Below, one piece after another: positions 1 to 64,000 of a stretch of 64,000 bases of DNA. The stretch lies in NCBI GenBank assembly GCA_945861065.1, contig CAMASI010000012.1:8139-72138 (forward strand), given 5' to 3'. Below the pieces are notes generated by a model. That model had not been told where the DNA came from and made no database searches. It worked only from the letters and a program-made list of their open reading frames with translations. The DNA comes from Klebsiella pneumoniae (GTDB lineage: Bacteria; Myxococcota_A; UBA796; GCA-2862545). Positions within the stretch are counted from its first letter, which is position 1. Every line of letters begins with the position of its first letter. A program made the translations under genes and the position numbers.

Positions 1-835
1 CTTCGAGCAAATGCGCCTGTGGTCTGACATGCAGACCGCAAACACGTTGCCCGCTGGCGCGGACCTGTTCCTCTCTGTCATCTCCAGCGACTTCGAGCTC
101 AACCCGCATGCCAACCTGCGACCAGCGGTGGTGCTGATCGAGACGTCTGCGCTCGATGCGAAGGGTGACGCGGCGATTCAGAGCGTCGTGGCCGCGGTGG
201 AGGCGAAGGTTTCTTGGTTTCATGAAGCCACCGGAAAGGTGATTGACCTCGCTGGCCGAAGCCCGAACGGACCGACGCCTCTGTCGGTGATTGTGGACCA
301 CGGCGTGCGCTCGACGTCCGCGCTCGGCGGGATGCCGGGTGGGCGGGAGTTCACGCTTCCGTACAAGAAGTCCCTCTACGTGACAACACGCCCGCTTCCC
401 GCGGCTTTCTGCGATGGTTTCGTGGATCTGGTCGACCTCGCGAATCGTCGCTCGGGCATCAAGGTCGTCTTCCAAGGGGTGGTCGGAGGCGGAAGGTTCC
501 AGAAGAACGCCGGGCCGACGACTCGGATGCAGCGGCGCGACGCGTTGGTTCAAATCGTGTTCGACGTGTTCTACGAAGAGGGTCAAGCCTTCATCGCCGA
601 GGACTTCCAGGCCCAGATGCGGGCTTTGTGGACGAAGTACCTGCCATCGGAGACCGGCCGGATGTTCTGGGGGACCTACGAGGACCCGGGCACCAATGGC
701 GCCCAGCTCGATATGGGCAACGTCGCCACTCAAAACATGTATTACGACTCGCCTGCCGTGTACGCTGCGCTGCAGCAGGTGAAGGCCGCGATCGATCCGG
801 GGGCCGTGTTCGCGACGAAGTTCACCGTGAGGTGA
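1..835 (+). CDS. FAD-linked oxidase, C-terminal part with a berberine-bridge (BBE)-like tail. The 5' end lies outside the window.
   Basis: The frame is open back to base 2. The C-terminus YYDSPAVYAALQQVKAAIDPGAVFATKFTV fits the BBE/FAD-oxidase C-terminal signature (..Y..n..rL..vK...DP..vF). Confidence 0.55.
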   Translation, partial: FEQMRLWSDMQTANTLPAGADLFLSVISSDFELNPHANLRPAVVLIETSALDAKGDAAIQSVVAAVEAKVSWFHEATGKVIDLAGRSPNGPTPLSVIVDHGVRSTSALGGMPGGREFTLPYKKSLYVTTRPLPAAFCDGFVDLVDLANRRSGIKVVFQGVVGGGRFQKNAGPTTRMQRRDALVQIVFDVFYEEGQAFIAEDFQAQMRALWTKYLPSETGRMFWGTYEDPGTNGAQLDMGNVATQNMYYDSPAVYAALQQVKAAIDPGAVFATKFTVR

Positions 836-878
836 GACGGGGAAGCGGTTGGGATAGGTCACATTCTCGCAGGAGTGG

Positions 879-1805
879 TTGATGGCGCGACCGGTGTTCT
901 CGGCGGCCGACGCACGTCGATGGCGCAGCGCACGCGTGGACAACGCAAGCCTGAGCGGCCGGTGCGCACGGGTCCGCACCCGCAGCATCAAGGCCGACGC
1001 CAAAGAACGCCTGCTGCGCCTCGCCTTGTCCATGGTGGATTTGACCACATTGGAAGGCGCCGACACCCCCGAACGCGTCGCCGCATTGTGCCGAAAGGCC
1101 TATCGCCCGCTGCCTGAGCGCCCCGATCTCCCTTCCTGCGCCGCCGTGTGCGTGTACCCAAACCGGGTGCCAGACGCGCGCGCTGTGTTGCCGCGAGGCG
1201 GGCCCGTCAAGATCGCCTCGGTGGCCACAGGGTTTCCGGCTGGCCAGACGCCCCTTGCTACCCGAATCGCCGAGGTCCACGCGACCGTGGAATCAGGCGC
1301 TGACGAGGTCGACATGGTGATCGACCGCGGCGCCTTCCTCGCAGGCCACGACGCGCGTGTGTTCGACGAGATCGCGCTGGTCAAAGAGGCGTGCGGCGCC
1401 GTGACGCTGAAGGTCATCCTTGAAACGGGCGAATTGGGAACACTCGACAACGTGGCCGCAGCGAGCCGACTGGCCATGGCTGCCGGCGCCGACTTTATCA
1501 AGACCTCTACCGGAAAGATTCAGCCCGCGGCCACGATGGAGGTCGGGCTCGTGATGCTGGAGGCAATTCGCGAGCATTACCTCAATACCGGAGTCCTCGT
1601 CGGCATGAAACCTGCCGGAGGCATCCGCGCCGCAAAGCCGGCCCTGCACTGGCTTGTCCTGGTCGCCGAGACGCTGGGTTCCGACTGGCTCACAAACACT
1701 CGCTTTCGCTTCGGGGCGAGCAGCCTCGTCAACGACCTGTTGCGGCAACTCGTATGGACGTCGGAAGGCGTCTATTCGTCGCCACGACGCTTCTCGGTGG
1801 ACTGA
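879..1805 (+). CDS. deoC: Deoxyribose-phosphate aldolase (long form)
   Basis: LSMVDLTTLEG...VCVYP...IASVATGFPAGQ...EVDMVIDRG...LKVILETGEL...GADFIKTSTGK. The last motif contains the Schiff-base Lys. Confidence 0.85.
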   Translation: MMARPVFSAADARRWRSARVDNASLSGRCARVRTRSIKADAKERLLRLALSMVDLTTLEGADTPERVAALCRKAYRPLPERPDLPSCAAVCVYPNRVPDARAVLPRGGPVKIASVATGFPAGQTPLATRIAEVHATVESGADEVDMVIDRGAFLAGHDARVFDEIALVKEACGAVTLKVILETGELGTLDNVAAASRLAMAAGADFIKTSTGKIQPAATMEVGLVMLEAIREHYLNTGVLVGMKPAGGIRAAKPALHWLVLVAETLGSDWLTNTRFRFGASSLVNDLLRQLVWTSEGVYSSPRRFSVD

Positions 1806-3274
1806 TGCACGCACAACCCATTCGCGCCCTCAAACTGCACGACGCACTGCCCTTGGCGCCGTCCATTGAAAAAACACCCGTCCGAATTCGATCGCGCTAC
1901 GGCCATTTCATCAATGGGAAATTCGTCGACGGTTCCGACCCGTTTCCCACCGTCAATCCGGCCACCGGGCTGCCGCTCGCCCAGGTGTGCAGCGCCAGCG
2001 CCGAAGAAGTCGATGCCGCCGTGCGCGCCGCGCAACAGGCCTTCACGCAGGTGTGGGCGCCGATGGACCCAGCCGACCGCGGAAAGTTTCTCTACCGAAT
2101 CGCGCGACGCCTCCAGGAACGTAGCCGGGAATTGGCCGTCATCGAGACGATGGACAACGGCAAATCCATCCGCGAAACCCGCGACATCGACGTGCCGCTC
2201 GCGGCCGCACATTTCTTCTACTACGCCGGCTGGGCCGACAAGCTTGCCTACGCTGTTCCCGGCAGATCGGTCGGGCCCCTCGGGGTCGCAGCGCAGGTCA
2301 TCCCGTGGAATTTCCCGTTGCTCATGGCAGCGTGGAAAATTGCACCCGCGCTCGCCTGCGGCAACACGGTGGTCATCAAACCCGCGGAGACCACGCCGCT
2401 GTCGATGATGGCCCTGTGCGAGATTTTCGAGGAAGTCGGGCTGCCGCCGGGCGTCGTCAACGTCGTCAACGGCGCTGGCGTCACCGGTGCGGCGCTCGTA
2501 AACCACGCAATCCCCCGAAAAGTCGCCTTCACGGGTTCGACCGACGTCGGCCGAATCATCCTCAAATCCACCGCCGGTTCTGGGAAGAAACTGACGCTCG
2601 AACTTGGCGGCAAGGGTGCGAACGTGGTGTTCGCCGACGCTGCCCTCGATCAGGCGGTCGAAGGCACCATCAACGGCATCTTCTACAACCAAGGGCATGT
2701 GTGCTGCGCCGGTAGCCGTCTGCTCGTCGAAGAATCCATCGCGGACGATTTCGTCGAGCGTGTCAAACGCCGCGTCGAAACCCTGCGCATCGGCGACCCG
2801 CTCGACAAGAATACCGACATCGGCGCCATCAATTCGTCGAGCCAACTCGGCACCATCCGCAAATACGTGGACATCGGCGTGGACGAGGGCGCCACCTGCT
2901 GGCAAGGCGCGGCGACCGCGGTGCCGAACAACGGCGGCTTCTGGCATCTGCCCACCATCCTCACCGGCGTACAGCAGACATGTACCGTGGCCCGCGAGGA
3001 GATTTTCGGACCCGTCTTGTCGGTGATGACCTTTCGCACGCCCGCGGAGGCCGTCGCGAAGGCCAACGACAGCGAATACGGGCTCGCCGCTGGTGTGTGG
3101 ACGGAAAAGACCAGCAAATTGTTCGAGGTCGCCCACGCGCTCAACGCCGGCGTGGTCTGGGCGAATGGGTACAATTTGTTTGACCCGGCCAGCCCCTTTG
3201 GCGGCGTGCGGCATTCGGGTTTCGGTCGGGAAGGTGGCATCGCGGGCTTGTGGCCCTACCTGGAGGTCCGATGA
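1805..3274 (+). CDS. NAD(P)-dependent aldehyde dehydrogenase
   Basis: VIPWNFPLLMAAWKIAPALACGNTVVIKPAE, LELGGKGANVVF and GHVCCAGSRLLV (catalytic Cys). The ATG at 1805 overlaps the deoC stop (TGATG). Confidence 0.9.
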   Translation: MHAQPIRALKLHDALPLAPSIEKTPVRIRSRYGHFINGKFVDGSDPFPTVNPATGLPLAQVCSASAEEVDAAVRAAQQAFTQVWAPMDPADRGKFLYRIARRLQERSRELAVIETMDNGKSIRETRDIDVPLAAAHFFYYAGWADKLAYAVPGRSVGPLGVAAQVIPWNFPLLMAAWKIAPALACGNTVVIKPAETTPLSMMALCEIFEEVGLPPGVVNVVNGAGVTGAALVNHAIPRKVAFTGSTDVGRIILKSTAGSGKKLTLELGGKGANVVFADAALDQAVEGTINGIFYNQGHVCCAGSRLLVEESIADDFVERVKRRVETLRIGDPLDKNTDIGAINSSSQLGTIRKYVDIGVDEGATCWQGAATAVPNNGGFWHLPTILTGVQQTCTVAREEIFGPVLSVMTFRTPAEAVAKANDSEYGLAAGVWTEKTSKLFEVAHALNAGVVWANGYNLFDPASPFGGVRHSGFGREGGIAGLWPYLEVR

Positions 3275-4101
3275 GTTCGCGACTGCCGGTGTGGCGCACG
3301 CCAAAACTATTTGTCGGTGGCAAATTCGTACGGTCGGAATCGGGGCATACGGTCGCGGTGGAGGTCGGAATGAGCGTGGTGCATGCGAGCAAGGCGAGTC
3401 GCAAGGATCTGCGCGACGCGGTAGAAATCGCGCGGGCGGCCCAAGGCGGCTGGGCGGGGCGCACCGCGTACAACCGCGGGCAGATTCTGTACCGGTTGGC
3501 CGAAATGCTGGAACAGCGGGTGGATCGCTGTCCCGAAGCCGCGGCCGCCGCAGATCGAGCGGTTCATTATGCGGGGTGGGCCGACAAAGTCACCGCGGTA
3601 TTGTCGAGCCTGAACCCGGTGGCCGCCACCTACGTGAATTATTCGATGGTGCGACCGCTCGGCCTAGTGGTCGCGGTGGTGGACCCGGCTTCCGGCCTGC
3701 TCGGGCTGGTGGAGGCCTGCTGCGCCATCGCGGTGATGGGAAATAGCGGAATTGTATTTGCCGACGCATCTGGGGTCGAGAATGCGACGCATTTGATGGA
3801 GGCGCTGGCCACCTCCGACTTGCCAGGGGGCGTGATCAACGTGCTCACCGGGCCGCTCGCCGAGTTGGTGGGTCATGTGGCGAAGCAAGACGACGTGGAC
3901 GCGCTGCTGTTCGTGGGCAAGCCGCTGCCCGACGACGTGGTCGCGAAATCGGTGGCCGACGGCGCCCGGGTGTTGCGCCGGGTCGTGCACCAGGCCGACC
4001 TGAGCACGCCCATGGGGCCGGATGTGCTGGGACGGCTGTCGGAACTCAAGACGGTGTGGATGAGCGCATACGAGCCGGTGGGCGGGGCTTCGGTGTACTG
4101 A
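3271..4101 (+). CDS. Truncated aldehyde-dehydrogenase-like protein with an N-terminal/NAD-binding half only
   Basis: It aligns by eye to the upstream ALDH (KLFVGGKFV..., RGQILYRLAEMLEQR, AVMGNSGIVFADASG, GGVINVLTG) but ends before the ELGGK and catalytic-Cys region. Its ATG at 3271 overlaps the upstream stop (ATGA), and GGAGG lies just upstream. Confidence 0.7.
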   Translation: MSSRLPVWRTPKLFVGGKFVRSESGHTVAVEVGMSVVHASKASRKDLRDAVEIARAAQGGWAGRTAYNRGQILYRLAEMLEQRVDRCPEAAAAADRAVHYAGWADKVTAVLSSLNPVAATYVNYSMVRPLGLVVAVVDPASGLLGLVEACCAIAVMGNSGIVFADASGVENATHLMEALATSDLPGGVINVLTGPLAELVGHVAKQDDVDALLFVGKPLPDDVVAKSVADGARVLRRVVHQADLSTPMGPDVLGRLSELKTVWMSAYEPVGGASVY

Positions 4102-5441
4102 TGCCCGTTGTGGAAGGGATCGACCTGGACGAGATTCGGATCCGCGAAAGCGAACGCGTGGAGTGGAAGCTGCGTGCGGCGGACCCCAAGGATGTGGTGC
4201 GATCCGTCGTGGCCATAGCCAATGATCTGCACAATCTCGGCGGCGGCTACATCGTATGCGGCGCCGAGGAAGCCGAGAACGCGCATGGGTTCCAGCGGTT
4301 GGTCGCCCAAGGGCTGACGGCCCAGGAAATCAAGCGCATTCAGGACAAGGCGGTCGGAGCGCTCCGGAGTCAGGTGTCGCCACCCCTCGCCGTTCGCACG
4401 GTGGAGATCCCCGTTTCGGATCCGGAGCGGCGAATCCTCGTGATCGTGGTGGCGCAAAGCCCACAGGCACATCAATTCGAGAAAGAGTATTGGATTCGGT
4501 CGGGTCGCCAAACTCAATCGGCCAGGAACGGCGTCCTTCTTGAACTCAACCGGCAAAAGCGTGCTGGCGCATCGGTCGACCTGCGCCCTGTGCCTGGTGC
4601 CACCGTTGACGACCTCGACCTGCTTGCCGTGCGAGACTGGCTCACGCGCGCTGGCTTGTGGGACGGCGAAATCGCGGGCTGGCTCTCCCCAGGTCGGCCC
4701 GCAGGGCCGATGGCGCCATCGATGATGGTGGAGGACGCTGGCGTTGTGCGTCCGCGACTGGCCACTATGCTGTGTTTCGGTCGTATGGATTCTCCGACAT
4801 TTCAGCACCCGGGTACGGTAATGGCGCGCTTCGACGGCTTGGAGCGGTCCGCGAATGTTGCAGAACGAACGCAGTTCGGCGGCACGCTACTGTTCCAGTG
4901 CGCCGACGTGCTTCGTGCGCTCCAGACCGAATTGTACGTTCGAATCGACAAGCGCCTTCCACTGCCGAATTCGACCCGATACCCCACCTCCGCCATCCAA
5001 GAGGCCCTGGTAAACGCCTACATACATGGCGATCCGCGCACGAACACACCCATCCACGTGGACGTGTTTCCCGACAGGATTGAAATCACCTCGATTGGCG
5101 CCCCGCCTTCGGGCGTGACCCTGGACCAGGCCACGAACATTCCGCTTTCCAATCTGCGCTACCGAGGCCTCGCCTGCTTTTTCCTCGGCGTTCGCCTGGC
5201 ACAAACCCTCGGAACGGGTGTCAAACGAATGCGAGAGGCCTTGCTCGGGCGCGATCCCCACAAGCCGGAACCGACCCGACCCGACCCGCTCCCGGTCCCG
5301 CTCCCGACCCCGCTCCCGGCGTCGCCCCTGGAAGCGTCAGCGATCATTCTGGAGCTTCTTCGCCAAGGGCTACGAGCATCGCCACGACGCGATCGAACTG
5401 CTCCTTACCGGACCGATGCGTTGCGTCCTCGACAAGGTTGA
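4101..5441 (+). CDS. AlbA_2 (Schlafen-type) DNA-binding domain plus HATPase_c_4-like ATP-binding protein. The 3' end runs into the repeat element.
   Basis: ESERVEWK....VVRSVVAIANDLHNLGGGYIVCGAEE is AlbA_2-like. IQEALVNAYIHGDPRTNTPIHVDVFPDRIEITSIGAPP is HATPase_c_4-like. The ATG at 4101 overlaps the upstream stop (TGATG). After about 5246 the reading frame is low-complexity P-rich sequence belonging to the repeat. Confidence 0.65.
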   Translation: MPVVEGIDLDEIRIRESERVEWKLRAADPKDVVRSVVAIANDLHNLGGGYIVCGAEEAENAHGFQRLVAQGLTAQEIKRIQDKAVGALRSQVSPPLAVRTVEIPVSDPERRILVIVVAQSPQAHQFEKEYWIRSGRQTQSARNGVLLELNRQKRAGASVDLRPVPGATVDDLDLLAVRDWLTRAGLWDGEIAGWLSPGRPAGPMAPSMMVEDAGVVRPRLATMLCFGRMDSPTFQHPGTVMARFDGLERSANVAERTQFGGTLLFQCADVLRALQTELYVRIDKRLPLPNSTRYPTSAIQEALVNAYIHGDPRTNTPIHVDVFPDRIEITSIGAPPSGVTLDQATNIPLSNLRYRGLACFFLGVRLAQTLGTGVKRMREALLGRDPHKPEPTRPDPLPVPLPTPLPASPLEASAIILELLRQGLRASPRRDRTAPYRTDALRPRQG

Positions 5442-5782
5442 GGCGCCGGCACACATCGAGGATCGCCGCGCACTCAGTGGCGGAGCCCGATGCCGACAGG
5501 TAGTACCGCCTCTTGTCGCCGGGCGAGTACTTCCCCGCGCCTTCTGCGATTTTGAGTACGATCGACAAGGAGGCGCGTGACAGCTGATCACCGATGTGCG
5601 AGCGCCCTCGAGGCAACCGCTCAACGACGCCGTTGGCGAGTACCAGGAAGTCCAAGGCGACGGCGTACACATCGAGCCTCTCATGGTCGAACGGCATCGC
5701 TGCCTCGGGTCGGGAGGGGGATCGGGATCGGGATCGGGTGCGGGCAGGAGTATCGCGGAGCGGCTTTCGATCATCGCGCCCC
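5246..5782. repeat. Copy 1 of a roughly 0.5 kb repeat element. The inverted partner is at 55079-55540.
   Basis: Base-by-base comparison shows that the reverse complement of 5246-5782 matches 55079-55540. The differences are scattered mismatches, a 61-bp gap in copy 2 and length differences in the P-rich tract. The element contains (GATCGG)n and CCGACC-type simple sequence at its ends. Confidence 0.9.
5344..5697 (-). CDS. Four-helix-bundle protein (23S rRNA intervening-sequence protein / Avd-like family)
   Basis: MPFDHERLDVYAVALDF...IGDQLSRASLSIVLKIAEGAGKYSPGDKRRYYLSASGSATECAAILDVC matches the hallmark of this family. The start was chosen at the family-typical N-terminus. Confidence 0.85.
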   Translation of the reverse strand: MPFDHERLDVYAVALDFLVLANGVVERLPRGRSHIGDQLSRASLSIVLKIAEGAGKYSPGDKRRYYLSASGSATECAAILDVCRRLNLVEDATHRSGKEQFDRVVAMLVALGEEAPE

Positions 5783-5862
5783 CAGGGCAGAGCTTGCTCG
5801 GGTTCCTCCACACGCGCGATGCGGCCGTGTGAACGCGGGACACGCGGACTACACTCACGGGC

Positions 5863-6831
5863 ATGTGGACACTGCTTGTCGAAATGGCCCTCTGCGCAGA
5901 TACCGAAATTGTCGTGTACGGCAATCGATTTAGCACCTTCGACGACACACGATGGCGCATCCAGGTGGAGATGGTGCTGCCTTTCCCGATCCTCGTCGCC
6001 GCAGAACTCAACCATAGCCTCCGGGTACGTGCATTCATCGCCGACGTCGTCCTGCAGTGCAATCTCGCCGACGTTCTGGGCAAAGACCGTCGAGAGGTTT
6101 CATGCGTGGTGCAAGACGTTGCGGTTGACGTCGTCACTGCACCCGGCGATTCCAAAAAACTCGCGCTGGGCGTCGTCCAAGACCTTGACGGCGGCTTGAC
6201 GGGCGCCCCCATTGAATTGCAGGTAAATGACACGGGCTCCATTCAGAATGTAGGAATCAATCGAGTGGCCGACAACCCGTGGCAACAAGCGCGCATGGAG
6301 AGTCATCGTCAGATCCTGAAATCCGTTGTCGCACCGCTGGACCTCAAGCTGCCAGAATACCGGGACGGCGCGCGCTGGTTCGAGACGAGTTCGATGTTGT
6401 TTGCTATGCCGTCCCTGAGCACCCCAGTCGGTGCGCAAACTCTGGGGCATGTGCTCTCGGAATTCCAAGGAAATTGGCTGGTGCAGACGATTGGTTCCTC
6501 CGTTGTATACCCCAATCCAGACACCGAGAGTGTGGCCTTAGGCGCGGGTCAGGGCGGTATGGCCGAGGTCCGCGGGGGTACTTCCGCATCGTGGCTCGCC
6601 AGCCTCGATGGCGTTTCCGTGTACGACAATTCCGACGGTTCGTTGCTCGAACGCGTCTTCGCCGTGCACGGAGAGGCCGGAGGCGGTGGCGCGAAATCCG
6701 ACTGGTGGTACAGCGGACGCGTCGATCGCCTCGATTCCGACGAGGTCGTGACGTTGACGACCAGTCGGGTTGTCGCGTTCCCAGGCGCAAAGAAAAGCGG
6801 CCTTCCTCCGTGGCGCTCCATCAATCGTTGA
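5863..6831 (+). CDS. Hypothetical protein with no recognisable motif
   Basis: An uninterrupted 322-codon ORF with balanced amino-acid composition. Third-position GC is visibly weaker than in neighbouring genes. The antisense frame also looks open in parts, so the call is tentative. Confidence 0.45.
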   Translation: MWTLLVEMALCADTEIVVYGNRFSTFDDTRWRIQVEMVLPFPILVAAELNHSLRVRAFIADVVLQCNLADVLGKDRREVSCVVQDVAVDVVTAPGDSKKLALGVVQDLDGGLTGAPIELQVNDTGSIQNVGINRVADNPWQQARMESHRQILKSVVAPLDLKLPEYRDGARWFETSSMLFAMPSLSTPVGAQTLGHVLSEFQGNWLVQTIGSSVVYPNPDTESVALGAGQGGMAEVRGGTSASWLASLDGVSVYDNSDGSLLERVFAVHGEAGGGGAKSDWWYSGRVDRLDSDEVVTLTTSRVVAFPGAKKSGLPPWRSINR

Positions 6832-7675
6832 TTTCCGCGTCCTCAGCGGTTCCCGCTGCCTCCAGAAACCCGAGTACCCGGGCCTGAACCGCCGGATCCT
6901 GCAAGAAGGCCTGGCCGCTGTGACCAAAACCCTCCAGCTCCACATAGATCGCACCGGGGATTTCGCGAGCCAGCGGCCGACCGCCTAGATCAATCGGTAT
7001 TGTCCCGTCATCACGCGCGTGAATCACCATCACCGGCACCTGCAGCCGGTTGGCGACGGCCAGGGTGTCAAAGGGGTGCCGAAGTATCAACTCAACGGGC
7101 CACAAGGGTGCTCTCTGTTGGGCAAGCAGGGTCACCGACGCGAAAGTCGACTCCAGGATCAGCGCACATGGATCCGCAGGACCCGCAACCAACTGGGCCG
7201 CCACGCCACCCCCGAGGCTCAAACCCCACACGGCAATTCGATTCGGCGCATAGCCCTGCGCCAGCAACCAGTCCCACGCGGCTTGTCCAGCCGACACCAG
7301 CGAGGTCTGGCCCGGTGCACCTCCCGACCCAGCATACCCGGGGTATTCGACCGCAAAACTATCCCAACCCGCGATTCCGAACGCGCGGTACATTGCGGCA
7401 TGCCCGGTGATGGAGCTGCCATTTCCGTGAAAGTAAAGGATGACCCGTTTCTGCGGCAGCGGGGACGGCAGGAACCACGCCATCAAGGCGTTGCCCTCGG
7501 CCGAACGTAGACTCACCACAGAAACGCCGGCGTCGCGCGCACGCTGGTCCAAAACGTGCTGTGAAATCTTTGGCGCCGGAAAGATGAGTGCCTCTTGTGA
7601 CACCCAGAATAGCGCCCCCACGGCGAGCCACCCGGTCGCCGCGGAAAGGGCCAACCAACCCAAGAAACGTTTCAT
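6821..7675 (-). CDS. Alpha/beta hydrolase with an N-terminal membrane anchor or signal
   Basis: ILYFHGNGSS...VWGLSLGGGVAAQL (GxSxG nucleophile elbow)...HARDDGTIP...GFGHSG. Confidence 0.8.
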   Translation of the reverse strand: MKRFLGWLALSAATGWLAVGALFWVSQEALIFPAPKISQHVLDQRARDAGVSVVSLRSAEGNALMAWFLPSPLPQKRVILYFHGNGSSITGHAAMYRAFGIAGWDSFAVEYPGYAGSGGAPGQTSLVSAGQAAWDWLLAQGYAPNRIAVWGLSLGGGVAAQLVAGPADPCALILESTFASVTLLAQQRAPLWPVELILRHPFDTLAVANRLQVPVMVIHARDDGTIPIDLGGRPLAREIPGAIYVELEGFGHSGQAFLQDPAVQARVLGFLEAAGTAEDAEIND

Positions 7676-8208
7676 CCGCCCCGCTCGTCCAAATAGCGGC
7701 GTACGGCGTCATTGCTCTTTCGCAGATTCGGCTCCAACAGTCCGACGACGAACCGCTCCAACGCCGGCGCGAGCTGTTTTGCTAAAAAAGAAGGGACCCC
7801 GGGGATGCGCTCGGGATGCAGGATGAATTCGCCATTGTTCTGGATGACCGTGCACCCCCCCTCGTCGCGAAACACGTTGAGGCCGCGGGCGGTGACCGCA
7901 TCCGGCAGCGCCATCAGCGTGATGTTCCACGAACACCGCCACTTTCCCATGTCCCATTCAGCGCGGTCCACCCAAGACAACATGTCAGGCCTGATCACTG
8001 GCCGCAAGGGCGCAGGGACGTCGCTGCTTGCGCCGTACCAGTGGTTGAGCAGACGAACAACCTGCCCGTCCTCGACCCGCTCCTCAACGATCACCCGGTC
8101 GATGTTGGGCAAGTAGGGCAGCAAGTCGACCAAATGGTCTCGATGGGCCTCGAAAACCGCCTGACGCGGGTACGCAACTTCGTCGGTCACGGTGAACTTC
8201 ATGCCCAC
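7672..8208 (-). CDS. SRPBCC/START-like (polyketide-cyclase fold) protein
   Basis: The size and the pattern FTVTDEVAYPRQAVFEAHRD...RCSWNITL are typical of SRPBCC ligand-binding proteins. It overlaps the downstream hydrolase by 4 nt. Confidence 0.5.
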   Translation of the reverse strand: MGMKFTVTDEVAYPRQAVFEAHRDHLVDLLPYLPNIDRVIVEERVEDGQVVRLLNHWYGASSDVPAPLRPVIRPDMLSWVDRAEWDMGKWRCSWNITLMALPDAVTARGLNVFRDEGGCTVIQNNGEFILHPERIPGVPSFLAKQLAPALERFVVGLLEPNLRKSNDAVRRYLDERGG

Positions 8209-8275
8209 TCTTGACCCCTCTTCGCCCGATTTGCAACCCGCCAGCGCGCCGACAGCCGTGCTACACGCGCGCCCG

Positions 8276-8656
8276 ATGCGCGCTCCTCAGATCCGGACCT
8301 TACGAACGCTCTGTGTCACCTGGCTGCCGCGGGACGCCCTGGTGCCCGTAGACGCAGTCGACGCAGGTGTGGACATCACGCTGATCTGCTGGTTCGATTC
8401 TTTGCCCCGCGCCCACCGGTTGCGTCAACTGGCATTGCTTCGGTCGATCGAAAGCGGATTCGGGTTGGCAAACGGACGCCCCGGGTTGTCTTTTAGCGAC
8501 GCCCTGCCCGATGAACGACGCACATGGCTGGAACGTGTCGCCCGCGGCGCGCTGGCGAATGACTACCACGCGCTGCGTGAAACTGCGGTCCGGGCCTGGG
8601 TGTCCTCCGAGCCCGTGCGCGCCCACCTCCCCCTCCGAACGCAGGAGACACCGTGA
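8276..8656 (+). CDS. Hypothetical protein, translationally coupled to the sulfotransferase
   Basis: Coding-like codon usage. Its stop overlaps the GTG start of the next gene (GTGA at 8653-8656). The start is uncertain (8192 or 8276). Confidence 0.45.
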   Translation: MRAPQIRTLRTLCVTWLPRDALVPVDAVDAGVDITLICWFDSLPRAHRLRQLALLRSIESGFGLANGRPGLSFSDALPDERRTWLERVARGALANDYHALRETAVRAWVSSEPVRAHLPLRTQETP

Positions 8657-9789
8657 GTGTCGATGTGGAAAAACGCTGGTCCACAGACCAGCTCATCACC
8701 GGAATCGAGATCAACGACTGGCTGAAGCTGCTGTCGAAGAACCAATGGAAGGTCGACCCGGTGTACGCCCATCGCGTCGCGTGGGTCAGCGCGTTCTCGG
8801 TGGCCAGCACCGCAGCTGGGCGGTTCGAAGACGCGCGCTACGGCCGGGAACTGGCGTCGATGGAAATCAATCCCGAGCCGCTCTTCCTGCTCGGCCACTG
8901 GCGCAGCGGCACGACCCACCTCCACAATCTGTTGGGACGCCTTCCCGGCCACACCTACCCAACGGTGTACCAGGCCGTGTTCCCCGGCTGCTTCTTGACC
9001 ACGTCGAGTTGGGTCCAGCCCCTCACGGCGCGGTTGATGGGGGGCACCCGTTCCTACGACAACGTGAAACACGGCTGGAACGAAGCCGCCGAAGACGAAA
9101 TCGCGCTCGCCAAGCTGACCGGCATGAGCCCCTACATCGGGTTCATGTTTCCCGGTTACGCCCATCGCTACGAAAAGTATCTCGATTTCGAGGAGTGTTC
9201 CGTCGCCGAACGCACGGCGTGGAAAGACGCATTTCGGTACCTCGTCAAGAAAATCATGCTGGCGACCGGTGGCGACCGCGTGGTCGTGAAGAGTTGCACC
9301 CACACCGCGCGAATTCGACTGCTCCTTGAGCTGTTTCCCAACGCGCGATTCGTGCACATCACGCGCCACCCCTACGAGGTGTATGCCAGCACGATTCACA
9401 TGCGGTCGCACACCGACTGGGAGAATCATTTCCACCTCCCAGAAGGCGACGCGGAAGAGGTTCGCAGCCGGCAGACGCTGACGCTGGGCCAGAAGATGTT
9501 CGAGCGCGTGGTGGACGACCGACGCTTGATTCCCGAAGGAAACCTCGTGGAAATCAAGTACGAAGACCTGATCGGCAACGAGATGGCCCACGTCGAAAAC
9601 ATCTACAAGACGCTTCGCCTGTCCAACTGGGACTCAGCGAAGCCGGTGCTCGCGGGCTACCTCGAAGGTGTGAAAGGCTACAAACGCAACAAACTCAAAC
9701 TCGACAAGGGTCGCCGAGACGAGGTGTTCGAGCACTGGCGAGTCATGTTCGACACCTACGGCTACGAGCGGGAATTCAAGGTCGGTTAA
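8653..9789 (+). CDS. Sulfotransferase family protein
   Basis: PAPS 5'-phosphosulfate loop LLGHWRSGTTHLHNLL, and VVKSCTHTARI (3'-phosphate-binding region). Confidence 0.8.
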   Translation: MSVDVEKRWSTDQLITGIEINDWLKLLSKNQWKVDPVYAHRVAWVSAFSVASTAAGRFEDARYGRELASMEINPEPLFLLGHWRSGTTHLHNLLGRLPGHTYPTVYQAVFPGCFLTTSSWVQPLTARLMGGTRSYDNVKHGWNEAAEDEIALAKLTGMSPYIGFMFPGYAHRYEKYLDFEECSVAERTAWKDAFRYLVKKIMLATGGDRVVVKSCTHTARIRLLLELFPNARFVHITRHPYEVYASTIHMRSHTDWENHFHLPEGDAEEVRSRQTLTLGQKMFERVVDDRRLIPEGNLVEIKYEDLIGNEMAHVENIYKTLRLSNWDSAKPVLAGYLEGVKGYKRNKLKLDKGRRDEVFEHWRVMFDTYGYEREFKVG

Positions 9790-9818
9790 TATTCTTAGCG
9801 CCTGCGACGGGGACTTCC

Positions 9819-10466
9819 ATGCGTTTCTACTTCGACTTTATCTCCCCATTCGCGTACCTCGCAAACAAACGTGTCCACGACCTTGCAGCGCGCCACAACC
9901 GAGCCGTGGAGCTGGTGCCCATCCCTTTCGGCGTGCTGCTCGACCACCACGGACACAAGGGTCCTGCAGAAATCGAAAGCAAACGCATCTACGTCTTCAA
10001 GCAGGTCAGCCGTATTGCAGCCCGCGAAGGCTGGCGGCTCACGCCACCGCCCGCCCACCCCTTCAATCCAATCCTAGCGCTCGCTGTGGCGTCCGTGCCT
10101 GGCCCGAACCAACGCCAAATTGTAGACACCCTGTTTGACGCCGTGTGGGCCGGAGGTCCAGGCGTGGCGCAGGTCGAGCAGATCGTGAATGTGCTCGACG
10201 CCGCTGGGCTTTCCGGACAGCAAGCCGTGGCTCAGGGCGTGGAAGGGCGCGCCCGGGTTCGCGCCCAGGCTACCGAAGCCATCGCGGCCGGCGTGTTTGG
10301 CGTGCCCACCATCCTCGTCGACCGCGAGCTGTTCTGGGGCGTCGACGCATTCCGTGACATCGACGCATTTCTTGGCGGTCGCGACCCCGTAGACCTACAG
10401 GGCCTTCAACGGTGGAAGGACCTGCCTGTAGGCGCCACGCGCAAAGCCGCCTCAAAGGCGGAATAA
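9819..10466 (+). CDS. DsbA-family 2-hydroxychromene-2-carboxylate isomerase-like protein
   Basis: MRFYFDFISPFAYLA...VFGVPTILVDRELFWGVD is the typical HCCA-isomerase/DsbA-like signature. Confidence 0.8.
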   Translation: MRFYFDFISPFAYLANKRVHDLAARHNRAVELVPIPFGVLLDHHGHKGPAEIESKRIYVFKQVSRIAAREGWRLTPPPAHPFNPILALAVASVPGPNQRQIVDTLFDAVWAGGPGVAQVEQIVNVLDAAGLSGQQAVAQGVEGRARVRAQATEAIAAGVFGVPTILVDRELFWGVDAFRDIDAFLGGRDPVDLQGLQRWKDLPVGATRKAASKAE

Positions 10467-10482
10467 GAGCGCCGCGCCCGAC

Positions 10483-12240
10483 CTACCAGCCTGCCGGGAC
10501 GAAACCCGCATCTCGGAACACCTCGTCGCCGTCGAACACCGTCCACAACACCACAGTCTCGGCAAGAGTCTCGGTTGAAAACGGGTCGCGGTCCACGACA
10601 ACAAAATCGGCCCGTTTGCCCACCTCGATCGAGCCTGCGATGTCGTCAAACCCAAGGAGCCAGGCGGCATCCGTCGTCATCGCCCGAAGGGCCGATTCCA
10701 CGTCGGGAAGGCTCTGATCGCCGCGGTCCACGGCACGCGCGATTCCCACAAATGGCGACATTGACGCCACATCGTAATCGCTGGAAAGCGTGATCCGTGC
10801 CCCAGCCTCATGAAGGTCGCGCACCCGATAATTCAGCGTATTCACCCGCTCGGCGCCCACCACGCGGTCGCTGTCATGGAGGAATTCCGGTTCGGTCCAC
10901 CAGCCCGCCAGCTGGATATCGGCGGTGACATTCAATTCGGCAAATCGGGGGATATCCTCGGGATCGACGAATTCTACGTGGGTAATCCGGTGGCGCCGAC
11001 CCAGATCACCGTGCTCCACCCGCGCAGCTTCGATGGCGTCGAGCCCCTCCCGAACACCGCGGTCTCCAATGCCGTGGAGCTGAACGTCGAAACCCGCTTC
11101 TTCCAACTCCGACACATATCGTTTCAACCGTAGGGGATCGAAATAATTGAGTCCAAGCGGATCCGTGATCGCGTTGTCCGTGTACGGTTCGAGCAAGGCT
11201 CCGGTGGTGATCCACACCAAGCCGTCTACATACATCTTCACCTGTCCGAAACGAAGCTTCGCGTCAGGCGCAACATCGTAGTAGGCCTTCAACGTCGCCA
11301 ACTGGCTGTCGTCGTCCTCGTTCGGGTAGGCCCACAATGGCACGTTGGCGCGCACCGTGAGCTCGCCGGCGTCGGCGACTGCGTGCCAGGCCTCCACGTA
11401 GCCCCGTTTCCAGTAACAACGCCCGTCGCCGATGCCTGTCAAGCCGTTCCGATTGGCCTCAGCGAGACCGGCCCGCAGCGCCTCCTCGTTGAGCGCTGGC
11501 ATTTCGGCGTTATTCGCTAACGCCAGATCAAAGGCAGCCTCACTGGCCGCATCCATCAGCAACCCCGTAGGTGTGCCATCGGCTTCACGAAGGATGACAC
11601 CCCCAGGGGGGTCTGGGGTCGTCGCGTCGTACCCAAGAGCCTCAAGCGCAAGCGTGTTCACCCAGGCTGCATGAGACGAAGCCTCCATCATGACCGCGGG
11701 CCGATCCGGAATGACGCTGTCCATCAGGCCCGCCGGACTGCCGGGACTCGACAGCGCCGACCACAGGTCAAAGCCCCAGCCCACGACCCAATCCGATCCG
11801 ACCTGGTCATCCTGGCAGTTTTCCAACGTGCTGAGGTGCGAACTGAGCATTCCATAGCCGTCCACAATGCACGTCCCGCCGGCGGGATGAAAGGCCTCAA
11901 GAATGTGGTTGTGGACGTCGAACAAACCCGGCAACACCGTGGCCCCTTCCAGGTCGACGACCTTCGTGGTTGGGCCGATCCACAGCTCTGGCACGGGTTC
12001 AACGCCCACCCAGACGATTTCGCCGCCACGAATCGCGAACGCCTCGAAACGATTCGATGCGCCATCCAGGGTCACAACCGCCGCCTTGACGATTACCGCA
12101 TCCGCAGGACCGTCCGTTTCGGGGGGCGGCGACGTGGTGGGCGTTGTGGGCGGCGTCGGTGGCAGATCGGCGTCCGACGTGACAATCGGCGCCTTCCCGG
12201 CCGGGTCTGAACTACACGCTGTGAGCACGAGCCAAATCAT
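10483..12240 (-). CDS. Amidohydrolase-3 family metallohydrolase lipoprotein
   Basis: Lipobox LVLTAC. VLPGLFDVHNHILEA carries the HxH metal site. Also VQLHGIGDRG and ITLSSDYDV. Confidence 0.8.
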   Translation of the reverse strand: MIWLVLTACSSDPAGKAPIVTSDADLPPTPPTTPTTSPPPETDGPADAVIVKAAVVTLDGASNRFEAFAIRGGEIVWVGVEPVPELWIGPTTKVVDLEGATVLPGLFDVHNHILEAFHPAGGTCIVDGYGMLSSHLSTLENCQDDQVGSDWVVGWGFDLWSALSSPGSPAGLMDSVIPDRPAVMMEASSHAAWVNTLALEALGYDATTPDPPGGVILREADGTPTGLLMDAASEAAFDLALANNAEMPALNEEALRAGLAEANRNGLTGIGDGRCYWKRGYVEAWHAVADAGELTVRANVPLWAYPNEDDDSQLATLKAYYDVAPDAKLRFGQVKMYVDGLVWITTGALLEPYTDNAITDPLGLNYFDPLRLKRYVSELEEAGFDVQLHGIGDRGVREGLDAIEAARVEHGDLGRRHRITHVEFVDPEDIPRFAELNVTADIQLAGWWTEPEFLHDSDRVVGAERVNTLNYRVRDLHEAGARITLSSDYDVASMSPFVGIARAVDRGDQSLPDVESALRAMTTDAAWLLGFDDIAGSIEVGKRADFVVVDRDPFSTETLAETVVLWTVFDGDEVFRDAGFVPAGW

Positions 12241-12280
12241 GCCAATCCGTAATCCGCAACGCGGGCCTCAGACCAGCGCG

Positions 12281-13741
12281 CTACGGCACGGCAAACTCAA
12301 ATTCCGCGCCGGACGTAGAAACGACCGTGACGTGGTCGGGCTTGCTTGGGAACCATGCGTTCGCTTCGTATTGGGAGCCGAGTGGGGCGTACCGCATGCC
12401 TCCAGCACCGAGGACCCGAAGGGTGTACACGCCGTTGTAGGTACTCGTCGCCTGAATCTTGACGCGGGACGTTGGGGGATCCCAGCGAATCAAGGTCGGC
12501 ACGACCTCTTCCGGAATCACCCCGAGGTCCTGATCGACGATAAAGTACCGAACAACTGGGCCCGCCTCAAGCGGCCCAAAGGTCTGGGCCGTCTGGTCGG
12601 GCCACACGACGGTCACATCCGCGGCCGTATCGCCACCGATGCCCAGGTTGACCACCCGTGAGGAATTTCCGTGCGCCGTATGCTGGCCCAAAACCCACTT
12701 GGCCTGGAATGTAGACGCCGAAACTGCAGACACCTCTGCGCCGACCGCGTTCGTATTGTTCAGTCCCGAGCCACGCAAACGAATGCCCACGGAGTTGTTC
12801 CCCACGCCAGAGTCGTTGCGATAATATCTCGGCAAACCGGCGTGGCTTACGAGGAGCAGGTCGTCGTCCCCATCCAGGTCGAGGTCCGCGGATTGCAGGC
12901 TTCGCCCAGCGACGCCATTTGCAAATGACTTAGGGGCCGCGAAGGAGTCTCCCCGGTTCATGAAGTACATGGCGTCGTCGGCCCCGGTGGCTGCGGTAAC
13001 GGCCAAGTCCTGATTGCCATCGTTGTCGATGTCCAATCCCTTCGCATTCCACGAATTTACCGCGTAATCCAGGCCCAGGCTTGCAGATTGGTCTGGGCTG
13101 TAAGTTCCGTCGCCGCGATTCAGATAGATCGAGGCGCCGGCGGCCGTGAACGGGTCGTTGACCGGATCGTAAACGTCGGACGTCACGAAGTCAGGAAGCC
13201 CGTCTCCATTCACGTCCATGACGTCGCTCCCCATGATGGCCTGATCTGTCGTGCCAAATTCCCCCAAAGGCGCGTCTACCAGGAGATCCGTGAACGAGTC
13301 GCCCAAACCACTGTTGGCGTACAACTGGTCACGGTAGCACATTGCACAGGAGAAGTCCTTGAAGACGTTCCCCGCGAAAATATCCGAATCCCCGTCCGAA
13401 TCGAAGTCGAAGGCGGTCGCGACAAGTGTGTCCCGCGCCGCCGGCCCACCAACCCCGGCGGACACAGTGACATCGCGGAATCCCATGCCGGGGCCGTTCA
13501 TGAGCAGGCGATTGGTCTTATCGACCGGCCCGGTGGACCCGTCGAAGTTCATGGCCCAGGACGTCACGTAGATGTCGAGCAGGCCGTCTCCGTCGAAGTC
13601 GGCAATTGCCGCGCTGGTGTTTCTCCGCCCTAAGGGATCTTCGATTCCAGAGGCGAACGAAATGTCAGTGAAATTCGCGTTTCCGTCGTTACGGAACAAC
13701 TGATTGGCGTGCCCCGCCGGTAAGTAAAGGTCATTCGTCAC
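12281..13741 (-). CDS. CRTAC1-like FG-GAP/VCBS repeat protein with an ASPIC/UnbV C-terminal domain
   Basis: Repeated D.DGDG..D motifs (ADFDGDGLLDIYV, DVNGDGLPDF, DIDNDGNQDL, DLDLDGDDDLLL) followed by GIGGDTAADVTVVWPDQTAQTF. No signal peptide is seen at the annotated start. Confidence 0.7.
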   Translation of the reverse strand: MTNDLYLPAGHANQLFRNDGNANFTDISFASGIEDPLGRRNTSAAIADFDGDGLLDIYVTSWAMNFDGSTGPVDKTNRLLMNGPGMGFRDVTVSAGVGGPAARDTLVATAFDFDSDGDSDIFAGNVFKDFSCAMCYRDQLYANSGLGDSFTDLLVDAPLGEFGTTDQAIMGSDVMDVNGDGLPDFVTSDVYDPVNDPFTAAGASIYLNRGDGTYSPDQSASLGLDYAVNSWNAKGLDIDNDGNQDLAVTAATGADDAMYFMNRGDSFAAPKSFANGVAGRSLQSADLDLDGDDDLLLVSHAGLPRYYRNDSGVGNNSVGIRLRGSGLNNTNAVGAEVSAVSASTFQAKWVLGQHTAHGNSSRVVNLGIGGDTAADVTVVWPDQTAQTFGPLEAGPVVRYFIVDQDLGVIPEEVVPTLIRWDPPTSRVKIQATSTYNGVYTLRVLGAGGMRYAPLGSQYEANAWFPSKPDHVTVVSTSGAEFEFAVP

Positions 13742-13992
13742 GCCCGCGTCCTGCGCAAGGAACTGTGGTGGTCCTCAAACGCAACGGCCGACTCCGCGAT
13801 GTCGTCGGCGAACTCGGACGGCCTCCTCTGAACCTTCCGCGGCCGTACGACACCGACGCGGCGGCCGCCCGCCGACGGCGCTTGGGCGCCCGGTGCCAAC
13901 GGCTACCAACGGGTTTGGATCACACCCTGAGGGGTCGTCGGCCTTGATCTGCCCCCCATTCCATGAGAGGGTGAAACAGCCTCAGGAACCTC

Positions 13993-15039
13993 ATGCCCGT
14001 TCACAGCCAGCAGCAAGGGACCACCCCAGCCCCACCCACCACGTCGACCTCAACGTCCACGACGACCGATGGGCAAAACCAGCTCGGTAACGACGCCGTC
14101 CAGCAACAACTTCAGGCCGTGAGCCCTGGCCGACTGAGTTGGACCGGGGCTTTGGGCGAAACCCTCGGCGGCAAACTCTACGACGCGATGGCGCCTCAAC
14201 TCACAGACGACAAACTGCTCGGACACGCGAACAGCATCGTCGCCGCCGCCATCGAAGCGCTGCGGGGCGAGGTCAACGGCAGCGTGACCCCTACCGACCA
14301 AGAAGCGGCCGCGCTGTTCGTCACCCACCTCGACGCCGCGATGCGCACCGCAGCGCGCCAAGCGGTGGTCGCGTCCGGTCTCAGCCAAGGGATCCGTGAC
14401 TTCGCAGACGCCCACCCCTTTGAAGTCGCGCTGGCAGCAGTGGCCGGTGCCGTCGCCTTCGTGTTGTCCAACCAAGACATTCCGTTGCTTTCCACCAAAC
14501 TTGGGCTTGGGGGTGGCCATGGCCTCGTGGTCGGCATCGATCCCGGTCGCACGTTGGCGCTCACCGTCGAGCAGGTCCGCGTCGGCTACACCTTCTCCGG
14601 CGACAACCTGGCCGCGCAGCTCACCGCCGACGTGTACCCAGACGGCCACGCTGTCGCCGGCAACGTTTCCGTCAACCCGACCGAAGACAGCAGCGTGGAC
14701 CTGAGCGGCAGCCATACCGATCGCGCGGGAACCCAGCTTTCTCGCGTGGACCTGCGCTACAACCGACCGGAACTCAGCGCGGGCCTCGGGTGGCAGAACC
14801 AAGTCGGCGGGCCAACGCCCGGCCAAAGTCTGACCGGGTCCATCAGTCAGCGGGGTGCTCCAGGTTCCGTTCTCGGCCAAGCCAGTGGCCTGTGGCACGA
14901 AAGCGGCGCATGGAACGCGGGCCTCGGCGTCGGACAAACCCAAGGCAATGCCAGCTGGTCGGTCGAGGGCTACACTGGACAGACCTCCGCCGGGACGATG
15001 GACACAGGCGTACGCGCGATGTTCCGCCTGCGTTTCTGA
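13993..15039 (+). CDS. Hypothetical protein with a T/S-rich N-terminus, a GN.AVQQQL motif and a beta-rich C-terminus ending in ...FRLRF
   Basis: ORF with coding-like composition. The C-terminal alternating pattern and terminal Phe resemble an outer-membrane beta-barrel signature, but there is no N-terminal signal peptide. Confidence 0.45.
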   Translation: MPVHSQQQGTTPAPPTTSTSTSTTTDGQNQLGNDAVQQQLQAVSPGRLSWTGALGETLGGKLYDAMAPQLTDDKLLGHANSIVAAAIEALRGEVNGSVTPTDQEAAALFVTHLDAAMRTAARQAVVASGLSQGIRDFADAHPFEVALAAVAGAVAFVLSNQDIPLLSTKLGLGGGHGLVVGIDPGRTLALTVEQVRVGYTFSGDNLAAQLTADVYPDGHAVAGNVSVNPTEDSSVDLSGSHTDRAGTQLSRVDLRYNRPELSAGLGWQNQVGGPTPGQSLTGSISQRGAPGSVLGQASGLWHESGAWNAGLGVGQTQGNASWSVEGYTGQTSAGTMDTGVRAMFRLRF

Positions 15040-15626
15040 CCCAAAACCACGGCAAGCGCGAGTCCGACAACCCCGAGCCCAGGCGACGCGCTGCCGTCAC
15101 ACGCACAACCCTGCGAAGCCTCCCCTTCCAAGGAGGCGGTATCCACTGGCGCCGTCGTATTTGTCGACCCCACCCGCAACGCAATGTCGGCACACTGGTA
15201 GTACAAATCGTTGGTCCCGGCCTCGTACGGCGGCTTGTCGAGCATCAACTGAATCAGCTGCAACGTGCAGTTCTCGCATGGCGTATCAGGTAGGGTGACC
15301 TCCACGCTGAATACGCCGTCGTCCTGGTCCGGGATTTCGTCCAACAAAACCCCATCATTCACATAGAAATCGTCCGTCGTCTTCGGGTCCTCAAACGAAT
15401 CGTCACCGTCTTCGTCAAACGCGATGCGGTACGTGGAAGGGTGGTCGATGGTCTCGTGCCAACGCACCCGAATCGTTTCGCCGGGCGCATACACGGTCAC
15501 ATCGTCGCCCCGTTGATGATCCCCTGCCCCGCACGGTCCGTCCTTCAACGAGTCCGTCACGGGGCTCGGTTTGTCCATCTCGATATGGGCCAAAGCGACT
15601 GAAACCAATGTAAGCACCCAAGCCAC
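14970..15626 (-). CDS. Secreted LPMO-like (histidine-brace-type) protein with a MYXO-CTERM-like sorting tail
   Basis: GTG start at 15626, 6 nt after GGGAGG. The signal peptide VAWVLTLVSVALA is followed by HIEM, giving a predicted N-terminal His. Also WHETIDHPSTYRIAF and YYQCADIAL. The tail is GCACDGSASPGLGVVGLALAVVLGQKRRR. Confidence 0.6.
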   Translation of the reverse strand: MAWVLTLVSVALAHIEMDKPSPVTDSLKDGPCGAGDHQRGDDVTVYAPGETIRVRWHETIDHPSTYRIAFDEDGDDSFEDPKTTDDFYVNDGVLLDEIPDQDDGVFSVEVTLPDTPCENCTLQLIQLMLDKPPYEAGTNDLYYQCADIALRVGSTNTTAPVDTASLEGEASQGCACDGSASPGLGVVGLALAVVLGQKRRRNIARTPVSIVPAEVCPV

Positions 15627-15713
15627 GTGCAACCTCCCGGTCGACGGCGCTCTAGCCCCGACTGCGGGGCGTCGCCCACGAATCAGGCTAGACCGCCAGC
15701 CGCCGGAGGCCAC

Positions 15714-17138
15714 GTGTCCGAATTCCGCACGCGAATCGAGGAATACCTCAGCTCGTCGGACCACCTTTCACGCCGCCACATCCATCCGCGCCTGCTGAAG
15801 ATGTTCGAGCTCGGCGGCATGTCAGTGGCCTTTACCCGCGCTGACGGTCCCTATCTGTACGACAAAGACGGCAACCGGTGGCTCGACTTTCTGGCCGGCG
15901 GCGGGGTCTATTACCTCGGACGCAACCATCCCCGCATCCACCAGGCCCTCATCGACGTCCTGTCGATGAACCTCCCCAACCTCGGGGTCGGCAGCGCCTC
16001 CGCGCTCGGCGGCCTGTTGGCGGGCAAGCTCATCGAACATGCCGGCCCACACTTCTCGAAGGTTGTGTTCGCCAACGCGGGCAGTGAGGCCACCGAAGTG
16101 GCACTTCGTTTCGCCCGGCAGGTCACGCGCCGCCGCCGTTTCTTGTTCGTCGAAGGTGCATTCCACGGCCGTTCCTACGGCGCCATCAGCGTGTGCGGTT
16201 TCTCGCAGATGCGTACGAACATCGAGCCCGCGATGCCTGTGTGTACGCCGATTCCACCGAACGATATCGACCGATTGCGCCAAGAACTTCGCTACGGCGA
16301 CGTCGCCGCCTTCATCTTCGAACCCGTGCAGGGCATGACCTGCAAGGTGCTCGACCCCGACTACCTGCGGGAAGCTGAGGCACTCTGCCGCCAGCATGGA
16401 ACCTTGCTCATTGCCGACGAAGTGCAGACCGGCCTCGGACGCTGCGGTTCGTGGTTCGCCACCACCGGAATGGGCGTCCATCCCGACATCATGACAGTGT
16501 CAAAGACGCTGTCCGGGGGCCAAGCGCCTGTAGGCGCGGTCCTCATCAGCCACGAAGTCCATGAACGGGTCTACGGCAGCTCTTCGTCCGAACTCGTGTA
16601 CTTCTCCACCTTTGCCGAGAACAATTTGGCAATGGCGGCGGGCCTCGCCACCATTCAAGTCCTGGAGGAGATGGACGCCCCCAACCTGGCCGCAACCAAG
16701 GGCAAGCTGTTGCGCGACGGATTGGACGAAATCCTCGGCCGCTACGACTGCGTGGACCGCATCGAAGGCGCCGGGTTGATGCAGACGATGTACTTCCGCG
16801 ACAGCGCCAACGTCTCCCTGGGAACACAGCAGAAAGCCATGAAGGCGTTTGACTCCAGCGCGTTCGCCGCGTCCATTCACGTGGACTTGTTCAGCCGCCA
16901 GCGGGTGGTGGCCCAACTTCCCGGCCCCGGGCTCGACGCCATCAAGGTCTTACCGCCTTTGATTTCGTCAGACGAAGACATCACCTTCTTCCTCAATGGC
17001 CTCGATGACTCGCTCGCCGAGTTGTACGCCCGTCGCGGACCGCTGTTCGCGCTCGGCCAAGGCGTTGCCAAGAACACGGTCGGCAAAGCGCTGGCACCGT
17101 GGATGAGTCGATGGACCGGCGAAGGGGCGGAGAACTGA
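15714..17138 (+). CDS. Class-III (omega-type) pyridoxal-phosphate aminotransferase
   Basis: GTG start 4 nt after GGAGG. Motifs ANAGSEATEVALRFAR, LLIADEVQTGLGRCG and DIMTVSKTLSGGQAPVGAV, with the Schiff-base Lys codon at 16503-16505. Confidence 0.85.
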   Translation: MSEFRTRIEEYLSSSDHLSRRHIHPRLLKMFELGGMSVAFTRADGPYLYDKDGNRWLDFLAGGGVYYLGRNHPRIHQALIDVLSMNLPNLGVGSASALGGLLAGKLIEHAGPHFSKVVFANAGSEATEVALRFARQVTRRRRFLFVEGAFHGRSYGAISVCGFSQMRTNIEPAMPVCTPIPPNDIDRLRQELRYGDVAAFIFEPVQGMTCKVLDPDYLREAEALCRQHGTLLIADEVQTGLGRCGSWFATTGMGVHPDIMTVSKTLSGGQAPVGAVLISHEVHERVYGSSSSELVYFSTFAENNLAMAAGLATIQVLEEMDAPNLAATKGKLLRDGLDEILGRYDCVDRIEGAGLMQTMYFRDSANVSLGTQQKAMKAFDSSAFAASIHVDLFSRQRVVAQLPGPGLDAIKVLPPLISSDEDITFFLNGLDDSLAELYARRGPLFALGQGVAKNTVGKALAPWMSRWTGEGAEN

Positions 17139-17139
17139 C

Positions 17140-19782
17140 ATGCGCACCACTCCCGCCCAATTCGAGCAGATCCTGGCGGCCGCGCCAGACCTCGCGGCCC
17201 GGTTCCTTCCCCGCGCCTCTACGGGGCCCACGTGGGCCCGGGCGCTCGGACCTCACCTGTGGGACCACAACGGCGACCGTTGGCTCGACGCTGCCGCTGG
17301 CGCCGCGTTCCTCGGGCGAAATCACCCGGGCGTGTCCCAAGCACTGGCAGACGTCCTGTCGATGGACCTTCCCAACCTCTGTGTCGTCAACGCATCAGCA
17401 CTCGGCGGCATGCTCGCTGGCCGGCTGATCGACCGAGCCGGTGGTGGTTTCGGCAAGGTATCCTTCGCCAACTCCGGCTCAGAAACGACCGAGGTCGCCC
17501 TCCGTTTCTGTCGTCAGATCACGCGTCGGCGTCGCTTTTTGTACCTGAAAGGCGCGATGCACGGCCGGTCGACGGGTGCCATTAGCGTCTGCGATTGGCC
17601 CGAACTGCGGGCTAATTTCGAGCCGGCGATGCCCACCACGATGGCCGTGCCGATCGACGACATCGCCAAACTCCGGAAAGAACTGCGCTTCGGCGACGTC
17701 GCAGGCCTCATCGTCGAACCCGTGCAGTCCATGACTGGGCACGCCCCGGACGCCGCTTGGTTGCGCGAAGCCGAATTGTTGTGCGAACAATACGGTACAA
17801 TTCTCGTCGTCAGCGAAGTCATGACCGGTCTCGGACGCACTGGGTCCTGGTTCCACAGCATTAGCAGTGGTGTGCGCCCAGGGATATTGACGGTCGGTGG
17901 TGCACTCTGCGGCGGGCAGACGCCGGTGGGGGCCGTGCTGGTCTCGGAGCCCATTTACGAACGCATTTATGCCGGATTTTCGTCGGGCCTCATTTACTTC
18001 TCAACGTTCGCGGAAAACAATCTGGCAATGGCAGCCGGAATCGCAACGCTCGACGCGCTCGAAGCCATGGATGCGCCCACAGTCGCTGCGGACCTCGGGG
18101 CCGCGCTTCACTCCGGACTTCAAGGGCTCGCGGCACGTGCAGGCGCCAGTGTACACGGCGCCGGATTGCTCGCCCACCTGCACCTTCCGGCCGAAAACGG
18201 CGCTGCCGCAACGCGGGTCGCCCAACGCATGGCCGACCAACATATTGCACTCCCGCCCAGCCCTCCCGGGTCGGACATCCTGAGGTTTCAGCTCCCGGTG
18301 GTCGCGGAACAATCCGACATCGCGGACTTGCTCGAATCCCTGGAAAACGCGCTCTTCGACCGGATTCCGCCCAAACGGACCGCTTCCGGCCCTCCGGAGC
18401 TTGAAACGGACGTGATCGGAGAGGTTCCAACCGCGTCCGCACACGACGCCTCGTCCGGCCCAGTGTTGACCGACGTGGACATCCTCGTTGTCGGCACCGG
18501 GCCTGGCGGTACCAGCGCAGCCATCGCGTTGGCCGAAGCGGGTCGACAGGTCCTCATGGTGGAGGCCGGTAACGGTAGTCCTGTGTTGTGGGACGGTGGG
18601 CTTCGTGCCACCCGTTCCGCCCTGCCCGCGCCGTCGATTCGCGGAATCGGCGGTGGCATGACGGTCGCAAGTCTGTGGACACGCCCCGACGGGCACAGCC
18701 TTCAGCGTTGGCGCGACGAACACGGCCTGCGCGACCTGGACGCCGACGGGCTGGCAGCGCACGCGACCGCGATCGAAACATGGTGGGACGGGGTTCCTCC
18801 CGTGGCCCCCACAGACGCGCGCGGACTGCGCTTCTCTGAAGCGCTCGGGGCGCGGGATCTGGCAGCGGAACCGGTGCGGATCGCGCCTACCTTTCAAGCC
18901 GACCGTCTCGCCCCCGTATTGGCAGCCGGCGGTACAATCATCGGAAACGTCGAGATCACGGCCTTGTTGGTCGATCAGGGGAGAGTCGCGGGAGCGACCG
19001 GAACCCGCCCCGACGGTAGCCACGTCCGCATCCACGCCCGTCACACCGTGCTCGCCGCAGGAGCCGTCGGTACCGCACTCCTCCTTCAAGGTCACGCGCC
19101 GGTCAGCGACCTGCGATTTCATCTGGAGGGCTACCTCCTGGCCCTGCTCCCAGACACGTTGGGCCCCTGGCCGGGGCCACTCGACGCAGCGCGCACGACC
19201 GCATGGCGTCAGCATGGTTTCGACGTGGACGTCGTACAACCCAACGTCGCCGACATCGCCAGCCGCTTCGGCGCGGAGCCCCGGGCGCTCAAGCGTGCGC
19301 TGAAGAAACTCGACCGCATGGTCGCACTTCGGGTGCGCGGCGACGCAGAAGGCTCGACCGGTCGTGTGCGATCAGGCCGAACCGGCTTGGTTCTCGATTG
19401 GGCGCCCACACAGGCCGACGTGGACCGCATGGTCATGGGTCTGACCGAAGCAGCGCGTTTGTTGGTGACGATGGGCGCGGAAACCGTCTGGGCAGGCGCG
19501 TCGGGCCTCCCCGAAGACTGCTCACCGGAAGATCTGGTGGTTGCCCTGACCACGGGCCGTTTTGCGGCCAACGACCTTGGGCTACGTGCCATTCACCCCC
19601 ACGGAACTGCAGCGATGGGTTCTGTGACACGGAAGAACGGCGCCGTGCTGGGCATCGACGATTTGTGGGTCGCCGACGCAAGCCTGTTGCCAAGCAGTCC
19701 AGGCGCCGACCCCGTCGTCACCGTCATGGCGCTTGGACACGCAGTCGGTTGCGCCATCGCTGCGTCAGGTACCGCTACGTAG
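17140..19782 (+). CDS. Fusion protein: an aminotransferase-III-like domain lacking the PLP Lys and Asp, joined to a GMC-family FAD oxidoreductase
   Basis: The N-terminal half is paralogous to the upstream gene (ANSGSETTEVALRFCR, FSTFAENNLAMAAG). It reads LVVSEVMTGLGR and ILTVGGALCGG where the upstream gene has DEVQTG and TVSKTLSGG. The C-terminal half has DILVVGTGPGGTSAAIALAEAGRQVLMVEAG and HPHGTAAMGS...LWVADASLLPSSPGADP. Confidence 0.8.
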   Translation: MRTTPAQFEQILAAAPDLAARFLPRASTGPTWARALGPHLWDHNGDRWLDAAAGAAFLGRNHPGVSQALADVLSMDLPNLCVVNASALGGMLAGRLIDRAGGGFGKVSFANSGSETTEVALRFCRQITRRRRFLYLKGAMHGRSTGAISVCDWPELRANFEPAMPTTMAVPIDDIAKLRKELRFGDVAGLIVEPVQSMTGHAPDAAWLREAELLCEQYGTILVVSEVMTGLGRTGSWFHSISSGVRPGILTVGGALCGGQTPVGAVLVSEPIYERIYAGFSSGLIYFSTFAENNLAMAAGIATLDALEAMDAPTVAADLGAALHSGLQGLAARAGASVHGAGLLAHLHLPAENGAAATRVAQRMADQHIALPPSPPGSDILRFQLPVVAEQSDIADLLESLENALFDRIPPKRTASGPPELETDVIGEVPTASAHDASSGPVLTDVDILVVGTGPGGTSAAIALAEAGRQVLMVEAGNGSPVLWDGGLRATRSALPAPSIRGIGGGMTVASLWTRPDGHSLQRWRDEHGLRDLDADGLAAHATAIETWWDGVPPVAPTDARGLRFSEALGARDLAAEPVRIAPTFQADRLAPVLAAGGTIIGNVEITALLVDQGRVAGATGTRPDGSHVRIHARHTVLAAGAVGTALLLQGHAPVSDLRFHLEGYLLALLPDTLGPWPGPLDAARTTAWRQHGFDVDVVQPNVADIASRFGAEPRALKRALKKLDRMVALRVRGDAEGSTGRVRSGRTGLVLDWAPTQADVDRMVMGLTEAARLLVTMGAETVWAGASGLPEDCSPEDLVVALTTGRFAANDLGLRAIHPHGTAAMGSVTRKNGAVLGIDDLWVADASLLPSSPGADPVVTVMALGHAVGCAIAASGTAT

Positions 19783-20577
19783 CCGGGCCACCAGCCCCTC
19801 ACATAACGCGCGGATTCCCTCGTCTTCAATCAGGCCCCGTCCCCGGCCTACCGAAGAGGTGTGGAGGTGGGCCACCATGGCCGGGTCCCATGCTGCGCCG
19901 AGCCAGCCAAACAGTGGCGCCAAAACTTCTACGGGTTTGCTCACGACATCGGCATATTCGACGACCCGAACGCGCTCATGAAACGCCAACTCCTGCGTCT
20001 CGAAGAGGCGGTTCCGGGCGTACCAAAACAACGCCGCGCCATCAAACGGCGTCAAATCATCCCGAAAATGGCGAAGCACTTCGCCGACGAGTGCCGCAGA
20101 CAGGCCCTCGCCGCGCCAACCCAATCGCTCGGTTTCCCCATCCCGAAGGCGGCGAATCAAATCGTTTTGATGGGCTCCCCATTTTTCGACGGCCGACCTT
20201 GCGACGTCTTCCGGCTGCCTCCAAATCCACACGACACGACACGACGGAAAACGCTCGAGCAAATGCACGGCCCGCTGTGAGTCCGCCAAGGCGTGAAAGG
20301 CGACGAGCGGCGCACCATCCCGGCGGATGATGTGCTCCAACACGTCGTCCTCCGCCAGTTGGGCGTTGCTGCCGTTCCGCCGCAACGGGTAGGCGGGGTC
20401 CGGGCGCATGCCGTACATCGGGTCGCGCTTGAGGTGATTGTGCGCCCATACTGAGGGGGAGCGCTCCAACACCTGCGTGAGCATTTGCGTGCCTGAACGT
20501 TGGCAGCCCAACACGAAAACGGGCACGCTGTTGCCTACCGGAGCAAGCCGATGGGCAAGCCGACGACGTGCCCGCAT
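19765..20577 (-). CDS. Sulfotransferase family protein
   Basis: VFVLGCQRSGTQMLTQVL is the PAPS-binding loop. The start was moved to MRARRRL (20577) to avoid overlap with the upstream gene. Confidence 0.7.
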   Translation of the reverse strand: MRARRRLAHRLAPVGNSVPVFVLGCQRSGTQMLTQVLERSPSVWAHNHLKRDPMYGMRPDPAYPLRRNGSNAQLAEDDVLEHIIRRDGAPLVAFHALADSQRAVHLLERFPSCRVVWIWRQPEDVARSAVEKWGAHQNDLIRRLRDGETERLGWRGEGLSAALVGEVLRHFRDDLTPFDGAALFWYARNRLFETQELAFHERVRVVEYADVVSKPVEVLAPLFGWLGAAWDPAMVAHLHTSSVGRGRGLIEDEGIRALCEGLVARLRSGT

Positions 20578-20636
20578 CCACTGGTGGGCGAGTCGTTGGG
20601 GCACACGAGTCAAACTAGGTGTCAGGACTGCCACAG

Positions 20637-21989
20637 CTAAAGCGCCGGCAAATTCTGGGCTAGATCGGTCACCAATGGCGCCGACAGAACGACCTGCGGT
20701 TCCAACGCAGCCCACAAGGCCTGAGCAATCGGGTCCGCGGGGTCATACAAGTCCGTCGTCTCGGTGGGGTCGGCGGCCCGGTCATACATGTCTACAGCCC
20801 CCGACCAGGAATATTCCATGCGGTAATCCCCCATTCGTACCGCTTGACGGGGCAACAGTCGGGTGACCGTCGACGAGAAGATCGGCCTGTCATAGGCCGC
20901 TTCACTCACCGGGATTCCGGTCACCTCCGCCGGGACATCTATGCCGTACAGTTTGAGCAACGTGGGTGCAAGGTCAATGGCCGACGTCGGCTCGTTCCAC
21001 GTTCCTTGCACGATATTTTTCGCCCAGAAAAGCATCAATCCGTCGTTCTCCTCGGGGCCAAGTTGGTAGGCGTGGCCTTGGTAACCGTGCTCAAAAAACC
21101 CCTCGCCGTGGTCATTCCACACCACCACCAACGTGTCCTCCAAAAGGCCGGCCGCGGCCACATCGATCCACATGGCTTCGAGCAGATTGTCCGTCCATTG
21201 TAATTCACCGTCATAACGAACGCGAAGGTGTTTTAGCAGGAGGTCCTGCTCCGCCTCGGTCATCGAGCCCCACTCCGCTATGGCCTGGTACTGTTCGTCT
21301 TTGTTGGCCAGGTCCCACGGCACGTCCGCCAATTCTTCGAGTCCGCTTAAGAACTCGACCGGCGGGTTGTAAGGCGCATGCGGCTCCTTGATGTGGAGGT
21401 GCAGGAACCAGCGGTCCACAAGTCCTGCGTTCCTGGCACTCTCAAGGCTCGTAATTCCCTCCGCTGAAATATTGAGGGCGGCTGCATTCGTGGGCAACCA
21501 CTCCTCGTCGAAGCCCTGGGTGCTTCGCCATTCCGGGCTGTACCAGGAGTTGCTGCTCACGACGATGCTATAAAATCCAGACGGCCGTAGCCAGTCCGGC
21601 AGCATCGGCGTGCCTTCGGGCATGGGCTCGCGAAACTCGTTGGACAATCTCGGCTCAAACCCATTCTCTTCGTGGGTCCGACCCAATAGATTTCCCGTCG
21701 TTCCCGCAAAGGTCCAGTTCGAAAGGGTTTGGTGTTCTGTCAGCGCGTAGCCGGAATCGTGCAGGCCATCGAGGAAGTCGGTGAGGCCCGTTCCACCATA
21801 GGCCTTCAACGAATCCCTGCGAAAGGTGTCCACCGAGATCCACAACAGGTTCTTCGGGACAAATCCATAGAAATTCGGCGTTGTTCCTATCGGATCGCCA
21901 TAATCTGCCGGGTTGACAGGCACCGGCGGCGGCGTAGGCTCACCCTCACCGCAGCCGGATAGAAAGGCCATCCACAACAAAGTAGGCAT
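20637..21989 (-). CDS. Sulfatase-like (alkaline-phosphatase superfamily) lipoprotein with a degenerate formylglycine motif
   Basis: Lipobox AFLSGC. LLWISVDTFRRD carries the metal-binding Asp, and VVWNDHGEGF is also present. The position of C/S-x-P-x-R reads SNWTFAGTTG, with no Pro or Arg. Confidence 0.7.
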   Translation of the reverse strand: MPTLLWMAFLSGCGEGEPTPPPVPVNPADYGDPIGTTPNFYGFVPKNLLWISVDTFRRDSLKAYGGTGLTDFLDGLHDSGYALTEHQTLSNWTFAGTTGNLLGRTHEENGFEPRLSNEFREPMPEGTPMLPDWLRPSGFYSIVVSSNSWYSPEWRSTQGFDEEWLPTNAAALNISAEGITSLESARNAGLVDRWFLHLHIKEPHAPYNPPVEFLSGLEELADVPWDLANKDEQYQAIAEWGSMTEAEQDLLLKHLRVRYDGELQWTDNLLEAMWIDVAAAGLLEDTLVVVWNDHGEGFFEHGYQGHAYQLGPEENDGLMLFWAKNIVQGTWNEPTSAIDLAPTLLKLYGIDVPAEVTGIPVSEAAYDRPIFSSTVTRLLPRQAVRMGDYRMEYSWSGAVDMYDRAADPTETTDLYDPADPIAQALWAALEPQVVLSAPLVTDLAQNLPAL

Positions 21990-22040
21990 GCACTCGTTGT
22001 AGCCCGGCGGCCGGGCCACCGCGCAAATCTGGAGTGGCTC

Positions 22041-22862
22041 ATGACCCTTGATCAACTCGTGACGGGCGTTCGCCCAGGCGATTTCGCCGTATTCGACGCG
22101 GACGGCACCCTCTGGACCGGTGACGTCACAGAATCGCTATTCGCCTCGCTGGTGCAACGGGACCTCAGGTTCGACCGGCTTCCGGACTCGCTCCAGCCGT
22201 ATCCAGCGCACCCCGGTGAAGACCCGTTCTCGTACTACTTGCGAATCACGAAGGCAGACATCTCGCTCGGCTATGCCTGGATTGCCTCCGCTTTCGCTGG
22301 CTACAGGCTCGGCGACCTGGTGGAGAGGCTCGAAGCCCTTCAGGAAGAGGCAAGGCCCCCCAGCGGCCCGCACGGCCCGATTGCCGCACCGCACGTCCGG
22401 CCGGAAATGGTCGCACTTCGTGCCGCGCTGGAGGAGCGGGGATGTGCGTGCTGGATCGTCAGCGCGTCCCCTGAGCCGCTCGTGCGCTGGCTCGCAACCC
22501 ACCCGCGTTTCGGTGCAGGATTCAACCCGGCCAGAATCATCGGTGTAGACGTGCTACTGCACAAGTCGGACGCGACGCTGTCTTGGGGCAGCTGCCGTGA
22601 ACACGGGACCGTTCCAGACCTGGCTGCTTTGCACAGCTACAAGATGGGCACGCTGCTCCGGTCACCCAATCCGTGGTTCGAGGGCAAGGTCGCCGCCATT
22701 CGGCGGTGGATCGCACAGACCGCAAATCCGTGGCTCGTCGCCGGCGACAGCCTCAACGACGTGCCCATGTTGTCGATCGCGCATCATCGGGTTTGGTGGG
22801 GAAGCGGTGCACCACCCGCTGAGCTGGGACCCGTGTCGGTCGGTCTAGTCCAGACCAAGTAA
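22041..22862 (+). CDS. HAD-superfamily hydrolase (subfamily IB-like)
   Basis: FAVFDADGTLW carries the DxDGT nucleophile motif. Also WIVSASPE and VAGDSLNDVPML. Confidence 0.75.
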   Translation: MTLDQLVTGVRPGDFAVFDADGTLWTGDVTESLFASLVQRDLRFDRLPDSLQPYPAHPGEDPFSYYLRITKADISLGYAWIASAFAGYRLGDLVERLEALQEEARPPSGPHGPIAAPHVRPEMVALRAALEERGCACWIVSASPEPLVRWLATHPRFGAGFNPARIIGVDVLLHKSDATLSWGSCREHGTVPDLAALHSYKMGTLLRSPNPWFEGKVAAIRRWIAQTANPWLVAGDSLNDVPMLSIAHHRVWWGSGAPPAELGPVSVGLVQTK

Positions 22863-25800
22863 TACTGTCAGGTTGTCGGATCCGAAGTTCGACGTGACCA
22901 CGTCGTCCAGGCCGTCGGCGTTGAGGTCCCATACGCCGACACCATAGGGCTGGTCGGCGGGCACAACCACCTCGACGGCGGCCGACCAATTCTCAGCGCC
23001 TAGCCCAAGTACGAAGCTGACGGAGTCGCGGCCCGGGTTGGACACCACGAAGTCAAGCAGCCCATCCCCGTTGAAGTCTCCCGTCGCTACGTCGGCCGTC
23101 AAAGCCGCCGCGCCACCCACCACGACGGGCACCACCTTTGGGGGTGCGAAGACCAGTGGCGTGGCTGTTCCCCCCAAGTAGGTCACGTCGTTCGTGTCTT
23201 CATTGGCCAACAGGACATCGAGGTCGCCGTCGCCGTCGAGGTCCTCTACGACCAAGGACACCGGGTCCTTGCCGGCGATTCCAACGCTGGTCAGCACCAT
23301 CGCCGCGCCGGTCGAAAACGCCCCGGTACCCGTGCCTCTGGCCACGTGCAGAGAATGGTCGAAGCGGCACGCCATGACGGCGTCGAGAACGAGGTCCTCA
23401 TCCATGTCGATGAGTTGTACATCCCTCGGCCCGTTGCACGGAAAGACCACCGATTCAAAGGTGAGGAGTCCGGCCACGTTCTCCATCGACACGAGTCCGT
23501 CATCAAACTCCGCGACGAAGACCGCGTCGAGATCGAGGTCACCGTCTACGTCGCCCAGCGCCCCAGCAGTCCCGAATTCGCCACCCCCTCCGGTGCTCGT
23601 TGCTGACGTCGTCCCAAAACTACCGGACGGGTTTTGCAGCCCAACGTAGGCCAACGACGTCGTACCCGACAGTGCAAAGACGTCGGGAAGGCCTGACAAA
23701 CCGATGGAACCGATGTCCACGCTGAACAGCGCGTCGGCCACACCGACGGACTGTGAGGACGTAAAGGAACCGTCGCCCAGGCCCGCGAGCACGGCAACAA
23801 ATCCACCATCCGACAACGAAACCGCCGCGTCCAGAAGGCCGTCTTCGTTGATGTCGCCCAACGCGACGTAGTCGGCACTCACGTCGCCGACGTACCCAGG
23901 CCACGCCCGGTAGGAACGCGGCACCGAAAAGGTCCCGTCACCTTGGTTGAGCACCACCACCAGGTCGGCGGACAACTCGCAGGCGACGACGATGTCGAGA
24001 TCACCGTCTGAGTCCAGGTCGCCGAGCACGACGTCGTCTGGGCCATCGCCGTCCGCACCGGAACCGACATGGATCCCGATGGCCGGATCGAAGGCCGCCC
24101 CTCCGGGTAGGCCAAACAACACGCTGATATCGTCGTCGTCGAGGTCCGCGGTGACGAGGTCAAACTGGCCGTCGCCATTGAGGTCACCCGCCGCCAGCCC
24201 ATGCGGCCCCTGCCCGCTGGTGGCACCTACGCCAAATAGGGTTTCAAATCGGACGGGCGCGCCAAGGCCCCCCACACCGTTGGCGACCAGCACGGTGACG
24301 TCGTTGGAGACGTAGTTTGCTGTCACGACGTCTTTCACGCCGTCGCCGGTGAAGTCTACGAGTACGATTTCCACCGGCTGGTCACCGCCAGGGCCAACCC
24401 GGGTTGTGAAGTTGCCAGAAAGCACGAAGGTGCCCGCGCCCAGGCCTTTAAGCACCGTCACGTCATCGCTGAACTGGTTTGCCGTGACGAGGTCGCCAAC
24501 GCCGTCGCCGGTCACATCACCGTAGGCCACATCGATGGGCCCATCACCAGCCGGCGCAACAAACGTCACGTATTTGGCGTTCGCCACAAAGGTCGAACCG
24601 CCGGAACCGAACAATACGACGACGTCGTCAGTCCCTTGATCCGCGCTCGCAGCGTCGAGGTCCCCGTCCCCATCAAAGTCAGCCAATACGATTCCGAGCG
24701 GCGACTTTCCGCCCAAGCTGATCAGTGTGGAGGATTTCGCCAATTCATTAATCGCACGGCCTGCACCGGTAAATGTATCGAGACGGTCGTTACCGTTCGC
24801 GGCCGAGACGACGTCGAGGTGACCGTCCTTGTTGACGTCCGCAATGGCGATTCCGGACGGTCTCACGCCGCTAACACGGGTCTGTGGTGGCCAAAGATCT
24901 CCGGACGGCAACCCGATCGCGACGGTGAATTCGTCCGACAACTCGTCCGCCACCACGACGTCAATTCGGCCATCGCCGTTGACATCGCCGAGGTCGAGGT
25001 ACCGAGGTCCATCCCCGTGCGCCAAGGGGTTGTTGTCGAGGGGGGCGATCAGCGCCGCGTCAAAACTGACCGTGGCCGACAGGCAGCTCTCGAAACAGGC
25101 GCCGCCGTGCGCACCGTTTGCAGCGCCGTCGTCGCACTCCTCACCTTCCTCGATAGCGCCATTCCCGCACCCGTCGAGGATGCAGACCGACGAACAACCA
25201 TCGCCATCGATCAGGTTGCCATCGTCACAGGCTTCGATTGCGTCACGAATGAAGCCGTCGCCGCAGGAGGCGGGTAAACAGTTGGACGGGCAGGCATCAT
25301 CGTCATCGATGTTGAAGTCGTCACACAACTCCCCGCCATCAATCACCCCATTTCCGCACGCTTCCGTGCTCAGGCAATCGGAAGAGCATCCATCACCATC
25401 GGCGACGCCGCCGTCGTCACAGCGCTCGAATTCGTCCCAGATGAAACCGTCACCACACGAGGCGGGCTGACAGACCGAACAGGAATCGGTCTCGTTATCG
25501 TTGGCGTCGTCGCAGATTTCTCCCGGATCGAGTGCGCCATTTCCGCAAGTTTCTAGCAAACAGGCGGGGCTGCAGCCGTCCCCGGGAAACAGATTGCCGT
25601 CGTCGCACAACTCGCCCGTACTGTGAATTCGGCCATCACCGCAGGTCGCCGGACGGCAGGTGGAGGGGCAATCGTCGGTGTCGTCGAGGTCCCCGTCATC
25701 ACACAGCTCGCCAGCGTCGAGGTTTCCATCCCCACAGGTGTCGAGCACGCAGGACGAGGAACAACCGTCGCCGTCGAACAGGTTGCCATCGTCGCACCCT

Positions 25801-27371
25801 TCGGTCAGGGTGAGGGCGCCGTCGCCACAACCGAGCCCTTCCAACTCGCAGCCGGGCGAACACCCGTCGCCGGGTGAATGGCCGCCGTCGTCGCACGCTT
25901 CGAAGGCGTCGATGACGCTGTTGCCACACGATTCAAGCACACAGTCGGCAGAGCAACCGTCTCCGCCGAGGTCGCCTCCGTCCTCGCAGGTTTCGCCGGG
26001 GTCGAGCAGCCCGTTGCCGCATCCTTCGAGCACACACCAAACGGCACAACCGTCCCCCGCCGCGTTGTTGCCATCGTCACACGCTTCGCCAGGGTCCAAG
26101 AGTCCGTCGCCGCATCCGGCCCCGCTGTACTCGATGTCGCAGGTCGCCCCGCAACCATCGCCCTCTATGACATTGCCGTCTTCGCACCCTTCGCCCGGAT
26201 CGAGCATTCCGTTCCCGCACCCTTCGGCCACGCAGAATCCGTTGCACCCGTCGCCCGGGTTGTTGTCCCCGTCGTCGCAATCTTCGCCGGGATCGGTCAC
26301 CCCGTCGCCGCAGGTGGCCGCTATTTCCACGACACAGGCCGCGTCGCAGCCGTCTCCGCTCAAGCCGTTGCCGTCCTCACATTGTTCGCCCGGGTCCAGG
26401 TACGGATTGCCGCACACTTCAACCCAGCAACCGCGCCCGCAACCGTCGCCTCCGACCACGTTTCCGTCGTCACATTCTTCGCCGGGGTCATCGCTGCCGT
26501 CGCCACAAGCTGGACCGAAGGCCTCGACAAAACAGGCGGAAGAACACCCGTCGCCATCGTTCGCATTTCCGTCTTCGCAAGCTTCGCCGAGGTCGAGGTA
26601 GCCGTTGCCGCAGCCCTCGATCCAGCATCCGTGGCTGCACCCGTCGCCGTCATCGGGGTTGGAATCGTCACAGGCTTCGCCCGGCGCCAGCACACCGTCT
26701 CCACAAAAGACGGCCTCAAAGTTACAATCTGCGCTGCAGCCGTCGCCGCTCTCCCCATCACCGTCTTCACACTGTTCGCCGGGGTCGAGCACGCCGTTGC
26801 CGCACACTTCGAGCCGGCAGGTGGTGCCGCACCCGTCCCCCGCCACAAGACCGCCGTCGTCGCACTCTTCTGCGAGGTCGGTGGCTCCGTCGCCGCAACT
26901 GCCGGGCGCCGCGATCACCTCCACCTGACAAGCGCTGTCGCAACCGTCGCCTGAAGCCGTATTTGCGTCTTCGCAGGCTTCTCCCGGGTCGATGACGCCA
27001 TTGCCGCACACTTCCACGTCGCAGCGAGGCGAGCAGCCATCCCCGGCGGCGAGGTTCCCATCGTCACAGGATTCGTCGGAATCGATGATTTCGTCGCCAC
27101 AGCGCTGCGCGGGTTCGACCGTACATTCTGACGAACACCCATCGTCGCTCGCGGAGTTTCCGTCTTCGCATTGTTCACCGACAGCGACGTCGAGCACGCC
27201 ATTGCCGCAGTACTCTTCGGACGTGCACAGACTGTTGCAGCCGTCACCGGACTGGCCGTTCCCGTCATCACACAGCTCGCTAGCCTCTACGACCGAGTTG
27301 CCGCAGGCGCCCACGACCGGGGCTACGTCGCCACCGCAGGCCGCCAAAAGAACGAAGAACAAAGCGCGCAA
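22845..27371 (-). CDS. Giant lipoprotein with about 20 myxobacterial cysteine-rich repeats followed by an FG-GAP/VCBS repeat region
   Basis: Lipobox VLLAACGG. Repeats of the type CGNGVLDPGEQCEDGN..SGDGCS..C fill the N-terminal half. Repeats of the type GD.NGDG..D.V fill the C-terminal half. Confidence 0.85.
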   Translation of the reverse strand: MRALFFVLLAACGGDVAPVVGACGNSVVEASELCDDGNGQSGDGCNSLCTSEEYCGNGVLDVAVGEQCEDGNSASDDGCSSECTVEPAQRCGDEIIDSDESCDDGNLAAGDGCSPRCDVEVCGNGVIDPGEACEDANTASGDGCDSACQVEVIAAPGSCGDGATDLAEECDDGGLVAGDGCGTTCRLEVCGNGVLDPGEQCEDGDGESGDGCSADCNFEAVFCGDGVLAPGEACDDSNPDDGDGCSHGCWIEGCGNGYLDLGEACEDGNANDGDGCSSACFVEAFGPACGDGSDDPGEECDDGNVVGGDGCGRGCWVEVCGNPYLDPGEQCEDGNGLSGDGCDAACVVEIAATCGDGVTDPGEDCDDGDNNPGDGCNGFCVAEGCGNGMLDPGEGCEDGNVIEGDGCGATCDIEYSGAGCGDGLLDPGEACDDGNNAAGDGCAVWCVLEGCGNGLLDPGETCEDGGDLGGDGCSADCVLESCGNSVIDAFEACDDGGHSPGDGCSPGCELEGLGCGDGALTLTEGCDDGNLFDGDGCSSSCVLDTCGDGNLDAGELCDDGDLDDTDDCPSTCRPATCGDGRIHSTGELCDDGNLFPGDGCSPACLLETCGNGALDPGEICDDANDNETDSCSVCQPASCGDGFIWDEFERCDDGGVADGDGCSSDCLSTEACGNGVIDGGELCDDFNIDDDDACPSNCLPASCGDGFIRDAIEACDDGNLIDGDGCSSVCILDGCGNGAIEEGEECDDGAANGAHGGACFESCLSATVSFDAALIAPLDNNPLAHGDGPRYLDLGDVNGDGRIDVVVADELSDEFTVAIGLPSGDLWPPQTRVSGVRPSGIAIADVNKDGHLDVVSAANGNDRLDTFTGAGRAINELAKSSTLISLGGKSPLGIVLADFDGDGDLDAASADQGTDDVVVLFGSGGSTFVANAKYVTFVAPAGDGPIDVAYGDVTGDGVGDLVTANQFSDDVTVLKGLGAGTFVLSGNFTTRVGPGGDQPVEIVLVDFTGDGVKDVVTANYVSNDVTVLVANGVGGLGAPVRFETLFGVGATSGQGPHGLAAGDLNGDGQFDLVTADLDDDDISVLFGLPGGAAFDPAIGIHVGSGADGDGPDDVVLGDLDSDGDLDIVVACELSADLVVVLNQGDGTFSVPRSYRAWPGYVGDVSADYVALGDINEDGLLDAAVSLSDGGFVAVLAGLGDGSFTSSQSVGVADALFSVDIGSIGLSGLPDVFALSGTTSLAYVGLQNPSGSFGTTSATSTGGGGEFGTAGALGDVDGDLDLDAVFVAEFDDGLVSMENVAGLLTFESVVFPCNGPRDVQLIDMDEDLVLDAVMACRFDHSLHVARGTGTGAFSTGAAMVLTSVGIAGKDPVSLVVEDLDGDGDLDVLLANEDTNDVTYLGGTATPLVFAPPKVVPVVVGGAAALTADVATGDFNGDGLLDFVVSNPGRDSVSFVLGLGAENWSAAVEVVVPADQPYGVGVWDLNADGLDDVVTSNFGSDNLTVLLGLD

Positions 27372-27450
27372 AACACACCCCGTGCCGTGGAGTATCCCAC
27401 AGCCCGGGTGACCGTCATCGTAGCGGCGCTCCCAGGTTCGAGCAAATCAG

Positions 27451-27548
27451 CGGCGGGCCATGGGAATCGAACCCACCGGGCGCCGCCTCTCAGCGTGCCC
27501 CGACCGGTTTTGAAGACCGGGACCTGCACCAGCATGGCACGGCCCGCC
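27451..27548 (-). tRNA. selC: tRNA-Sec (selenocysteine, anticodon UCA)
   Basis: The reverse complement reads GGCGGGCC-GU-...-CCGGU-CUUCAAA-ACCGG-(about 27-nt variable arm)-GUGGG-UUCGAUU-CCCAU-GGCCCGCC-G. It has an 8-bp acceptor stem with a 5-bp T stem (the bacterial 8/5 Sec fold), a 4-nt D loop, a UCA anticodon flanked by U33 and A37, and a G discriminator. No CCA is encoded. Confidence 0.85.
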
Positions 27549-27614
27549 ACGCCCTTGCTAACGCGGCAGCCGCTTGACGCCTCCGACCGACGTACGTTAG
27601 GTCGATAAGACCCC

Positions 27615-28208
27615 ATGCCCGCCTACCTTCTCGCCGTCGCCACGAAAATGGCTTTCGCGAACGGTGCCGGTTGGTCCCACTTCGAGGACCGACCCGGCGT
27701 TGTGGAGACCTTCGATTCGGTCCGCTCCTATGGCATGCCGCAGATGATGCAGGTCATCGAGGACGTGGGTGCGCGGCTGGCGGCGATTCACCCCCAAGCC
27801 GACGCCCTCGTCGTCGGCGACATCAGCGCGCTCGGTGGGGGCCCGCTGGAGGGCCACGTCACCCATGACCGCGGTGTCGATGCCGACCTCGGCCTGTTCC
27901 GACAGGGGGGATTCCAGCCCAATGGCGGCTTCGTTGACCTCGCCCCAGCCGAACTCGACTTGGCGCTCAGCTGGGACCTGATCCGACTCCTGCTCGATAC
28001 GGGAAAGGTCGAGTACATTCTGCTCGACCAAGAGCATATCGACGCCCTAAAACGCTACCTCGTCGTCGAGCGCCGGATGGACACCGACCTCGTAGACACG
28101 GTCTTCCCGTCGCAGGCAGCTTCGTGGAACCTCAAAGGTGTTGTCCGCCACGCGCCGCGACACGCGAGCCATCTGCACATTCACGTGGCTGGCGACCCCA
28201 CCACGTGA
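27615..28208 (+). CDS. Penicillin-insensitive murein endopeptidase (MepA / peptidase M74)-like protein
   Basis: GHVTHDRGVDADLGLF resembles the H.SHQ.G.D.D zinc motif, and the C-terminus has HASHLHIHV. No clear signal peptide. Confidence 0.5.
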   Translation: MPAYLLAVATKMAFANGAGWSHFEDRPGVVETFDSVRSYGMPQMMQVIEDVGARLAAIHPQADALVVGDISALGGGPLEGHVTHDRGVDADLGLFRQGGFQPNGGFVDLAPAELDLALSWDLIRLLLDTGKVEYILLDQEHIDALKRYLVVERRMDTDLVDTVFPSQAASWNLKGVVRHAPRHASHLHIHVAGDPTT

Positions 28209-28218
28209 CAGCAACGCT

Positions 28219-29748
28219 GTGAGGCCCGCCCCGGGCGGCGTGGTGGCAGCGGGCCACTCGGCCACAGCCGACGCAGCCGCAGCACTCCTGACGGCAGGGG
28301 GCAACGCCATAGACGCCGTCGTTGCGGCCGCGGCTGCAAGCTGGGTCGCGGAACCCTGCTTGACCAGTGCCGGCGGTGGCGGAATGCTCCTGATGGGCGA
28401 CGGCGCTTCCTGGGAAGCCGTGGACTGTTTCGGTATGGTGCCCGGCACCGGCTTGGATGCGGCCAGAAACCTCGATTTCCACGAGATCGCGGTGGACTTC
28501 GGACCCGTCCGCCAAACATTTCATGTCGGACGGGGGTCCGTAGCCGTGCCCGGCTTGCTCGCCGGCCTCCTCGACGTGCATCGTCGGGCCGGTCGCGCGC
28601 CGCTGACCGATGTGCTCGCGCCCGCGGTCCACCTCGCACGCAGCGGGGTCGCCCTCACAGAGGCGATCGCGTTCATGCTGCGAATCATCGAACCGATCGC
28701 CCAACTCACGCCGGGCACACGAACCCTCTTCGGGTGCCACAACGGCATGCCCGGAACCGGGACAGTCCTCACCAATCCCGATCTCGCGGGCTTTCTTGAG
28801 GCGCTCGGACACGATGACGCTCAAGCCATCGGTGACCTCTGGGTCCCTGGCCTTCTTCAAACGTTCGGCCCAGACCAGGGCGGCCGGCTAACGTCCGCCG
28901 ATCTCCGGGCTTGGGCACCGGTTTCTCGTCCCGCACGCGCCACGCCCTTTGCCAACGGTGTCGCCTTCACCATGCCACCGCCCGTCTCAGGGGGCGACAT
29001 CGTCGCAGTGGGTTTGCGCGCTGCCGATCGCCTCGGCTTGCCCAGCAAACCACGAACCGACAGCTCGCGATGGGCCGACATCGCCCGTTGCCTGGCAGCA
29101 CAAGCCGCTGCAAGAGGAACCCACATCACGACGTTGGACGACCGAACGATCGACGCATGGCTCTCCGCCGTGCCGGGCCGGGAATCTCGGGTTGCCGGCA
29201 ATACAACCCATGTGAGCGTGATGGACGGCAACGGCCAGTTCGCCGCATTGACCCACAGCAACGGCGAGGGCTGCGGCCACGTAGTGCAGGGCTTGGGCGT
29301 TCACCTCAACAACTTTCTCGGAGAGGAGGACATCAATCCCCTGGGTTTCCACATCGCACCCCCAGGAAGCACGCTCTCCACCGCAATGGCCCCCACTGCT
29401 TGGGTCCGCGGCGCCGATGTCGTCGTCGTCGGCTCAGGCGGAAGTAAACGAATCCGGTCCGCAATCGCCCAGGTCCTCATACATATCGCCTCCGGTGACA
29501 CGCCCGCCGCCGCCATTGCCGCTCCCCGGTTGCACGTGGAAGGTTCGCAACTCAGCTACGAAGCCCAAGGGCTTCCCAACGAAGCGGAAGAAACCCTGCG
29601 AGCACGATGGCCAAACGCCGTCCGCTTCGACGAGCCCAGCATGTTCTTCGGGGGCGTTCACGCCGTCGGTCGCTCAAATCACGAGCCCTGGGCGGCCGCC
29701 GACGGGCGCCGGGGCGCCGCCGTACGTTTCGCGCTCACAGCCCAATGA
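28219..29748 (+). CDS. ggt: Gamma-glutamyltransferase family protein
   Basis: GGVVAAGHSATADAAAALLTAGGNAIDAVVAA, and GNTTHVSVMDGNG with the autoprocessing/nucleophile Thr. The start is uncertain. GTG 28219 was chosen so that it begins after the upstream stop; the ORF track starts at 28138. Confidence 0.8.
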   Translation: MRPAPGGVVAAGHSATADAAAALLTAGGNAIDAVVAAAAASWVAEPCLTSAGGGGMLLMGDGASWEAVDCFGMVPGTGLDAARNLDFHEIAVDFGPVRQTFHVGRGSVAVPGLLAGLLDVHRRAGRAPLTDVLAPAVHLARSGVALTEAIAFMLRIIEPIAQLTPGTRTLFGCHNGMPGTGTVLTNPDLAGFLEALGHDDAQAIGDLWVPGLLQTFGPDQGGRLTSADLRAWAPVSRPARATPFANGVAFTMPPPVSGGDIVAVGLRAADRLGLPSKPRTDSSRWADIARCLAAQAAARGTHITTLDDRTIDAWLSAVPGRESRVAGNTTHVSVMDGNGQFAALTHSNGEGCGHVVQGLGVHLNNFLGEEDINPLGFHIAPPGSTLSTAMAPTAWVRGADVVVVGSGGSKRIRSAIAQVLIHIASGDTPAAAIAAPRLHVEGSQLSYEAQGLPNEAEETLRARWPNAVRFDEPSMFFGGVHAVGRSNHEPWAAADGRRGAAVRFALTAQ

Positions 29749-29766
29749 CCTCCGCAATTCGAACTT

Positions 29767-30396
29767 CTACTCCTCAGGCTCGGTCGGGTCGAAGGCAAAC
29801 GTCGCCACTTCCTCCGCTAGGCCTCCAGTCCAAGCCATCGAACCGACCCACTGCCCGTCCGAATAGTTCGCCACGATCAGCAGATCGGTCTCCGCAGCGG
29901 CAGGCACCCAGAGGCTTCCACGCACATCGCTCGACGGAATGGCACCTACCAGTTCGACGGTGCCGTCATCCATGGCGGTGGCCGACCCCGAAAACACCTC
30001 ATCCAACAAGCCGTCCCCGACCCACAAGGAGGCCACCACACTGACCTCATAGGCCGGCCGGCAAGCCGGAGGCTCGCCCGAAAGCAGTCGCACTTCGGCG
30101 TCTTCAGAATGGAATTCCAACGAACCATCCAGCGAGCTGTCACCCACCAGCACGTCGCCGCCCCACCGGCCACTCGCCGCATCCAACAGCACTCCGGCGG
30201 GGAACGCCATCCCGGCCGCGGTGGTCGCCGGGTCATCGACCAAGCTGGTGCTCCCGCAATCCGCAAACACCTCCGGTTCGTGCAAAGTCAGCGTTTCCAC
30301 CTCGACCTTGGGTCCAACACACGCCACCATCAGCCCAAGGCAGACGGCCTGCAGCGCCAACCCGATTGGGAGTTTGACCATCGCCTGCTTGTCCAT
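29767..30396 (-). CDS. Hypothetical lipoprotein
   Basis: Signal peptide plus lipobox MDKQAMVKLPIGLALQAVCLGLMVAC. Confidence 0.55.
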   Translation of the reverse strand: MDKQAMVKLPIGLALQAVCLGLMVACVGPKVEVETLTLHEPEVFADCGSTSLVDDPATTAAGMAFPAGVLLDAASGRWGGDVLVGDSSLDGSLEFHSEDAEVRLLSGEPPACRPAYEVSVVASLWVGDGLLDEVFSGSATAMDDGTVELVGAIPSSDVRGSLWVPAAAETDLLIVANYSDGQWVGSMAWTGGLAEEVATFAFDPTEPEE

Positions 30397-30521
30397 GCCC
30401 CAGACTACCCAAGGAAGGCGCAGCACTTGTCACCACACGTCACGAGTCGTCGCGTTCCGTCACAACAGCATCGAACCGTGAAGATCTGACCCATACCCCG
30501 CGGAACCTTAAAGGAACGTCG

Positions 30522-31286
30522 ATGTGGACGATCTTGATCGCCTGCGAGGCCACACAATCCGCGGTGCGCCATGCGCCGCCATCGCCGACCAGCGCGCCGA
30601 TAACCACGGCAGACGAAACCGGCGGCCCCGCGAGCCGGTCGGAGCCCACAGACACCGCGGCCGCACAAGAACCTTGCCCGGCAGGCATGGCGACGGTCGG
30701 TCCCTCGCTGTGCATCGACCGATGGGAGGCTTTCCTCGAGGGACAGTCGCCGTACGAGGTTCCGAGCGAGGGCGTGGCCGTTTCGGCGTTGGGAAGCGTA
30801 CCCCAAGGCTACATCTCTGGCGACGTCGCCGAACTCGCTTGCCTTGCTGCTGGCAAGCGCCTGTGCACGTCGACTGAATGGCAACTCGCCTGCAGCGGCG
30901 AGGCGGGACGGACCTATCCCTATGGAGATCTGTACGACGGCGACGCCTGCAACGACACGCGGACCCAACACCCCGTGGTGGAACTGTTCGGTGCTGACGC
31001 AGATTGGAGCACGGCACAAATGAACGACAGTCGGCTCAACCAGCTCCCGGACAGTCTGGCCGCGAGCGGTGACTTCGCCGCCTGTGTGACACCCGAAGAG
31101 GTGGCTGATTTGCACGGAAATCTGCATGAGTGGGTCGCTGACGCAGCGGGTAGTTTTCGCGGCGGTTTCTTCGTCGACGCTGTTCTGAACGGGCCAGGCT
31201 GCAGCTACGTCACGACGGCCCATGACCGCAGTTACCACGACTATTCTACCGGATTTCGTTGCTGCACCGACCCAACGCTTCCGTGA
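30522..31286 (+). CDS. Formylglycine-generating-enzyme (FGE/SUMF1) family lipoprotein
   Basis: Lipobox ILIAC. CPAGMATV..LCIDRWE...RLCTSTEWQLAC...DLHGNLHEWVAD...GFRCC is the typical FGE-sulfatase fold signature. Confidence 0.75.
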   Translation: MWTILIACEATQSAVRHAPPSPTSAPITTADETGGPASRSEPTDTAAAQEPCPAGMATVGPSLCIDRWEAFLEGQSPYEVPSEGVAVSALGSVPQGYISGDVAELACLAAGKRLCTSTEWQLACSGEAGRTYPYGDLYDGDACNDTRTQHPVVELFGADADWSTAQMNDSRLNQLPDSLAASGDFAACVTPEEVADLHGNLHEWVADAAGSFRGGFFVDAVLNGPGCSYVTTAHDRSYHDYSTGFRCCTDPTLP

Positions 31287-31412
31287 CCGGCCGCGGAAAC
31301 TGATTTCGCAAAGAATCCCGAACCAAGATGCCCGCACTTTCATGTTACATTCGCCATGCGGCTCCCCGCCGCGTCAGCTCCCGTTCCCTCCCCTCCCTCC
31401 CCGGCAATCCCC

Positions 31413-32876
31413 ATGCTACCACTGCTTTCCGCGTATGCGTTGGCGCAGGCTGTGCCTGCAATCGATGGCCAGACGTGGCGCCCGCCGTTGGATTCCACCA
31501 CGACCGTATGGACTGAAACGAGCGCCGTCGGTCCGGACGGATCCGGCTCGGCCGCTGCATGGATGTCCTACGCCTACCGTCCCTTGAGGGCGACCGACAG
31601 CACCACGGGCGAACGCATCCCGCTGTTGTCGGACCTGTGGCAGACGAACCTGACCGCTCATGCCGCGTGGGAAGGGCTGCGGCTCGGCGCCGATCTTCCC
31701 CTGGTGATGTTTGCCGGCTCCGCGGTCGCACCCGACGGCGCAGGCCTCGGGGACACCGCGCTTGACCTGAAATGGGGAATCACCGATCCCCAGGATGCGC
31801 CGCTCGGCGCCGCGCTTGGGGGCAAGTTGATCCTTCCGACAGGCTCGCTTCGAGCGCCCGTAGGCGCGTCGGCGATCGGTTGGGAAGTGTACGCAGTCGC
31901 TGAACATCTGGAGGGGGACTTCTCGGTGATCGGCAACGCCGGGCTCCGCGGACTTCCTCGCGGAACCTGGGGCGACTTGGTGTGGAACGACCAGGCTTTC
32001 GGCCGGGTGGCCGGCACCTACAAGCCCGTTGAACACCTGGGCGCAAGCGCCGAGTGGGTGGTGCAAACCCAGTTCTCGCCCAGAGAGAATCCTGCGGGCA
32101 CAGCAACAGAACTCGTCGCCGGAGGTTTGTGGTCACCACGACGCGACCTCGTCGTGCGCGGCGGTGTCGGTGTGGGGCTCTCCACCGCTCCGGGCACGGC
32201 GGGTTTCCGCTCCTTGGCGAGCATTGCCTGGGTCCCCGACCCGCATCGCGACCGCGATCTTGACGGACTCGCAGACCGCGCAGACCGCTGCCCCATCGGT
32301 GCCGAAGACCGCGACGGTTTCGCCGACGACGATGGTTGCGTCGACCCCTCCAGCCATGTGTCACTCCGGATTTCCGACAGCGCCGGCAACAACGTACCTG
32401 ACGTTGTCGTGCTCGTAGACGGCCCGGAACACAAGCGGTGGTCCGGCGGCGACCTCGACATCGAGTTGCACCCAGGGACCTACAAGGTCACCGCATCCGC
32501 CCCAGGCTACTTGACCCTGGAACGCGACCTTGTCGTGCCCGAGACGTTTGCCGTCCGCCTCATCGACACGTTGGTCCCCATCATCGGCACGGTGTCCGTG
32601 CGAGCCGTAGACCTCGCTGGGCGACCCCTGCAAGCCTGGGTGACGCTGTCGGGGGGCGAGGCGATTCCAGCCGACGGTAAGCCAATTCAAACGTCAGTCG
32701 GCGAGCATACACTCGTCGTCTCGTCGCCCGGTCACGCCGCTGCAACGGCGAGCCTTGACGTGCGCCTCGGCGAAGCCCGCGAATGGACCGCCGTGCTCGG
32801 CACGCTTCCTACGCTGTCGGTCGTGCCGCGCCGACCGACCGACAACGAGGGTGGGACCGCAACCGCCAGCCCATAG
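31413..32876 (+). CDS. Secreted protein with a beta-barrel-like N-domain, a thrombospondin-type-3 (Ca-binding) repeat and carboxypeptidase-regulatory-like beta-sandwich domains
   Basis: Signal peptide MLPLLSAYALAQA. DRDLDGLADRADRCPIGAEDRDGFADDDGCVD is a TSP3/OmpA-type repeat. LHPGTYKVTASAPGY and GEHTLVVSSPGH are CarboxypepD_reg-like. Confidence 0.55.
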   Translation: MLPLLSAYALAQAVPAIDGQTWRPPLDSTTTVWTETSAVGPDGSGSAAAWMSYAYRPLRATDSTTGERIPLLSDLWQTNLTAHAAWEGLRLGADLPLVMFAGSAVAPDGAGLGDTALDLKWGITDPQDAPLGAALGGKLILPTGSLRAPVGASAIGWEVYAVAEHLEGDFSVIGNAGLRGLPRGTWGDLVWNDQAFGRVAGTYKPVEHLGASAEWVVQTQFSPRENPAGTATELVAGGLWSPRRDLVVRGGVGVGLSTAPGTAGFRSLASIAWVPDPHRDRDLDGLADRADRCPIGAEDRDGFADDDGCVDPSSHVSLRISDSAGNNVPDVVVLVDGPEHKRWSGGDLDIELHPGTYKVTASAPGYLTLERDLVVPETFAVRLIDTLVPIIGTVSVRAVDLAGRPLQAWVTLSGGEAIPADGKPIQTSVGEHTLVVSSPGHAAATASLDVRLGEAREWTAVLGTLPTLSVVPRRPTDNEGGTATASP

Positions 32877-32909
32877 CGGCCGCAGACCCCCCACAATAGG
32901 GCCGCGCCG

Positions 32910-33368
32910 ATGCTTCTCCTCCTGCTCGGTTGCGGCACAACGCCCGAAGAATCAACGCCCACCGACACCGCCCCAACCACGGGCACGGTGGCGCTTCACT
33001 TTCAGCTCGATTCCGTCTTGCTCAGCTACGTGGATCAGCCTCCCGTCGGCGCCTTCTGGGGCTCCATCTACCTTTCGGAAGATGTCACGGGACTCGGGCC
33101 TTCTGAAGACGCGCGTCCCCTCGAAGACGTGTTCGTGGTTGCCGTGGACCTGTCCGACCTCACCCTGCCTGCCCTTTACACCACAGCCGCGCTGCCCGTG
33201 GGGCGCCTCACCGTGCTCGGCTTCGTGGACACAGACGGCAACGCGGTCACCGACAGTCCTGACCCCGATGACGGCGACCCCGTCACGTTGCCTGGCGAGA
33301 ATGGTTTTGACGTCAGCGCCGATACGACCACCGACGTCACCGTGTTTTTCGGTCTCCTCAACCCTTAG
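32910..33368 (+). CDS. Small lipoprotein, beta-sandwich-like
   Basis: Lipobox LLLLGC followed by a T/P-rich linker. Same strand and close spacing as the neighbouring genes. Confidence 0.55.
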   Translation: MLLLLLGCGTTPEESTPTDTAPTTGTVALHFQLDSVLLSYVDQPPVGAFWGSIYLSEDVTGLGPSEDARPLEDVFVVAVDLSDLTLPALYTTAALPVGRLTVLGFVDTDGNAVTDSPDPDDGDPVTLPGENGFDVSADTTTDVTVFFGLLNP

Positions 33369-33376
33369 GGGCATCC

Positions 33377-34321
33377 ATGTTCTTCCTACTCGCAGCGTGT
33401 TCGCCCGACGTCGATTTGCCAGAAGGCAGCGCGTCTGTCTCCGAGGTCGAAGACCTCCGTCGCGATGACTTCCCATTGCCACCCGAGGGCGGCATGCAAT
33501 GGATCACACCGGACTACGTCATTCCCGCATTCAGCGAACAAATGATGTGCTGGGTGACGACCTGGGAGGGCGAGACCACCGGGATCTCTGGCTTGTACAC
33601 GTACCAAAGCCCGCTCGGACACCATGTCGTCGTCAATCTCACCAACGCAGACCCTACCGCACTTCCCGACGGCTCCACCTTCGACTGCACTAAGACCGAA
33701 GACCTTCCAATGACCGAGCTTGAACCACTCATGGTGGGCGGCGTCATCGGCGGCGCGGAAAACAACAACGAGGGCGCCGTGGTCCTCCCAGAAGGCATGG
33801 CGACGCGCCTGGCATCAGGCTCCCGTCTCATTCTACAGTCACACTACGTGAATGCCACGGCGAACGACATTCTCGTTCGCGACGTGGTCAACGTGGCCTT
33901 CGTTCCAGAGAGCGAAGTGGACATCTGGGCGGCCGCCTTCGTGCACGTGCAGACGGACCTTGCGATCCCCGAGGGCCCATCTTCCATCGACTTTAAATGT
34001 ACCTGGGAACAGGACGCGACGCTCCTGTTCCTCGGCGGACATATGCACGAATGGGGCGCCTCATTTTCGACGAAATATACCCCGATCGGTGGCGAAGAAA
34101 CCGTGATCTACGACATTCCAGCGTGGGATCCGTTGTACCGCGACGCGCCTCCGGTCAACGACTACCAAGCAGCCCCCTGGGTTGTGTTTACCGGAGATAG
34201 TTTCACCACGCATTGTGCCTGGGACAACGACACCGGCGGCGTTCTCGAGTTTCCCGCCGAAATGTGCGTGACCTTCGGAATGTTTTACCCGTCGCAAATC
34301 CCAGTCGTGTGTGAGTCATGA
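33377..34321 (+). CDS. Type-2 copper monooxygenase-like lipoprotein (PHM/DBH family)
   Basis: Lipobox LLAAC. All six Cu-ligand positions of peptidylglycine monooxygenase can be matched. GHHVVVN and LQSHYVN align to the CuH site (HH...H). GGHMHEWG and AEMCVTFGMFYP align to the CuM site (HxH...M; compare DEMCNLYIMYY). Confidence 0.7.
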   Translation: MFFLLAACSPDVDLPEGSASVSEVEDLRRDDFPLPPEGGMQWITPDYVIPAFSEQMMCWVTTWEGETTGISGLYTYQSPLGHHVVVNLTNADPTALPDGSTFDCTKTEDLPMTELEPLMVGGVIGGAENNNEGAVVLPEGMATRLASGSRLILQSHYVNATANDILVRDVVNVAFVPESEVDIWAAAFVHVQTDLAIPEGPSSIDFKCTWEQDATLLFLGGHMHEWGASFSTKYTPIGGEETVIYDIPAWDPLYRDAPPVNDYQAAPWVVFTGDSFTTHCAWDNDTGGVLEFPAEMCVTFGMFYPSQIPVVCES

Positions 34322-34692
34322 TGTGGTTGCTGATCGCCTGCGCAGGAAACGCCACGACCGACACCGCTTCGAAACCCGCCACGCCAGACTTTGCGACGAT
34401 TGAGGCGGACATCCTCCGTCCCTCTTGCGGGTTCAGCGTCTGCCACGGCACGGGGACGGGCGGATTGACGCTGACGGGTGAAGGCGACCATGTGCGGCTG
34501 ATCGACGTCGAATCCGTGGGCCAGCCCGGTTCCATACTGGTCCTTCCGGGAGACTCCGCCAACAGCTACCTCCTCCACAAGATGGAGGGCGCAGCCGGCA
34601 TCGTAGGCGACCCAATGCCAGCGCCCAACGGGAGCGATTCAGACGTTGTGGCGCAACTAAGGGCCTGGATCGACGCGGGCGCCCTACCGTAG
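34318..34692 (+). CDS. PSCyt1-like (planctomycete cytochrome-c-domain-like) lipoprotein with a CX4CH motif
   Basis: Lipobox LLIAC. ILRPSCGFSVCHG...GGLTL......LPGDSANSYLLHKM.....DPMP......QLRAWIDAGA follows the PSCyt1 pattern, except that CX4CH replaces CXXCH. The ATG overlaps the upstream stop (ATGA at 34318-34321). Confidence 0.55.
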   Translation: MMWLLIACAGNATTDTASKPATPDFATIEADILRPSCGFSVCHGTGTGGLTLTGEGDHVRLIDVESVGQPGSILVLPGDSANSYLLHKMEGAAGIVGDPMPAPNGSDSDVVAQLRAWIDAGALP

Positions 34693-34707
34693 GGTAGGAG
34701 CACCGCT

Positions 34708-35076
34708 CTAGTTCGCGGGATCGGGGTCTAGGACAAACACATAGCCCTCGTCGTCACAGTCAAAGGCCTGCGAACACGACAATAGCAGGTCAGCGCTGTC
34801 TACCGCCCACGACGGACAAGAGCCCTTCAGCCCATCGATGCAGATCTGCGCCTTGTCTTCGGCAAACGAACACGTCGCCAAGTAGTCTGCGATGCCCTCC
34901 CAATAAGAAGTCGTCAGCGACTCGCAGGAGGTCTTGCTGTCGTACACACCGTAAAACTCGGCGGCGTCGCACTTCTCCTGGAAGTCACACATCGCGAGCG
35001 CCGCATCTTCGCCCCACGACTCTGCGCTCACGGCACCGCCGCAGCCAACCAAGACTCCCAACAGAACGCAGCGCAT
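34708..35076 (-). CDS. Cysteine-rich lipoprotein
   Basis: MRCVLLGVLVGCGG lipobox. There are 10 further Cys in about 110 aa. Confidence 0.5.
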   Translation of the reverse strand: MRCVLLGVLVGCGGAVSAESWGEDAALAMCDFQEKCDAAEFYGVYDSKTSCESLTTSYWEGIADYLATCSFAEDKAQICIDGLKGSCPSWAVDSADLLLSCSQAFDCDDEGYVFVLDPDPAN

Positions 35077-35108
35077 CAGGTCACTCCAGGCGCGCTGCGC
35101 TAACCCTG

Positions 35109-35498
35109 TCACGAGGTGCGGGGCTTCGCCTCGGTGATCACGAAGAAACGCACACCATCGACTTCGAGCAACTTGCCACGGAAGTCAAGACCGGCCTTCG
35201 TGTCCGTCACGGCGTCCAGGATTCCATTCGCAACGACCGCGACGCCATCCGCGACCATGAACGGTACCGCGACTTCGGCGATCACTTTCTTCTTCGCAGG
35301 TGCAAGAACACCGCTGTACGCAAAGTCCGCGCCATCGAGCAGCACGCGCTGGGCCATCGAGCCCGTCGCATAACTACAGGCAGAACCGACCAACTCCGCC
35401 TTGGACGCGCAGTTCGCAGCGGCATCAGCGGCAGCCGCACCGGGACACGCAAATGCAGGAGCAGCCAAACCTAGGGTCGCAAACAACAGTAGACGCAT
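35109..35498 (-). CDS. Secreted hypothetical protein
   Basis: Signal peptide MRLLLFATLGLAAPAFA. Confidence 0.5.
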   Translation of the reverse strand: MRLLLFATLGLAAPAFACPGAAAADAAANCASKAELVGSACSYATGSMAQRVLLDGADFAYSGVLAPAKKKVIAEVAVPFMVADGVAVVANGILDAVTDTKAGLDFRGKLLEVDGVRFFVITEAKPRTS

Positions 35499-35546
35499 GA
35501 GTACCTCCGAGCAATTCTGCCATAATCGATGCGCCCTCAGTCCGCC

Positions 35547-36065
35547 TCACGGCATCGATGGCGCTGCGGAACTGGCAACGGCTGGCCGCAACACCCAGGT
35601 CTCTCCGTTCGGAGCAATGAGCCGAGCCGTCAGCACGCCAGAGACGTTGGGTCGGGGCCCGTCCAACACCCAGTTCCCACCACGCACTTCGATCGTCGAC
35701 CCGGGTGCGTCACGCACAACGGCCGCGGGCAACGCGCCTGGGTCCTGTCGGCTCCGTTCATCCAGCCAAGCGGCGTCGCCATCCACCCGCAAATACGGAA
35801 TGGTCACGACCGTATCGCTGAGCCAGCGTAACGATACCCGCAGACCCACTTCTGACAGCGCGCGACCCACACTTCCAGTGTCGCACAACCGCGTGCGCGT
35901 CAAGTCCAGGGTGTCGGCGGAAAACCGGGCAGCAAGCCGATCCGTTTCACAATCTTCAGCCACCGTGGTCGTTGGCTCCGCGCCCCGCGTGATTCGATGG
36001 GTCACGATCCACAAGCCCTCAAGAGGCGCCGTCCAACCGACGCTGATCAACCAGGGCCACATCAT
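35547..36065 (-). CDS. Hypothetical protein
   Basis: ORF with coding-like composition. Its start overlaps the upstream stop. Confidence 0.4.
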   Translation of the reverse strand: MMWPWLISVGWTAPLEGLWIVTHRITRGAEPTTTVAEDCETDRLAARFSADTLDLTRTRLCDTGSVGRALSEVGLRVSLRWLSDTVVTIPYLRVDGDAAWLDERSRQDPGALPAAVVRDAPGSTIEVRGGNWVLDGPRPNVSGVLTARLIAPNGETWVLRPAVASSAAPSMP

Positions 36066-36661
36066 GGCGTACCCTCCTCCATCAAGGACCGGCGCCAAGC
36101 GTCTAAATCAGGGCGCGTTGGTGCGGGCGTGAGCACCAACACGGCGTCAGTCTTCCGATCGCGCAGCAGCAACTCGTCGCCTCGTTCCCCTTGAATGAAG
36201 TCGGCAGCGCCCACCTCCACGGTGCACTTTGTGTCTGGCGGTGCCAGCTCATCGAGCTCGCTCGGCCGCACCTCCAAGGGCATCAGCCGGCCCCACCCCT
36301 GGCCACCGGTCGGTATCGTCACCACACCGTCGTTCCAAGAAACGGCCATTTGGAGGTGCGCGCCACAGGTCCACCACCCGCCCGCACCTTCACAGAGTGC
36401 TTCGTGCGAGACGGTCAGCCGCTCCCCTTCGAAGGTTAGGGTCGTCCGGCTCCTTGGGCAGCCGGGCATGGGCGTTGAAAACGCCTCCGGAGACGTCTGT
36501 TCACCGTGAACTTCCACGCCGACCAGCGCCCAGGTCCCCTCCAACCCGCGCCTCGGAGCCAGCAGACCGCAGGCCACCAGGAACGTCGGGAGGATCAGGT
36601 GCTCCCGCGACCGACGAAGGGTCGTTGCGGTTCTCCCGTATAGATCTGGCGCGGGCGGCAA
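36062..36661 (-). CDS. Hypothetical lipoprotein, start uncertain
   Basis: The lipobox-like FLVAC lies about 25 aa into the ORF. The annotated ATG overlaps the gltA 3' end by 67 nt, so the true start is unclear. Confidence 0.4.
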   Translation of the reverse strand: MPPAPDLYGRTATTLRRSREHLILPTFLVACGLLAPRRGLEGTWALVGVEVHGEQTSPEAFSTPMPGCPRSRTTLTFEGERLTVSHEALCEGAGGWWTCGAHLQMAVSWNDGVVTIPTGGQGWGRLMPLEVRPSELDELAPPDTKCTVEVGAADFIQGERGDELLLRDRKTDAVLVLTPAPTRPDLDAWRRSLMEEGTP

Positions 36662-37863
36662 ATGCGGTAGCCGTCCGGGTCCTCGCGCATCTCCTTCCAG
36701 TGTGCAATCCAGCCAGGAATTCGCCCGAGCACGAACATGACGGTGAACATGTTGGTCGGGATTCCCATCGCACGGTAGATGATGCCGCTGTAGAAGTCCA
36801 CGTTCGGATACAGCTTCCTCTCAATGAAGTAGTCTTGCTGAAGCGCCGCAGCTTCCACTTCTTTGGCGAGATCCAGCAACGGATCCTCGACGCCAAGAGA
36901 GGCAAAAATGTTGTCCGCGGCGTCTTTCAGGAGCTTCGCCCGCGGGTCGAAGTTCTTGTACACGCGATGGCCAAAACCCATCAGCCGGACGCCCGCTTTC
37001 TTGTTCTTCACGTCGTCAATGAACTGCTTGCAGTTCCCGCCGCTCGCCTGGATGCCTTCCAGCATCTCGATCACTTCCTGGTTGGCTCCCCCGTGACGAG
37101 GGCCCCACAATGCACACGTCGCACCGGCAACCGAGGCAAACAGGTTGGCCTCCGACGAGCCGACCATGCGCATCGTAGACGTTGAGCAGTTCTGCTCGTG
37201 GTCTGCGTGCAAGATGAGAAGAAGATTCAGCGCGTCTTCGATGACCTTGGGGACCTCGTATTCCTCGCTCGGAACCGCGAACATCATGCGGAAGAAGTTG
37301 GCGGGCCAGGACAGGTGATTCATCGGGTAGATGAAGGGCTGTCCAATCGACTTCTTGTACGCGAAGGCAGCAATCGTCTTGGCTTTCGCCAACAAGCGGA
37401 TGATGTTCAGGTCCTGATCGGCTTCGTCGGGGTAAAAACCCGACATGGAGGCCATCATGCTCGCCATGATGGACATCGGATGGGCCGAGCGGGGATAGCC
37501 CTCGTAGAACTTCTTCATGTCCTCGTGCAGCAACGTGTGCCGCGTGAGGTCCCTGGAGAAGGCTTGGATTTCGGTCAACGTCGGCCAGTGGCCGTAGATG
37601 AGCAGGTAAGCGACCTCGACGAACTTGGCCTTGCCGGCGATCTCTTCGATCGGGTAGCCGCGGTAACGGAGAATCCCCAGATCCCCGTCAATGAACGTGA
37701 CGCCGCTCGTGCAGGCGCCGGTGTTTCCGTAGCCCGGATCGAGGGTAATCAAACCCGTCCGATCCCGAAGCTTCCGAATGTCAATCGCACGTTCGTGTTC
37801 CGTGCCCTCAACAACCGGGAAGTCGTACTCCTTCCCCTCAAATATCAGCCTAGCCGTAGTCAC
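36595..37863 (-). CDS. gltA: Citrate synthase (type II)
   Basis: LDPGYGNTGACTSGVTFIDGDLGILRYRGYPIEE, LILHADHEQNCSTST and MGFGHRVYKNFDPRA. Confidence 0.95.
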   Translation of the reverse strand: MTTARLIFEGKEYDFPVVEGTEHERAIDIRKLRDRTGLITLDPGYGNTGACTSGVTFIDGDLGILRYRGYPIEEIAGKAKFVEVAYLLIYGHWPTLTEIQAFSRDLTRHTLLHEDMKKFYEGYPRSAHPMSIMASMMASMSGFYPDEADQDLNIIRLLAKAKTIAAFAYKKSIGQPFIYPMNHLSWPANFFRMMFAVPSEEYEVPKVIEDALNLLLILHADHEQNCSTSTMRMVGSSEANLFASVAGATCALWGPRHGGANQEVIEMLEGIQASGGNCKQFIDDVKNKKAGVRLMGFGHRVYKNFDPRAKLLKDAADNIFASLGVEDPLLDLAKEVEAAALQQDYFIERKLYPNVDFYSGIIYRAMGIPTNMFTVMFVLGRIPGWIAHWKEMREDPDGYRICRPRQIYTGEPQRPFVGRGST

Positions 37864-37899
37864 GCGTCAGCCCCGCGGTGGTTCTGCGCGTAACCCACG

Positions 37900-39096
37900 T
37901 CACAGCGGTAGGTACCACACAGTGACGGTCTCTCCGGCATCGGGTACCGCGGTGCCATGAAGCAGCACCTGATGATCCGCTTCCTCCCAAGTCCAACCGT
38001 CTCCCCATTGCTGAACACCGAACAAATCCCGACCCATTTTTTCAGCAGGCGGAATGCTACGGGATTCCACGGCCACCAACAACGTCTCCGGATCCGGGTC
38101 TCCCAACAAAGGAACAGCACCACGACCTCCACCCACCAACGTCCCGATCTTGCGTAGGGCCTTTTCGAGGTCGGCGGGCAGGCAATTGTCCGCAAGAATC
38201 GATGATTTCACGCCGCCGCTGGCGTCGACCAGCACGTCGTACCGTTCGACACCCCAACTTGCGGTGATCCCACCGCAAATCACTTCACCGGCGTCATTGA
38301 TCATCGGGCCGACCACAGCCCAAGCGACGGGGATGTCGAAGGCTCGAAAAAGCTCTTGATACTTACGGGGGACGGCGACGACCTCACCTTCGCGCCGCGA
38401 GTTGTCTCCTTCGTCGCTGACAATGACCGGTATGAACGTGGCGCCTGGGCGCAACAGGCCGACATTCGTGCCGACGTCCGCGTCACCGAACAGTTCGGGA
38501 AGTTCGAAGCACTCGACCGGTGGTTCTTCAACGGCCCGGCACAGCGCGAGAAAGACGGCCTCCAGCCCTTCCTCCCGTCCTGCGCCACAGTTGCCCAGCC
38601 ATGCGCCAACGCCGCAGGCACAATCGAGCCCTTCTTGGGTCACGTCCCCGCAAGCCGACTCCGGGTCGGACGGCAAAGAATCCCGCGTCGGAAAACACGC
38701 TGTTTCGCACAAAAGGTTTTCCAAAAAACGGGCCGCGATGTCGGGCTCATCTCGTACCAGTACTGGTGAGGGTCCAAGAAGCGCTCCCCGATCCGTTGTC
38801 GCGTCTGTCGACGTGATGGCCAGCTGAAACGATGCAAACCGGGCCGGGTCGGAAACCTTGTCCACATAGGAGCCGACAGCGTCGGCGAGCCCGTCCGTCC
38901 CATAGCGAGCATCATCGCCTTCCAGGTCACGGACGAAGCCTCGGAAATGCACCCCCAACGACGTGGCTTCCTCCACCATGGATTTCGAGTTGTCCACGAC
39001 AAAGAGAACATCCGCCTCATCGGACACAGTTCCCTGAAGGTGTCCCTCCACCTGCATGAAATCGTATCGGTTGCACGCAGCCCACACCCAGATCAC
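37900..39096 (-). CDS. VWA-like domain lipoprotein
   Basis: Lipobox VWAAC. ADVLFVVDNSKSM has a DxSxS MIDAS-type motif. Confidence 0.55.
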   Translation of the reverse strand: MIWVWAACNRYDFMQVEGHLQGTVSDEADVLFVVDNSKSMVEEATSLGVHFRGFVRDLEGDDARYGTDGLADAVGSYVDKVSDPARFASFQLAITSTDATTDRGALLGPSPVLVRDEPDIAARFLENLLCETACFPTRDSLPSDPESACGDVTQEGLDCACGVGAWLGNCGAGREEGLEAVFLALCRAVEEPPVECFELPELFGDADVGTNVGLLRPGATFIPVIVSDEGDNSRREGEVVAVPRKYQELFRAFDIPVAWAVVGPMINDAGEVICGGITASWGVERYDVLVDASGGVKSSILADNCLPADLEKALRKIGTLVGGGRGAVPLLGDPDPETLLVAVESRSIPPAEKMGRDLFGVQQWGDGWTWEEADHQVLLHGTAVPDAGETVTVWYLPL

Positions 39097-40268
39097 AACG
39101 GCTCCGCACAGATCGAGCCATCGCCCAGGGCGAAGGACGGGTTGACACCAACGTCGAGGTCATCGCAATCGCCGAGACCTAGCAGGTAGCCGTCCTGGTC
39201 GAGATCTCCGTGGGGCGTCGGAACCACTGCGCCCAGGTCGATACACTGTCCGCCGCACCCACCGAGAGCCGCCTCACCGGCGTCGATGATGGCATGGTAC
39301 ATCAGTTCCCCGTGCGGACTCGCGCCCAGCACATGGAGCACCACCGGCGCAGGTCCAGCCAGGTCAACGCAGAACTTCCCAGACGAGTCGGACCAGCCGC
39401 GATGCGGCGCAAACCCGAACGGGACCACAGCCTCCACCTCCGCCCCCTCTAAGGGCCGCCCGCGCACATCCCTCAGTTGACCGCGGACGCAGGCCGTCGG
39501 CGCAACGGCCTGACCCACGGCGAACCACCCGAAGGACTGGATGGTGCGAGTACCGTCGACGAGGGGGCCGAGCTCCCGCCAAAACCCGTTCGACGAATCA
39601 AAACTGTAGAGCAAGGCGTCCACGGGGAGTTCGCCTAGGAAGGTCAGGGTTCCCCCATCGGCCAACGTGAGCAACTCGTCGTCCACGCTAGGCGCGCCCA
39701 GGAACACCGCCGCGGTCAATTTGACGGGTCCGATTGTGACGTCATCCACCAAGGACTCGGAATCCCCCGGCATTGTGCGCTGCCCGTCGATCACCCACGC
39801 CCACCGCAGGTCGGCAACACCCGCAGCGGGCGACCCATCGCGAAACAACATGCCGCCGTTCCACGAAAATTCCACATGGTCCGGATCGGTCCACGTGCCA
39901 CCCGTTGACACGTCCACCTGGCTCGTGGCCGTCGGCAGCAACGTCACAAGTCCGACGCCTGAGCTGCCCTGCGCGGATTGAATCGTCGTCTTGGAATCCG
40001 CGAATCCGTCGGCCGAGCCCAGAATCACCAAACGACCGGGCGGCATGTCGTCGTACCGGAGGAACCCAGCGAGATCGGGCTCTGCGTGAGCGGCAGAGCC
40101 TACGTAGAATGTTCCGTTGGACACAACGACGTCGTCCGCGGTTCGAACAACCGCACGGATATTGGCCACACCGGGCTCCGGTGAGGCTCCCGGGCCACAA
40201 GCGAAAAACAACAGCAGCACGCGACAAAACCCGTAACGCTCGTCAAGTACCGAGAGGCGACCCTGCAT
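39093..40268 (-). CDS. Hypothetical lipoprotein with one C-terminal metal-binding-type motif
   Basis: The start was moved to MQGRLSV...LLLFFACG (40268), because the longer ORF would run antisense through the divergent gene at 40333. The C-terminus reads DLDQDGYLLGLGDCDDLDVGVNP. A 4-nt overlap links it to the downstream gene. Confidence 0.5.
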   Translation of the reverse strand: MQGRLSVLDERYGFCRVLLLFFACGPGASPEPGVANIRAVVRTADDVVVSNGTFYVGSAAHAEPDLAGFLRYDDMPPGRLVILGSADGFADSKTTIQSAQGSSGVGLVTLLPTATSQVDVSTGGTWTDPDHVEFSWNGGMLFRDGSPAAGVADLRWAWVIDGQRTMPGDSESLVDDVTIGPVKLTAAVFLGAPSVDDELLTLADGGTLTFLGELPVDALLYSFDSSNGFWRELGPLVDGTRTIQSFGWFAVGQAVAPTACVRGQLRDVRGRPLEGAEVEAVVPFGFAPHRGWSDSSGKFCVDLAGPAPVVLHVLGASPHGELMYHAIIDAGEAALGGCGGQCIDLGAVVPTPHGDLDQDGYLLGLGDCDDLDVGVNPSFALGDGSICAEPL

Positions 40269-40332
40269 GCAATCAAATGAGGACGCACTGCACCGCATCG
40301 TGCGAGATAACTGTCCGTAAGAGCCAAGAATC

Positions 40333-41043
40333 ATGATCTGGGTGCAACTTTGGTTCGGCTGTTCCGCACAACCCGTGGAGACCGACGTCCTCGTCACCGT
40401 GAGCACGGACGGCGAGCAGCCTGACGAAGACACGAGCACCGACGACGAAATCCCGCCGCACGACTCAGGGACGACAGACGACAGCGACGATTCAGTCGAC
40501 GATTCCACCCTCGATTCGGCAACGCCCACGCCCGAGGACAGCAACGGCGACTCCGCGTCCGTGACGGACACCGCGACGGACACCGCAACCGTCACATCGC
40601 CCACCCTGACAAATGCAGACCCCATCGTCGTGTATGCGGTTCGACACGCTGAAAAGTGGGACACGGGCGCCGACCCAGGGTTGACGCCTGAGGGGCTCGA
40701 ACGGGCCGAAGCGTTGGGCGTCATGCTGGTTGGCGTGCCCCTGGCGGCCGTCTACGCGACGGACCTTCAGCGGACCCAACTCACGGTGAAGCCCGCTGCG
40801 GACAGCCATGGCTTAGCAATCCAGACCGAACTCGACGCCGAGGCGGAGTTGGCCAACCACATCCTCGAAACGCACTCGGAACAGCGCGTATTGCATGCAG
40901 GTCACTCCTATACCCTTGGCACGTTCTTCGAAACGCTAGGCGTCGAGGAGGTGCCTGCCATCGTCGACTACGGGCAGTTGTGGACCGTGACCATCCATCC
41001 GGACGGCGCGGTAGACATCGTCGAGTCCGCTTACGGGGACTGA
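40333..41043 (+). CDS. Histidine phosphatase (phosphoglycerate-mutase/SixA-like) lipoprotein with an acidic S/T/D linker
   Basis: Lipobox LWFGC. VVYAVRHAEK carries the RHxE catalytic motif, with LTPEGLERAEALG and HAGHSYTL. Confidence 0.7.
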   Translation: MIWVQLWFGCSAQPVETDVLVTVSTDGEQPDEDTSTDDEIPPHDSGTTDDSDDSVDDSTLDSATPTPEDSNGDSASVTDTATDTATVTSPTLTNADPIVVYAVRHAEKWDTGADPGLTPEGLERAEALGVMLVGVPLAAVYATDLQRTQLTVKPAADSHGLAIQTELDAEAELANHILETHSEQRVLHAGHSYTLGTFFETLGVEEVPAIVDYGQLWTVTIHPDGAVDIVESAYGD

Positions 41044-42788
41044 GCAGTTGCGGCCTCGGTTCCGGGTACCGGGCAAGCTGCGATGTCGCCCAACGAACAG
41101 GCCTTGGCCACCAACACGGCAACACGTTCGGGGTCCCGTTCCCCACCGACGCGATTGTCGATCATCCAAGCAAGGCTGCTACAGGCCACGCCAAGGCCAC
41201 GGGCGCAGGCGCGATCGTACAGTGACACCGCGCGCACGTCGTCCCGAATCATCCCAGTTCCGTTGCGAGCCAACCGCGCGAGATTCGTGCACGCCGCCGG
41301 ATCGTCGTCCACGTCACAGGCGCGGGTGAACAGGGCGACGGCGCGGGTCAAGTTCGGGGTCGTGCCACGGCCCGTCTCCATCATCATGGCCAGGTTGTTG
41401 CAACCGGCCGACAACCCAACCGCGCAGGAGCGCTCATGCAGGCTGAGTGCGCGCACGTGGTCTACGAGCCCGCCCGCACCGCGACTCAGTTGCCGTCCAA
41501 GATTTGTGCATGCTGTCGGGTCCCCGATTTCGCAGCCAGTCCCGTAAAGTGCATTCGCCCTTCCATCGTCTTGCACCACGCCGGCGCCGTCTCGGTACAG
41601 GTTCGCAACGTCGTTACACGATGCCCCAATGCCCCCGGTACAGCCCCGCGTGAGGTATTGCTCCGCAGCGACCGCGTACCGCGCAACACCTCGACCCTCG
41701 ACATACAAGCGGCCCAGTTCGTGGCAACTCTGGGCGTCTCCGCCGTCACAGGCGCGCGCGTACAATGCCGCCGCCTGCGCATCGAGGGTGTCTACACCTG
41801 CCCCAAAATCATAGGTGTCGCCGTAGCGCCGACACGACCCGGCGTGACCGAGCTCGCACGAGCCTCGCAAGACGCCGAGGGCGGCTTCATCGTCTTCGCC
41901 AACCCCGAATCCGCGCTCCAACAGCACACCGTAGGCCGCACACCCCGACAGCCGTCGACTGTCACAGGCGGATTTGAATCTAACGGATGCGCCTTGCGGA
42001 ACGCCCGAAGGAAGCCGCCCAGCAGCCCGTTCATCACCGAGACGAAGGCAGGCGTCTACGTGGCCTGCGACACAACTCCCCTCCAACCGGCGCGCCGCCT
42101 CAACAGGGTCCGCCTCACCGCCGATGCCACGAATCAGCACGCCGGCCAGGTCGACACACGCAAGGTGGTCACCCCCGTCGCACCCGAGGCCGAGCAACCG
42201 TCTGGCCTCCAGCGGATTGGTCGGAGAGACCACGCCTTCCAAAGCCAACCGGCCGAATTCGCGACAACCGAGGCTAGACCCTTGGGTGCACGCCATGGAG
42301 AAGGCCGTGAAAGCCGACGCCGGGTCCCGGGCCGTCCCTACCCCTCGCCGTGCCAACCAGCCCAGTTCCGCACAGGCCCGGACGACACCGCCCTGACACG
42401 CCTTTTCAAAGGCCAACGCGCCGCGACGGGGGTCGAGCGCGTCCCCAGAGGGGAGACCCGGGGCTGCGCGGGTGGCCGCCCAACCGACGACCATGCAGCC
42501 CACCAGGTCGTTGTCGTCGCAGGTGGGCCCGAATCTCGCCAACAAGGCGGCGCGATCCGGACTCTCGGGTCGCCGCATCGTGAACGGTTCGCACGAACCC
42601 TGCACACCGAGTGAGCATGCAGTCGCATGGGCGGCGACGACATCGGCGTCTAAAGGTACGACGTAGGTCTCCTCAAGGTCAAGGCTCCACGCATCGAGCC
42701 CTGCCACAAGCCGTTCAGGCCCCGGCCCGCACCCCATCCACGACAGCACGAACCACATGGCGTGGTGTATCCTCATCGCTCCGAGCAA
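41031..42788 (-). CDS. Sel1-like (SLR, Hcp-type cysteine-rich) repeat protein
   Basis: More than 10 repeats of the pattern A..L..kAC..G...aC..LG.LY..G.GV..D...A. Confidence 0.8.
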   Translation of the reverse strand: MLGAMRIHHAMWFVLSWMGCGPGPERLVAGLDAWSLDLEETYVVPLDADVVAAHATACSLGVQGSCEPFTMRRPESPDRAALLARFGPTCDDNDLVGCMVVGWAATRAAPGLPSGDALDPRRGALAFEKACQGGVVRACAELGWLARRGVGTARDPASAFTAFSMACTQGSSLGCREFGRLALEGVVSPTNPLEARRLLGLGCDGGDHLACVDLAGVLIRGIGGEADPVEAARRLEGSCVAGHVDACLRLGDERAAGRLPSGVPQGASVRFKSACDSRRLSGCAAYGVLLERGFGVGEDDEAALGVLRGSCELGHAGSCRRYGDTYDFGAGVDTLDAQAAALYARACDGGDAQSCHELGRLYVEGRGVARYAVAAEQYLTRGCTGGIGASCNDVANLYRDGAGVVQDDGRANALYGTGCEIGDPTACTNLGRQLSRGAGGLVDHVRALSLHERSCAVGLSAGCNNLAMMMETGRGTTPNLTRAVALFTRACDVDDDPAACTNLARLARNGTGMIRDDVRAVSLYDRACARGLGVACSSLAWMIDNRVGGERDPERVAVLVAKACSLGDIAACPVPGTEAATAQSP

Positions 42789-42818
42789 CGCGTTCGCGAG
42801 AAGAACCTAGCCGTTGCG

Positions 42819-44654
42819 CTACGCGCCCATCCAACCGAGGTTGTCCGGGAGAATGGGCGACGCACCGTCGACGAGATTCCGGAATTCTTCACTCTCCAGT
42901 GATTCGCGGTCCATCAACGCGGCCGCCACGACCTCCAACACGTGGCGATTGGTCTCCAGGATGACCCGCGCTGCTTCGTGGGCGCGTGTGAGGATGGTCC
43001 GCACTTCTGCGTCGATATGGCGAGCGGTTTCTTCCGAATGACTCTGCATGCGGGTCATTTGCCGACCGAGAAACACCTCGTCGTTGCCGTCGTTCCAGGC
43101 CACGGGCCCCAGGCTGGACATGCCGAGATCGCAGACCATATGCCGGGCCAAACGCGTGGCCTGCTCGATGTCGTTGGCGGCCCCGCCGGTCATGGTGTTC
43201 ATCGCCACCTCTTCACCCGCACGGCCCCCCATCATCATGGTGATCCGTCGCAGCATGCCTCCCTTCGTCGTGGACAAGCGGTCCGTCTCCGGCAGAACCC
43301 AGGTCAAGCCCAAGGCGCGGCCACGCGGCATGATCGTGACCTTTTGCACGGGGTCATGGCCTGGCAACAAATGGGCGATGATGGCGTGCCCGGCCTCGTG
43401 GTAAGCGGTGTTCTTGCGCTCCCAATCGGGCACCACCATGGACCGGCGTTCCGGGCCCATGATGATCTTCTCGCGCGCGCCTGAGAAGTCCTCACTGTCC
43501 ACAAACGTCTTGTCCTTGCGTGCCGCGAGCAAGGCCGCTTCGTTGCACAGATTCTCGAGGTCTGCGCCCGAAAATCCAGGCGTACCCCGCGCGACCAAAG
43601 ACAACTGCACGTCTGGAGCGAGCGGAAGCCGCCGCGTGTGAATCTCGAGAATCTTCTCCCGGCCGCGAACGTCCGGGTGGGAAACCATGATCCGACGGTC
43701 AAAACGACCGGGACGCAACAAAGCCGGGTCGAGCACGTCCGGACGGTTCGTGGCGGCGATGAGGATGACCCCTTCTGTGCCTTCGAAACCATCCATCTCG
43801 ACGAGCAGGGCGTTGAGCGTCTGCTCGCGTTCGTCGTGGCCGCCGCCGAGACCCGCGCCTCGGTGTCGGCCCACGGCGTCGATTTCGTCCACGAAGATGA
43901 TGCATGGGCTGGATTTCTTGCCCTGCTCGAACAAGTCGCGCACCCGGCTCGCGCCGACGCCGACGAACATCTCCACGAAATCGCTTCCGGATATCGAGAA
44001 GAAGGGAACGCCCGCCTCGCCCGAGACTGCACGAGCCAACAGCGTTTTCCCGGTGCCCGGTGGGCCCATCAACAGCACGCCCTTCGGGATTCGACCGCCT
44101 AGCCGAGTGAACTTCCGAGGGTCCTTCAAGAACTCGACGATTTCTTGAAGTTCTTCTTTGGATTCTTCGATGCCAGCGACGTCAGCAAACGTGATGCGAC
44201 GTGCAGTTCCGTCGGTTGACAACTTGGCCCGCGACCTTCCGAAGGACATTGCGCGCCCATTGCTGCCTTGGATGCTGCGGATCAGCCACCACATGGCGAC
44301 GATGGCCACCACCAGCGTCAGCAAAGACAAGGCGCCCGTGAACCAAAGGCCCTGATCATCTGCTTTTTCGAATTCGTGGGGCACCTTGTGTTCGTTGAGG
44401 GTGTCCACCAGCCGCGTCGTGTCCTTGGGCGCTGTGGTTTGGAAACGACCGCCCGCCGTCAACGTGCCGGTCACGTCTTGGCCACGGAGATGCACCGACG
44501 CGATCTGGTTCGCCGACACCCGCTCCATGAACGCGGAATAAGCCAGCGTTTCAGTGGATCGTTGCTCGTTGGTCAGGCTGAGCAGGGCAAAAAAAGCCAT
44601 CACCACGAGCAGGGTTAGAAACAAACCCCCGCGCGAAAAGAGCCGCATGAACAC
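42819..44654 (-). CDS. ftsH: ATP-dependent zinc metalloprotease FtsH
   Basis: [54 protein letters not shown] and YHEAGHAI. Confidence 0.97.
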
Positions 44655-44671
44655 ACCACCCCAGCCGATCG

Positions 44672-45379
44672 CTAAGCGCGGTCCGCCCCGGGGACAAGGC
44701 CTTGGAGCATCTCACCGGCCCGCAGCGCGGTTCGGGCCAACGCGCCGGTGCTCCCTGGGCGAATTTCCTCCAGCAACGGCAGGACTTCATGCCGGAGCCT
44801 GTTGCGAAGGAAGTCTCGCGACTGGTTCGTGGGATCCTCCCGAAAGGACAGGCCGCGCCACGTGAGCCACGCCCGCAACGAAACGCGTGGGATGTCCAGC
44901 AGCGGGCGCACGACGCCGTTGTAGCGCCAGGCCATGCTCGCGAGTCCCCCAAGGCCGGCACCTCGCACGAGGTGAAGCAAAACGGTTTCTGCCTGGTCGT
45001 CGCGGTGGTGCGCCGTGACGATGACGGTCGCACCCAACTCCCGCAACGCCGCGTACCGGGCATCGCGCAGCGCCGCTTCCGATCGACCGCGTGGGCGTAC
45101 CCGGAGCCGCGATACCGCCAGGCCCATCGTGTGGCCCAACGTTTCGACAAAGTCCGCGTCCGCTGCGCTCCCTCCTCGAACGCCATGGTCCACCGTGGCC
45201 ACACGCAGCCGGCCACGGTGCCAACGCTGCGTTTGCACCAACACGTCCAACAAAACCACGCTGTCGGCGCCCCCGCTGACGGCGACCAAAACGTCGTCGC
45301 CGGCTCGCCACAAGGCGTGCTCTCGGATGTTTGCGCCTACCCGATGCCGGAGCCTTCCGGGGCTTGCTTCGCCTCTCAT
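44672..45379 (-). CDS. tilS: tRNA(Ile)-lysidine synthase (short form, PP-loop domain)
   Basis: VLVAVSGGADSVVLLDVL is the SGGxDS PP-loop, with VTAHHRDDQAETVLLHLVRG. It sits directly upstream of ftsH, a widely conserved linkage. Confidence 0.85.
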   Translation of the reverse strand: MRGEASPGRLRHRVGANIREHALWRAGDDVLVAVSGGADSVVLLDVLVQTQRWHRGRLRVATVDHGVRGGSAADADFVETLGHTMGLAVSRLRVRPRGRSEAALRDARYAALRELGATVIVTAHHRDDQAETVLLHLVRGAGLGGLASMAWRYNGVVRPLLDIPRVSLRAWLTWRGLSFREDPTNQSRDFLRNRLRHEVLPLLEEIRPGSTGALARTALRAGEMLQGLVPGADRA

Positions 45380-45891
45380 GTTCGCGCCCGCGCCACCGCC
45401 TCAAGCGCCGCCCGGTCGTCATCGTCGAGCACGCGAACGACACGTTCCTCCCCACATCGCCGACAACGATGCACCAGCACCTCGTCGCCGCCTCGCAGCA
45501 CAACGGCAACGGGGTCGAGAAGGCCGCGACACGTGTCCATGCGATCCCCAGGAATCACGTCGACGTGCAACGATCGTAAACACCGTGGGCAGTGATTCCT
45601 CGCAGTGCCAGCGGCGGCCGGCACCTCCGCACCACAGTGCACGCAACAAAATGCGTCGTTTCTCCGAATTGGGTTTCGCAGAACTTGGGCGTCGTCTGAG
45701 CGATGCAGCACCCACCGCAACAGCCGCTTTCCCTGCCAATCATCGACGTCCGCCGGCATTTCCACGCCGCGTCGCCGCCCCTCCGCCATCACCGCCGCCC
45801 TCAGGTCGCCGTCGGAATCCACGAGGGTTCCGTACCGTTTCAATTCTCCCCGGGACGGCTCACCATTCAGCCAGGCCCTCACGTCGCTCAC
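45376..45891 (-). CDS. RNHCP-domain zinc-ribbon protein
   Basis: CVHCG...ARNHCPRCLRSLHVD......HRCRRCG. The GTG start at 45891 overlaps the upstream stop (GTGA). Confidence 0.7.
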   Translation of the reverse strand: MSDVRAWLNGEPSRGELKRYGTLVDSDGDLRAAVMAEGRRRGVEMPADVDDWQGKRLLRWVLHRSDDAQVLRNPIRRNDAFCCVHCGAEVPAAAGTARNHCPRCLRSLHVDVIPGDRMDTCRGLLDPVAVVLRGGDEVLVHRCRRCGEERVVRVLDDDDRAALEAVARART

Positions 45892-47720
45892 GGCAAGACC
45901 ACGACGTCCAGCACGGTGTCGCCGACCTCCAAATGCGTCACGACGTGTAGGCCGGAGACGACGACCCCGAACCTCGTGTAGTCGCCCACCAAATGAGGCT
46001 GGTCCGACAGCGTCACAAACCATTGGCTTGCGCCCGAGTCGGCATCCGATCTCGCCATGCCTATCGCACCTGCGCCGAACGGAAGCAACGAAACTTCATC
46101 GGGCAACGGCGTGCCGGTAGCGCCCCAACCGTCGCCCCTCGGACAACCGGTCTGCACGACAAAACCCGGCACCATCCGGTGGAACACGAGGCCGTCCATC
46201 GCGTCAGACGTCACGAGTTCCAGGAATCGCGCGACGGCCAACGGCGCGGTCTCCGGGTCCAACTCGACGGTGAACTCCCCGTCGGACGTGAGAATCGCGA
46301 GGGTACGTCGGTCCAGTGCAGGTTCTCCAACCGAGACGGGGTGAACGACAGGCACGGTCAGGCCCAACGAGCGTGCCAGGGCCGACGCGACCGCACGGGT
46401 CCGGGCCGTGTCCGCTTGCCCTGCGCGCTGTAAAACCACCCCGACCGCTGGATCGCGGTTGTCGAGCGTGCGCACGTGGCGAGACGCAAGGTCGCGTAAG
46501 GCCACGACGCCCAGATGAAAGGCTTCGGGCGCTGTTTCCCCTAGCACGAAGGGCAACAAGGCCTTGGCGGCCGAGGGATCGCCTCGCTCGCCGACAAGGC
46601 CCATGCCGACTTCGCGAACCACGTCGTCCGTCGATTTCAGCAAGTCCAAGCCCGACCGCCACCCTACCGAAGGCCGCTCGGACAGCGCTGCCGCCGCCGC
46701 AACGCGCACTCGGGAGTCCGCGTCCTCCAACGCAAAACGCACCAAGGTGACCGTGTCCGTTTCAAGTCCGACGAGTGCGGCGCGCACCCAGGAATCGACG
46801 CTGGCATCTGACGCGGCCACCCGGTCTGGCCGGCCAATCGCGTCCAGCGCCGCGGCCGCACGCCAAGGGCGTTTGGTGTCGGTCGCGACGGAGGCCAGGG
46901 CTTCCCGAGCGGCGTCCTCATCCAACCGACCCAAGGCGGCTGTTGCCGCCGAAGCGACCCAGGTGTCCGTAGACGACAACCAGGGCGCCACGAGATCCAC
47001 CGACAAATCCCCCGGACCCAGCGCATCGAGCACCGCTACGCGCACCAGACGAGACGAATCCGTCACCCCGTCGACGAAGCGCGTTGCACGCGCCGACACG
47101 TCCAGCCGGGGCCATACCGCCCGCGAACACCAAGCTCGCGCTTCTGGAACTGGTGACGTGCCCGCACAATCCGCGGCCCGCTGCACAGCCACCATGGAAG
47201 CCCGTCCCATACCAATCCGGAACAGAGCGAACGCCGCGCCGGACGCCACGTCTGGACGCACAAGCGCGGCCGTGAGCGAATCGAGTGCCGGATCCATCCC
47301 CTCTACTTTTCGACGGCCCATGCGTCCCAACGCGACGGCCGCAACGTTCGCGCAGGCAGCCCGGTCGTCGAGCAGGTCTACGAGCATGTGCACGTCGCTG
47401 CCTTCCCCCAACCGCCCGAGCGCGTCGATCCACGCAGCGGCGACCGCCGTTGGCGTGGCAGCGGTGACGCCCGCGACCCCCGCTCGAATTGCCGCCAAAC
47501 CGCCCGGCGTGCGGCCCAACGCCTCAGCCGCAGCCGCCACCAACGTCGGGTCGTCGGACCGAGATGCCGCCTCCAACGTCGGCAATGAATCGGGGCTCCG
47601 AAGGCGCCCCAGCGTTCGGATCACCGCTGCGGCCGAAACGTTGGTCCCTGCGGTCGCGGCGAGCACCGCCGACGGCGTGGCACGCGCTGCTTCCAGCGCC
47701 AACAAGTCCACGTCCGCCAT
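45888..47720 (-). CDS. HEAT-repeat protein fused to a cyclophilin-type peptidyl-prolyl isomerase
   Basis: N-terminal repeats of the A..ALG.L type. The C-terminus reads FTVELDPETAPLAVARFLELV...VFHRMVPGFVVQTGCPRGDGWG...GAIGMARS...SQWFVTL. Confidence 0.8.
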   Translation of the reverse strand: MADVDLLALEAARATPSAVLAATAGTNVSAAAVIRTLGRLRSPDSLPTLEAASRSDDPTLVAAAAEALGRTPGGLAAIRAGVAGVTAATPTAVAAAWIDALGRLGEGSDVHMLVDLLDDRAACANVAAVALGRMGRRKVEGMDPALDSLTAALVRPDVASGAAFALFRIGMGRASMVAVQRAADCAGTSPVPEARAWCSRAVWPRLDVSARATRFVDGVTDSSRLVRVAVLDALGPGDLSVDLVAPWLSSTDTWVASAATAALGRLDEDAAREALASVATDTKRPWRAAAALDAIGRPDRVAASDASVDSWVRAALVGLETDTVTLVRFALEDADSRVRVAAAAALSERPSVGWRSGLDLLKSTDDVVREVGMGLVGERGDPSAAKALLPFVLGETAPEAFHLGVVALRDLASRHVRTLDNRDPAVGVVLQRAGQADTARTRAVASALARSLGLTVPVVHPVSVGEPALDRRTLAILTSDGEFTVELDPETAPLAVARFLELVTSDAMDGLVFHRMVPGFVVQTGCPRGDGWGATGTPLPDEVSLLPFGAGAIGMARSDADSGASQWFVTLSDQPHLVGDYTRFGVVVSGLHVVTHLEVGDTVLDVVVLP

Positions 47721-49099
47721 CAGTCGCCGAGAGAGCGCCGACGCTTGAACCGGACCTTCACAGGCGTGCCAAGGAACCCGAATTCCTCACGCAACCGTCC
47801 CTCAAGGAACCGCGTATACGCCATGTCGATCCCCTCCGGCGTATTGGTGAGGAACGTGAACGTAGGCGGGCGGACGCGGGTTTGCGTCGCGTAGTAGATA
47901 CGCACCGGATGGTGGTGCCACTGAGGCGGCGTGTGGGTGGCCAAAATGCGTTCCAACCAGCGGTTGAGCGCGGGCGTCGGCACACGCACGCAGGCCGCCC
48001 GAAAAACCTCGTCGATGGTGGCGAGAATCCGGTGGCAGCCCTTTCCCGTTTTCGCCGCAATGAACAAATGCGGCGCCCAGGGCACATGGGGCAACGCCTG
48101 GCCCAGCGCGTCTTCCGTGCTGTTCGCATCGATCTCTTCGCTACCGCGGGTCTTGTCCCACTTGTTGATCAACACGATGAGGGCCCGGCCTCGTTCCACC
48201 ACGAGGCTTGCCAGCCGCGCTTCTTGCTCCGTCGGCCCTTCACTCGCGTCCATCACCAACAGACTGACGTGGCAGCGCTCGATTGCCTGAATGGAACGCA
48301 GCGTGACGTACCGCTCCAAGGGGTCGTCGATCCGTGCTCTGCGGCGTACGCCAGCCGTGTCGACCAGCACGTAGCGCTGCCCACCCACGACCAACGGCGT
48401 GTCCACGGCGTCCATCGTGGTACCGGGTTTGTCGTCCACCACCTGACGGGGGAAACCCAGCAGTCGATTGACGAGCGTGGACTTGCCGACGTTGGGCCGC
48501 CCGATGACTGAGATTCGAATTTCGTCGGGGATCACGTCCCGGAGTTCGACAGGCGGTCCATCGTCGTCCGTGTCTTCCTCTTCGACGGGCGCCGGTTCCG
48601 CAGCGGGCAAGTGGGCGGAAACAGCGTCGATCAGGTCGTAGACGCCGCGACCATGGGAGGCTGACACGCCGATGATCTCGTGAATTCCCATGCCCCAGAA
48701 ATCTGAGATCAGATCGTCATGCCGCTCGCCGTCGATCTTGTTCACCGCGACGACGACGGGGCGGCCGGCGCGGCGGAGCAGGTCAGCGACCGCGTCGTCT
48801 CCAGGGGTGTGTCCCGCGCGACCGTCGACCATCAGGACGATGACGTTTGCTTCTTCCACCGCCACCATCGTCTGCAGCCGCATCGCTTCGTACAGGTCGG
48901 TCCCTTCGTCGGGCTCGATGCCGCCGGTGTCCACGACCAACACTTCGCGGCCTCCAAACTCGGCTCGTTCGTACAGGCGGTCCCTGGTGACGCCGGGGCG
49001 GTCATGCACGGCGGCCTTGCGCTCCCCTACAAGACGGTTGAACAGGGTAGACTTGCCGACGTTGGGGCGGCCGACGATTGCAACGACGGGGAGGTTCAC
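47720..49099 (-). CDS. der: Ribosome-associated GTPase Der/EngA
   Basis: Two G domains (IVGRPNVGKSTLFNRL and VIGRPNVGKSTLVNRL) plus a KH-like C-terminus. Confidence 0.95.
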   Translation of the reverse strand: MNLPVVAIVGRPNVGKSTLFNRLVGERKAAVHDRPGVTRDRLYERAEFGGREVLVVDTGGIEPDEGTDLYEAMRLQTMVAVEEANVIVLMVDGRAGHTPGDDAVADLLRRAGRPVVVAVNKIDGERHDDLISDFWGMGIHEIIGVSASHGRGVYDLIDAVSAHLPAAEPAPVEEEDTDDDGPPVELRDVIPDEIRISVIGRPNVGKSTLVNRLLGFPRQVVDDKPGTTMDAVDTPLVVGGQRYVLVDTAGVRRRARIDDPLERYVTLRSIQAIERCHVSLLVMDASEGPTEQEARLASLVVERGRALIVLINKWDKTRGSEEIDANSTEDALGQALPHVPWAPHLFIAAKTGKGCHRILATIDEVFRAACVRVPTPALNRWLERILATHTPPQWHHHPVRIYYATQTRVRPPTFTFLTNTPEGIDMAYTRFLEGRLREEFGFLGTPVKVRFKRRRSLGD

Positions 49100-49321
49100 A
49101 AAGGCGCGCTATCGCGGGCGGCGCGGGGAAGCGGCGAGCGCTGGTGAACGTTGCGCTTGGAATCATAAGGTGCCCGGCCCGCAATCACCCCCGATCGCGC
49201 CAGGGGGCACACATCAGTGTCACGAGGGGGCCTCAGAGCGCACGCACCGCTACGGCACCTCGAACGCTTTCTCACTGCGCAGCAGGATGGGTTGCGCGCA
49301 CGTGTTGCGGACCCCGCCGCC

Positions 49322-50512
49322 TCAATCTTGCCTGAGGGTTACACCGTCGGCCCAAGAATAGAAAACGTCGGGAAGCGCCATCGCAACCCAGCCCGTACCT
49401 CCCTGATCGCGTGCCAAGGCCCACGATTCGAAACTCTCGGCCCTCAGGTAGGTGGGGTTAGGCCCGTAGTCCGATGGGACGCCCAGGAGCGAGTCGAATC
49501 CGAAGAAGTCTAGCTTCTCGTCGAAATTGTCATCGCGGTAGGCGAATTGCCAGAAAATCGCACGACCCATGCCCGGTAAACCGTAATAATAATATCCAAA
49601 GGAGTCGGGATGAGGATAGGAGAGCGGCACGACGACATCCTGCGGGCTCAAAGCCTCGTCGTAGGCTACGTCGCCGGCATCGCGCCCCGGGTGGTAGAGG
49701 TCGGCAGCGGGTAGCATGGCCACACGCGTCTCTTCGACAAAGGGCCCCGAGTAGAAGTCCGGCACATGGACGATGAGGTCGCCCCTGTAGACGGGCAGCA
49801 TCCAGCACTCCACGACGTGTCCGACGATGTCGCCCAGGATCGGAGAAACAACCGGCGGCGCGACTGCCACCCATTGAACTTGATTCCATCCAAGGGCGTA
49901 TCCATCGACCATCATGTCGTAAGGGACGTAGCCGCCGAGCCAGGTAAAGGTCGTGTCGCCTTGGGCCGCAACGAAGGTGTCGGGAGGAGCGGCTACACCG
50001 TCCAAATCGACATCGACAAAGGCAGTCAGGCCGTAGGAGGTAATCAGGGTTCCGGGGTAGCCGGGCATCGGTTCCTGGTCGGCCAGTGCCGGCTCGGCCT
50101 CTACCGGTACTTCAAAGGGCGTGGTTCCGCCTACGAAAGCATCAGACGAGGTGACAAAGCGGGGATCGCCGAACTCGGTGGTGCTGAACCCAGCTTGCGA
50201 GACCAAACGCAATTCCACAACCAAGGTGCCCAGCGGCTCGACGCCACCCAGCGGCACCACCAGGTTTCCGCTGATGGCAGAAAAAGGTCCAGGCGACGCG
50301 GGGGTGCCGGTGTCGGTGTCGGTGTCGGTGTCGGAGTCTGAATCGGCGTCCGAGTCTGAATCCGCGTCGGAATCTGAATCGGCGTCAGAGTCTGAATCCG
50401 CGTCGGAGTCTGAATCCGCGTCGGCATCGCTGTCGCTGTCGCTGTCGGCATCACCCGCTTGAGTGGGCGGCGTCTGCTCGTCGGTCCCTGGCGGCTTTTT
50501 CCACGCATCCAC
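49322..50512 (-). CDS. Acidic (D-S/A/T)n-repeat protein. A lipoprotein signal peptide sits upstream in another frame.
   Basis: The GTG-initiated ORF has no signal peptide. The sequence MRWMAMVTVCGC (ATG at 50540) lies in the neighbouring frame, just upstream of an A5 run (50496-50500). Removing 1 nt would fuse the two. Confidence 0.55.
   Translation of the reverse strand: MDAWKKPPGTDEQTPPTQAGDADSDSDSDADADSDSDADSDSDADSDSDADSDSDADSDSDTDTDTDTGTPASPGPFSAISGNLVVPLGGVEPLGTLVVELRLVSQAGFSTTEFGDPRFVTSSDAFVGGTTPFEVPVEAEPALADQEPMPGYPGTLITSYGLTAFVDVDLDGVAAPPDTFVAAQGDTTFTWLGGYVPYDMMVDGYALGWNQVQWVAVAPPVVSPILGDIVGHVVECWMLPVYRGDLIVHVPDFYSGPFVEETRVAMLPAADLYHPGRDAGDVAYDEALSPQDVVVPLSYPHPDSFGYYYYGLPGMGRAIFWQFAYRDDNFDEKLDFFGFDSLLGVPSDYGPNPTYLRAESFESWALARDQGGTGWVAMALPDVFYSWADGVTLRQD
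50308..50452. repeat. Tandem hexamer / 18-mer simple-sequence array encoding (DT)n(DSDSDA)n
   Basis: (GTGTCG)x4, then five 18-bp units of the form AGTCTGAATC[GC]GCGTC[CG]G, then (CTGTCG)x3 after GCATCG. Confidence 0.85.
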
Positions 50513-50709
50513 AAACGGTGACCATGGCCATCCAGCGCATCAGGCCTCCAAGGCTGAGGATAGGGCGGACGAACGGCAAGGAGGGCCGCACACGCCACCA
50601 TGGTACACCCGCCGCGCCCCTCCCGCAACGCCCGGAGCGCTGACCGGCTCGCCATCGCAGGCGGCCCCGTAGCAGCCTTCCGAGTGTCATTGGTGCCTCC
50701 GCATCCGCG

Positions 50710-52308
50710 TCAGAAAGGCCATGGCTGCAACCACGCACCCACCGACTGAGTGTAGATGACGAGGTCGGAAAGGCCGTCTCCGTCGTAGTCGCCCGCGCGA
50801 TGCGGGACCTCCGGCGTGCGTCCCTCCGGTGAGACGTAGGTGACGTCCGCGTCGCCGGTAAGCCAGGTACCCACGAGGGGGCCTCGCCACAGAAGGACGG
50901 TGTCCCTACAGGGAACCGCGACCTCGGCAACGCCGTCCCCGTCGAGGTCCCCGACCTCGCCTAGGCTGTATTGGCCGCAAATGTTCGCCGCGATGTCAGA
51001 CGACACAGTGGCCACGGCCTCTGTGGGTGCCACGACGCCGGACAGGCTGCCGCCGAACACATAGACCGCGCCGGTTAAGGCCGCGGCCAATCCGGCGCCG
51101 ACCATGAGGTCGGAAAGGCCGTCCCCGGTGACGTCGCCCGGCGCCGCGAGGGTGATGCCAAGCGACTCGCCGGAGGCGCCTTCAATGATTGCCTGGGCGT
51201 CTGATGCGTCGAGCACGCCGGCAACGACACCGGAGAACAAGTATGCCCGGCCCTGCCCTGTGGGCGCGCCGGTCACCCATTCGTTCACCCCGTCCCCGTC
51301 GAGGTCTTGAACGATGGTCACCTGCTCGCCAAGCGAATCCGCGGCGCCGCCGTCGAACACCTGCATCGGGGCGTCGGTACGCGTTGCGGATTCAGGCAAA
51401 GGGCTCGTGAACACCACGGTGCCTCCGTCACTGTCGGATCGGCCGATGACGAGGTCCGTCAACCCGTCGCCGGTCAGGTCGCCGGGTTCGAAACTCCACG
51501 CAAAGCCCTCGTCGACCCCTTCTCCCCACAGTTGGGAATCGATCACGGCGGCATTCTGTTCTGTGAAGTCGAGGATATCCGGAACGATCGACAGCGCACC
51601 CTTGCTGGAAAAATCCGTGATGTTGGGCTGCCCGATGAACAGATCGAGAATGCCATTTCCGTCGATGTCACCGGTGCCGATGGCGCGCCCCCAGCCCAGG
51701 TGCCACCAGTCGTCGCCGTTCCACCAGGGCGTGGACGTTTCGTCGAGAAACAACCGGTCCAACCGACTCTCGTCCTCCCATCTTTTCGGAAAACCCATGA
51801 TCAGCTCGTCGCACCCATCGCCGTCCACGTCGGGCACGGGTTCGACACTGGCCGCAAAGACGGTCCCGTAGCCGGTGTGGGGGTAGATGCCGTCGCCAGT
51901 GTCGTCGGCCGAGGGGCCCTCCCACCTGGCCTCGGACGCTGCGACGATGTTCAACCAGTCCTGTTCATCGGTCTCGCTGTCGCAGTCGTCGTCGATGCCA
52001 TTGTCGGGGAGGTCGCTCCGCTCGGGGTGGACGGGCGCCGAATCGTCATCGCAGTCCAAGCCGCCCGAGGGAATCGACGTGTAGCCGTCGCCGTCATCGT
52101 CGCAGGGGCAAGCGGGCAAGCAGTTGCAGGTGGCGCCGGTTTCCACGGGTTCGTCGGTCCCGCTGCTCGCCACAGAGTCGGTAGGCCCTGTTGGCCCGTC
52201 CGTTTCGGCGGTGTCCGACACGGCGGGAGGTTCACCCGTGTCGTAGGTTGTGGCCGCGACCGGTGCGCCACCGCAGGCCGCACACAGCAGCAAACCGAGT
52301 CTCATCAT
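50710..52308 (-). CDS. FG-GAP repeat lipoprotein with an N-terminal metal-binding-type motif
   Basis: Lipobox LLLCAACGG. CDDDGDGYTS...CDDDSAPVHP....DNGIDDDCD is followed by repeated D.DGDG..D FG-GAP motifs. Confidence 0.75.
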   Translation of the reverse strand: MMRLGLLLCAACGGAPVAATTYDTGEPPAVSDTAETDGPTGPTDSVASSGTDEPVETGATCNCLPACPCDDDGDGYTSIPSGGLDCDDDSAPVHPERSDLPDNGIDDDCDSETDEQDWLNIVAASEARWEGPSADDTGDGIYPHTGYGTVFAASVEPVPDVDGDGCDELIMGFPKRWEDESRLDRLFLDETSTPWWNGDDWWHLGWGRAIGTGDIDGNGILDLFIGQPNITDFSSKGALSIVPDILDFTEQNAAVIDSQLWGEGVDEGFAWSFEPGDLTGDGLTDLVIGRSDSDGGTVVFTSPLPESATRTDAPMQVFDGGAADSLGEQVTIVQDLDGDGVNEWVTGAPTGQGRAYLFSGVVAGVLDASDAQAIIEGASGESLGITLAAPGDVTGDGLSDLMVGAGLAAALTGAVYVFGGSLSGVVAPTEAVATVSSDIAANICGQYSLGEVGDLDGDGVAEVAVPCRDTVLLWRGPLVGTWLTGDADVTYVSPEGRTPEVPHRAGDYDGDGLSDLVIYTQSVGAWLQPWPF

Positions 52309-52441
52309 GGCCTCCCGCGACCGCATCAACACCGAGCACCCGCACCGCGATGGTACCGCAATTCGGCGGCCATCGGACCATCGACGTGGATATTGGAGGA
52401 GGGCGAGGGAACATCGGGGTTAGGGACGCCAGGGAGGCCTC

Positions 52442-53509
52442 ATGTGGGGGTTGTTCGCCTGCGCCCTGGTTGCCAAACAGTGGGACGACGTGGAGGAGTT
52501 CCCGATCCTTGTGGACCCTGACTTCGTGGAGCCTGCGCCGCTGAACGGCATTCTGCGAGTATTGACGTGGAATATCAAATTCGGTGGCGGCAGGACGGAT
52601 TTCTTTTGGGACGGTTGGGGCGACGAGAACCGCATAGATTCCATGGAAGTCGAGCGCAACCTGGAGGCCGTCGCCGCGCTGCTGGCGGAAATCGACGCAG
52701 ACGTCGTCCTGCTGCAAGAAGTCGACGTGGACAGTCGCCGAACCAGCCATGTGGACGAGTCGGATTGGCTGCTCACCCACACGCCGTACAACTACGCGGC
52801 CTGGGTACCCAATTGGGATGTCAACTACGCGCCCGAGGAGGGGCTGGGTGAGGTGACGATGGGAAACGTCATCCTCGCCAAACACGAATTGACCCGCAAT
52901 ACGCGCATCGACCAACCTCAAAGCGAATCGCAATCGGCACTGGTGAACTGGTTCTACCTGCATCGCGCGATTCAGGTTTCCGAGGTCGTCCTGCCCGACG
53001 TCGGACCCGTAGCGTTGCTGAATGTGCACCCGGACGCATACTCGTCGGACGGCACCAAAGAACTGCATTTGGAGCAGATTTTCGACGTGGCCGCAGACTC
53101 GCCGGAGCCCCTCGTTCTCGGAGGGGACTTCAACGAGGTTCCTCCAGGCAGCCTGAAACTCAAGGACTTTGAAGACGAGGCGCCGACCCTCGCCGGAGCC
53201 GGCGTATCGGTCGTGGAATATACAGAGGAAGAGACCCTGTGGATGATGCCCTTCTTCGACACCTGGGCCACGGAGACGCCGCTTTTGACCTACCAGACAG
53301 GCAACCTCGACACGCAATCGCGGTTTTTCTCGCATTCTGTTTCGAAAGACGTGTTGTGGACGCAAAAACTAGACTACCAATTCAGTTCATTTGAGAATGC
53401 TGGGGGTTGGGTGTTGCAATTGCCAGGCGACGGCGATCCCCCGCTCGTTTCGGTCCCTATGGATTTGTCGGACCACTGCCCGGTGTTGGCCGACTGGGTG
53501 CTTCCATGA
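52442..53509 (+). CDS. Endonuclease/exonuclease/phosphatase (EEP) family protein
   Basis: LRVLTWNIKFGGG, VVLLQEVD, LLNVHPDAYS, VLGGDFNE and LSDHCPV. Confidence 0.8.
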   Translation: MWGLFACALVAKQWDDVEEFPILVDPDFVEPAPLNGILRVLTWNIKFGGGRTDFFWDGWGDENRIDSMEVERNLEAVAALLAEIDADVVLLQEVDVDSRRTSHVDESDWLLTHTPYNYAAWVPNWDVNYAPEEGLGEVTMGNVILAKHELTRNTRIDQPQSESQSALVNWFYLHRAIQVSEVVLPDVGPVALLNVHPDAYSSDGTKELHLEQIFDVAADSPEPLVLGGDFNEVPPGSLKLKDFEDEAPTLAGAGVSVVEYTEEETLWMMPFFDTWATETPLLTYQTGNLDTQSRFFSHSVSKDVLWTQKLDYQFSSFENAGGWVLQLPGDGDPPLVSVPMDLSDHCPVLADWVLP

Positions 53510-54240
53510 TCGCATTGTGGTGCATGACCGCCTTTGCCGCGGCGCCCCTGAACAACCGCGCCGGCACGCCGTTCACCTACGGTGGCGACGGGGGCAAAGT
53601 CGCATTCGGCGTATTCCAGCCGGTAGTCGTGGGGTTGACGGACACGGTGGATTTGAGCACGTCTGGCCTCGCGACCCTTGTGGCGCCCCGCGTTGAACTG
53701 AAATGGGCAGTCGCCTCAGGCGGCGACGATCGCCTGGAGGACGGGCTGGCTGTCGTCGGCGGCTTGGGCGTGCCGACCGGTGGCTTATTGCTCTTGCGCG
53801 GGCTTGTGTTCAACGAGGAGGCGGCGATTCCCGGTGCGGTCGTGATTCGCGCGGGCGCCGTGATGGGCCTGCGCAGCGGATCGGTGACCGGCGCATTGGG
53901 CGCGGAAGTCCGTGGCGCCATCGAGGGGGGTGAGGACAGCCTGCGCCCCACCGGCTTGTGGTTCCTGGACCCCATGCTCGCACCGGTCACCGAGGGCCCC
54001 GTGGCTGCGATTCGCGGGGTATTTGACGTGGGCTGGGCCGACGACAAGTTCGACCTCACCGTAGATGCGCACGTGCAGGTTGGCGGGCAGGGCACGGATG
54101 GCGTCGCGCGCATACTGGTGGCGGTCCGGCCGGCGTCGGCCTTTGCGATCGCGGCGGGCGCGGCGGGAACCGTCGAATCTGGAGATGACGGCGTAGACGC
54201 ATGGGGCGCCCCGATCGGGGACCTGCTTTTTCGATTCTAA
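53506..54240 (+). CDS. Secreted beta-rich protein, outer-membrane-barrel-like, ending in ...LLFRF
   Basis: The ATG overlaps the EEP stop (ATGA). Signal peptide MIALWCMTAFAAAP, G/A/V-rich alternating segments and a terminal aromatic residue. Confidence 0.5.
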   Translation: MIALWCMTAFAAAPLNNRAGTPFTYGGDGGKVAFGVFQPVVVGLTDTVDLSTSGLATLVAPRVELKWAVASGGDDRLEDGLAVVGGLGVPTGGLLLLRGLVFNEEAAIPGAVVIRAGAVMGLRSGSVTGALGAEVRGAIEGGEDSLRPTGLWFLDPMLAPVTEGPVAAIRGVFDVGWADDKFDLTVDAHVQVGGQGTDGVARILVAVRPASAFAIAAGAAGTVESGDDGVDAWGAPIGDLLFRF

Positions 54241-54329
54241 ACGATTCTTGCGCTCCAAGCTGCCCCCGTTGGCCTGAGCCCAGCGGTCGGCGCCTCGGAG
54301 TTTTCGTCGGGCTGTGCGCTGAAATGTGT

Positions 54330-54761
54330 TTACGCCTCGATTGCGCGCAAGTAGCCCTGTGCAGCGTAGCCGAGTAACGAACGATCCCGGGTGACGAGGA
54401 TCGCGCCCTCGTGACGCGCGGTCGCCGCGATGATGCGATCCGCGGGATCTCCGTGAAGGTCGCCGGGCAGACGGGTGCTGGCGACGGCGACCTCTGGCGA
54501 CAACGGAAGCACCCGAAGTCCCGCTCGACGCGTCGCTTCGGCCACCCATTCCAGGCAGTCCATCTGGAGCTGAAGGCGCCCTTTGGCTTCCAGCATCGCC
54601 ACCTCCCAAATGGAGATTGCGGACACGGCCAGCGCCGACGCGGCGCAAGCACGACGGATGGCGTCGGTGGCGCCTCCGAGCAGGGGTTCGGGACCCCCAT
54701 TCACGAGCCAGATCCACACGTGCGTGTCGAGGATGAGGAGATCTACTGATCCGCTTCCCAC
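54330..54761 (-). CDS. vapC: PIN-domain toxin (VapC-like)
   Basis: LLILDTHVWIWL...SAISIWEVAML...GDPADRIIAATA...LVTRD. Confidence 0.8.
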   Translation of the reverse strand: MGSGSVDLLILDTHVWIWLVNGGPEPLLGGATDAIRRACAASALAVSAISIWEVAMLEAKGRLQLQMDCLEWVAEATRRAGLRVLPLSPEVAVASTRLPGDLHGDPADRIIAATARHEGAILVTRDRSLLGYAAQGYLRAIEA

Positions 54762-54991
54762 GGCGCCTCCAGCGGCGCGACGAGGTCACCGACCACCGTG
54801 ACGGTGCCGCGCATACAACCGAACACCTCTCGGGCCCCGGCGACGGTGACAGGTACGAGCCTGGCCACGGGCCGCCCGCGCTTCGTGATCACCAGCTCTC
54901 GCCCCGATTCCTCAACCTCGTCCATGAGCTGCAAACAGCGCGCCTTGAACTCTCCCGCCGGAATATTCATGGCACGCCTCACCATGGTCAT
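54743..54991 (-). CDS. Phd/YefM-family antitoxin
   Basis: IPAGEFKARCLQLMDEVEESGRELVITKRGRPVARLVPV. It overlaps the downstream PIN gene. Confidence 0.8.
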   Translation of the reverse strand: MTMVRRAMNIPAGEFKARCLQLMDEVEESGRELVITKRGRPVARLVPVTVAGAREVFGCMRGTVTVVGDLVAPLEAPWEADQ

Positions 54992-55016
54992 ATATCCATG
55001 GTCATCGCGTCGTCAA
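54982..55016 (-). promoter_or_regulatory. Possible promoter and operator of the Phd-PIN operon
   Basis: The minus strand reads TTGACG-N16-TATATG. Two direct copies of ATGACCATGG, each containing the CCATGG palindrome, lie at 54982-54991 and 54996-55005 and straddle the start codon. Confidence 0.3.
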
Positions 55017-55078
55017 GAGCGCCGTTCCTGCCATCGGTCCCCAGTCACTTCCGACGAGGGTAGGTGCCCAGTCGCGAA

Positions 55079-55540
55079 GGGGCGCGATGATCGAAAGCCG
55101 CTCCGCGATACGCCTGCCCGCACCCGATCCCGATCCCGATCCCCCTCCCGACCCGGGGCAGCGATGCCGTTCGACCATGAGAAGCTCGATGTGTACGCCG
55201 TCGCCTTGGACTTCAGCTGTCACGCGCCTCCTTGTCGATCGTACTCAATATCGAAGAAGGCGCGGGGAAGTACTCGCCCGGCGACAAGAGGCGGTACTAC
55301 CTGTCGGCATCGGGCTCCGCCACTGAGTGCGCGGCGATCCTCGATGTGTGCCGTCGCCTCAACTTCGTCCAGGACGCAACGCATCGGTCCGGAAAGGAGC
55401 AGTTCGATCGCGTCGTGGCGATGCTCGTAGCCTCGGCGAAGAAGCTCCAGAATGATCGCTGACGCTTCCAGGGGCGACGCCGGGAACGGGGTCGGGCGGG
55501 ACCGGGAGCGGGTCGGGCCCGGCTTGGGGGATCGCGCCCG
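55079..55540. repeat. Copy 2 of the roughly 0.5 kb repeat element, inverted relative to 5246-5782
   Basis: See copy 1. Both ends align, and the internal 61-bp deletion junction lies after 55214. Confidence 0.9.
55164..55462 (+). pseudogene. Four-helix-bundle (23S-IVS/Avd-like) gene disrupted by a 61-bp internal deletion
   Basis: MPFDHEKLDVYAVALDF is followed by a frame change. ..SIVLNIEEGAGKYSPGDKRRYYLSASGSATECAAILDVC continues in the +1 frame. The missing segment corresponds to LVLANGVVERLPRGRSHIGDQL of copy 1. Confidence 0.85.
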
Positions 55541-55623
55541 TCGCGAAGCCAACGCCAACAGCACCCCCCCACCCGCCGCCCCTCGCCCCACCCGGCGCAG
55601 CCCCCAGGCGGGCGGGCCCCAAC

Positions 55624-55663
55624 CCGAGGAGCCGCGTCCGAATCCGAGGAGCCGCGTCCGAAT
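55624..55663. repeat. Perfect tandem duplication of a 20-bp unit
   Basis: CCGAGGAGCCGCGTCCGAAT occurs twice back to back. Confidence 0.9.
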
Positions 55664-55970
55664 CGTCCTCCGCCCCCCAGCGTGTACTGAAGCGATTCTC
55701 AGGTCGATCATCCAGCCATCCACTTCCGGCGCCGCCTGAACTGTCGCAATCTTTCATCCAAATGCCACCACCTTGGTTACCCGCCCCGTTTTCGTCAGGA
55801 AAGACCACCATGAGCAGGTCGGAGTCCGCCTCTCGACACATCACGGTCCCATGGTCTTCGATAAATCCGCGACCAAACCCGCGGCCACCGCTTCGGGAAC
55901 CGGCGGATCACCCCAAAGCGAGGAGGATGCGGCGGAGCGCTGGTCCACCCCATGTGAGCGCCCCGTTCGC

Positions 55971-56150
55971 TTCAATGGGCCCGGCGTCGGACGCAGGGAA
56001 CAATTTGGCGCTGTCCCCTCGGCAGACGGCTACACGGAGCTCTAATTGAGCCCGGCGTCGGACACCGGGAATAATTTCACGGTGGAGCCGCGCAGGGTGG
56101 AGCGGCGCACGGTGGCTTCAATGGGGCCCGGCGTCGGACGGCAAAGGGGA
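55971..56150. repeat. Three imperfect direct repeats of about 35 bp with 71- and 76-bp periodicity
   Basis: The invariant core GCCCGGCGTCGGAC lies at 55979, 56050 and 56126. Units 1 and 3 share TTCAATGGG(G)CCCGGCGTCGGACG, and units 1 and 2 share ...GGGAA[CT]AATTT. On the minus strand the units end in CATTGAAGC. Confidence 0.6.
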
Positions 56151-56313
56151 CGAGCACGAAGCCGTCTTCCAACACCTCCGTGGCGCGGGAGTCGAAAGGC
56201 GAGGCATTCGACATCTCCGCGCTCACGCCTTCCACCGGGTGACAGGGGTGGGTCGGGTGTGGGCGCCTACCGTCCGTGGCGGCCCGCCGCCATACACCTG
56301 TTATACTACAAGC

Positions 56314-56571
56314 ATGAGTAAGCGCCTCCAGGTGGTCATGGACGAACACGAGTGGGCCGAAATCGAGGCCGTCGCCCGTCGTCACGGGCAAACGATGTCC
56401 GACTGGGTTCGCACGATCCTGCGCGCCGCCCGGCGGGACGAGCCGACACGCGCGGTGGACCGCAAGCTCGCGGCGTTGCGGGCTGCGATGCAATTCGACG
56501 GGCCCACCGCGGACATCGACCAGATGCTGGCCCAAATCGAGTCCGGGTACCCGACCGAGTTGCCGCGGTGA
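56314..56571 (+). CDS. Ribbon-helix-helix (CopG/VapB-like) antitoxin
   Basis: MSKRLQVVMDEHEWAEIEAVARRHGQTMSDWVRTILR has the RHH beta-alpha-alpha pattern. Confidence 0.75.
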   Translation: MSKRLQVVMDEHEWAEIEAVARRHGQTMSDWVRTILRAARRDEPTRAVDRKLAALRAAMQFDGPTADIDQMLAQIESGYPTELPR

Positions 56572-56969
56572 CGGTCCTCGTCGACTCGAACGTTCCGATG
56601 TACTTGGTGGGTGCGCCACACCCTCACAAGATCGACGCTCACCGCCTGGTCCAGCGGTGTATCGCCAACGGGGATCGGCTGGTGACTGACGTCGAGGTGC
56701 TCCAGGAGATCCTCCATCGCTACGTGGCGATCCAGCGCCGGGACATGATCCAGCCGGCCTTCGACGCGGTGCTGGGAATCGTTGATGACATTCTGGCCCT
56801 CGACGCCGCAGACCTCGACGCAGCCAAGGGGATCTCGCTCGGCGCGACGCGGCTCTCCGCCCGCGACGCGGTGCACGTCGCGCTGATGCGGCGACACGCG
56901 ATCGGAACGATCATGAGCTTCGACGCTGACTTCGATGTGGTGCCCGGGATCACCAGGTTGTCCCGGTAG
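56568..56969 (+). CDS. vapC: PIN-domain toxin (VapC-like)
   Basis: The GTG start overlaps the antitoxin stop (GTGA). VLVDSNVPMYL.....TDVEVLQEILHRY....SARDAVHVALM....IMSFDADFD. Confidence 0.8.
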   Translation: MTVLVDSNVPMYLVGAPHPHKIDAHRLVQRCIANGDRLVTDVEVLQEILHRYVAIQRRDMIQPAFDAVLGIVDDILALDAADLDAAKGISLGATRLSARDAVHVALMRRHAIGTIMSFDADFDVVPGITRLSR

Positions 56970-57024
56970 GTGCGTGCCACCCGTCCGTGGGGGGCGTTGT
57001 GGGAGCTAGTTCTCTCATACCTTG

Positions 57025-57500
57025 TCAAGTAGAAGGTGAGCGTAGGTCGCGCAGCCGTTGCTGCGCCCGCCCGGTGTCGTTCGTCAGCTGCTCGTGGCCA
57101 CTTGAGAGGATGTCAAGCTGGGCGCGGAGCTCCGAGTCCGGCGCCCAGGGCGAAGACTGGTGAGCCGCGCTCAGCCCCATCAACGCAAGCGTTTGGCTGT
57201 CCCGCGCATCGTCCTTTGCCCCAGAAGACTGGAGGGACTCCCCAAACCTCTTGGCCTGCTTCGGATCCACAACGTGCACGACCGCGTCGGCCGAATGGAA
57301 GAGCCGCGCCCAGCCCTCCCCGCCCGCCTCGATCATGACGTGGACATCGTGCCCCGGATGCCGTGCCTGGACCCGGGCGACCAGCTCCCGCACGCTGGAA
57401 AACTCGGCTCCGCCCCCTTGATACCGCGCACCGGACAGCCTTCCGCCGTCGTTGCACACACCACGCTGCTGGCGCTCCAGTCCGCTCCCAAGTATGCTTT
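57025..57500 (-). mobile_element. IS110-family transposase remnant (N-terminal DEDD domain only, degenerate)
   Basis: ...VHVMIEAGGEGWARLFHSADAVVHVVDPKQAKRFGESLQSSGAKDDARDSQTLALMG...LRAQLDILSSGHEQLTNDTGRAQQRLRDL matches the IS110 N-terminal domain. The first catalytic-Asp region is degenerate (GSGL instead of GIDL). The C-terminal Transposase_20 domain is missing. Confidence 0.65.
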
Positions 57501-57668
57501 CATCGTTCCTCCTTCTGGTGGAGCACGCTGCTGCGGACCGCTCGGGCAAGCCTATGAGATTCCTCGTGTCACCGCGGATCAAGGCGTCACTAAGGCCCTC
57601 TGGGTCCCCAGCAGCACCCACTCCGAAGTCCGGATGAGGCACTCGAGGTGCTGGCTCCTTGGCCGTAA

Positions 57669-58232
57669 GTGGGTGCTTGCATGCTGAGAGAAGCTAGCCT
57701 TCAGCGGTACACCCGGGCACCGCCGGACGGGACGTCAGTAGGCTCGCCGCTCGTTTACAGTCATAGACGTCACTACGGATCTGTCAAGGAAGGAATTTGC
57801 CGGCGAAGACGGCCATGTGAGGGTTTGACCATCGAGATTGGCCTGGGGCCGGCGGATGGATCCCCGGTCACAGCGGCGACCTTGGAGATCGGCGAGCATT
57901 CTTCGTTCTCCGGATCCGACAACCTAGGCGTGCTCGGCGACGTAGACGGCGATGGGTTCGTGGACATCGGGTACGCAGGGCGACACGACGGTTCGTTAGG
58001 CTACGGGCCCTTGGAGGGCGCGTGGGAAATCGACGAGCGCGCCGATGCGCGCCTCGTCGAGGGCCTGCCTGACTTGGCGCAGGCCTGGATGGCGGGGATC
58101 GGCAATCGAAACAGCGACGGCTACGATGACTTCGCCGTGGTACACCACGATAGCTCGTGGGATCCGACGTCGACGTACGCTCATCCACCTACGGCGGCCT
58201 TCCTTCTCGACGGGGCGTCACGCGCATGGTGA
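57669..58232 (+). pseudogene. FG-GAP repeat gene fragment (3' remnant)
   Basis: Only the distal part looks like a real protein (LGDVDGDGFVDIGYAG...GNRNSDGYDDFAVVHH). There is no signal peptide or credible start. It lies directly next to the IS110 remnant. Confidence 0.4.
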
Positions 58233-58270
58233 GGGCTTAGGGTTAGGACCCCGCAGGGGTCCGCCCATGC

Positions 58271-58296
58271 CTTGGTTCTTGGTTCTTGGTTCTTGG
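58271..58296. repeat. Heptanucleotide tandem repeat (CTTGGTT) x3 plus CTTGG, inside the 5' end of the giant lipoprotein gene
   Basis: The sequence reads directly as ATGC-CTTGGTT-CTTGGTT-CTTGGTT-CTTGG-CGCG. Confidence 0.95.
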
Positions 58297-61200
58297 CGCG
58301 TGGCTGGCGTGTTCGGGTGGCGGCGACGGGACGGATGCCAGCGGCGGTGCCGAGCTGTGCGGCAACGGCGTGGACGACGATGGCAACGGGCTGACTGACT
58401 GCGCCGACACCGTGTGCAGCGAGGACTGCGCCGAACAGTGCGGAAATCAGATGGACGATGACGCGGATGGTGCCATCGACTGCGTCGACAGCGATTGTGA
58501 CGGCTCCTGCACCGAGACCTGCACCGACGCACGGGACAACGATGGCGACGGTGCCATCGACTGTGCCGACAACGATTGCGACGGAGATTGTCCGGAGGAC
58601 TGTATCGACGGGCGGGACAACGACCTCGACGGCGAAGTGGACTGCGCCGACGGCGACTGCGACGGATCCTGCGATGAATTGTGTGACGACGACCACGACA
58701 ATGATGGCGACGGCGCGACCGACTGCGGCGACGGAGATTGCGCCTCCCTGTGCGACGCCGATGGCGACGGCGCAATTGCCCTTTCGCGGGGCGGCGACGA
58801 CTGCAATGACGGGGACGGCGCGGTGCACCCTGGCGCCATCGAAGTGTGCAACACGATCGACGACGACTGCGACGATCTCGTCGATGACGCCGATCCCGAC
58901 GTCGACCTGAGCACGGGGACGGCGGTGTGGGCCGACGTGGATGGCGACGACTACGGCGGGGACCCGGTGGGCTCATTCTGCGAACCCCCGCCTTTTACCA
59001 CGCCCGTTGACGGTGACTGTGACGACGAGGACCCCGCCGTCAATCCACTGGGCGAGGAGACGTGCAACGACCTGGACGACGACTGCGACGGCCTGTTCGA
59101 CGATTCGGACCCCGATGTGGACCTCGGCACGGCCTTCAACTGGTTCACGGACTTCGACCTCGACGGCTACGGCCAGGTCTTTGCCGGACGCGCGTGCGCT
59201 GCACCGCCGAACGGGACGACCATTTCTGGGGATTGCAACGACATCGACCCGGCCATTCATCCGGCGGCAACGGAGATGTGCAATTCTGGCGTGGACGACG
59301 ACTGCGACCTCGTGGCAGACGACGCAGACCCGAGCCTCGACGCCAGCTCTGCGACTGTGTGGTTCAGCGACGGTGACGACGATGGCTACGGCGTCGTCTT
59401 TGTGGACCTGAGCTGCACGGCCCCCGTGGGTTCTGCGGGCGAGCCGGGCGACTGCAACGACGCTGATGAGGGCATCCACCCCGGTGCCGTCGAGTTGTGC
59501 AATGGCAAGTTGGACGACGACTGCGACGGGCTCGCCGACGACGCCGACCCTGGCCTCGACCTGTTGTCCGCCACGATCTGGTACGTCGATGGGGATGACG
59601 ACGGCTACGGTGGCGACATCGCGGATCTGTCGTGCATCGCACCCGTGAATGCCATCGAGGACGGCACCGACTGCGACGACGCGGACGACGCGATTCATCC
59701 TGGTGCGACCGAGGTGTGCAATGACGACGTCGATGACGACTGCAACGGGCTCGTGGACGATTCGGATCCGAACCTGAACCTGGCGACCCGAACCGCCTGG
59801 TACCGGGACCTCGATGCCGACGGCTACGGGGGTGTTGCCTTGGTGGCCACAGCCTGTACGGCGCCGGTCAATACTGCCGACAACAACGACGACTGCAACG
59901 ATGGCAACGCCGCGATCAGCCCCGGCGACGTTGAAATCTGCAATAGCAATACCGACGACGACTGCGACGGGCTACTCGACATGCTCGACCCGAGCATTGA
60001 CCTGCTCACCGCGACCACTTCGTGGGATGACGACGATCGAGACGGCTTCGGAAACCCAAACGCCATCCACGTGTTGTGTTCGCTCCCGCTCGGCGCCTCG
60101 CTCAACGATGACGACTGCGACGACAGCGACCGCGACGTCAATCCAGACGCGACCGAGATCTGCAACGCGAACGCGGACGATGACTGCGACGGACTCGCGG
60201 ATGATGCGGACGCGTCCACGGATCTGTCCACGGGTATCGATTGGTTCACGGACCTCGACAACGACAACTTTGGCGACCCGCTGGCGCCTGACGCTTCTTG
60301 TGTGCTGCCGGGAATTGGGTCGCTCAACGACGACGACTGCGACGACAGCGACGCTTCCATCAGCCCGGCCGACCCGGAGGCCTGCGAAGGCTTCGACAAT
60401 GACTGCGACGCCCTCATCGACGACGCGGATCCAGGCGTTTCTGTGGCGCTGCGCGACTGGTTCCCGGATGCCGACGGCGATCTGCTCGGCGACGCAACTG
60501 GGCTCGTCGAAGCCTGTCTGGCGCCCCTCGGTTTCGTTGCGGATGACACGGATTGCGACGATCTGGACGCCTTCGTGCTCGGACCCTTTCCCTGGGCCAA
60601 GGACCTCGACGTGGACGGCTTCGGCAACCCGATCGGTATCGCCTGCACGGCCCCGTTGGTGGGGTGGGTCCCGGTCTCGGCGACCCTCGATTGCGACGAC
60701 AGCGATCCCGAGGTGTCGCCGGTTGGCGTCGAAGTGTGCAATGGCGGCGTAGACGACGACTGCGATGGGTTGGAAGACGACGCCGACCCGTCGGTGGACC
60801 TGACAGATGGAATCACGTTCTGGCGCGATGTGGACGAAGACCGATTTGGCGACATCGACGGCGCCACAGGCTTGGTGTGCGCGCTGTCGGCGGGCATCGC
60901 CGGCAACCCCGACGACTGCGATGACGGCGACGCGGGCGTGAATCCCGATGCCGTCGAGATTTGCAACGGGGGCGTCGACGACAATTGTGACGGTCTCGCC
61001 GATGATGACGACCCTTCTGTGATTGGCATGCGCGATTGGTTCGAGGACGCTGACTCCGACGGGTTGGGCAATGACGCGGTCTCGGTGCTCGCCTGCGCGG
61101 CACCGGTGGGCTTCGTGAGCGGGAGCACCGACTGCGACGATACCGACGCCGCCGTAGGCGCGCCGAGCTTCTGGGGCGTGGATGCGGACGCCGATGGCTT

Positions 61201-61681
61201 TGGTTTCGCTCCGGTGGTCGCTTGTGAGGGGGGTCTCGGCGCCGTTGCGCTCGTGAGTACCGACGTGGACTGCGACGATTCCGATCCACTGACGAATCCC
61301 GATGGCGTGGACGTGTGCGGCGACGGCCTCGATCAGGATTGCAGCGGCGCCGACAAGAGCTGCGTCGCCGCGCTCATCGGTCGATTCCGAATCACCGACG
61401 GGCCGAGTTGGACGGGTGACCCAGACACGTTCACCTGCCTCGAAGCCTGTGCGGAGGTCTTCGGCGGACTCTCTACGGACTACGCGTGCTCGACCGACGG
61501 CGCGGCTGTGGACAACCAGTCCTTCGTGGATGGGTGGGGCGATGACACGTTCTGCACGTCGCCGAAGCCGGAGACCTTCAAGAAGAACACGCACTATGAT
61601 TGCGGCGCCGTAGGCTGTTCCTACTCGGCCTACGTGACCGATCACGGCTGCACGACCTTCAACTACTGCTTCCTGCTGTAA
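58286..61681 (+). CDS. Giant lipoprotein: N-terminal DNDGDG..DC.D.DC modules, then about 13 'putative metal-binding motif' (MopE-like) units and a Cys-rich C-terminal domain
   Basis: The lipobox LACSGG is reached only from a TTG at 58286. Repeats have the form W..D.DGDGYG.....C..P......DCDD.D..I.PGA.E.CN..DDDCDG..DD.DP. Confidence 0.75.
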
Positions 61682-61692
61682 TCGGAGCCGCC

Positions 61693-63742
61693 ATGATCCC
61701 CCTGCTCTTCACGCTCGCGGCCTGCGGGTTGCTGCCCGGCGGCGAGGGTTCCGACGACTCGGAGACCACAGCGGCCATGCCGTCGGGAGAGGTGTGCGGC
61801 AACGGCGTCGACGACAATGCCAACATGCTGTCGGACTGTGCCGATCCCGCGTGTGCCTCGGTGTGTTCCGAGATCTGCAGCGATGGCTTTGACAACGACG
61901 GCGACGGTGCGTCCGATTGCAACGACAGCTCGTGTGACGGCGATTGCCCCGAGGACTGCTACGACGGTCGGGACAACGACGGCGATGGCGATGTGGACTG
62001 CAACGACGGCAGTTGTGACGGTTCCTGCGAGGAGGCGTGCGGCGACGACCGGGACAACGATGGCGACGGCTTCGTGGATTGCCTGGACCCGAGTTGCGAC
62101 GGGAGCTGCCCAGAAGACTGCGTCGACGGACGGGACAACGACGGCGACGCGTTGATCGACTGCCTGGACGACCAGTGCAACGCAACCTGCGACGTAGACG
62201 ACGATGGGTTCGCGTCCGCTGACCTTGGCGGGGACGACTGCGACGACGGCAACGCCGCGGTGAACCCCGGCGCGTTGGAATGGTGCAACGGTTTCGACGA
62301 CGACTGCGACTTCGCCGTAGACGACCTCGACCCGAGCCTGGACCCGGCGTCCACCACGGATTGGTATAACGACGCGGATGGTGACGGTTGGGGATCCATT
62401 CTCATCGACCGTTCGTGCATCCCGCCAGCCGGGCTTGTCGCAACCCAACCCGGCGATTGCGGACCCAACCCTCGACATCAGTTCGCTGATCCCGTGGTAC
62501 ACCGACGCCGATGGCGATGGATTCGGTGGGGCAGCCCTGCTGGCCTTCGCCTGCGACCAGCCCGACGGCGGTGCGGCCGACAGCGACGACTGCGACGACT
62601 CGGACCCCGACATCAGTCCGTTGGGTCTTGAGGTCTGCAATGGTGTGGACGATGATTGCGATGAAGACATTGACGACGACGACAGCTCTTTGGACCCTCT
62701 TTCCCTGCTGGTCTGGGCGGTAGACGATGATGGCGACGGCTTCGGGGACCCGGATCTGACCTTGTTGGCCTGCGACCAGCCCGTGGGCGCCGTGGGCAAC
62801 GTCGACGATTGTGACGACGGCAATCCGGCGCTTGGCCTGCTCGAACCTTGGGTCAAGGACAACGACGGCGACGGGTTCGGCGCAGGCGTCAGCATCGTCT
62901 CCTGCGCGAAGCCGGGCGGCGGCTATGTGCGCCTCAGCCTGGGGGAGGACTGCGACGATACAAACGTCGGCATCTCACCCGTGGACGTGGAGGTGTGCGG
63001 GGACGGCATGGACCAGGATTGTTCCGGTGCGGACCTGATCTGCCCGCTTTCTTGGCCGGGCAACTACGCCGCCGACATCGTCTTTGACGAATACCTCGAC
63101 AACATTCCGGTTGCGATGGCCTGGGACGGCGTGTCCCTGTGGACCGTTACGCAGACGGGTGTGGATTCCAGACATATGGCGGAGTACCTTCCCGATGGGA
63201 CCAGCGTCGCAATCTATACGCTCGCCACGGATTTCCGTGGCCTCGCCTCCTTCGTCGACGGAGACACCCCCCTCTTTGCACGGGTGAAGTCGCTTCCCGG
63301 ACTGCTTGAGCTTCACCCCGTACTCCACACGTTCGCGGCCGACGCAACGCTTGTGGGCGGCACGCTCGACCCGGATTCCAACGTGGTGTGGGACGATACG
63401 ACCGGCGAATATCTGGCGCTCGACGATGATGGAATCGTCGACCGATGGGACGCTTCGGGCGCCTGGGTGGGCAGCGTCTCGCTCGCGGGCTTCGGGACCC
63501 TGTTCTCGGAGTCCAATTTCCCGCAGGACCGTCGCCTTGCCGTGGCCGAAGGAACGCTGTTGACCTACTCGATGGGCACGCTCTCCGCTTGGGATCGCAG
63601 TGGGACCCGGCTGGACACGACCAACCTACTCGCGGCTGGCGTGCTTGCCGACTCGCATTGGAGCTTCTCCTTTGCCGCCTCCCGGGTGTGGGTCATCGAT
63701 GACGCCGATGCCAATTGGCGGGCCTACCCCATCGCCTATTGA
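61693..63742 (+). pseudogene. Paralogous metal-binding-motif lipoprotein gene with a +1 frame break near 62460
   Basis: GGAG plus ATG at 61693, with lipobox FTLAAC. The family-consistent sequence runs in frame 1 up to ...ATQPGDC (62458-62460) and resumes in frame 2 at [23 protein letters not shown] (from about 62459). The C-terminal roughly 230 aa form a non-repeat beta-rich domain. Confidence 0.6.
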
Positions 63743-64000
63743 CCGGGGTCCGCGTAGCCAAGCGCTTCGAGCGCCGCCTTCAGTTCTGGCTCCAGCGGCG
63801 TGCCGGCGCGGGTTTGCCGGCCCACTTCGTGGTCGTCGATGAGGCGTTGGAGCCGACCTGCGACGTCGGGGTTCGGAGCCGCGATGGCCGGTAGTGTTGT
63901 CAAGAATCTCCACGAACATTCCTCGGCCAGGGTAGGGCGGAGGACCGGTCCAGAAGTCGCCGCTACCGCCGTCCTCGTAGGCGTCGTTGAATGTGACGCA
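63736..64000 (-). CDS. 3' end of a minus-strand gene running off the window
   Basis: The frame is open from the window edge to a TAG at 63736-63738. The tail reads ...AIAAPNPDVAGRLQRLIDDHEVGRQTRAGTPLEPELKAALEALGYADPGQ. A different frame looks coding upstream of about 63885. Confidence 0.3.
   Translation of the reverse strand, partial: ASHSTTPTRTAVAATSGPVLRPTLAEECSWRFLTTLPAIAAPNPDVAGRLQRLIDDHEVGRQTRAGTPLEPELKAALEALGYADPGQ

Follow-up and report, generated by a model that had tools for sequence, protein, structure and literature searches.

A high-copy family of small elements carrying a four-helix-bundle gene, most probably non-autonomous DNA transposons mobilised in trans

The element and its two copies in the window

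The window, i.e. the whole stretch of 64,000 nucleotides that was analysed, holds two copies of a small element. The gene sense strand of copy 1 is the minus strand of the window. The limits of copy 1 were taken from 20 complete aligned copies and from flush target duplications elsewhere, those of copy 2 from the genome-wide target duplications. The following features are found.

4056–5246, plus: host gene with SLFN_AlbA_2 and HATPase_c_4 domains (Pfam), the 3' end of which runs into copy 1
4575–4583, no strand: empty site of a polymorphic insertion, target GTCGACCTG, a single GTCGACCTG in the empty allele
5247–5781, minus: copy 1, 535 bp, subfamily A, full length
5247–5267, minus: terminal inverted repeat at the gene-sense 3' end (plus strand GGGCGCGATCCCCACAAGCCG); 45 exact matches in the genome, 64 within 3 mismatches
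5271–5319, minus: downstream hexamer array of GGGAGC/GGGGTC/GGGACC/GGGTCG units, an approximate complement of the upstream array
5344–5697, minus: four-helix-bundle gene, 117 aa in copy 1, 119 aa in the consensus
5707–5746, minus: upstream hexamer array, in gene sense CCCGCA (CCCGAT)3 CCCCCT CCCGAC
5761–5781, minus: terminal inverted repeat at the gene-sense 5' end, GGGCGCGATGATCGAAAGCCG; 45 exact matches in the genome, 57 within 3 mismatches; pairs with the other terminus in the predicted fold
5791–5802, no strand: displaced partial repeat of the copy 1 left flank, beginning 9 nt past the right end
55071–55079, no strand: first target duplication of copy 2, GTCGCGAAG (plus strand), perfect 9 bp, flush with the terminus
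55080–55539, plus: copy 2, 460 bp
55164–55462, plus: ORF remnants of copy 2
55540–55548, no strand: second target duplication of copy 2, GTCGCGAAG, flush with the terminus

According to a first-pass annotation, the reverse complement of 5246–5782 matches 55079–55540 almost base for base. This is borne out by three ungapped aligned blocks, namely 5368–5587 against 55213–55432 (220 nt, 97%), 5647–5782 against 55079–55214 (136 nt, 98%) and 5303–5368 against 55431–55496 (66 nt, 97%). With ~97% identity overall and a longest identical run of 99 bp, the likeness of the two copies is far beyond chance. Copy 2 lacks 59 nt (5588–5646 of copy 1; junction 55213/55214), which shifts the frame, and a further 1-nt indel near 5368 separates the copies. 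Because of the deletion and this indel, the gene of copy 2 is broken.

The terminal inverted repeats are ~21 bp long and imperfect, with identical first 9 bases (GGGCGCGAT), and stand at fixed positions, GGGCGCGAT...ATCGCGCCC, in all aligned copies. Inverted arrays flank the gene, a C-rich (CCCGAT)n array on its 5' side, with 3 to 10 CCCGAT units per copy, and a G-rich (GGGNNC)n array on its 3' side. The predicted fold has a minimum free energy of -273 kcal/mol (z -3.7). It pairs ~70 nt at the 5' end with ~75 nt at the 3' end, so that in this model the ends and arrays can form a ~70-bp panhandle with the sole gene in the loop. The pairing of the arrays recurs in other genomes: in 27 of 29 related loci, with at least 8 unit types, the hexamers of the two arrays are reverse complements of each other, whereas shuffled pairing yielded 8.4 complementary loci on average and 15 at most. 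The 535 bp contain a single ORF and no transposase gene. Neither a sigma-70-like promoter nor an intrinsic terminator was found in the element, and searches against Rfam families and plasmids gave no match to it.

The encoded protein had been assigned to the 23S-IVS/Avd-like family, an assignment that holds with an E-value of 1.1e-18 for PF05635 (67.9 bits, cut-off 33.8) and 60.3 bits for the TIGR02436 profile (cut-off 24). In a phmmer comparison, residues 4–115 of the sister copy P0002 match PDB 2GSC (XCC0516), a solved pentameric four-helix bundle (E 1.4e-8). Only three intact ORFs are present in the assembly. The intact copies (C4, C46 and C69) satisfy the family motif (G)xxRxxxSxxxNxxE (PMC3936711) as R-ASL-S-IVL-N-IA-E. 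In copy 1, N49K falls in the conserved RxxxSxxxNxxE part, so that the motif fails, and a 1-nt insertion alters the last residues; the consensus copies of 119 aa are unaffected by the former and do not have the latter. Judging from N49K and the frameshifted C-terminus, the gene of copy 1 is probably impaired. An exact-protein look-up of its product and of an 82-aa Phd form gave no match. Between the subfamilies dN/dS is 0.06–0.10 at a dS of 0.6–0.78, showing that the protein is maintained by purifying selection in two diverged lineages of the genome. Since such strong purifying selection is unexpected for the cargo of a passive passenger, a protein needed by the element is the better fit.

Copy number, target duplications and distribution

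The genome is a draft of 147 contigs, 91% complete. A genome-wide blastn count yields more than 140 matches on ~95 of the 147 contigs, many of them at contig ends, and 64 left and 57 right termini are present instead of the two copies first noticed. The pair had been taken as a sign of a discrete, dispersed unit larger than the ORF, rightly so, and the sharp boundaries described for it are real, as they fall on identical bases in dozens of copies. The element has at least 65 copies, most contigs break inside one, and an alignment of 20 assembled copies over their whole length shows the same terminal bases in each.

Flush 9-mers are shared by 33 pairs of left and right termini, compared to ~0.01–0.04 pairs by chance. 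Together with copy 2, this gives 34 insertions with perfect flush 9-bp target duplications, each in different flanking sequence. The target preference is weak and symmetric (A at -1, T at +10), as expected of a dimeric enzyme. After rebuilding the 33 empty sites, 12 are found no more than 17 nt from an ORF boundary, versus 2% of random positions (p ~1e-12), and all mapped copies are located in or between protein-coding genes.

Many copies have lost their interior. A common deletion junction, GAGCGG joined to TTGACTGCGC, is present in 19–21 copies and a second mini-element junction in 3, with one copy of 102 bp consisting of ends and arrays only and still having its direct repeat. The internal deletion shared by ~20 copies implies that gene-less copies were amplified. 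One such copy is polymorphic. At 4583, three assemblies (the window, L223 and L230) read straight through the empty allele, and in eight others a gene-less subfamily-B copy (GGGCGCGATGACCGAAAGCC...) follows ...GTCGACCTG, as seen at the left junction; a scan of the collection for the predicted right junction gave nothing. Taken together, the clean ends, the 9-base duplications and the filled and empty site indicate that this type of cassette moves as DNA.

The polymorphic insertion hits the same gene (4056–5246) whose 3' end meets copy 1. The frame of this host gene extends into the element array as a Pro-rich tail, and a protein search with the AlbA_2 tail gave no match. A flush duplication is lacking in copy 1, which is flanked by GCCTTGCTC on the left and CCAGGGCAG on the right. 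Starting at 5791, AGCTTGCTC agrees with GCCTTGCTC, the 9-mer of the left flank, in 7 of 9 positions; at 5793–5802 stands a 10-nt string, CTTGCTCGGG, that recurs across the left junction of copy 1 (5240–5249). Joining the flanks at the displaced CTTGCTC repeat does not improve the HATPase_c_4 match. Besides copy 1, ~10 assembled copies have mismatched left and right flanks, and these copies are either assembly chimeras or real recombinants, which are indistinguishable here.

The inverted pair had also been put forward as a substrate for inversion of the intervening 49.3 kb. The 99-bp identical run makes recombination between copies 1 and 2 possible in principle, and no supporting evidence for the inversion was obtained. 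As copy 2 keeps its perfect GTCGCGAAG duplication and recurs with both flanks unchanged in three other independent assemblies, no net inversion between the copies is recorded. The pair in the window is most probably two independent insertions, in opposite orientation by happenstance. Copy 1 is spanned by no other assembly. Flanks joined through element copies differ from assembly to assembly, which leaves the linkage of window positions 1–5246 to the remaining window without independent confirmation. More generally, given that the element breaks the assembly at most contig ends and that the flank joins vary, gene order across its copies is not to be trusted without long reads. Concerning comparison genomes, G001 belongs to the same genus and offers no empty sites, being too diverged and without these accessory flanks; G041, reached via L024, is a different organism with one stray contig.

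In nucleotide comparisons, none of 40 relatives has the element, not even within the same genus. A degenerate-terminus scan of the species genomes gave chance matches only, none of them with arrays. The same ends with an 83%-identical protein were found in two other samples, and more than 2400 close protein homologues exist, mostly on contigs of ~1 kb. In another Polyangiaceae genome, the ends around a homologous cassette are quite different (CATTCGTCACA...). Among 49 related loci from other genomes, none has a flush 9-bp duplication at inverted-repeat ends, so the transposon behaviour may be tied to the ends of this lineage and not to the cassette as such. Long flanking direct repeats occur in few of the related loci, with a length of 19 bp in L235 and of 84 bp in L074.

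Mode of movement

A fixed 9-bp duplication combined with inverted ends is the signature of a DDE enzyme. Most probably, the element represents a high-copy family of small, non-autonomous DNA transposons that are mobilised in trans and carry a cassette of the intervening-sequence (IVS) type. Its form is that of a mobile insertion cassette with MITE-like deletion derivatives. On insertion, the target is cut with a 9-bp stagger and thereby duplicated. Gene-less copies transpose, as seen from the polymorphic copy and from the ~20 copies derived from one deleted master, so the ends and arrays are all that is needed in cis, with the enzyme acting in trans. This enzyme would be a DDE-type transposase encoded elsewhere. 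The four-helix-bundle protein, dispensable in cis, may aid the fitness of the element, e.g. by binding the arrays or the transcript. By analogy with rRNA intervening sequences, the panhandle might act at the RNA level.

A transposase gene with matching ends was not found in the search of three families in this 91% complete genome, nor does the genome contain a larger element with the same ends plus the duplication. The PF01609 profile matches IS903-like fragments only. Among these, ORF C119:9439-10159 reaches 189 bits with NF033579 and is 46% identical to the IS903B transposase; it is a contig-end fragment with a TAG stop. Both the 9-bp duplication and a co-resident transposase, as looked for in the case of the IS903 group, are present, and a gene of this group may be considered a weak candidate for the enzyme. 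The ends differ, with GGCGTTGGTGCATGGCTC of the IS and GGGCGCGATGATCGAAAG of the element agreeing in the first bases only. Searches for IS256 and IS1 transposases (PF00872, PF03400) found none in the genome.

Clearly less probable is an unconventionally autonomous element, whose four-helix-bundle protein would be its own trans-acting mobility factor. The protein might be a novel kind of catalyst, or it might bind DNA or RNA as a pentamer, recognise the arrays or ends and bring in an enzyme of the host or of an IS. Under autonomy, the masters would be the full-length copies, with gene-less copies as their dependants and rRNA IVSs as copies that landed in rRNA. Such autonomy would agree with the gene being the sole ORF of the element, with a dN/dS of 0.06–0.10 over two lineages that keep the same ends, with the classic master/dependant pattern of intact beside many deleted copies and with the lack of a matching transposase. 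It would also agree with the repeat-like occurrence of the >2400 close homologues on mostly ~1-kb contigs and with protein and complementary arrays travelling together across phyla. A role of the ORF in mobility was in fact proposed by Ralph and McClelland (1993), as cited in a passage of PMC4990558. Against it stand the homologous cassette between different ends in the other Polyangiaceae genome and the related cassettes elsewhere that do not have the 9-bp duplication. In addition, the fixed 9-bp duplication and the inverted ends of the element point to a DDE enzyme, and to our knowledge a four-helix bundle of 119 aa has no nuclease or strand-transfer site. As far as established, the relatives 2GSC and Avd are binding proteins. 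It is likewise unlikely that PF05635 cassettes are a class of self-propagating DNA elements whose small toroidal protein recognises the tandem-repeat arms or ends and recruits or directs cleavage and joining; if true, this would be the first case of DNA-level transposition of that class caught in the act.

Far less likely again than autonomy is RNA-mediated spread (retro-mobility) or REP/RAYT-like single-strand spread, with the panhandle as substrate of a reverse transcriptase or HUH enzyme. The element does fold as a long hairpin, and group II introns abound in the genome (>20 copies). Target-primed reverse transcription leaves variable duplications and HUH enzymes leave none, whereas all 34 duplications here measure 9 bp and accompany exact inverted ends. 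Genes for a reverse transcriptase or an HUH enzyme are lacking both within the element and beside it, the internal deletions are inherited as DNA lineages, and neither 5' truncations nor poly-tails were seen among the copies. A REP/RAYT system (REPIN) was rejected, given the 9-bp duplication throughout and no HUH gene associated with the element. Relatives of Avd do partner reverse transcriptases in diversity-generating retroelements (PMC10053308), a further point for an RNA-based route. Finally, an ordinary segmental duplication or an assembly artefact confined to two places, which would explain the original two-copy observation and nothing more, has practically no chance of being correct and is refuted by the dozens of copies with the same termini on most contigs, by the 34 flush duplications and by copy 2 having the same flanks in three independent assemblies.

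Trans-mobilisation of a non-autonomous transposon remains the preferred reading. Both 23S rRNA IVSs and the four-helix-bundle protein that some of them encode have been called selfish since ~1990, and their movement and the role of the protein have been demonstrated by nobody (PMC4990558, PMC11270868). Here, a cassette of this kind acts as a textbook DNA transposon, with inverted ends, 34 duplications, amplified gene-less derivatives and an insertion that varies between samples. The requirements in cis can be read from mini-copies of 102 to 238 bp, the three intact genes provide the protein for testing, and a candidate transposase class can be named.

Comparison with known systems

Avd of diversity-generating retroelements (PDB 4DWL; PMC10053308) belongs to a homologous four-helix-bundle fold family and is likewise a small, basic protein for which nucleic-acid binding is expected. 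The copies of the element differ in having no adjacent reverse transcriptase, template repeat or variable repeat. A diversity-generating retroelement was therefore rejected for this unit of 535 bp with one ORF and different flanks at all 34 sites.

MITEs and mobile insertion cassettes likewise have terminal inverted repeats, a duplication of fixed length and no internal transposase. They also share with the element a high copy number with internal-deletion derivatives, insertion polymorphism between close genomes and a preference for gene boundaries. MIC231, for instance, is a mobile insertion cassette moved by a co-resident IS, IS231. Similarly, MITEAba12, which produces duplications of 9 bp, is mobilised in trans by ISAba12 (PMC6382973). 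Unlike for those, no parent IS with matching ends was found here among the three transposase families searched; moreover, the gene carried as cargo is conserved, is under purifying selection and recurs with its hairpin arms across phyla, and the arms are tandem hexamer arrays instead of simple unique sequence.

The ORF-bearing IVSs of 23S rRNA, known from Leptospira and, with S23p, from Coxiella burnetii (PMC4990558), encode a protein of the same family (PF05635/TIGR02436). They are of similar size (~0.4–0.7 kb), and their ORF likewise lies in the loop of a long terminal stem. We know of no report of terminal inverted repeats with 9-bp target duplications for IVSs, in the literature searched included. 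A strict rRNA intervening sequence was rejected for the present element, as the only 23S gene of the genome (C7:54031-56912) is 2882 nt long and matches the full model with no insert. According to PMC4990558, the origin of IVSs and their mode of movement are unclear. In both cases, short tandem repeats of variable number are located just 5' of the start codon, heptamers in Coxiella and hexamers here, and both elements are viewed as selfish and horizontally spread; the element described here, however, is present in at least 65 copies, the mapped ones all outside rRNA.

A dispersed element with fixed ends and a four-helix-bundle gene

Direct reading and a repeat finder agree that the reverse complement of ~5246-5782 matches ~55079-55540 in three ungapped blocks (220, 136 and 66 nt) with 97-98% identity, confirming the inverted pair described in the first-pass annotation. 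The dispersal proposed there is also borne out, as blastn of the unit against the draft genome that contains it (4.45 Mb in 147 contigs; 91% complete) yields >140 matches on ~95 contigs, many falling exactly on contig ends. A search with the two 20-nt termini retrieved 64 left and 57 right termini, with 45 exact of each. The assembly spans 20 copies completely; they measure 102 to 709 bp and have identical first and last bases in the alignment. The features are:

5247-5781, minus strand: copy 1 of the element
5344-5697, minus strand: ORF of copy 1, 117 aa, PF05635 (E 1.1e-18), also TIGR02436
55080-55539, plus strand: copy 2
Element in gene sense, in order: GGGCGCGATGATCGAAAGCCG; 22-nt spacer; CCCGCA (CCCGAT)n CCCCCTCCCGACCCGAGG; ATG-gene-TGA; G-rich array; CGGCTTGTGGGGATCGCGCCC
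Units of the downstream array: GGGAGC/GGGGTC/GGGACC/GGGTCG

The first nine bases form a perfect terminal inverted repeat, and the number of hexamer units differs from copy to copy. Copy 2 lacks 59 nt corresponding to 5588-5646 of copy 1, which breaks the reading frame of its gene, while a 1-nt indel near 5368 separates alignment blocks. Relative to the 119-aa consensus, a 1-nt insertion alters the final residues of the copy 1 ORF, which also carries N49K within the RxxxSxxxNxxE motif of the four-helix-bundle family (PMC3936711). The element protein is similar to XCC0516, a pentameric four-helix bundle of solved structure (2GSC, E 1.4e-8). It has >2400 close homologues, mostly on ~1-kb contigs, as expected for repeats.

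Subfamilies A (including copy 1) and B are ~85% identical, with nearly unchanged ends. Between their genes, dS is 0.6-0.78 and dN 0.05-0.07 (ratio 0.06-0.10), indicating that selection preserved the protein for as long as the element persisted. Two other samples contain a third subfamily, C, whose ends are the same and whose protein is 83% identical. In one of these samples, a copy lies ~600 bp from an IS66 transposase (L233:274-1827); a second contig, L234, shares the left flank of L233 but not the right one, so that assembly, too, is confounded by the repeat.

Many copies have lost the gene. In 19-21 copies the same internal 134 bp are missing, with one shared junction and a diagnostic L-to-M change; a second, larger deletion is common to three copies, of which 238 bp remain, and a single 102-bp copy consists of ends and arrays only. 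Intact consensus-length ORFs number only three in the assembly (C4, C46 and C69). Gene-less derivatives have thus been amplified. Two copies are themselves interrupted: C74:15627-16335 contains an insert of 171 bp with many CTAACGG/TTAGCGG heptamers, and at C48:150-511 the ORF passes into foreign sequence after ...RRLNLV. Together, the copies constitute a high-copy family of non-autonomous DNA transposons with fixed inverted ends and a conserved cassette of the type found in 23S rRNA intervening sequences (IVSs) as core. No paper in the literature searched links the PF05635 family to inverted ends with target duplications.

Target duplication, site choice and flank joins

Copy 2 lies between perfect 9-bp direct repeats, GTCGCGAAG, at 55071-55079 and 55540-55548. 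The 9 bases outside each left terminus were compared with those outside each right terminus across the assembly (64 x 57 comparisons), giving 33 perfect flush pairs where about 0.01-0.04 are expected by chance. Most pairs connect the ends of two separate contigs, because the assembler splits the element. The duplication is 9 bp at every mapped insertion, with a weak symmetric preference for A directly before and T directly after it. The element prefers gene boundaries: 12 of the 33 rebuilt empty sites lie <=17 nt from a stop-to-stop ORF boundary, compared with 2% of 3000 random positions, and at several sites the duplicated 9-mer contains the host stop codon.

Contigs of the same population in other assemblies were reached by exact-protein look-up of neighbouring genes. 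Window position 4583, within an AlbA_2 gene, is polymorphic for an insertion. Eight assemblies (one NCBI, four ENA and three Logan runs) match the window through 4583 (...GTCGACCTG) and then enter a subfamily-B mini-element terminus, GGGCGCGATGACCGAAAGCC..., while the window and two other assemblies are uninterrupted, with one GTCGACCTG. The left junction of the filled allele is thus observed; the right junction was sought and not recovered.

No flush duplication borders copy 1 (left, GCCTTGCTC; right, CCAGGGCAG), and the whole assembly holds no partner for either flank 9-mer. The left-flank 9-mer recurs at 7/9 bases 9 nt past the right end, and both places share the 10-nt string CTTGCTCGGG, a coincidence unlikely by chance. 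This hints that a single site, altered by a small rearrangement, gave rise to both flanks. The domain match of the host protein did not improve when the flanks were joined.

Regarding the suggested inversion of the 49-kb segment between the copies, a shared identical run of 99 bp makes them possible substrates, but nothing shows that inversion occurred. Recombination between them would exchange flanks; since the duplication around copy 2 is intact and the same two flanks occur in three other assemblies, no net inversion is recorded. For about ten other assembled copies, the partners of the left and right flanks are on other contigs, and one other assembly joins the right flank of copy 2 to a left flank 100% identical to that on contig C11 of the present genome. 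Joins through the element therefore vary among assemblies, which could reflect chimeric assembly or real recombination.

Copy 2 sits in an accessory patch missing from a same-genus genome, flanked by two type II toxin-antitoxin pairs, Phd/PIN and RHH(NikA-like)/PIN (54330-54991 and 56239-56969), with an IS110-type transposase fragment beyond them (~57025-57642).

Candidate transposase and related repeats

A DDE transposase acting in trans would move the element. The assembly holds no larger element with the same ends and duplication. Of the three transposase families searched, IS256 and IS1 are absent, and PF01609 matches are limited to an end fragment on C119 and a remnant on C53:

C119:9326-10159: IS903-group (IS5 family) IS, left end GGCGTTGGTGCATGGCTC, cut by the contig end, one TAG stop
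C53:21331-21565: internally deleted IS903-group remnant adjoining a tRNA gene

The C119 transposase fragment scores 189 bits on NF033579 and is 46% identical to the IS903B transposase. IS903-group elements generate 9-bp duplications, which fits the length found here. The end of this IS, GGCGTTGGTGCATGGCTC, is however unlike the element end, GGGCGCGAT, and the IS903-group gene is a weak candidate.

A homologous cassette in the genome of another member of the Polyangiaceae lies between very different ends, CATTCGTCACA..., and a flush 9-bp duplication was found at none of 49 related loci. Transposon behaviour may therefore reside in the outer ends of this lineage, the cassette being their cargo. 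At 37 of 42 related loci, no flanking direct repeat exceeds chance expectation in length. Two related cassettes without GGGCGCGAT ends are flanked by long host direct repeats: 19 bp (GCCTACGGCGCCGGCGCCG, including the stop codon of a convergent GH92 gene) at L235:751-1290 (JGI 3300048837) and 84 bp at L074.

A second, canonical PF05635 family (133 bits) occurs outside the window at C39:34846-35314, C46:22-333, C9:70591 and C11:26980, between heptamer-like arrays (TTAGCCA/TCAGCGA), with inverted ends CAATGCCGCTCACTTAAGG and, flush with them, the 9-bp direct repeat CGGCTAGGC; several of its members are at contig ends. The main element is inserted once inside such an array (C13 and C32 flanks, AGCCATT/AGCCATC repeats). 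A small multi-copy GxxExxY (PD-(D/E)XK-like) gene is found at C4:1427-2089, C3:8916-9272, C136:389-847 and on C90. At C4:2086 it adjoins the inverted end of the second PF05635 family, which suggests that GxxExxY and the four-helix bundle are alternative cargoes of a shared backbone. Some GxxExxY copies are broken after ...LVLV, with a group II intron as the apparent cause. A repeat of 114 nt is present in at least 22 full copies, many of them ~35-150 nt away from a contig end (L216:1677-1790; C136:972-2402; >20 contig ends), and looks like the 3' end of a group II intron whose reverse transcriptase is encoded on C136, C4 and C60. Like the element, this intron fragments the assembly.

Paired tandem arms and rRNA intervening sequences

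In the predicted fold of the copy 1 sense transcript (-273 kcal/mol, z -3.7), the first ~70 nt pair with the last ~75 nt (ends and arrays), enclosing the ORF. Nearly all relatives of the protein (41-75% identical) share this layout; they come from metagenomes and from genomes of Polyangiaceae, other Myxococcota, Acidobacteriota and Krumholzibacteriia. Unit types vary by locus (CCCGCT, CCCGTT, CCCGTG, CCCGAG, CCCGCA and CCCGAT; AATCGT and CTCGTG in distant relatives), yet in 27 of the 29 loci whose arrays are clean on both sides, the upstream and downstream units are reverse complements of each other, against a mean of 8.4 and a maximum of 15 in 2000 shuffled pairings. Complementarity is thus maintained, by selection or a templated process. 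Some arm pairs match only if G-U pairing is allowed, which leans towards an RNA role of the hairpin, and we infer that the panhandle functions as RNA.

The element differs from an rRNA IVS in its location, as this genome's own 23S gene carries no insert. Its anatomy is the same as that of ORF-bearing rRNA IVSs: in the Coxiella IVS, variable tandem heptamers lie upstream of the same kind of ORF, within an RNase III stem (PMC4990558).

Follow-up and report, generated by a model that had tools for sequence, protein, structure and literature searches.

A degenerate aminotransferase–flavoprotein fusion as a possible non-catalytic partner of an intact class-III aminotransferase in Myxococcota

Two adjacent genes in the window – the whole 64,000-nucleotide stretch of DNA that we analysed, from an uncultured myxobacterium – encode an intact class-III omega-type aminotransferase (AT; gene 1) and a protein in which a dead aminotransferase domain (AT*) is joined to a degenerate GMC-type flavoprotein domain (GMC*; gene 2). 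We attach roughly an even chance to the reading that the gene 2 product is a non-catalytic, prozyme-like partner of the gene 1 enzyme. Both genes evidently belong, on the evidence of their sequences, to a Myxococcota module (Table 1).

Table 1. Features of the gene 1/gene 2 region and its surroundings, numbered from the first letter of the window.
Feature	Position	Strand	Basis or detail
Small gamma-like subunit, 154 aa, related to Gluconate_2-dh3 hitchhiker proteins	8192..8656	+	Homology
Sulfotransferase, 378 aa, conserved module member	8653..9789	+	Sulfotransfer_3, Pfam E 7.5e-32
Five inserted genes: DsbA-like, amidohydrolase, FG-GAP, 348-aa unknown, LPMO_10/BIM1-like	9819..15764		Pfam
Gene 1, intact class-III omega-type aminotransferase (AT), 474 aa	15714..17138	+	Pfam Aminotran_3 E 4.9e-77
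Gene 1/gene 2 junction	17125..17142	+	GGAG at 17129; TGA 17136-17138; ATG 17140
Gene 2 dead aminotransferase domain (AT*), residues 1-407	17140..18360	+	Alignment, AF2, Foldseek, dN/dS 0.195
Gene 2 linker, residues 408-438, predicted disordered	18361..18453	+	pLDDT <50
Gene 2 degenerate GMC-type flavoprotein domain (GMC*), residues 439-880	18454..19782	+	Pfam, alignment, AF2, Foldseek
Convergent sulfotransferase-like ORF	19765..20715	-	Sulfotransfer_3 E 1.8e-14, partial match
Sulfatase-family (alkaline-phosphatase superfamily) lipoprotein	20637..22055	-	Pfam Sulfatase E 7.9e-22
HAD-IB family hydrolase	22041..22862	+	47% identity to L001 orthologue

The module runs from a small gamma-like subunit through a sulfotransferase and an AT to a GMC dehydrogenase with a Cx5Cx3C 3Fe-4S motif, the last two being separate genes or fused depending on the locus. 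The domain fusion seen in gene 2 does recur, as 29 full-length AT–dehydrogenase fusions in other Myxococcota, but in all 29 the AT domain is live; none is characterised in the literature that we searched. The degenerate version appears to be carried only by the window, by locus L001 and, probably, by a third lineage, L010, in which the same shortened GMC* is followed by a sulfatase-family gene. The window and L001 have in common the order sulfotransferase, AT, AT*–GMC* with a 1-nucleotide junction. In the window the small subunit, whose last 4 nucleotides are shared with the sulfotransferase gene, has 48% identity with L001:7066-7443 and 22–31% with the equivalently placed small ORFs of L005-L009, which match PF13618 (one of them above threshold); a tblastn search with the L008 small subunit likewise returned the window ORF. 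A sulfotransferase homologue lies directly upstream of the AT or fusion in L001, L005, L007, L008, L009, L091 and L011, and the window protein is 52–66% identical to those of L005, L007, L008 and L009.

The five genes that separate sulfotransferase from AT in the window are missing at that place from L001 and every other module locus; they are peculiar to this genome and lie outside the module. Downstream, the convergent sulfotransferase-like ORF shares 18 nucleotides with the 3′ end of gene 2, stop included. Its L002 version is called with a length of 253 aa, whereas L001 has an unrelated 218-aa ORF at the position and no counterpart; the tie of this ORF to the module is uncertain. The sulfatase-family lipoprotein gene, by comparison, is found with the degenerate fusion in each of the three lineages (downstream of it in L001 and L010); the protein has an LSGC lipobox and no C/S-x-P-x-R motif. 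The HAD-IB hydrolase gene adjoins it in L001 too.

Gene 1 most plausibly starts at the GTG at 15714, with GGAGG at 15705. Its Asp235 (GAC 16416-16418, within ADEVQTG) and Schiff-base Lys264 (AAG 16503-16505, within TVSKTL) align with D271 and K300 of YgjG and with PigE, and 139 of 145 family-conserved positions are kept; an earlier sequence-only reading of this DNA had called gene 1 intact and placed its Lys codon correctly. Both AT sequences in the window find their best matches, by sequence as by structure, in PigE (Serratia, PDB 4PPM) and in the putrescine aminotransferase YgjG/PatA (PDB 4UOX), two class-III omega-aminotransferases of aldehydes and terminal amines: the NCBIfam PigE model matches the two at E 1.4e-94 and 6.7e-68, and PDB 4ppm gives a sequence match of E 4.5e-57 and Foldseek rank 1. 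The window proteins nonetheless score only 318 and 230 bits, far below the PigE equivalog cut-off of 850, and live members of their family carry Lys at the position of YgjG Arg426. Gene 1 has every PLP residue defined for YgjG, and the best reading is that transaminase activity stayed with gene 1.

Gene 2 (17140-19782, + strand) is one continuous ORF of 880 aa in which Pfam recognises Aminotran_3 (residues 33–405, E 2e-53), GMC_oxred_N and GMC_oxred_C (E 1.2e-17), as the proposed domain composition predicts. We recovered the ORF on 13 contigs (NCBI, ENA and Logan assemblies; three places examined), and copies in independent assemblies show five residue differences, none at a catalytic position. 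The linker sequence contains no stop, frameshift or internal Met. The fusion therefore reads through as first described, and sequencing error does not account for it; indeed every feature that the sequence-only reading had reported is present where it was placed. This includes the start of gene 2 immediately behind gene 1: a single base (17139) separates stop from ATG, as it does in L001 (AT ending at 9999, fusion starting at 10001), a layout that suggests translational coupling. The earlier view of gene 2 as a duplicate of its neighbour holds insofar as the two are paralogues (48% identity over 434 aligned positions, E 6e-129), but at ~50% identity they are old paralogues rather than the product of a recent duplication.

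With residue roles taken from the YgjG structure paper (PMC4244111), alignment confirms that AT* has Ser225 (AGC 17812-17814) for Asp and Gly254 (GGT 17899-17901) for Lys, the two losses already reported, and adds Met228 (17821-17823) for Gln and Met140 (17557-17559) for the PLP-stacking Phe. In these four residues gene 2 departs from PigE and YgjG, and across 122 aligned AT domains the four columns are invariant save in gene 2 and its L001 orthologue, P0002. Because all four are lost, AT* is predicted to be incapable of PLP chemistry. Retained are Gly113/Ser114, Glu193, Leu284 and the trans-acting Thr289 (18004-18006), which in class-III enzymes projects into the active site of the partner subunit and whose column is invariant across the same 122 domains. 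AT* keeps 107 of the 145 family-conserved positions, with losses clustered in active-site motifs, and sits on a long branch within the AT family. Its N-terminal segment is shortened and an active-site loop has changed from GGGV to AAGAA with a 2-residue deletion; these alterations could also touch the dimer interface. The AF2 model is confident across the folded core (residues 30–405), with PigE, YgjG and OAT as best Foldseek matches.

Might gene 2 be nothing more than a non-functional duplication–fusion relic on its way to loss? Catalytic residues are gone from both domains, there are several deletions, the gene has evolved faster than its neighbours, and near-identical strains differ by five nonsynonymous and six synonymous changes in gene 2 against none and two in gene 1. 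Comparison across lineages points the other way. Amino-acid identity between the window and L001 is 81% for AT, 80% for the sulfotransferase, 65% for AT* and 38% for GMC*, and the AT* value exceeds the 59% of the adjoining sulfatase-family gene; in normal modules GMC identity is 42–50% where that of AT is 52–58%. Values of dN/dS, rough because dS is saturated (1–2.7), are 0.145 for AT, 0.195 for AT* and 0.47 for GMC* between window and L001, and for GMC* 0.24 between window and L010 and 0.67 between L001 and L010; dN of GMC* is two to three times that of the AT domains. The dead AT domain is thus under purifying selection (dN/dS ~0.2). An ORF of 2.4–2.6 kb that stays uninterrupted in two lineages, with its 3′ part in a third, at 38–65% identity, would be unlikely without selection, and its fold is confidently predicted. 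Given the open frame, the selection on AT* and the retained trans-acting residues, gene 2 does not look like a dying pseudogene, and we consider the relic explanation very unlikely.

GMC* is the most eroded part of the gene 2 protein, more so than the dead AT domain. It retains GxGxxG (18493-18510), Glu475, Asp846 and the catalytic His819 (19594-19596) of HPHGT, and ADASLLPSSPGADP is also found; the motifs reported earlier are thus there, in a domain that departs from a typical, intact GMC oxidase. The Asn of GGGSxxN is missing (a gap in one alignment, Ala510 in another), Asp857 (19708-19710) occupies the position of the catalytic Asn, and the 19 aa that would lie between Arg580 and Ile581 (18877-18882) are deleted, Cx5Cx3C with them. 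Only 51 of 99 family-conserved positions are kept (40 substituted, 8 gaps), against 88–99 in live relatives. P0002 has, in addition, no catalytic His, and its GxGxxG has lost the second Gly. Modelled on its own with AF2, the window's GMC* reaches pLDDT 83.8 and pTM 0.86, with low confidence at residues 478–510, the loop adjoining the flavin.

The best Foldseek matches of GMC* are fructose dehydrogenase of Gluconobacter (7W2J/8JEJ), which ranks top, cholesterol oxidase, and the FAD-dependent glucose dehydrogenase of Burkholderia cepacia (BcGDH, 6A2U; ranks 19–23); sequence similarity to the two dehydrogenases is only 13–16% across the structural alignments. The highest-ranking match among PDB sequences is the N485D mutant of Streptomyces cholesterol oxidase (3GYI), in which His447 aligns with His819 and the mutated residue 485 with Asp857, although only ~50 residues of the GMC* C-terminus align and a steroid substrate is not implied. 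The Cx5Cx3C spacing through which BcGDH binds a 3Fe-4S cluster is also present in live GMC relatives, whose operons contain a Gluconate_2-dh3-like small ORF where BcGDH requires a small gamma subunit; gene 2, with the Cys motif deleted, differs from both dehydrogenases. GMC* would descend not from oxidases but from 3Fe-4S dehydrogenases that worked with a small gamma subunit. Since no cytochrome c subunit gene adjoins the module in the loci examined, and inspection of its small ORFs by eye brought no twin-arginine leader to notice, the module looks cytoplasmic.

These features bear directly on the model put forward in the sequence-only reading, in which AT* is a scaffold that docks a functional flavoprotein oxidase onto the live transaminase, giving a channelled alcohol-to-aldehyde-to-amine cascade. 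A scaffold or partner role fits the purifying selection on AT*, the retention of Thr289 and Leu284 and the junction shared with L001; the working oxidase is not supported by the comparison. The retained flavin motifs and catalytic His, with a dN/dS of 0.24 against L010, mean that some flavin-dependent activity may persist in the window/L010 lineage; the fold is confident, the small gamma-like subunit gene is still present, and the 29 live-AT fusions imply that physical coupling has been selected in the family. Natural precedents exist in PtTamH (tambjamine biosynthesis) and PigE, class-III transaminases fused to an aldehyde-delivering redox domain (PMC9594044). There, however, an NAD(P)H thioester reductase takes the place of the GMC flavoprotein as redox partner, and in gene 2 both fused domains are degenerate. 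The deleted 3Fe-4S motif is the electron exit route of this enzyme type, both Asn residues are gone, 48 of 99 conserved positions are not retained, and the flavin-adjoining loop is poorly defined. With the catalytic His and a GxGxxG Gly lost from an L001 domain evolving near neutrality (0.47–0.67), oxidase activity cannot be what maintains the arrangement in that lineage. We regard the cascade as unlikely in the window. The idea of a cascade that physically couples alcohol to amine has far stronger support in the 29 live-AT fusions, which look like the PtTamH/PigE logic built with a flavin dehydrogenase.

It is also conceivable that gene 2 has acquired a function of its own – as a ligand-binding or regulatory AT* homodimer, or as a flavoprotein that has switched to another substrate or acceptor – and that its position beside gene 1 is historical. 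Many conserved residues of AT* and GMC* have changed while ORF and fold were kept, Arg382 of AT* stands where live family members have Lys, and the degenerate lineages have gained the sulfatase-family lipoprotein and HAD hydrolase as neighbours. Yet our analysis detected nothing in gene 2 that positively marks a new active site, and the substitutions at the cis PLP residues differ (Ser, Met and Gly in the window, Ala, Leu and Lys in L001), which looks like relaxed loss and less like convergence on a new site. Together with the tight junction in both lineages examined, this makes an independent function distinctly unlikely.

The partner reading has parallels in systems in which a dead paralogue is kept beside a live one. 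In serine palmitoyltransferase, LCB1/LCB2, a subunit without the PLP-binding Lys and other catalytic residues pairs with its live paralogue around a single active site (PMC3794620), the mechanism that we propose here for another pair of fold-type-I PLP proteins; LCB1/LCB2 is of the alpha-oxoamine synthase subfamily, eukaryotic and membrane-bound, with no fused redox domain, and its heterodimer is demonstrated where ours is inferred. Trypanosomatid AdoMetDC and deoxyhypusine synthase are activated by dead paralogues (prozymes) that selection retains as partners of the live enzyme (PMC5201418, PMC3663545); folds and cofactors are unrelated, and activation of gene 1 by gene 2 is putative.

We envisage that an additional AT copy landed in frame with the dehydrogenase gene in an ancestor shared by the organisms of the window, L001 and L010. 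Lys, Asp, Gln and the stacking Phe, the PLP residues that act in cis, would then have disappeared from the fused copy, and the attached dehydrogenase would have lost its Fe-S site and about half its conserved residues. The 64 kb analysed are part of a larger genome, which may encode a second, intact dehydrogenase elsewhere. Co-translated with gene 1, gene 2 could provide the second half of a heterodimer, AT/AT*, in which just one active site is live, as in LCB1/LCB2 or in the manner of the prozymes of trypanosomatids. What is left of the flavoprotein would serve as a structural appendage, or at most as one with weak and altered activity, and would not supply aldehyde efficiently to the transaminase. 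Genes 1 and 2 together may represent a conserved Myxococcota module as remodelled in this one lineage.

Genes 1 and 2 are co-directional, and a single base separates the stop codon of the one from the start codon of the other. Gene 1 encodes an intact class-III aminotransferase (AT): it matches Aminotran_3 (PF00202; E 4.9e-77, 259.7 bits against a Pfam cut-off of 30.5) and carries a complete PLP set (K264, D235, Q238, F150 and GSE) that aligns with PigE and YgjG. Gene 2 encodes a fusion of a second AT domain – hereafter AT* – with a degenerate GMC-type flavoprotein domain, GMC*. The domain content proposed in the sequence-only reading is borne out by Pfam, which places PF00202 in both genes and PF00732 together with PF05199 in gene 2. 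The possibility that gene 2 is a product of sequencing or assembly error can be rejected, since the NCBI, ENA and Logan assemblies contain the same 880-aa open reading frame with the same substitutions, the five differences being non-catalytic. A promoter and terminator scan of 15000-20900 revealed nothing exceeding shuffled expectation.

Coordinates of the gene pair, the residues discussed and neighbouring features (window positions)
Feature	Position	Strand	Remarks
Gamma-like small subunit	8192-8656		homologous to small ORFs of other modules
Sulfotransferase	8653-9789
LPMO_10/BIM1-like gene	14970-15764	-
Long ORF extension upstream of gene 1	15627-15713
GGAGG	15705
Gene 1, class-III AT	15714-17138	+	474 aa; likeliest start GTG 15714
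Gene 1 Lys264 codon	16503-16505
Gene 1 residue 411 codon	about 16944-16946		Lys of '..K.LPP'
GGAG	17129
Gene 2, AT*-GMC* fusion	17140-19782	+	880 aa; start ATG 17140
Gene 2 Ser225 codon	17812-17814		pyridine-nitrogen Asp replaced
Gene 2 Gly254 codon	17899-17901		catalytic Lys replaced
Gene 2 residue 382 codon	18283-18285		Arg at '..K.LPP' Lys position
Pfam 'Sulfatase' protein	20637-22055	-
DUF4215/FG-GAP repeat protein	22845-27371	-	1508 aa
Selenocysteine tRNA	27450-27548	-	anticodon TCA
MopE-type repeat protein	58286-61681	+	1131 aa

The fold of the second AT domain is well preserved. AT* is recognized by Aminotran_3 over residues 33-405 (E 2e-53, 182 bits; Pfam), pLDDT in the AF2 model is above 90 for most 10-residue blocks between residues 30 and 405, and its structural neighbours found with Foldseek are PigE, YgjG and OAT (TM-score to targets 0.8-0.9). 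The active site has fared otherwise. In YgjG, Lys300 forms the Schiff base and Asp271 touches the pyridine nitrogen; the PLP ring is clamped between Phe180 and Val273, conservation is strict at Gln274 and Glu243, and the phosphate is held by Gly150, Thr151 and Thr332, the last contributed by the other subunit (PMC4244111). In AT* the catalytic Lys, present at this column in 121 of 122 family AT domains, is Gly254; the Asp that meets the pyridine nitrogen is Ser225, the Gln facing O3' is Met228, and the stacking Phe is Met140. All four columns are invariant across the 122 domains save in gene 2 (Met, Ser, Met and Gly in the order Phe, Asp, Gln, Lys) and in P0002, the fusion protein of comparison locus L001 (Tyr, Ala, Leu and Lys). 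The codons that the sequence-only reading had named for Lys264, Ser225 and Gly254 are exact, and the alignment, read with the residue roles known from YgjG, places the lost Lys and Asp at catalytic positions. Judged by these residues, AT* can neither form an internal aldimine nor bind PLP canonically.

Among 120 live ATs, 145 columns reach at least 90% conservation; of these, live members retain 132-145, gene 2 retains 107 and P0002 retains 103. Positions lost by both degenerate proteins lie in the N-terminal segment, in the active-site loop GGGV and in C-terminal loops, and include Phe150, Gly207, Asp235, Gln238 and Ser263. AT* retains the residues that reach across the dimer interface: Thr289, invariant in all 122 domains, corresponds to Thr332* of YgjG, and Leu284 to Phe327*.

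The sequence-only reading took gene 2 to be a duplicate of gene 1. That AT* is a paralogue of gene 1 is clear (48% identity across 434 aligned positions); a recent tandem origin is unsupported, with the dead domains of gene 2 and P0002 appearing as sister to gene 1 and its L001 counterpart in just 2 of 200 bootstraps. The dead domains of gene 2 and P0002 are monophyletic in 200 of 200 bootstraps and sit on a long branch, which joins the base of the family or the neighbourhood of P0032 (another family protein) and seldom falls next to gene 1.

The degenerate form is confined to three lineages: that of the window, with the near-identical loci L002-L004; that of L001 (GCA_005801925.1), in which P0002 is 803 aa; and that of L010, a 2.9-kb contig whose fusion protein, P0121, is encoded by an ORF open to the contig start. 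The gene order in L001 – sulfotransferase, live AT, AT*-GMC* – includes the same 1-nt junction between AT and fusion as in the window. A sulfatase-family gene follows the fusion in all three, immediately in L010 and with one gene in between in the window and L001; in the latter two a HAD gene comes next, at which point the L010 contig has ended.

A critical issue is whether gene 2 is being maintained. Between the window and L001 identity is 80% for the sulfotransferase, 81% for the AT, 65% for AT* and 38% for GMC*, and the corresponding dN/dS values (Nei-Gojobori estimates, which are rough because dS is saturated) are 0.145, 0.145, 0.195 and 0.47; for GMC* the same rough estimates are 0.24 between the window and L010 and 0.67 between L001 and L010. 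For comparison, GMC identity in normal modules is 42-50% where that of the AT is 52-58%. We thus see a dead paralogue under purifying selection (AT* in particular), its reading frame kept in two to three lineages, directly behind gene 1: the ORF and fold of gene 2, and AT* above all, have been held by selection in at least two, and probably three, lineages. A relic gene and a gene with a new function unrelated to gene 1 are the readings that divide between them the probability left over from the partner and oxidase readings discussed below.

The flavoprotein half of gene 2 has had a different history. GMC_oxred_C (PF05199) scores 65.2 bits against a cut-off of 24.6, and GMC_oxred_N (PF00732) 32.6 bits against 23 with only profile positions 133-198 of 218 covered; together the two matches span residues 589-866. 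AF2 nonetheless predicts a confident structure for GMC* alone (pLDDT 83.8, pTM 0.86), apart from a low-confidence loop adjoining the flavin (residues 478-510); for full-length gene 2 the pLDDT is 82.5, and the linker at residues 408-438 is disordered. The top Foldseek matches shown are all GMC-family enzymes, among them fructose dehydrogenase, cholesterol oxidase, pyranose and C-glycoside oxidases, and BcGDH, the FAD-glucose dehydrogenase of Burkholderia. Of 99 columns conserved in at least 90% of 31 live GMC proteins, those proteins themselves retain 88-99; the count is 51 for the window, 54 for P0121 and 37 for P0002. In P0002 the catalytic His (now Thr) and the second Gly of GxGxxG are gone as well. 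The GGGSxxN signature reads GGGMTVAS in gene 2, where its Asn is a gap or Ala510 depending on the alignment. A 19-residue deletion at the Arg580/Ile581 boundary removes the Cx5Cx3C motif, which 90% or more of the 31 live relatives share. On these comparisons GMC* is without the family Fe-S site and one catalytic residue, and is the fastest-evolving part of gene 2.

These features bear on whether gene 2 contains a working GMC oxidase that hands an aldehyde to the transaminase, which we consider improbable. The lineage of the window and L010 does keep the ADP-binding GTGPGG (residues 452-457, the GxGxxG motif), the acidic Glu475, Asp846 and His819, the last aligned with the catalytic His447 of cholesterol oxidase; but the 3Fe-4S site through which electrons would leave is gone, the second catalytic residue has changed from Asn to Asp (Asp857, aligned with N485 of cholesterol oxidase), and the decay of GMC* in L001 is near-neutral. 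The sequence-only reading had the dead domain docking an oxidase onto the live transaminase in a coupled alcohol-to-amine cascade: the dead domain and a scaffold-like role find support, while a functional coupled oxidase does not. The best PDB sequence match to the C-terminal region of GMC* is the N485D mutant of a Streptomyces cholesterol oxidase. A steroid or cholesterol substrate was considered and set aside, given that the cholesterol oxidase matches are limited to the C-terminal catalytic motif or lie far below cut-off (79 against 850 bits).

What, then, might selection be preserving? In class-III aminotransferases, which are dimers, the active sites draw on residues of both subunits (PMC4244111). 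Given such shared sites, the retention of the trans-acting residues in AT* and the 1-nt junction that the window has in common with L001, the most economical reading is that gene 2 would be a non-catalytic partner, dimerizing with gene 1 through AT* to give a heterodimer with one live active site. We put this partner role at roughly even chances. A parallel is provided by LCB1/LCB2 of serine palmitoyltransferase, with one live site per heterodimer (PMC3794620), an arrangement that we propose may hold likewise for gene 1 and gene 2; trypanosomatid prozymes would be a further parallel for a non-catalytic partner. To regard gene 2 as a pseudoenzyme partner of this kind, here doubly degenerate and fused, is a reading that could equally well go either way. 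We know of no bacterial class-III aminotransferase of prozyme type, and none emerged from the literature searched on pseudoenzymes and on the AT-GMC fusion.

The fusion itself is widespread. A search with gene 2 returned 29 full-length AT-GMC fusions of the same architecture (961-1130 aa, 33-37% identity), those few with source names coming from Myxococcota, Myxococcales or Polyangiaceae MAGs, along with many stand-alone ATs (485-545 aa, 45-55% identity). Members of the AT family are also encoded by Enhygromyxa salina (P0070, P0073), a culturable species. The near-invariance of the Phe, Asp, Gln and Lys columns indicates that the AT domain of this common fusion is normally live. The live-AT Myxococcota fusions resemble transaminase-reductase fusions of the TamH type (PMC9594044), and the cascade idea is well suited to them.

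The wider context is a module with the order: small ORF of 125-156 aa, Sulfotransfer_3 protein of 378-392 aa, AT, and GMC protein of about 500 aa; the small ORFs match Gluconate_2-dh3, weakly to clearly. L008, L009 and L091 have AT and GMC as separate genes, L005 and L007 as a fusion. The 4-nt overlap of AT stop and GMC start in L008, together with the scatter of fusions across the AT tree, points to fusion having probably occurred repeatedly. L006 carries a triple fusion (P0028, 1130 aa; L006:3132-6524) in which the gamma-like small subunit is N-terminal to AT-GMC; upstream lies an AAT (PF03417) gene instead of the sulfotransferase. In the window, and in this organism only, the module is split: five unrelated genes (DsbA-like, amidohydrolase, FG-GAP, a 348-aa unknown and LPMO_10/BIM1-like) lie between the sulfotransferase and gene 1, whereas elsewhere the small-subunit and sulfotransferase genes abut the AT.

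In BcGDH, Cys212, Cys218 and Cys222 ligate the 3Fe-4S cluster that takes electrons from FAD, and a small gamma 'hitchhiker' subunit is needed (PMC6719666). The Cx5Cx3C spacing shared by the live GMC proteins, with a gamma-like small ORF in the module, argues that the ancestral partner of the AT was a dehydrogenase of that type and not an oxidase; as with BcGDH and fructose dehydrogenase, the window has a gamma partner gene, but gene 2 lacks Cx5Cx3C. Periplasmic assembly in that enzyme type goes with a multihaem cytochrome c subunit and a Tat signal; no cytochrome c gene adjoins the module at any locus covered here, and reading through the small ORFs by eye brought up no twin-arginine leader, which tentatively suggests a cytoplasmic enzyme. 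GMC enzymes of the dehydrogenase type oxidize alcohols. The AT lies nearest to PigE and YgjG, which convert aldehydes and primary amines into one another, and the sulfotransferase is a constant member of the module apart from L006. A route from alcohol through aldehyde to amine, with O- or N-sulfation, is plausible from the gene content. The literature searched contained neither a characterized AT-GMC fusion nor a module with the sulfotransferase. More tentative is the full proposal, in which genes 1 and 2 would form an obligate heterodimer (one live and one dead site) whose dead subunit carries a repurposed flavoprotein, and in which the module would represent an undescribed alcohol-to-amine-to-sulfated-product pathway with a natural dehydrogenase-transaminase fusion.

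At the '..K.LPP' motif, Lys occupies the position in at least 90% of the live AT family, Arg in both dead domains and Arg in PigE. Judged by the motif, the position is that of the Arg (R426 in YgjG, R413 in OAT) with which class-III enzymes pair the carboxylate of the substrate; with Lys in its place, the live enzymes may use an uncommon amino donor.

Genes resembling Sulfotransfer_3 also adjoin class-III AT genes in L012, L058 and L067 (30-33% identity to the module sulfotransferase) and in L011 (65%), the hosts being a cyanobacterium and Limisphaerales, Pseudomonadota and Oligoflexia MAGs. The Oligoflexia pair (L011) came from a scan of genome contigs with patterns such as DE[VI]Q[TC]G, common to class-III enzymes at large, that mostly returned unrelated transaminases. 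The AT-sulfotransferase pairing may extend beyond Myxococcota.

Several neighbouring genes deserve comment. The Pfam 'Sulfatase' protein downstream of gene 2 lacks the C/S-x-P-x-R formylglycine motif and carries an LSGC lipoprotein signal behind an internal Met; it is probably exported, and may act on phosphate esters instead of sulfate esters. In L001 and L010 its orthologues stand behind the degenerate fusion, and they are not found behind normal modules. A sulfation/desulfation cycle involving this protein is weakened by the missing motif and the lipoprotein signal. The gene with weak LPMO_10 and BIM1-like copper-binding matches, called as a shorter 218-aa gene in public assemblies, overlaps at its 5' end the stretch that precedes gene 1. 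The window also encodes two very large repeat proteins, one with DUF4215 and FG-GAP repeats and one with six or more putative metal-binding motifs of the MopE type. Just downstream of the former is the selenocysteine tRNA gene (ARAGORN; Rfam RF01852, 68.5 bits), which implies selenoprotein synthesis. Homologues of the Der GTPase with source names are mostly Myxococcota/Myxococcales, a few being labelled Alphaproteobacteria, and the best outside its own cluster has 76% identity; by this marker the organism is an uncultured, fairly divergent member of the Myxococcota.

The name that relatives of gene 2 bear in NCBI records, 'aminotransferase class III-fold PLP-dependent enzyme', would be given to gene 2 as well, although it has no normal use of PLP. 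For biocatalysis, the family offers an uncharacterized conserved module in which a transaminase lies beside, or is fused to, a 3Fe-4S flavin dehydrogenase, along with a sulfotransferase; such natural dehydrogenase-transaminase fusions are relevant to builders of alcohol-to-amine cascades, the relevant ones being those with a live AT and not that of the window. If the partner-subunit reading is true, the gene pair would be a clear bacterial case of an obligate-dimer PLP enzyme that was duplicated and one copy of which became fused and non-catalytic, with live, intermediate (L001, which keeps the Lys) and fully dead states at hand for comparison.

Follow-up and report, generated by a model that had tools for sequence, protein, structure and literature searches.

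The PHM/DBH-type copper enzymes of animals make amidated hormones and noradrenaline, and ascorbate is their reductant. PHM, the catalytic core of PAM (PDB 1PHM, 1SDW), is a secretory-granule protein, and DBH (considered here with tyramine beta-monooxygenase and MOXD1; PDB 4ZEL) carries a DOMON domain at its N terminus and a dimerization domain at its C terminus. We know of no PHM/DBH-type enzyme for which a cytochrome donor has been demonstrated. Cytochromes do reduce other copper enzymes: LPMOs receive electrons from the cytochrome domain of cellobiose dehydrogenase, and copper nitrite reductase from cytochrome c551 or from fused cytochrome c domains. A literature search found no characterized bacterial PHM/DBH-type member in the paper library searched, in line with the view of a previous sequence-only reading of this DNA that bacterial members are essentially uncharacterized.

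The window, that is, the whole stretch of 64,000 nucleotides that was analyzed, contains five plus-strand open reading frames (g1–g5) separated by gaps of 69, 33 and 8 bp and, between g4 and g5, by a 4-bp ATGA overlap. The genes and the overlap lie where the sequence-only reading had placed them:

30522–31286, plus strand: g1, 254 aa, lipoprotein of the FGE-sulfatase fold, a neighbor outside the conserved cassette
31356–32876, plus strand: g2, 506 aa, secreted CarboxypepD_reg protein, a neighbor outside the conserved cassette
32910–33368, plus strand: g3, 152 aa, beta-sandwich lipoprotein
33377–34321, plus strand: g4, 314 aa, PHM/DBH-type lipoprotein
34318–34692, plus strand: g5, 124 aa, cytochrome c-like lipoprotein, predicted to be monohaem
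34318–34321, plus strand: ATGA formed by the g4 stop and the g5 start, read from the sequence

The ATGA is consistent with translational coupling of g4 and g5; a 4-bp overlap of the two genes was also found at two related loci (L021 and L024), and they abut at a third (L026). Signal peptides and lipoboxes were assigned by eye. Lipobox-like N termini were seen in g1 (MWTILIAC), g3 (MLLLLLGC), g4 (MFFLLAAC) and g5 (MMWLLIAC), and g2 has the signal-peptide-like MLPLLSAYALAQA starting at the internal Met20. The lipobox cysteine is invariant in the g5 family, conserved in at least 90% of the g4 family and present in 4/4 aligned g3 sequences with complete N termini. Among the other products of the window is a protein bearing 11 putative copper-binding motifs of the MopE type.

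g4 genuinely has the PHM/DBH-type fold, the two-domain architecture of non-coupled binuclear copper monooxygenases; its AF2 model has a pLDDT of 92.6. When this model was compared with the PDB using Foldseek, the best 31 matches consisted exclusively of PHM and DBH structures (E about 1e-14, TM 0.51–0.67), and the two-beta-sandwich fold of PHM was recovered with an E value of about 1e-14. DBH gave the highest query-normalized TM (0.67) and was also the best match of the g4 family profile (4zel, E 4e-5), with the HxH...M segment aligned so that HTH...EEMCV of DBH faces HMH...AEMCV of g4. Alignment to rat PHM by hhalign (a sequence 100% identical to 5wm0_A) scored 95.1% with an E value of 3.2e-8 over 244 columns, at a sequence identity of only about 17%. 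g4 resembles PHM in size (about 300 residues) and in having no DOMON domain; it also lacks the dimerization domain of DBH. Pfam was less responsive: g4 itself matched Cu2_monoox_C (PF03712) at 4.3e-4 and 20.2 bits, under the 23-bit cut-off, 32 of 43 family members matched this model and none of the 43 matched the N-terminal PF01082 model. The sub-cut-off score and the missing PF01082 matches were counted against our main reading. An exhaustive search at E<1e-30 retrieved relatives of g4 falling into 435 cluster representatives at 50% identity.

The copper-ligand strings GHHVV, QSHYVN, GGHMHEWG and AEMCVTFGMFYP were all found in g4, and the ligand positions were mapped onto PHM by hhalign and checked against the translation:

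33620–33625, plus strand: g4 His82-His83 codons, predicted ligands of CuH, matching PHM H107/H108
33842–33844, plus strand: g4 His156 codon (QSHYVN), predicted third ligand of CuH, matching PHM H172
34040–34048, plus strand: g4 His222-Met-His224 codons (GGHMHEWG), predicted ligands of CuM, matching PHM H242/H244 and the DBH motif HTH
34262–34264, plus strand: g4 Met296 codon (AEMCV), predicted methionine ligand of CuM, matching PHM M314

All six ligand residues (H82, H83 and H156; H222, H224 and M296) are invariant in 43 homologs with 31–67% identity to g4, a degree of conservation that, by alignment, exceeds chance by far. The equivalence to PHM extends to Q154, which lies beside H156 and corresponds to PHM Q170, and to three PHM disulfides (C81–C126, C227–C334 and C293–C315 in PHM); the six corresponding cysteines of g4 are likewise invariant in the 43 homologs. 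The matching of all six PHM ligand positions and the PHM/DBH-type assignment, both proposed by the sequence-only reading, were thus borne out in fold and ligands. Its suggestion of a peptide substrate fared worse. The PHM residues R240, N316 and Y318, which anchor the peptide carboxylate, align to G220, V298 and F300 of g4, and a peptidyl-glycine peptide is therefore an unlikely substrate. Valine at the position of PHM N316 is shared by g4 and DBH, and g4 has no PAL lyase partner.

The gene partners of g4 were assessed at 20 independent g4 loci. Homologs of g3 were present at 17/20 and of g5 at 12/20, in at least five different gene orders, and clustering of neighboring open reading frames revealed no other neighbor recurring across unrelated loci. 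Among metagenome loci seeded with g5, 40 had flanks long enough for a judgment, and in 24 of these g4 adjoined g5. Gene fusions connect the three products as well: in P0166 and P0264, both proteins of other organisms, a g5 domain is N-terminal to the g4 domain (99.3% and 99.7%), in P0189 a g3 domain is C-terminal to it (hhalign 99.4%, E 1.1e-21), and seven more long g4 relatives have a distantly g3-like C-terminal tail (75.8%, E 2.3e-5). None of P0166, P0264 and P0189 contains an internal signal peptide. The adjacency, the varying gene order and the two g5 fusions tie the cytochrome-like protein to g4, as had been proposed from the ATGA overlap. Not all loci conform. g5 is gone from beside g4 in 8/20 loci, and locus L037 has a g3–g5 pair without g4; both observations were counted against the main reading. 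GCA_046766455.1 encodes two g3–g4 pairs without g5, plus a solitary g5 on another contig.

The reading that we cautiously favor, as on balance somewhat probable, is that g3–g4–g5 encode a three-component, membrane-tethered periplasmic copper monooxygenase that is reduced by a dedicated c-type cytochrome. It builds on the fold of g4, the conservation of its ligands and disulfides, the cytochrome-like character of the g5 family, the linkage of the three genes and their fusions. The conserved cassette spans 32910–34692, and its lipoprotein products would be tethered to the membrane on the periplasmic side. We infer copper loading of g4, haem loading of g5 and electron flow from g5 to g4. The CuH site in the N-terminal beta-sandwich (His82, His83 and His156) would accept electrons, and the CuM site in the C-terminal beta-sandwich (His222, His224 and Met296) would activate O2. 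As a His/Met-ligated c-type cytochrome, g5 would hand two single electrons per turnover to CuH, the role played by ascorbate in the animal enzymes; g5 probably takes the place of vitamin C in feeding electrons to g4. Once reduced, g4 would bind O2 at its CuM site and hydroxylate a C–H bond in a substrate of the periplasm or envelope, presumably not a C-terminal glycine peptide. By analogy, the LPMO and nitrite reductase relays, in which a small haem protein or domain delivers single electrons to a copper site, may parallel the proposed role of g5, although LPMO and copper nitrite reductase are unrelated to g4 in fold and chemistry. Their donors can be separate or fused, as can g5 (P0166 and P0264).

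By prediction, g5 is a c-type cytochrome of the PSCyt1/class I kind, with one haem and a CX4CH motif, and two of its features would form the haem site:

34426–34446, plus strand: g5 CGFSVCH (CX4CH), predicted covalent haem-attachment site and proximal histidine
34615–34617, plus strand: g5 Met100 codon (DPMPA), predicted distal haem ligand, invariant

C37, F39, C42, H43, M100, P101 and W117 are invariant in the 18-sequence g5 family alignment. PSCyt1 (PF07635, 'Planctomycete cytochrome C') was matched by 15/18 members (best E 5e-5) and Cytochrome_CBB3 by 11/18, whereas a Pfam search with the g5 of the window gave no match; the earlier label of PSCyt1-like therefore holds for the family and falls below Pfam detection for this member. 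The family profile matched the dihaem cytochrome FoxE (5mab, E 5e-6), placed its PMP region opposite the PMPP of cytochromes c-552 and c-551 and aligned its haem-motif region with that of CcoP across a two-residue gap. g5 shares with PSCyt1 and class I cytochromes (c-551, c-552 and FoxE) an N-terminal Cys...Cys-His followed about 57 residues on by a PMP(P) methionine, and the C-terminal W-I-x-x-G-A helix is common to the g5 family and the PSCyt1/class I cytochromes c. The His-to-Met spacing of g5 is 57 residues, which is typical for class I cytochromes. PSCyt1 usually sits at the N terminus of large PSCyt2/PSD1 proteins, whereas the g5 family consists of stand-alone lipoproteins of 115–137 aa, every one of which has CX4CH and never the CXXCH of PSCyt1 and class I cytochromes. 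This noncanonical motif and the missing Pfam match were counted against the main reading. They lend some weight to a different function for g5, as a Cu(I) chaperone that loads g4 or as a redox-active dithiol protein, with g4 reduced by a small molecule or another protein. Cys, His and Met are typical Cu(I) ligands, and the absence of g5 beside g4 in 8/20 loci points the same way. We nevertheless regard a non-haem g5 as unlikely, given the homology to c-type cytochromes described above (PSCyt1, FoxE and the CcoP haem-motif alignment), the invariant PMP methionine and its spacing from the histidine. CXXXXCH is moreover a known haem c motif that binds haem in cytochrome c3 (PMC10454114, PMC11492766). 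The cytochrome module occurs beyond the g4 enzyme as well, which also speaks against the main reading: 16 of the 40 assessable g5-like loci lack g4, and many of these carry the domain on CHRD-repeat proteins; its occurrence on such unrelated proteins is expected of a portable redox module.

g4 could also act on no organic substrate, serving instead in copper handling (for example periplasmic sequestration or sensing) or as a cytochrome c:O2 oxidoreductase in detoxification or respiration. The conserved context of the g4 loci contains no substrate-related gene or other indication of a substrate, g4 lacks the PHM substrate anchors, the g4 relative at L023 comes after genes for a two-component system and for a Metal_resist/LTXXQ protein, and the MopE-type motif protein is encoded in the same window. 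We consider such a role distinctly unlikely. The metal-stress context was seen at one locus only, and the exact CuH and CuM ligands, the equivalent of Q170 and the disulfide framework are invariant over a large and divergent family; strict conservation of both copper sites is what catalysis requires.

The small lipoprotein g3, earlier passed over as a bystander, accompanies g4 more constantly than any other gene, adjoining it in 17/20 independent loci. It consists of the MLLLLLGC lipobox, a Thr/Pro/Asp-rich tether and an Ig-like beta-sandwich, with an acidic loop (DxDGN...PDPDDGDP) and, at the C terminus, a conserved FFGLLNP. Its AF2 model is all-beta (pLDDT 87) and found nothing better than 1e-2 in the PDB by Foldseek; although g3 is a beta-sandwich, no DOMON-type structural match was obtained. 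The sequence matched neither Pfam nor the PDB, and g3 falls into no described family. Apart from the lipobox cysteine, no His, Met or Cys is conserved, so any role is a guess: g3 may be an accessory subunit without a redox function that serves in docking, in presenting the substrate or in positioning, and its acidic loop may bind calcium. The same lack of cofactor-type residues, the constancy of g3 (usually 0–30 bp upstream of g4) and the unusual conservation of its extreme C terminus would also suit g3 as the substrate of g4, with one of its residues hydroxylated or otherwise oxidized. This is improbable: the fusion of a g3-like domain to g4 in P0189, and probably in the seven other relatives, fits a subunit better, the conserved C terminus is the last beta-strand of a confident fold and does not end in glycine, and the g3–g5 pair occurs without g4.

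The two upstream genes do not belong to this cassette. g1 matched FGE-sulfatase (PF03781) at 3.5e-8, over the Pfam cut-off, which upholds the FGE-family assignment, in part: the match covers profile positions 99–193 only. Among solved structures the closest to g1 are CalU17, ToxD and the inactive SUMF2, and these matches stop short of the portion of g1 in which a catalytic cysteine pair would be expected; the copper oxidase activity of FGE, raised in the sequence-only reading, has no bearing on g1. For g2, CarboxypepD_reg was confirmed by Pfam (1.8e-8); the TSP3-like string DGLADRADRCP...DRDGFADDDGC is visible, with no Pfam TSP_3 match, and the N-terminal region is weakly TraB-like (NCBIfam 2.4e-4, far under the cut-off). 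A single five-gene envelope system, in which g1 served as another copper oxidase and g2 belonged to the outer membrane, would suit the close co-directional spacing, the exported look of all five products and the lack of a convincing internal promoter or terminator between g1 and g5, but is very improbable, as g1 and g2 homologs occur at 0/20 g4 loci, only g3 and g5 recur across unrelated loci, and g1 is closer to CalU17, ToxD and SUMF2 than to active FGE. The five-gene operon built around g4 was thereby largely refuted by synteny, and of the five proposed members only g3, g4 and g5 are found together elsewhere. Even the 67%-identical g4 relative at L021 has neither g1 nor g2, and a Pyr_redox_2 gene precedes its g3. 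g1 and g2 are lineage-specific, co-directional neighbors in the present organism only, and they may be co-transcribed with the cassette here.

The five genes of the proposed envelope operon lie as follows, and their layout, leaders and overlap proved, on re-reading, to be as the sequence-only reading had described them.

30522-31286, plus strand: g1, FGE-like, ORF of 254 aa
31356-32876, plus strand: g2, CarboxypepD_reg protein, ORF of 506 aa
32910-33368, plus strand: g3, small lipoprotein, ORF of 152 aa
33377-34321, plus strand: g4, PHM/DBH-like, ORF of 314 aa
34318-34692, plus strand: g5, cytochrome-like, ORF of 124 aa

The intergenic spacers measure 69 bp (g1-g2), 33 bp (g2-g3) and 8 bp (g3-g4), and g4 and g5 overlap through ATGA at 34318-34321. 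By eye, lipobox-like N-termini were recognized in g1 (MWTILIAC), g3 (MLLLLLGC), g4 (MFFLLAAC) and g5 (MMWLLIAC), and g2, when read from Met20, begins with the signal-peptide-like MLPLLSAYALAQA. Both the g4 and the g5 family keep the lipobox cysteine, as do those g3 sequences whose N-termini are complete. Promoter and terminator counts over 29700-35300 were at the level of shuffled sequence and uninformative on transcript boundaries. Very short lipoprotein-type leaders, with 7-8 residues before the lipobox cysteine and without a basic n-region, occur on many exported proteins of the source organism. In the window they are carried by the genes starting at 30522, 32910, 33377 and 34318 and by those at 10483-12240 (minus strand), 37900-39096 (minus strand) and 58286-61681 (plus strand); no in-frame ATG, GTG or TTG is found between the starts of these genes and the preceding upstream stops. 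Several g4 and g5 homologues of related MAGs have matching short leaders.

Conservation was assessed in 20 independent g4-centred loci, seven from exact-protein look-ups (L004, L006, L007 and L021-L024) and 13 from a scan of species-representative genomes seeded with 11 closer g4 sequences (L008-L020), with gene presence called by profile HMMs and tblastn. All titled g4 loci are from MAGs, most of which bear the label Myxococcota, Deltaproteobacteria or Proteobacteria. g3 was present in 17 of the 20 loci and g5 in 12, and neither g1 nor g2 was found in any of them. The conserved unit is the three genes g3-g4-g5 (32910-34692, here called the cassette), not the five that had been proposed. g1 and g2 may be co-transcribed with the cassette in the source organism and are outside the conserved system. 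In L021, whose g4 is 67% identical to that of the window, the cassette has the same 4-bp overlap and the genes ahead of it are unrelated. Several other arrangements of the three genes were observed.

Order of the cassette genes in the window and in loci from other genomes
g3-g4-g5: window, L008, L009, L020, L021, L024
g5 divergent from g3-g4: L010, L011
g4, then g5 and g3 on the opposite strand: L015
g5-g4-g3: L018
g4-g3-g5: L023

All neighbouring ORFs of 18 loci were compared with one another, discounting antisense shadow ORFs and genes common to the closely related L010, L011 and L017. Beyond g3 and g5 none recurred across unrelated loci, so gene context gave no clue to the substrate. Three look-ups seeded with g5 returned the full cassette twice (L026 and L027) and a solitary g5 once (L025); the assembly with the solitary g5, GCA_046766455.1, also holds two g3-g4 pairs without g5 (L005 and L007). 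Among 80 metagenome loci seeded with the g5 motif, g4 adjoins in 24 and is absent in 16, absence being scored only where each flank reached 1.3 kb or more; the remaining 40 did not extend far enough for a decision. An HMM scan of the window found one copy each of g3, g4 and g5 and no second cassette.

Individual loci showed further features. L017 (7424-8744), in which g4 begins at profile position 73, lacks g3 and retains g5 in divergent orientation, and is probably a decayed or mis-assembled copy; in the related L010 and L011 the g3-g4 pair that faces away from g5 is intact. In L023 (2043-6748), a Metal_resist/LTXXQ protein and a response regulator/histidine kinase pair are encoded ahead of the cassette. 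The cassettes of L024 and L027 lie near several consecutive NADH dehydrogenase (Complex I) genes on the opposite strand, the nearest being Oxidored_q4, and in L027 an RNase HII gene intervenes. These contexts, each seen in one or two loci, are possible hints at a link to envelope-metal stress control or to respiration.

The family labels given earlier to g4 and g5 did not emerge from the window proteins alone and hold only through their relatives, family profiles or structure models. For g4, the Pfam domain Cu2_monoox_C (PF03712) was matched at 4.3e-4 with 20.2 bits, below the 23-bit gathering threshold, although 32 of 43 relatives matched it at E ≤ 0.01 (best 4.4e-8); the N-terminal domain PF01082 was matched by none of the 43. 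A PDB search with the single g4 sequence gave noise only, and the assignment relies on the family profile and a structure model. The profile found human DBH (4zel) at 4e-5, with HMH...EMC placed against HTH...EEMC. The AF2 model, built from the 43-homologue alignment, had a mean pLDDT of 92.6, with block means of 93-98 around the predicted ligands. With this model, the best 31 PDB matches in Foldseek were all PHM or DBH (E of 1.5e-14 to 1.5e-11, TM of 0.51-0.67), followed by the next match at 1.7e-5.

The g4 family was then aligned by hhalign to rat PHM (PAM 36-356, 100% identical to 5wm0_A), giving 95.1% probability and an E value of 3.2e-8 over 244 columns across both domains. The predicted ligands of the CuH site are H82/H83 and H156 (PHM H107/H108 and H172), and those of the CuM site are H222/H224 and M296 (PHM H242/H244 and M314). 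Disulphide equivalents were C58-C104 (C81-C126), C208-C312 (C227-C334) and C280-C297 (C293-C315), and Q154 corresponds to Q170. In the alignment of the 43 homologues, which are 31-67% identical to g4, 19 columns are invariant, including H82, H83, H156, H222, H224, M296 and six cysteines; all six copper-ligand positions recognized earlier from the sequence are thus borne out. PHM R240, N316 and Y318, which anchor the peptide C-terminal carboxylate and backbone, are replaced in g4 by G220, V298 and F300, with G220 inside a near-invariant GGHMHEWG motif. Since the ligands and disulphides align but the substrate anchors differ, g4 is placed in the superfamily but not among the PHM orthologues or peptidylglycine enzymes.

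Taken together, g4 is very likely a PHM/DBH-type two-copper protein. Because the PF03712 score falls below the cut-off and PF01082 is unmatched, membership is assigned only at the superfamily level, with g4 in a divergent bacterial branch. Some of its relatives already carry the database label 'Copper type II ascorbate-dependent monooxygenase, C-terminal domain'. The word-indexed homologues of g4 number 199, and an exhaustive profile search retrieved 6805 cluster representatives at E < 1e-3, 2648 at E < 1e-10 and 435 at E < 1e-30.

The g5 protein of the window had no Pfam match at E ≤ 1. PSCyt1 was matched by 15 of its 18 relatives (best 5.1e-5) and Cytochrome_CBB3 by 11, so that the label 'PSCyt1-like' stands for the family and not for the window protein itself. 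Invariant in the family (18 homologues of 115-137 aa) are the lipobox cysteine, C37-x-F39-x-x-C42-H43, M100-P101 and a C-terminal W-I-x-x-G-A. The haem-type motif of g5 is CGFSVCH, that is, CX4CH and not the canonical CXXCH, and CX4CH is also present in every g5-like motif recovered from related loci. M100 lies 57 residues past H43, the class-I spacing for a distal methionine. In PDB searches the family profile matched the dihaem cytochrome FoxE (5mab) at 5e-6, and the PMP region aligned with PMPP in cytochromes c-552 and c-551, the segment that contains their axial methionine. The CcoP haem motif aligned to the same profile with a two-residue gap. In cytochrome c3, CXXXXCH has been documented as a haem c motif (PMC10454114, PMC11492766). 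These features suggest that g5 probably binds haem, and we consider it rather likely that g5 serves as the haem electron donor of g4.

Away from g4, the g5-like CX4CH domain mostly formed the C-terminal end of large secreted proteins built from CHRD repeats and PKD or Ig domains. Such CHRD-repeat proteins with a g5-like domain are found in L068, L070, L072, L074, L083 and L085 and in the following three loci.

L054, 1019-4120: CHRD-repeat protein with two g5-like domains
L078, 2063-4321: CHRD-repeat protein with a g5-like domain
L064, 1849-4684: CHRD-repeat ORF whose end is overlapped by a g5-like ORF in a different frame

The CX4CH cytochrome, which occurs on these proteins as well as beside g4, thus appears to be a portable module that can join two or more types of partner.

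Fusions between cassette components were sought among the 150 best g4-search representatives, in those longer than about 400 aa. In P0166 (459 aa) and P0264 (439 aa), a g4 domain is preceded at the N-terminus by a g5-like domain that contains CAFQSCH or CGLTACH together with PMP (hhalign 99.3% and 99.7%). In P0189 (445 aa), a g4 domain is followed by a g3-like domain (hhalign 99.4%), and P0217, P0229, P0234, P0240, P0241, P0245 and P0281 end in a beta domain with distant similarity to g3 (75.8%, E 2.3e-5). These proteins contain no internal signal peptide or lipobox and therefore look like genuine fusions, not merged gene calls. P0150 was not counted, as its 130-residue Arg-rich tail looks like out-of-frame read-through. 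A joint function of g3, g4 and g5 is supported most strongly by these fusions in combination with the variable gene order. In four other g4 relatives (P0202, P0258, P0272 and P0292), a Cys-rich C-terminal tail of about 90-110 residues, exemplified by CGFSCLAGGPCECLVNLGFSEGCATCYGDNIACAAGAC, replaces the g3-like domain.

g3 had no sequence match in Pfam, NCBIfam or the PDB. Its AF2 model (pLDDT 87) is a beta-sandwich of seven or eight strands, whose PDB matches in Foldseek, none better than 1e-2, were all generic (Ig-like, pilin or lyase-domain). Conserved in the family are an acidic GF-x-D-x-D-G-N...P-D-x-x-D-P-V-T loop, which resembles a calcium-binding motif in sequence, and a C-terminal FFGLLNP strand; beyond the lipobox cysteine, the alignment holds no conserved His, Met or Cys. 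With no such residues and no corresponding Foldseek match, assignment of g3 to the DOMON, CopC or PCuAC type was dropped. g3 may instead be a non-redox accessory subunit; a less likely alternative is that it is the substrate of g4. In L037 (3492-4327), homologues of g3 and g5 stand in that order, 8 bp apart, and g4 is missing from the surrounding sequence (about 3.5 kb upstream and 4 kb downstream); linkage of g3 to g5 without g4 can therefore occur. By eye, this pair adjoins ExbB/ExbD-like genes.

Building on the observed fold, ligands, linkage and fusions, we lean slightly towards a copper monooxygenase composed of three lipoproteins and reduced by g5, in which metal and haem loading, electron flow, chemistry and the accessory role of g3 are presumed. 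g3, g4 and g5 would be held on one membrane face by linkers of 15-25 residues. Ferrous g5, with a putative His43/Met100 haem c, would reduce the CuH site of g4, a second electron would arrive, O2 would bind at CuM, and a C-H bond of a periplasmic or envelope substrate would be hydroxylated.

PHM, DBH and TBM are the textbook examples, from animals, of copper enzymes that depend on ascorbate, and the electron route to CuH and across to CuM is a long-running mechanistic question. The literature collection searched, which is incomplete, contained neither a characterised PHM/DBH-type system from bacteria nor a description of the cassette, and PSCyt1 had no functional study in it. The fold and ligand set of g4 are known; the partner set and presumed reductant are new. 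A large bacterial branch (the 435 representatives at E < 1e-30) keeps all ligands and is genetically coupled, and sometimes fused, to a predicted monohaem cytochrome, which would give PHM/DBH-type chemistry a defined protein electron donor. It would also supply small soluble domains for bacterial expression and natural fusions for studies of intramolecular electron transfer. The cassette points to an oxidative envelope modification in Myxococcota-like bacteria and gives two families that lack an assigned function (the g3 domain and the PSCyt1-like cytochromes with CX4CH) their first context. More tentatively, g3-g4-g5 could represent a widespread class of bacterial envelope C-H hydroxylases acting on a non-peptide or envelope substrate. 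In these, a two-copper enzyme would be wired to the respiratory electron pool via a dedicated CX4CH cytochrome c, not ascorbate, as the first cytochrome-dependent member of the superfamily, together with a new accessory domain family and a CX4CH module that also serves CHRD-repeat proteins. If so, that shared module would hint at a broader unexplored set of periplasmic redox enzymes.

The two genes ahead of the cassette were also analyzed. g1 matched Pfam FGE-sulfatase (PF03781) at 3.5e-8 (33.9 bits against a cut-off of 23.3) over a partial stretch, profile positions 99-193 of 255. Its closest solved relatives are CalU17 (8.4e-6), ToxD and the inactive SUMF2, with alignments that stop short of the C-terminal region, and by eye only one cysteine lies between its RGG and GFRC motifs. 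Nothing in these matches points to a copper oxidase. g2 matched CarboxypepD_reg in Pfam at 1.8e-8 and contains a TSP3-like acidic Cys motif; its N-terminal region gave a weak TraB-like match in NCBIfam (2.4e-4), far below the cut-off.

Elsewhere in the window, several genes were of separate interest.

58286-61681, plus strand: 1131-aa lipoprotein with 11 copies of the putative metal-binding motif Cu-binding_MopE of Pfam (2e-55), 24 kb from the cassette
22845-27371, minus strand: 1508-aa lipoprotein with many Cys-rich DUF4215 repeats (CGNGxxDxGExCDDGN...), then FG-GAP/VCBS repeats
15627-19782, plus strand: class-III aminotransferase gene, followed directly by an 880-aa ORF in which a second class-III aminotransferase is fused to a GMC/FAD oxidoreductase
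20637-22055, minus strand: sulfatase gene (PF00884, 7.9e-22), about 8.5 kb upstream of the FGE-fold g1

The 1131-aa protein is possibly a second copper-related envelope protein of the window. Lipoproteins combining DUF4215 and FG-GAP/VCBS repeats are a common feature of Myxococcota-like genomes, in keeping with the taxon names attached to the related loci. The architecture of the 880-aa aminotransferase-oxidoreductase fusion is unusual.

Follow-up and report, generated by a model that had tools for sequence, protein, structure and literature searches.

The 64,000-nt stretch of lake-water metagenome DNA analysed here (the window) most probably carries a loss-of-function allele that ordinary strand slippage created in a giant MopE-repeat lipoprotein gene, a low-rate change and not the OFF state of a tuned switch (probability about 0.7). 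Two parts of this reading are well supported: the window allele originated by slipped-strand gain of one heptanucleotide unit, and the resulting frameshift parts the start codon and signal peptide from the body of the surface lipoprotein. The proposed course of events can be set out in three steps. (i) The normal allele has two full CTTGGTT units plus CTTGG right after ATG-C and is read through for 1135 aa. (ii) In one lake, in the lineage of a single sample, slipped-strand mispairing added one 7-bp unit. (iii) The frame of the ATG now closes after 43 residues, and the gene body keeps only TTG and GTG starts, without a usable export signal. The window allele is thus expected to make no lipoprotein. 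The gene would be an accessory one, dispensable or counter-selected, in a decaying islet.

Start codon, repeat tract and reading frames

Coordinates refer to the whole window, and the lipoprotein gene lies on the plus strand. Its ATG (58267–58269, +), read directly, is followed by a single C at 58270 and then by the heptanucleotide tract (58271–58296, +). Three perfect CTTGGTT units occupy 58271–58291 and a partial unit, CTTGG, extends to 58296; TRF scores the tract as 3.7 copies of a period of 7, with 100% matches. Downstream the sequence reads CGCG TGG CTG GCG TGT. The tract itself codes for the hydrophobic core of the signal peptide.

In the window allele the ATG and the gene body are in different frames. 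Translation from it yields 43 residues and ends at a TGA (58396–58398, +). The long open reading frame (ORF), which forms the body of the gene for a giant, acidic and Cys-rich lipoprotein, occupies the next frame after that of the ATG; in the ORF list it spans 58286–61681 (+), with 1131 aa from a TTG. In-frame TAG codons at 58238 and 58244 shut off any upstream extension. The TTG at 58286 is the sole upstream start, giving a product that begins MVLGAWLAC, and the body can be reached only from there or from a GTG at 58370. Ahead of the lipobox Cys stand eight residues (MVLGAWLA) from the TTG and none from the GTG. An earlier note on this DNA had described both the displaced ATG with its stop at 58398 and the lone TTG eight residues before the Cys, and sequence and translation bear it out.

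Removal of one 7-bp unit in a modelled translation lets the ATG open an ORF of 1135 aa. When unit number is modelled from 0 to 7, the frame is open only with 2 and 5 full units, and every other number gives products of 36–51 aa. The unit length is not divisible by three, and a change of one unit toggles translation of the gene.

The tract is not explained by composition. A perfect period-7 tract of at least 19 bp is expected 0.02 times per 64 kb (100 first-order Markov simulations), and for the 14-mer CTTGGTTCTTGGTT, two units long, the expected number in the window is 0.01. Perfect non-triplet tracts of all kinds number just four in the window. This rarity is one of the points in favour of a true contingency locus, that is, a selected, reversible slipped-strand switch that is ON at 2.7 or 5.7 units and otherwise OFF. 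With such a locus, a population could start and stop production of a large surface lipoprotein, for instance when pressed by phages or grazers. The position of a non-triplet unit directly 3' of the start codon, within the signal-peptide core, also speaks for it. This explanation is judged unlikely on the evidence taken up below. The place of the tract, in the signal-peptide part of a surface protein, is where classical translational switches sit, an observation that counts against the ordinary reading.

The true start and the encoded protein

A hairpin, GGACCCC-GCA-GGGGTCC (58246–58262, +; read directly), separates the upstream gene fragment from the ATG and is present in the RNA fold. Its 3' arm contains AGGGG (58255–58259), a Shine–Dalgarno-like motif that ends 7 nt ahead of the ATG at 58267. 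No comparable purine-rich or Shine–Dalgarno-like motif was found ahead of TTG 58286 or GTG 58370. Because relatives have short hydrophobic leaders ending in Cys, and because AGGGG stands 7 nt upstream of the ATG with no counterpart at the TTG, the ATG at 58267 is assigned, from sequence comparison, as the genuine start of the lipoprotein gene. A role for the hairpin and the T-rich tract as a terminator or riboswitch-like element was considered and rejected: the fold of the region is no better than that of shuffled sequences (z 0.55), and no terminator or promoter of consensus type was found.

The encoded protein contains 11 putative metal-binding motifs of the MopE type (Pfam PF11617, E 2e-55, 11 stretches). 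At 185 bits against a gathering cut-off of 27, this match places it among proteins with the MopE-type 30-residue Cys/Asp motif. The signal for an N-terminal acidic double-disulfide repeat is weak (NCBIfam NF033662, 28 bits, below the 41-bit cut-off). In the ON allele a lipoprotein lipobox, W-L-A-C, occupies residues 10–13. All homologues have a hydrophobic lipoprotein leader at the N-terminus, and their lipoboxes end in LIAC, VAC, LLAC or LAAC; examples are the homologue P0004 (MPWLMLWGLIAC) and the relatives P0017 (MMRLLTLWVAVAC) and P0048 (MRLALVAITLLAC). Typical lipoprotein leaders have a positively charged n-region, with the Cys usually at about residue 15–35 (PROSITE PS51257 rule). The ON-allele leader departs from this pattern, having 12 residues with the Cys at residue 13 and no K or R, but the same short, uncharged leader occurs in P0004 and in a downstream paralogue (paralogue B) and is a family trait. 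The ON form is accordingly predicted, from its leader, to be exported as a lipoprotein.

The repeat was not found in the relatives inspected. It is absent from the leader of paralogue B and from the 5' end of P0004, which has the same MPW start in nine independent contigs (ATGCCCTGGTTGATGCTCTGG); a homologue without the repeat weighs against a contingency locus. The named homologues belong to Myxococcota metagenome-assembled genomes (MAGs), and the best matches of FtsH, at 51–60% identity, are spread across many phyla, too widely to verify the label 'myxobacterial' used in the earlier note. A protein search for an orthologue from another species found none, returning beyond the gene's own 90% cluster only repeat-family relatives of 30–61% identity. 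That cluster has three members: a 1131-aa protein, which is the TTG form (Logan); P0124, of 1103 aa, called from GTG 58370 (NCBI/ENA); and P0123, the exact in-frame protein of 1135 aa, encoded on a 55-kb ENA contig (L002). P0124 represents the window-type allele and presumably comes from the annotation of the MAG itself; a look-up of the contig carrying it gave no match.

Public annotation therefore does contain a 1103-aa protein starting from the GTG, and 1131 codons are intact 3' of the TTG. Both facts could be taken to mean that the window allele is not null, and that initiation at TTG 58286 or GTG 58370, or a ribosomal frame shift on the repeat, gives a functional protein. We regard this as very improbable. 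The lipobox Cys would be preceded by eight residues or by none, neither start has a Shine–Dalgarno-like motif, and a hydrophobic N-terminal lipoprotein leader is universal among homologues. A very Cys-rich repeat protein of the disulfide type would, moreover, be unlikely to fold in the cytoplasm.

Unit number across lake samples

The tract is covered by ten public runs, which belong to five studies, and the Logan contigs of these runs were compared with the region. Besides X1, they include X2 and X3 (study P2), X4, X5, X7 and the metatranscriptome X8 (P3), X6 (P4) and X10 (P5). Only X1 among the ten has 3.7 units. All sampled words of the window (100%) are present in X1, which has 0 differences from it over 6.3 kb; X1 is probably the sample that the window came from. 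X2–X8 and X10 have exactly 7 bp fewer at 58271, that is, 2.7 units. Over 58100–58500 no other difference occurs in X2–X7 and X10, and one occurs in the RNA run X8. X9 probably also has 2.7 units, its short contig ending inside the tract in a compatible way. The ENA contig L002, an independent assembly, has 2.7 units as well (ATGCCTTGGTTCTTGGTTCTTGGCGCG at the tract) and encodes the intact 1135-aa protein. The in-frame allele is thus real, and it is the common one; the earlier note had predicted from the sequence that an allele one unit shorter would be in frame, and P0123 and the other runs supply it.

Other unit numbers were sought with a DNA pattern that was anchored in the flanks and allowed a variable gap; it had 0 matches in genome contigs and, in metagenome contigs, one unrelated chance match only (L001). 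Just two tract alleles have been seen, with 3.7 and 2.7 units. Variation at the tract is therefore in whole units, with the frame opened or closed accordingly. Unit number is polymorphic among closely related populations; the earlier note had proposed a comparison of related strains. These unit numbers come from contigs, which drop rare variants, so that only substantial minor alleles are excluded.

That note had also raised the possibility of an assembly artefact. The extra unit is confined to X1, probably the window's own source, as an assembly or sequencing error would be. A second assembler (Logan, X1) nevertheless arrives at 3.7 units, with a word depth of 34 and 0 differences over 6.3 kb, although this agreement speaks for independence of the assembler and not of the reads. 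At 26 bp, the tract also falls short of the 30-base overlaps by which Logan contigs are joined, and the assembler should therefore be unable to invent a unit. To our knowledge, a clean 7-bp insertion is not among the error types of Illumina sequencing. The probability of an artefact is accordingly put close to negligible.

One event on the strain tree

The tract difference can be set against the substitutions that separate the same populations. X2, X4 and X6 share 32 fixed substitutions relative to X1 in 24001–44000, without any indel, and 11 further ones in 44001–64000. The X1 branch thus amounts to about 43 substitutions in 40 kb, or about 1.1e-3 per site, and the populations are 99.9% identical. 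Since the tract difference is distributed exactly like the X1-versus-rest substitutions, one event on the X1 branch would, on this sequence comparison, suffice for all of the tract data. The non-X1 samples comprise at least three distinguishable haplotypes, all with 2.7 units: that of X2 and L002 (A insertion at 57398, 57667G, 59770A), that of X3 (59770A, 60388C) and that of X4–X7 (a 3823-bp deletion).

Logan contigs break at branch points where two forms coexist. The contigs of X2 do so at the 3.8-kb indel, ending at 58669 and 62517 with 30-nt overlaps. No assembly-graph break or minor contig was found at the tract in any run, and contigs pass straight through it. Published rates for tetranucleotide simple sequence repeats (SSRs) are about 1e-4 changes per generation, and the basal rate is about 1e-9 (PMC2651432). 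A tract mutating at about 1e-4 would be expected to change many times over the tree and to be mixed within samples.

These results bear on the contingency-locus explanation from both sides. A frame-toggling polymorphism of unit number among near-identical populations is what such a locus would display. Against it, there are two alleles only and a single event on one long branch accounts for both; 2.7 units are fixed in nine of the ten runs (X9 being probable) and across at least three haplotypes; and no run has a graph split at the tract. Three observations nevertheless go against the ordinary reading. Populations with 99.9% identity differ at a compositionally unexpected tract, and the difference is exactly one unit. 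Minority alleles within samples are possible, as contigs drop rare variants. Strong selection for the ON state could mask frequent OFF mutants.

A second inactivating allele and signs of decay at the locus

The deletion that marks X4–X7 removes 3823 bp (58665–62487, +). The joint, 58664 to 62488, lies inside long contigs, and 5-bp direct repeats, GATCC, flank the segment (58665–58669 and 62488–62492). The deletion is present in X4, X5, X6, X7 and the RNA run X8. Both forms occur in X2 (long 12.6x, short 8.6x) and in X3, where the long one predominates. The deletion is out of frame: with an in-frame tract, translation gives a 208-aa product that turns to nonsense after ...GDCDGS. An exact look-up of this product found it not to be on record. 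The deletion had been considered as an in-frame fusion of the gene with paralogue B, which was rejected because the frame shifts and the product ends after 208 aa. Short joints with sides of 20–21 nt in the repeat region were discounted as cross-matches from paralogues of other organisms.

The 3.8-kb deletion is a second, independent and irreversible inactivating allele of the lipoprotein gene. The +7 allele is found in one lake and the deletion in two studies; only study P2 and the ENA contig have an intact copy of the gene. An independent knockout of the same gene elsewhere could reflect recurrent selection for loss and in that respect would suit a contingency locus. Yet the irreversible deletion dominates where the tract is ON, which is unexpected if a cheap and reversible OFF state is available. 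It is also the case that two independent knockouts dominate different lakes, which may be noted against the ordinary reading, as it could mean selection against expression. Selection of this sort is what favours contingency loci.

The surroundings of the gene show further damage. Paralogue B (61600–63742, +) is frame-broken, as three-frame translation reveals, with Pfam MopE matches on both pieces. A single frame covers its lipoprotein N-terminus and repeats up to about 62460; from there the gene is read in the next frame to 63742, and about half a repeat module is missing near the frame change. The break is unchanged in the long contig of X2 (0 gaps over 58640–62517). Upstream lie the N-terminal stump of an IS110 transposase (57025–57642, -; Pfam PF01548, E 1.3e-14) and a short FG-GAP-like gene fragment (57669–58232, +), the latter with a weak FG-GAP_3 match. 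An A4/A5 indel polymorphism is found at 57398. Indels number 0 in 24001–55000, while 55213–64000 has two of 1 nt, the 7-bp change and the 3823-bp deletion. Over 55213–64000 the ENA contig L002 differs from the window by eight substitutions and three indels, two of them 1-nt changes in short runs; left of 55213 its neighbourhood is different (DnaB, L9, S6, Pth). The locus is decaying or being shed.

Comparison with known repeat switches

A close formal parallel is found in Neisseria opa genes, in which CTCTT pentanucleotide repeats lie within the region coding for the leader peptide; these tracts have many units, and high two-way switching has been measured in clonal cultures. As in opa, a non-triplet repeat in the lipoprotein gene codes for the hydrophobic core of the signal peptide, and adding or removing a unit brings the start codon into frame with the mature part or takes it out. 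Unlike the many-unit opa tracts, the lipoprotein tract has 2.7–3.7 units and two alleles, and switching within a population is not evident in contigs. Haemophilus influenzae hmw1A and hmw2A, with (ATCTTTC)n, share with it a 7-nt unit and a large surface protein gene (PMC8262952, PMC2651432). Their tracts, however, lie in the promoter or 5'-UTR, have 13–38 units and grade transcription, whereas the lipoprotein tract is intragenic, translational and very short. The CT-dinucleotide switch of Helicobacter pylori oipA is similar in being a slipped-strand frameshift in the 5' signal-peptide coding region; it determines whether an outer-membrane protein is ON or OFF, and strains are found fixed in either status (PMC10564699). 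The oipA switch differs in having a dinucleotide unit, more units, a host-adapted pathogen and documented switching, while here a low-copy heptamer is found in an uncultured lake bacterium.

The tract also resembles ordinary slippage indels at short direct repeats, of the kind that gives rise to polymorphic pseudogenes. A one-unit duplication has occurred at a two-to-three-copy repeat in one lineage, and other indels and a microhomology-flanked deletion lie in the same non-essential region. The sole departure from such indels is the suggestive position of the repeat.

Unit number can be judged against published thresholds. For longer motifs the PhasomeIt screen requires at least five units (PMC6321876), and a deliberately permissive survey of H. 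influenzae at least three (PMC2651432). At the next lower threshold, two units, strain Rd has 126 heptanucleotide tracts (PMC2651432). Proven heptanucleotide switches have 13–38 units (PMC2651432, PMC8262952). With two full units in the common allele and three in the window, the lipoprotein tract falls below and at the three-unit cut-off, respectively, and below the five-unit one. The 3.7-unit form thus attains the most permissive threshold, a point for a contingency locus; its unit number is far under that of the proven switches, a point against.

Phase variation is defined by high rate and reversibility (review PMC11868660). For this tract the indirect evidence leans against both, because a single event explains the variation, the tract is constant elsewhere, units are few, the repeat is not conserved and an irreversible knockout has arisen on ON tracts. 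The earlier note had spoken of a classic slipped-strand phase-variation device. The slippage site is real, with 3.7 versus 2.7 units; the high-rate reversible device is not borne out, given two alleles from one event, no graph split, few units and irreversible deletion elsewhere.

Significance

A more far-reaching proposal would hold that, in an uncultured lake bacterium living free of any host, a repeat of two to three units in the signal-peptide coding region truly and reversibly turns a giant metal-binding-repeat lipoprotein ON and OFF. The deletion in other lakes would then reflect the same recurrent selection for shedding of this surface protein, for instance as a target of phages or grazers. 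This proposal is judged distinctly unlikely. If the tract did switch at a high rate, the range of SSR contingency loci would widen to take in free-living bacteria of fresh water and tracts with far fewer units than screens accept, and current phasome cut-offs would miss such loci.

On the ordinary reading, the 1103- or 1131-aa protein annotated for the MAG corresponds to the frameshifted allele, and the real product is the 1135-aa lipoprotein of the other samples. With the +7 allele and the deletion, a single giant surface protein has been knocked out twice in nature, independently and in different lakes, a clean case that is useful for the population genomics of accessory surface proteins.

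Structural variation across the lipoprotein genes

The giant lipoprotein gene, whose MopE-repeat body (58286-61681, plus strand) follows the 7-bp CTTGGTT tract, is also subject to large-scale loss. A 3823-bp segment (window 58665-62487), with 5-bp GATCC repeats on both flanks, is missing in the populations of four public DNA runs (X4-X7) and one RNA run (X8), and its presence or absence varies inside two further runs (X2, X3). Most of the giant gene is lost in this way, along with the start of its downstream relative, paralogue B (61600-63742, plus strand), and the reading frame is not kept across the deletion. Paralogue B itself changes frame at 62440-62475, where about half of one repeat module is absent, before resuming as DPTLDISS...; this break is common to the window and the long-form contig of X2.

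Small indels and a second lipoprotein gene

Two single-base indel polymorphisms in short runs lie to the left: A4 versus A5 at 57398, within an IS110 stump, and an additional T after CTT at 55526. The 31 kb of ordinary genes left of this region contained zero indels. The 5' part of a second acidic-repeat lipoprotein gene occupies 50451-50540 on the minus strand. Its leader begins at the ATG at 50540 (MRWMAMVTVCGC...), and the body lies 1 nt out of frame with it; the offset falls at an A5 run (50497-50501). X1, X2, X4 and X6 all share this offset, their contigs across 50395-54191 showing 0 gaps, and it is thus fixed, in contrast to the variable 7-bp tract. With a fixed offset, the gene is either a pseudogene or something else.

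Repeated element and a homologue elsewhere

A repeated element is found in the window at 55080-55363 and 5280-5781 (96-97% identity between copies), and at 2751-3249 of L002, a 55-kb ENA contig with an intact allele of the giant gene, where its sequence overlaps that of a gene matching the Pfam family 23S_rRNA_IVP (four-helix bundle). It forms the boundary (55213) left of which the L002 and window neighbourhoods differ. That the element is very widespread follows from the short contigs at 55088-55363, whose word depths are approximately 340-2500 in every metagenome. The ENA sample of L002 also contains a 1115-aa homologue of the giant lipoprotein with the same MPW... leader (contigs L003-L011; L003 6001-9348). 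Its surroundings are different and conserved, with FG-GAP, MopE and VWA genes. Either the same organism carries this homologue as a paralogue, or the gene belongs to a co-occurring relative.
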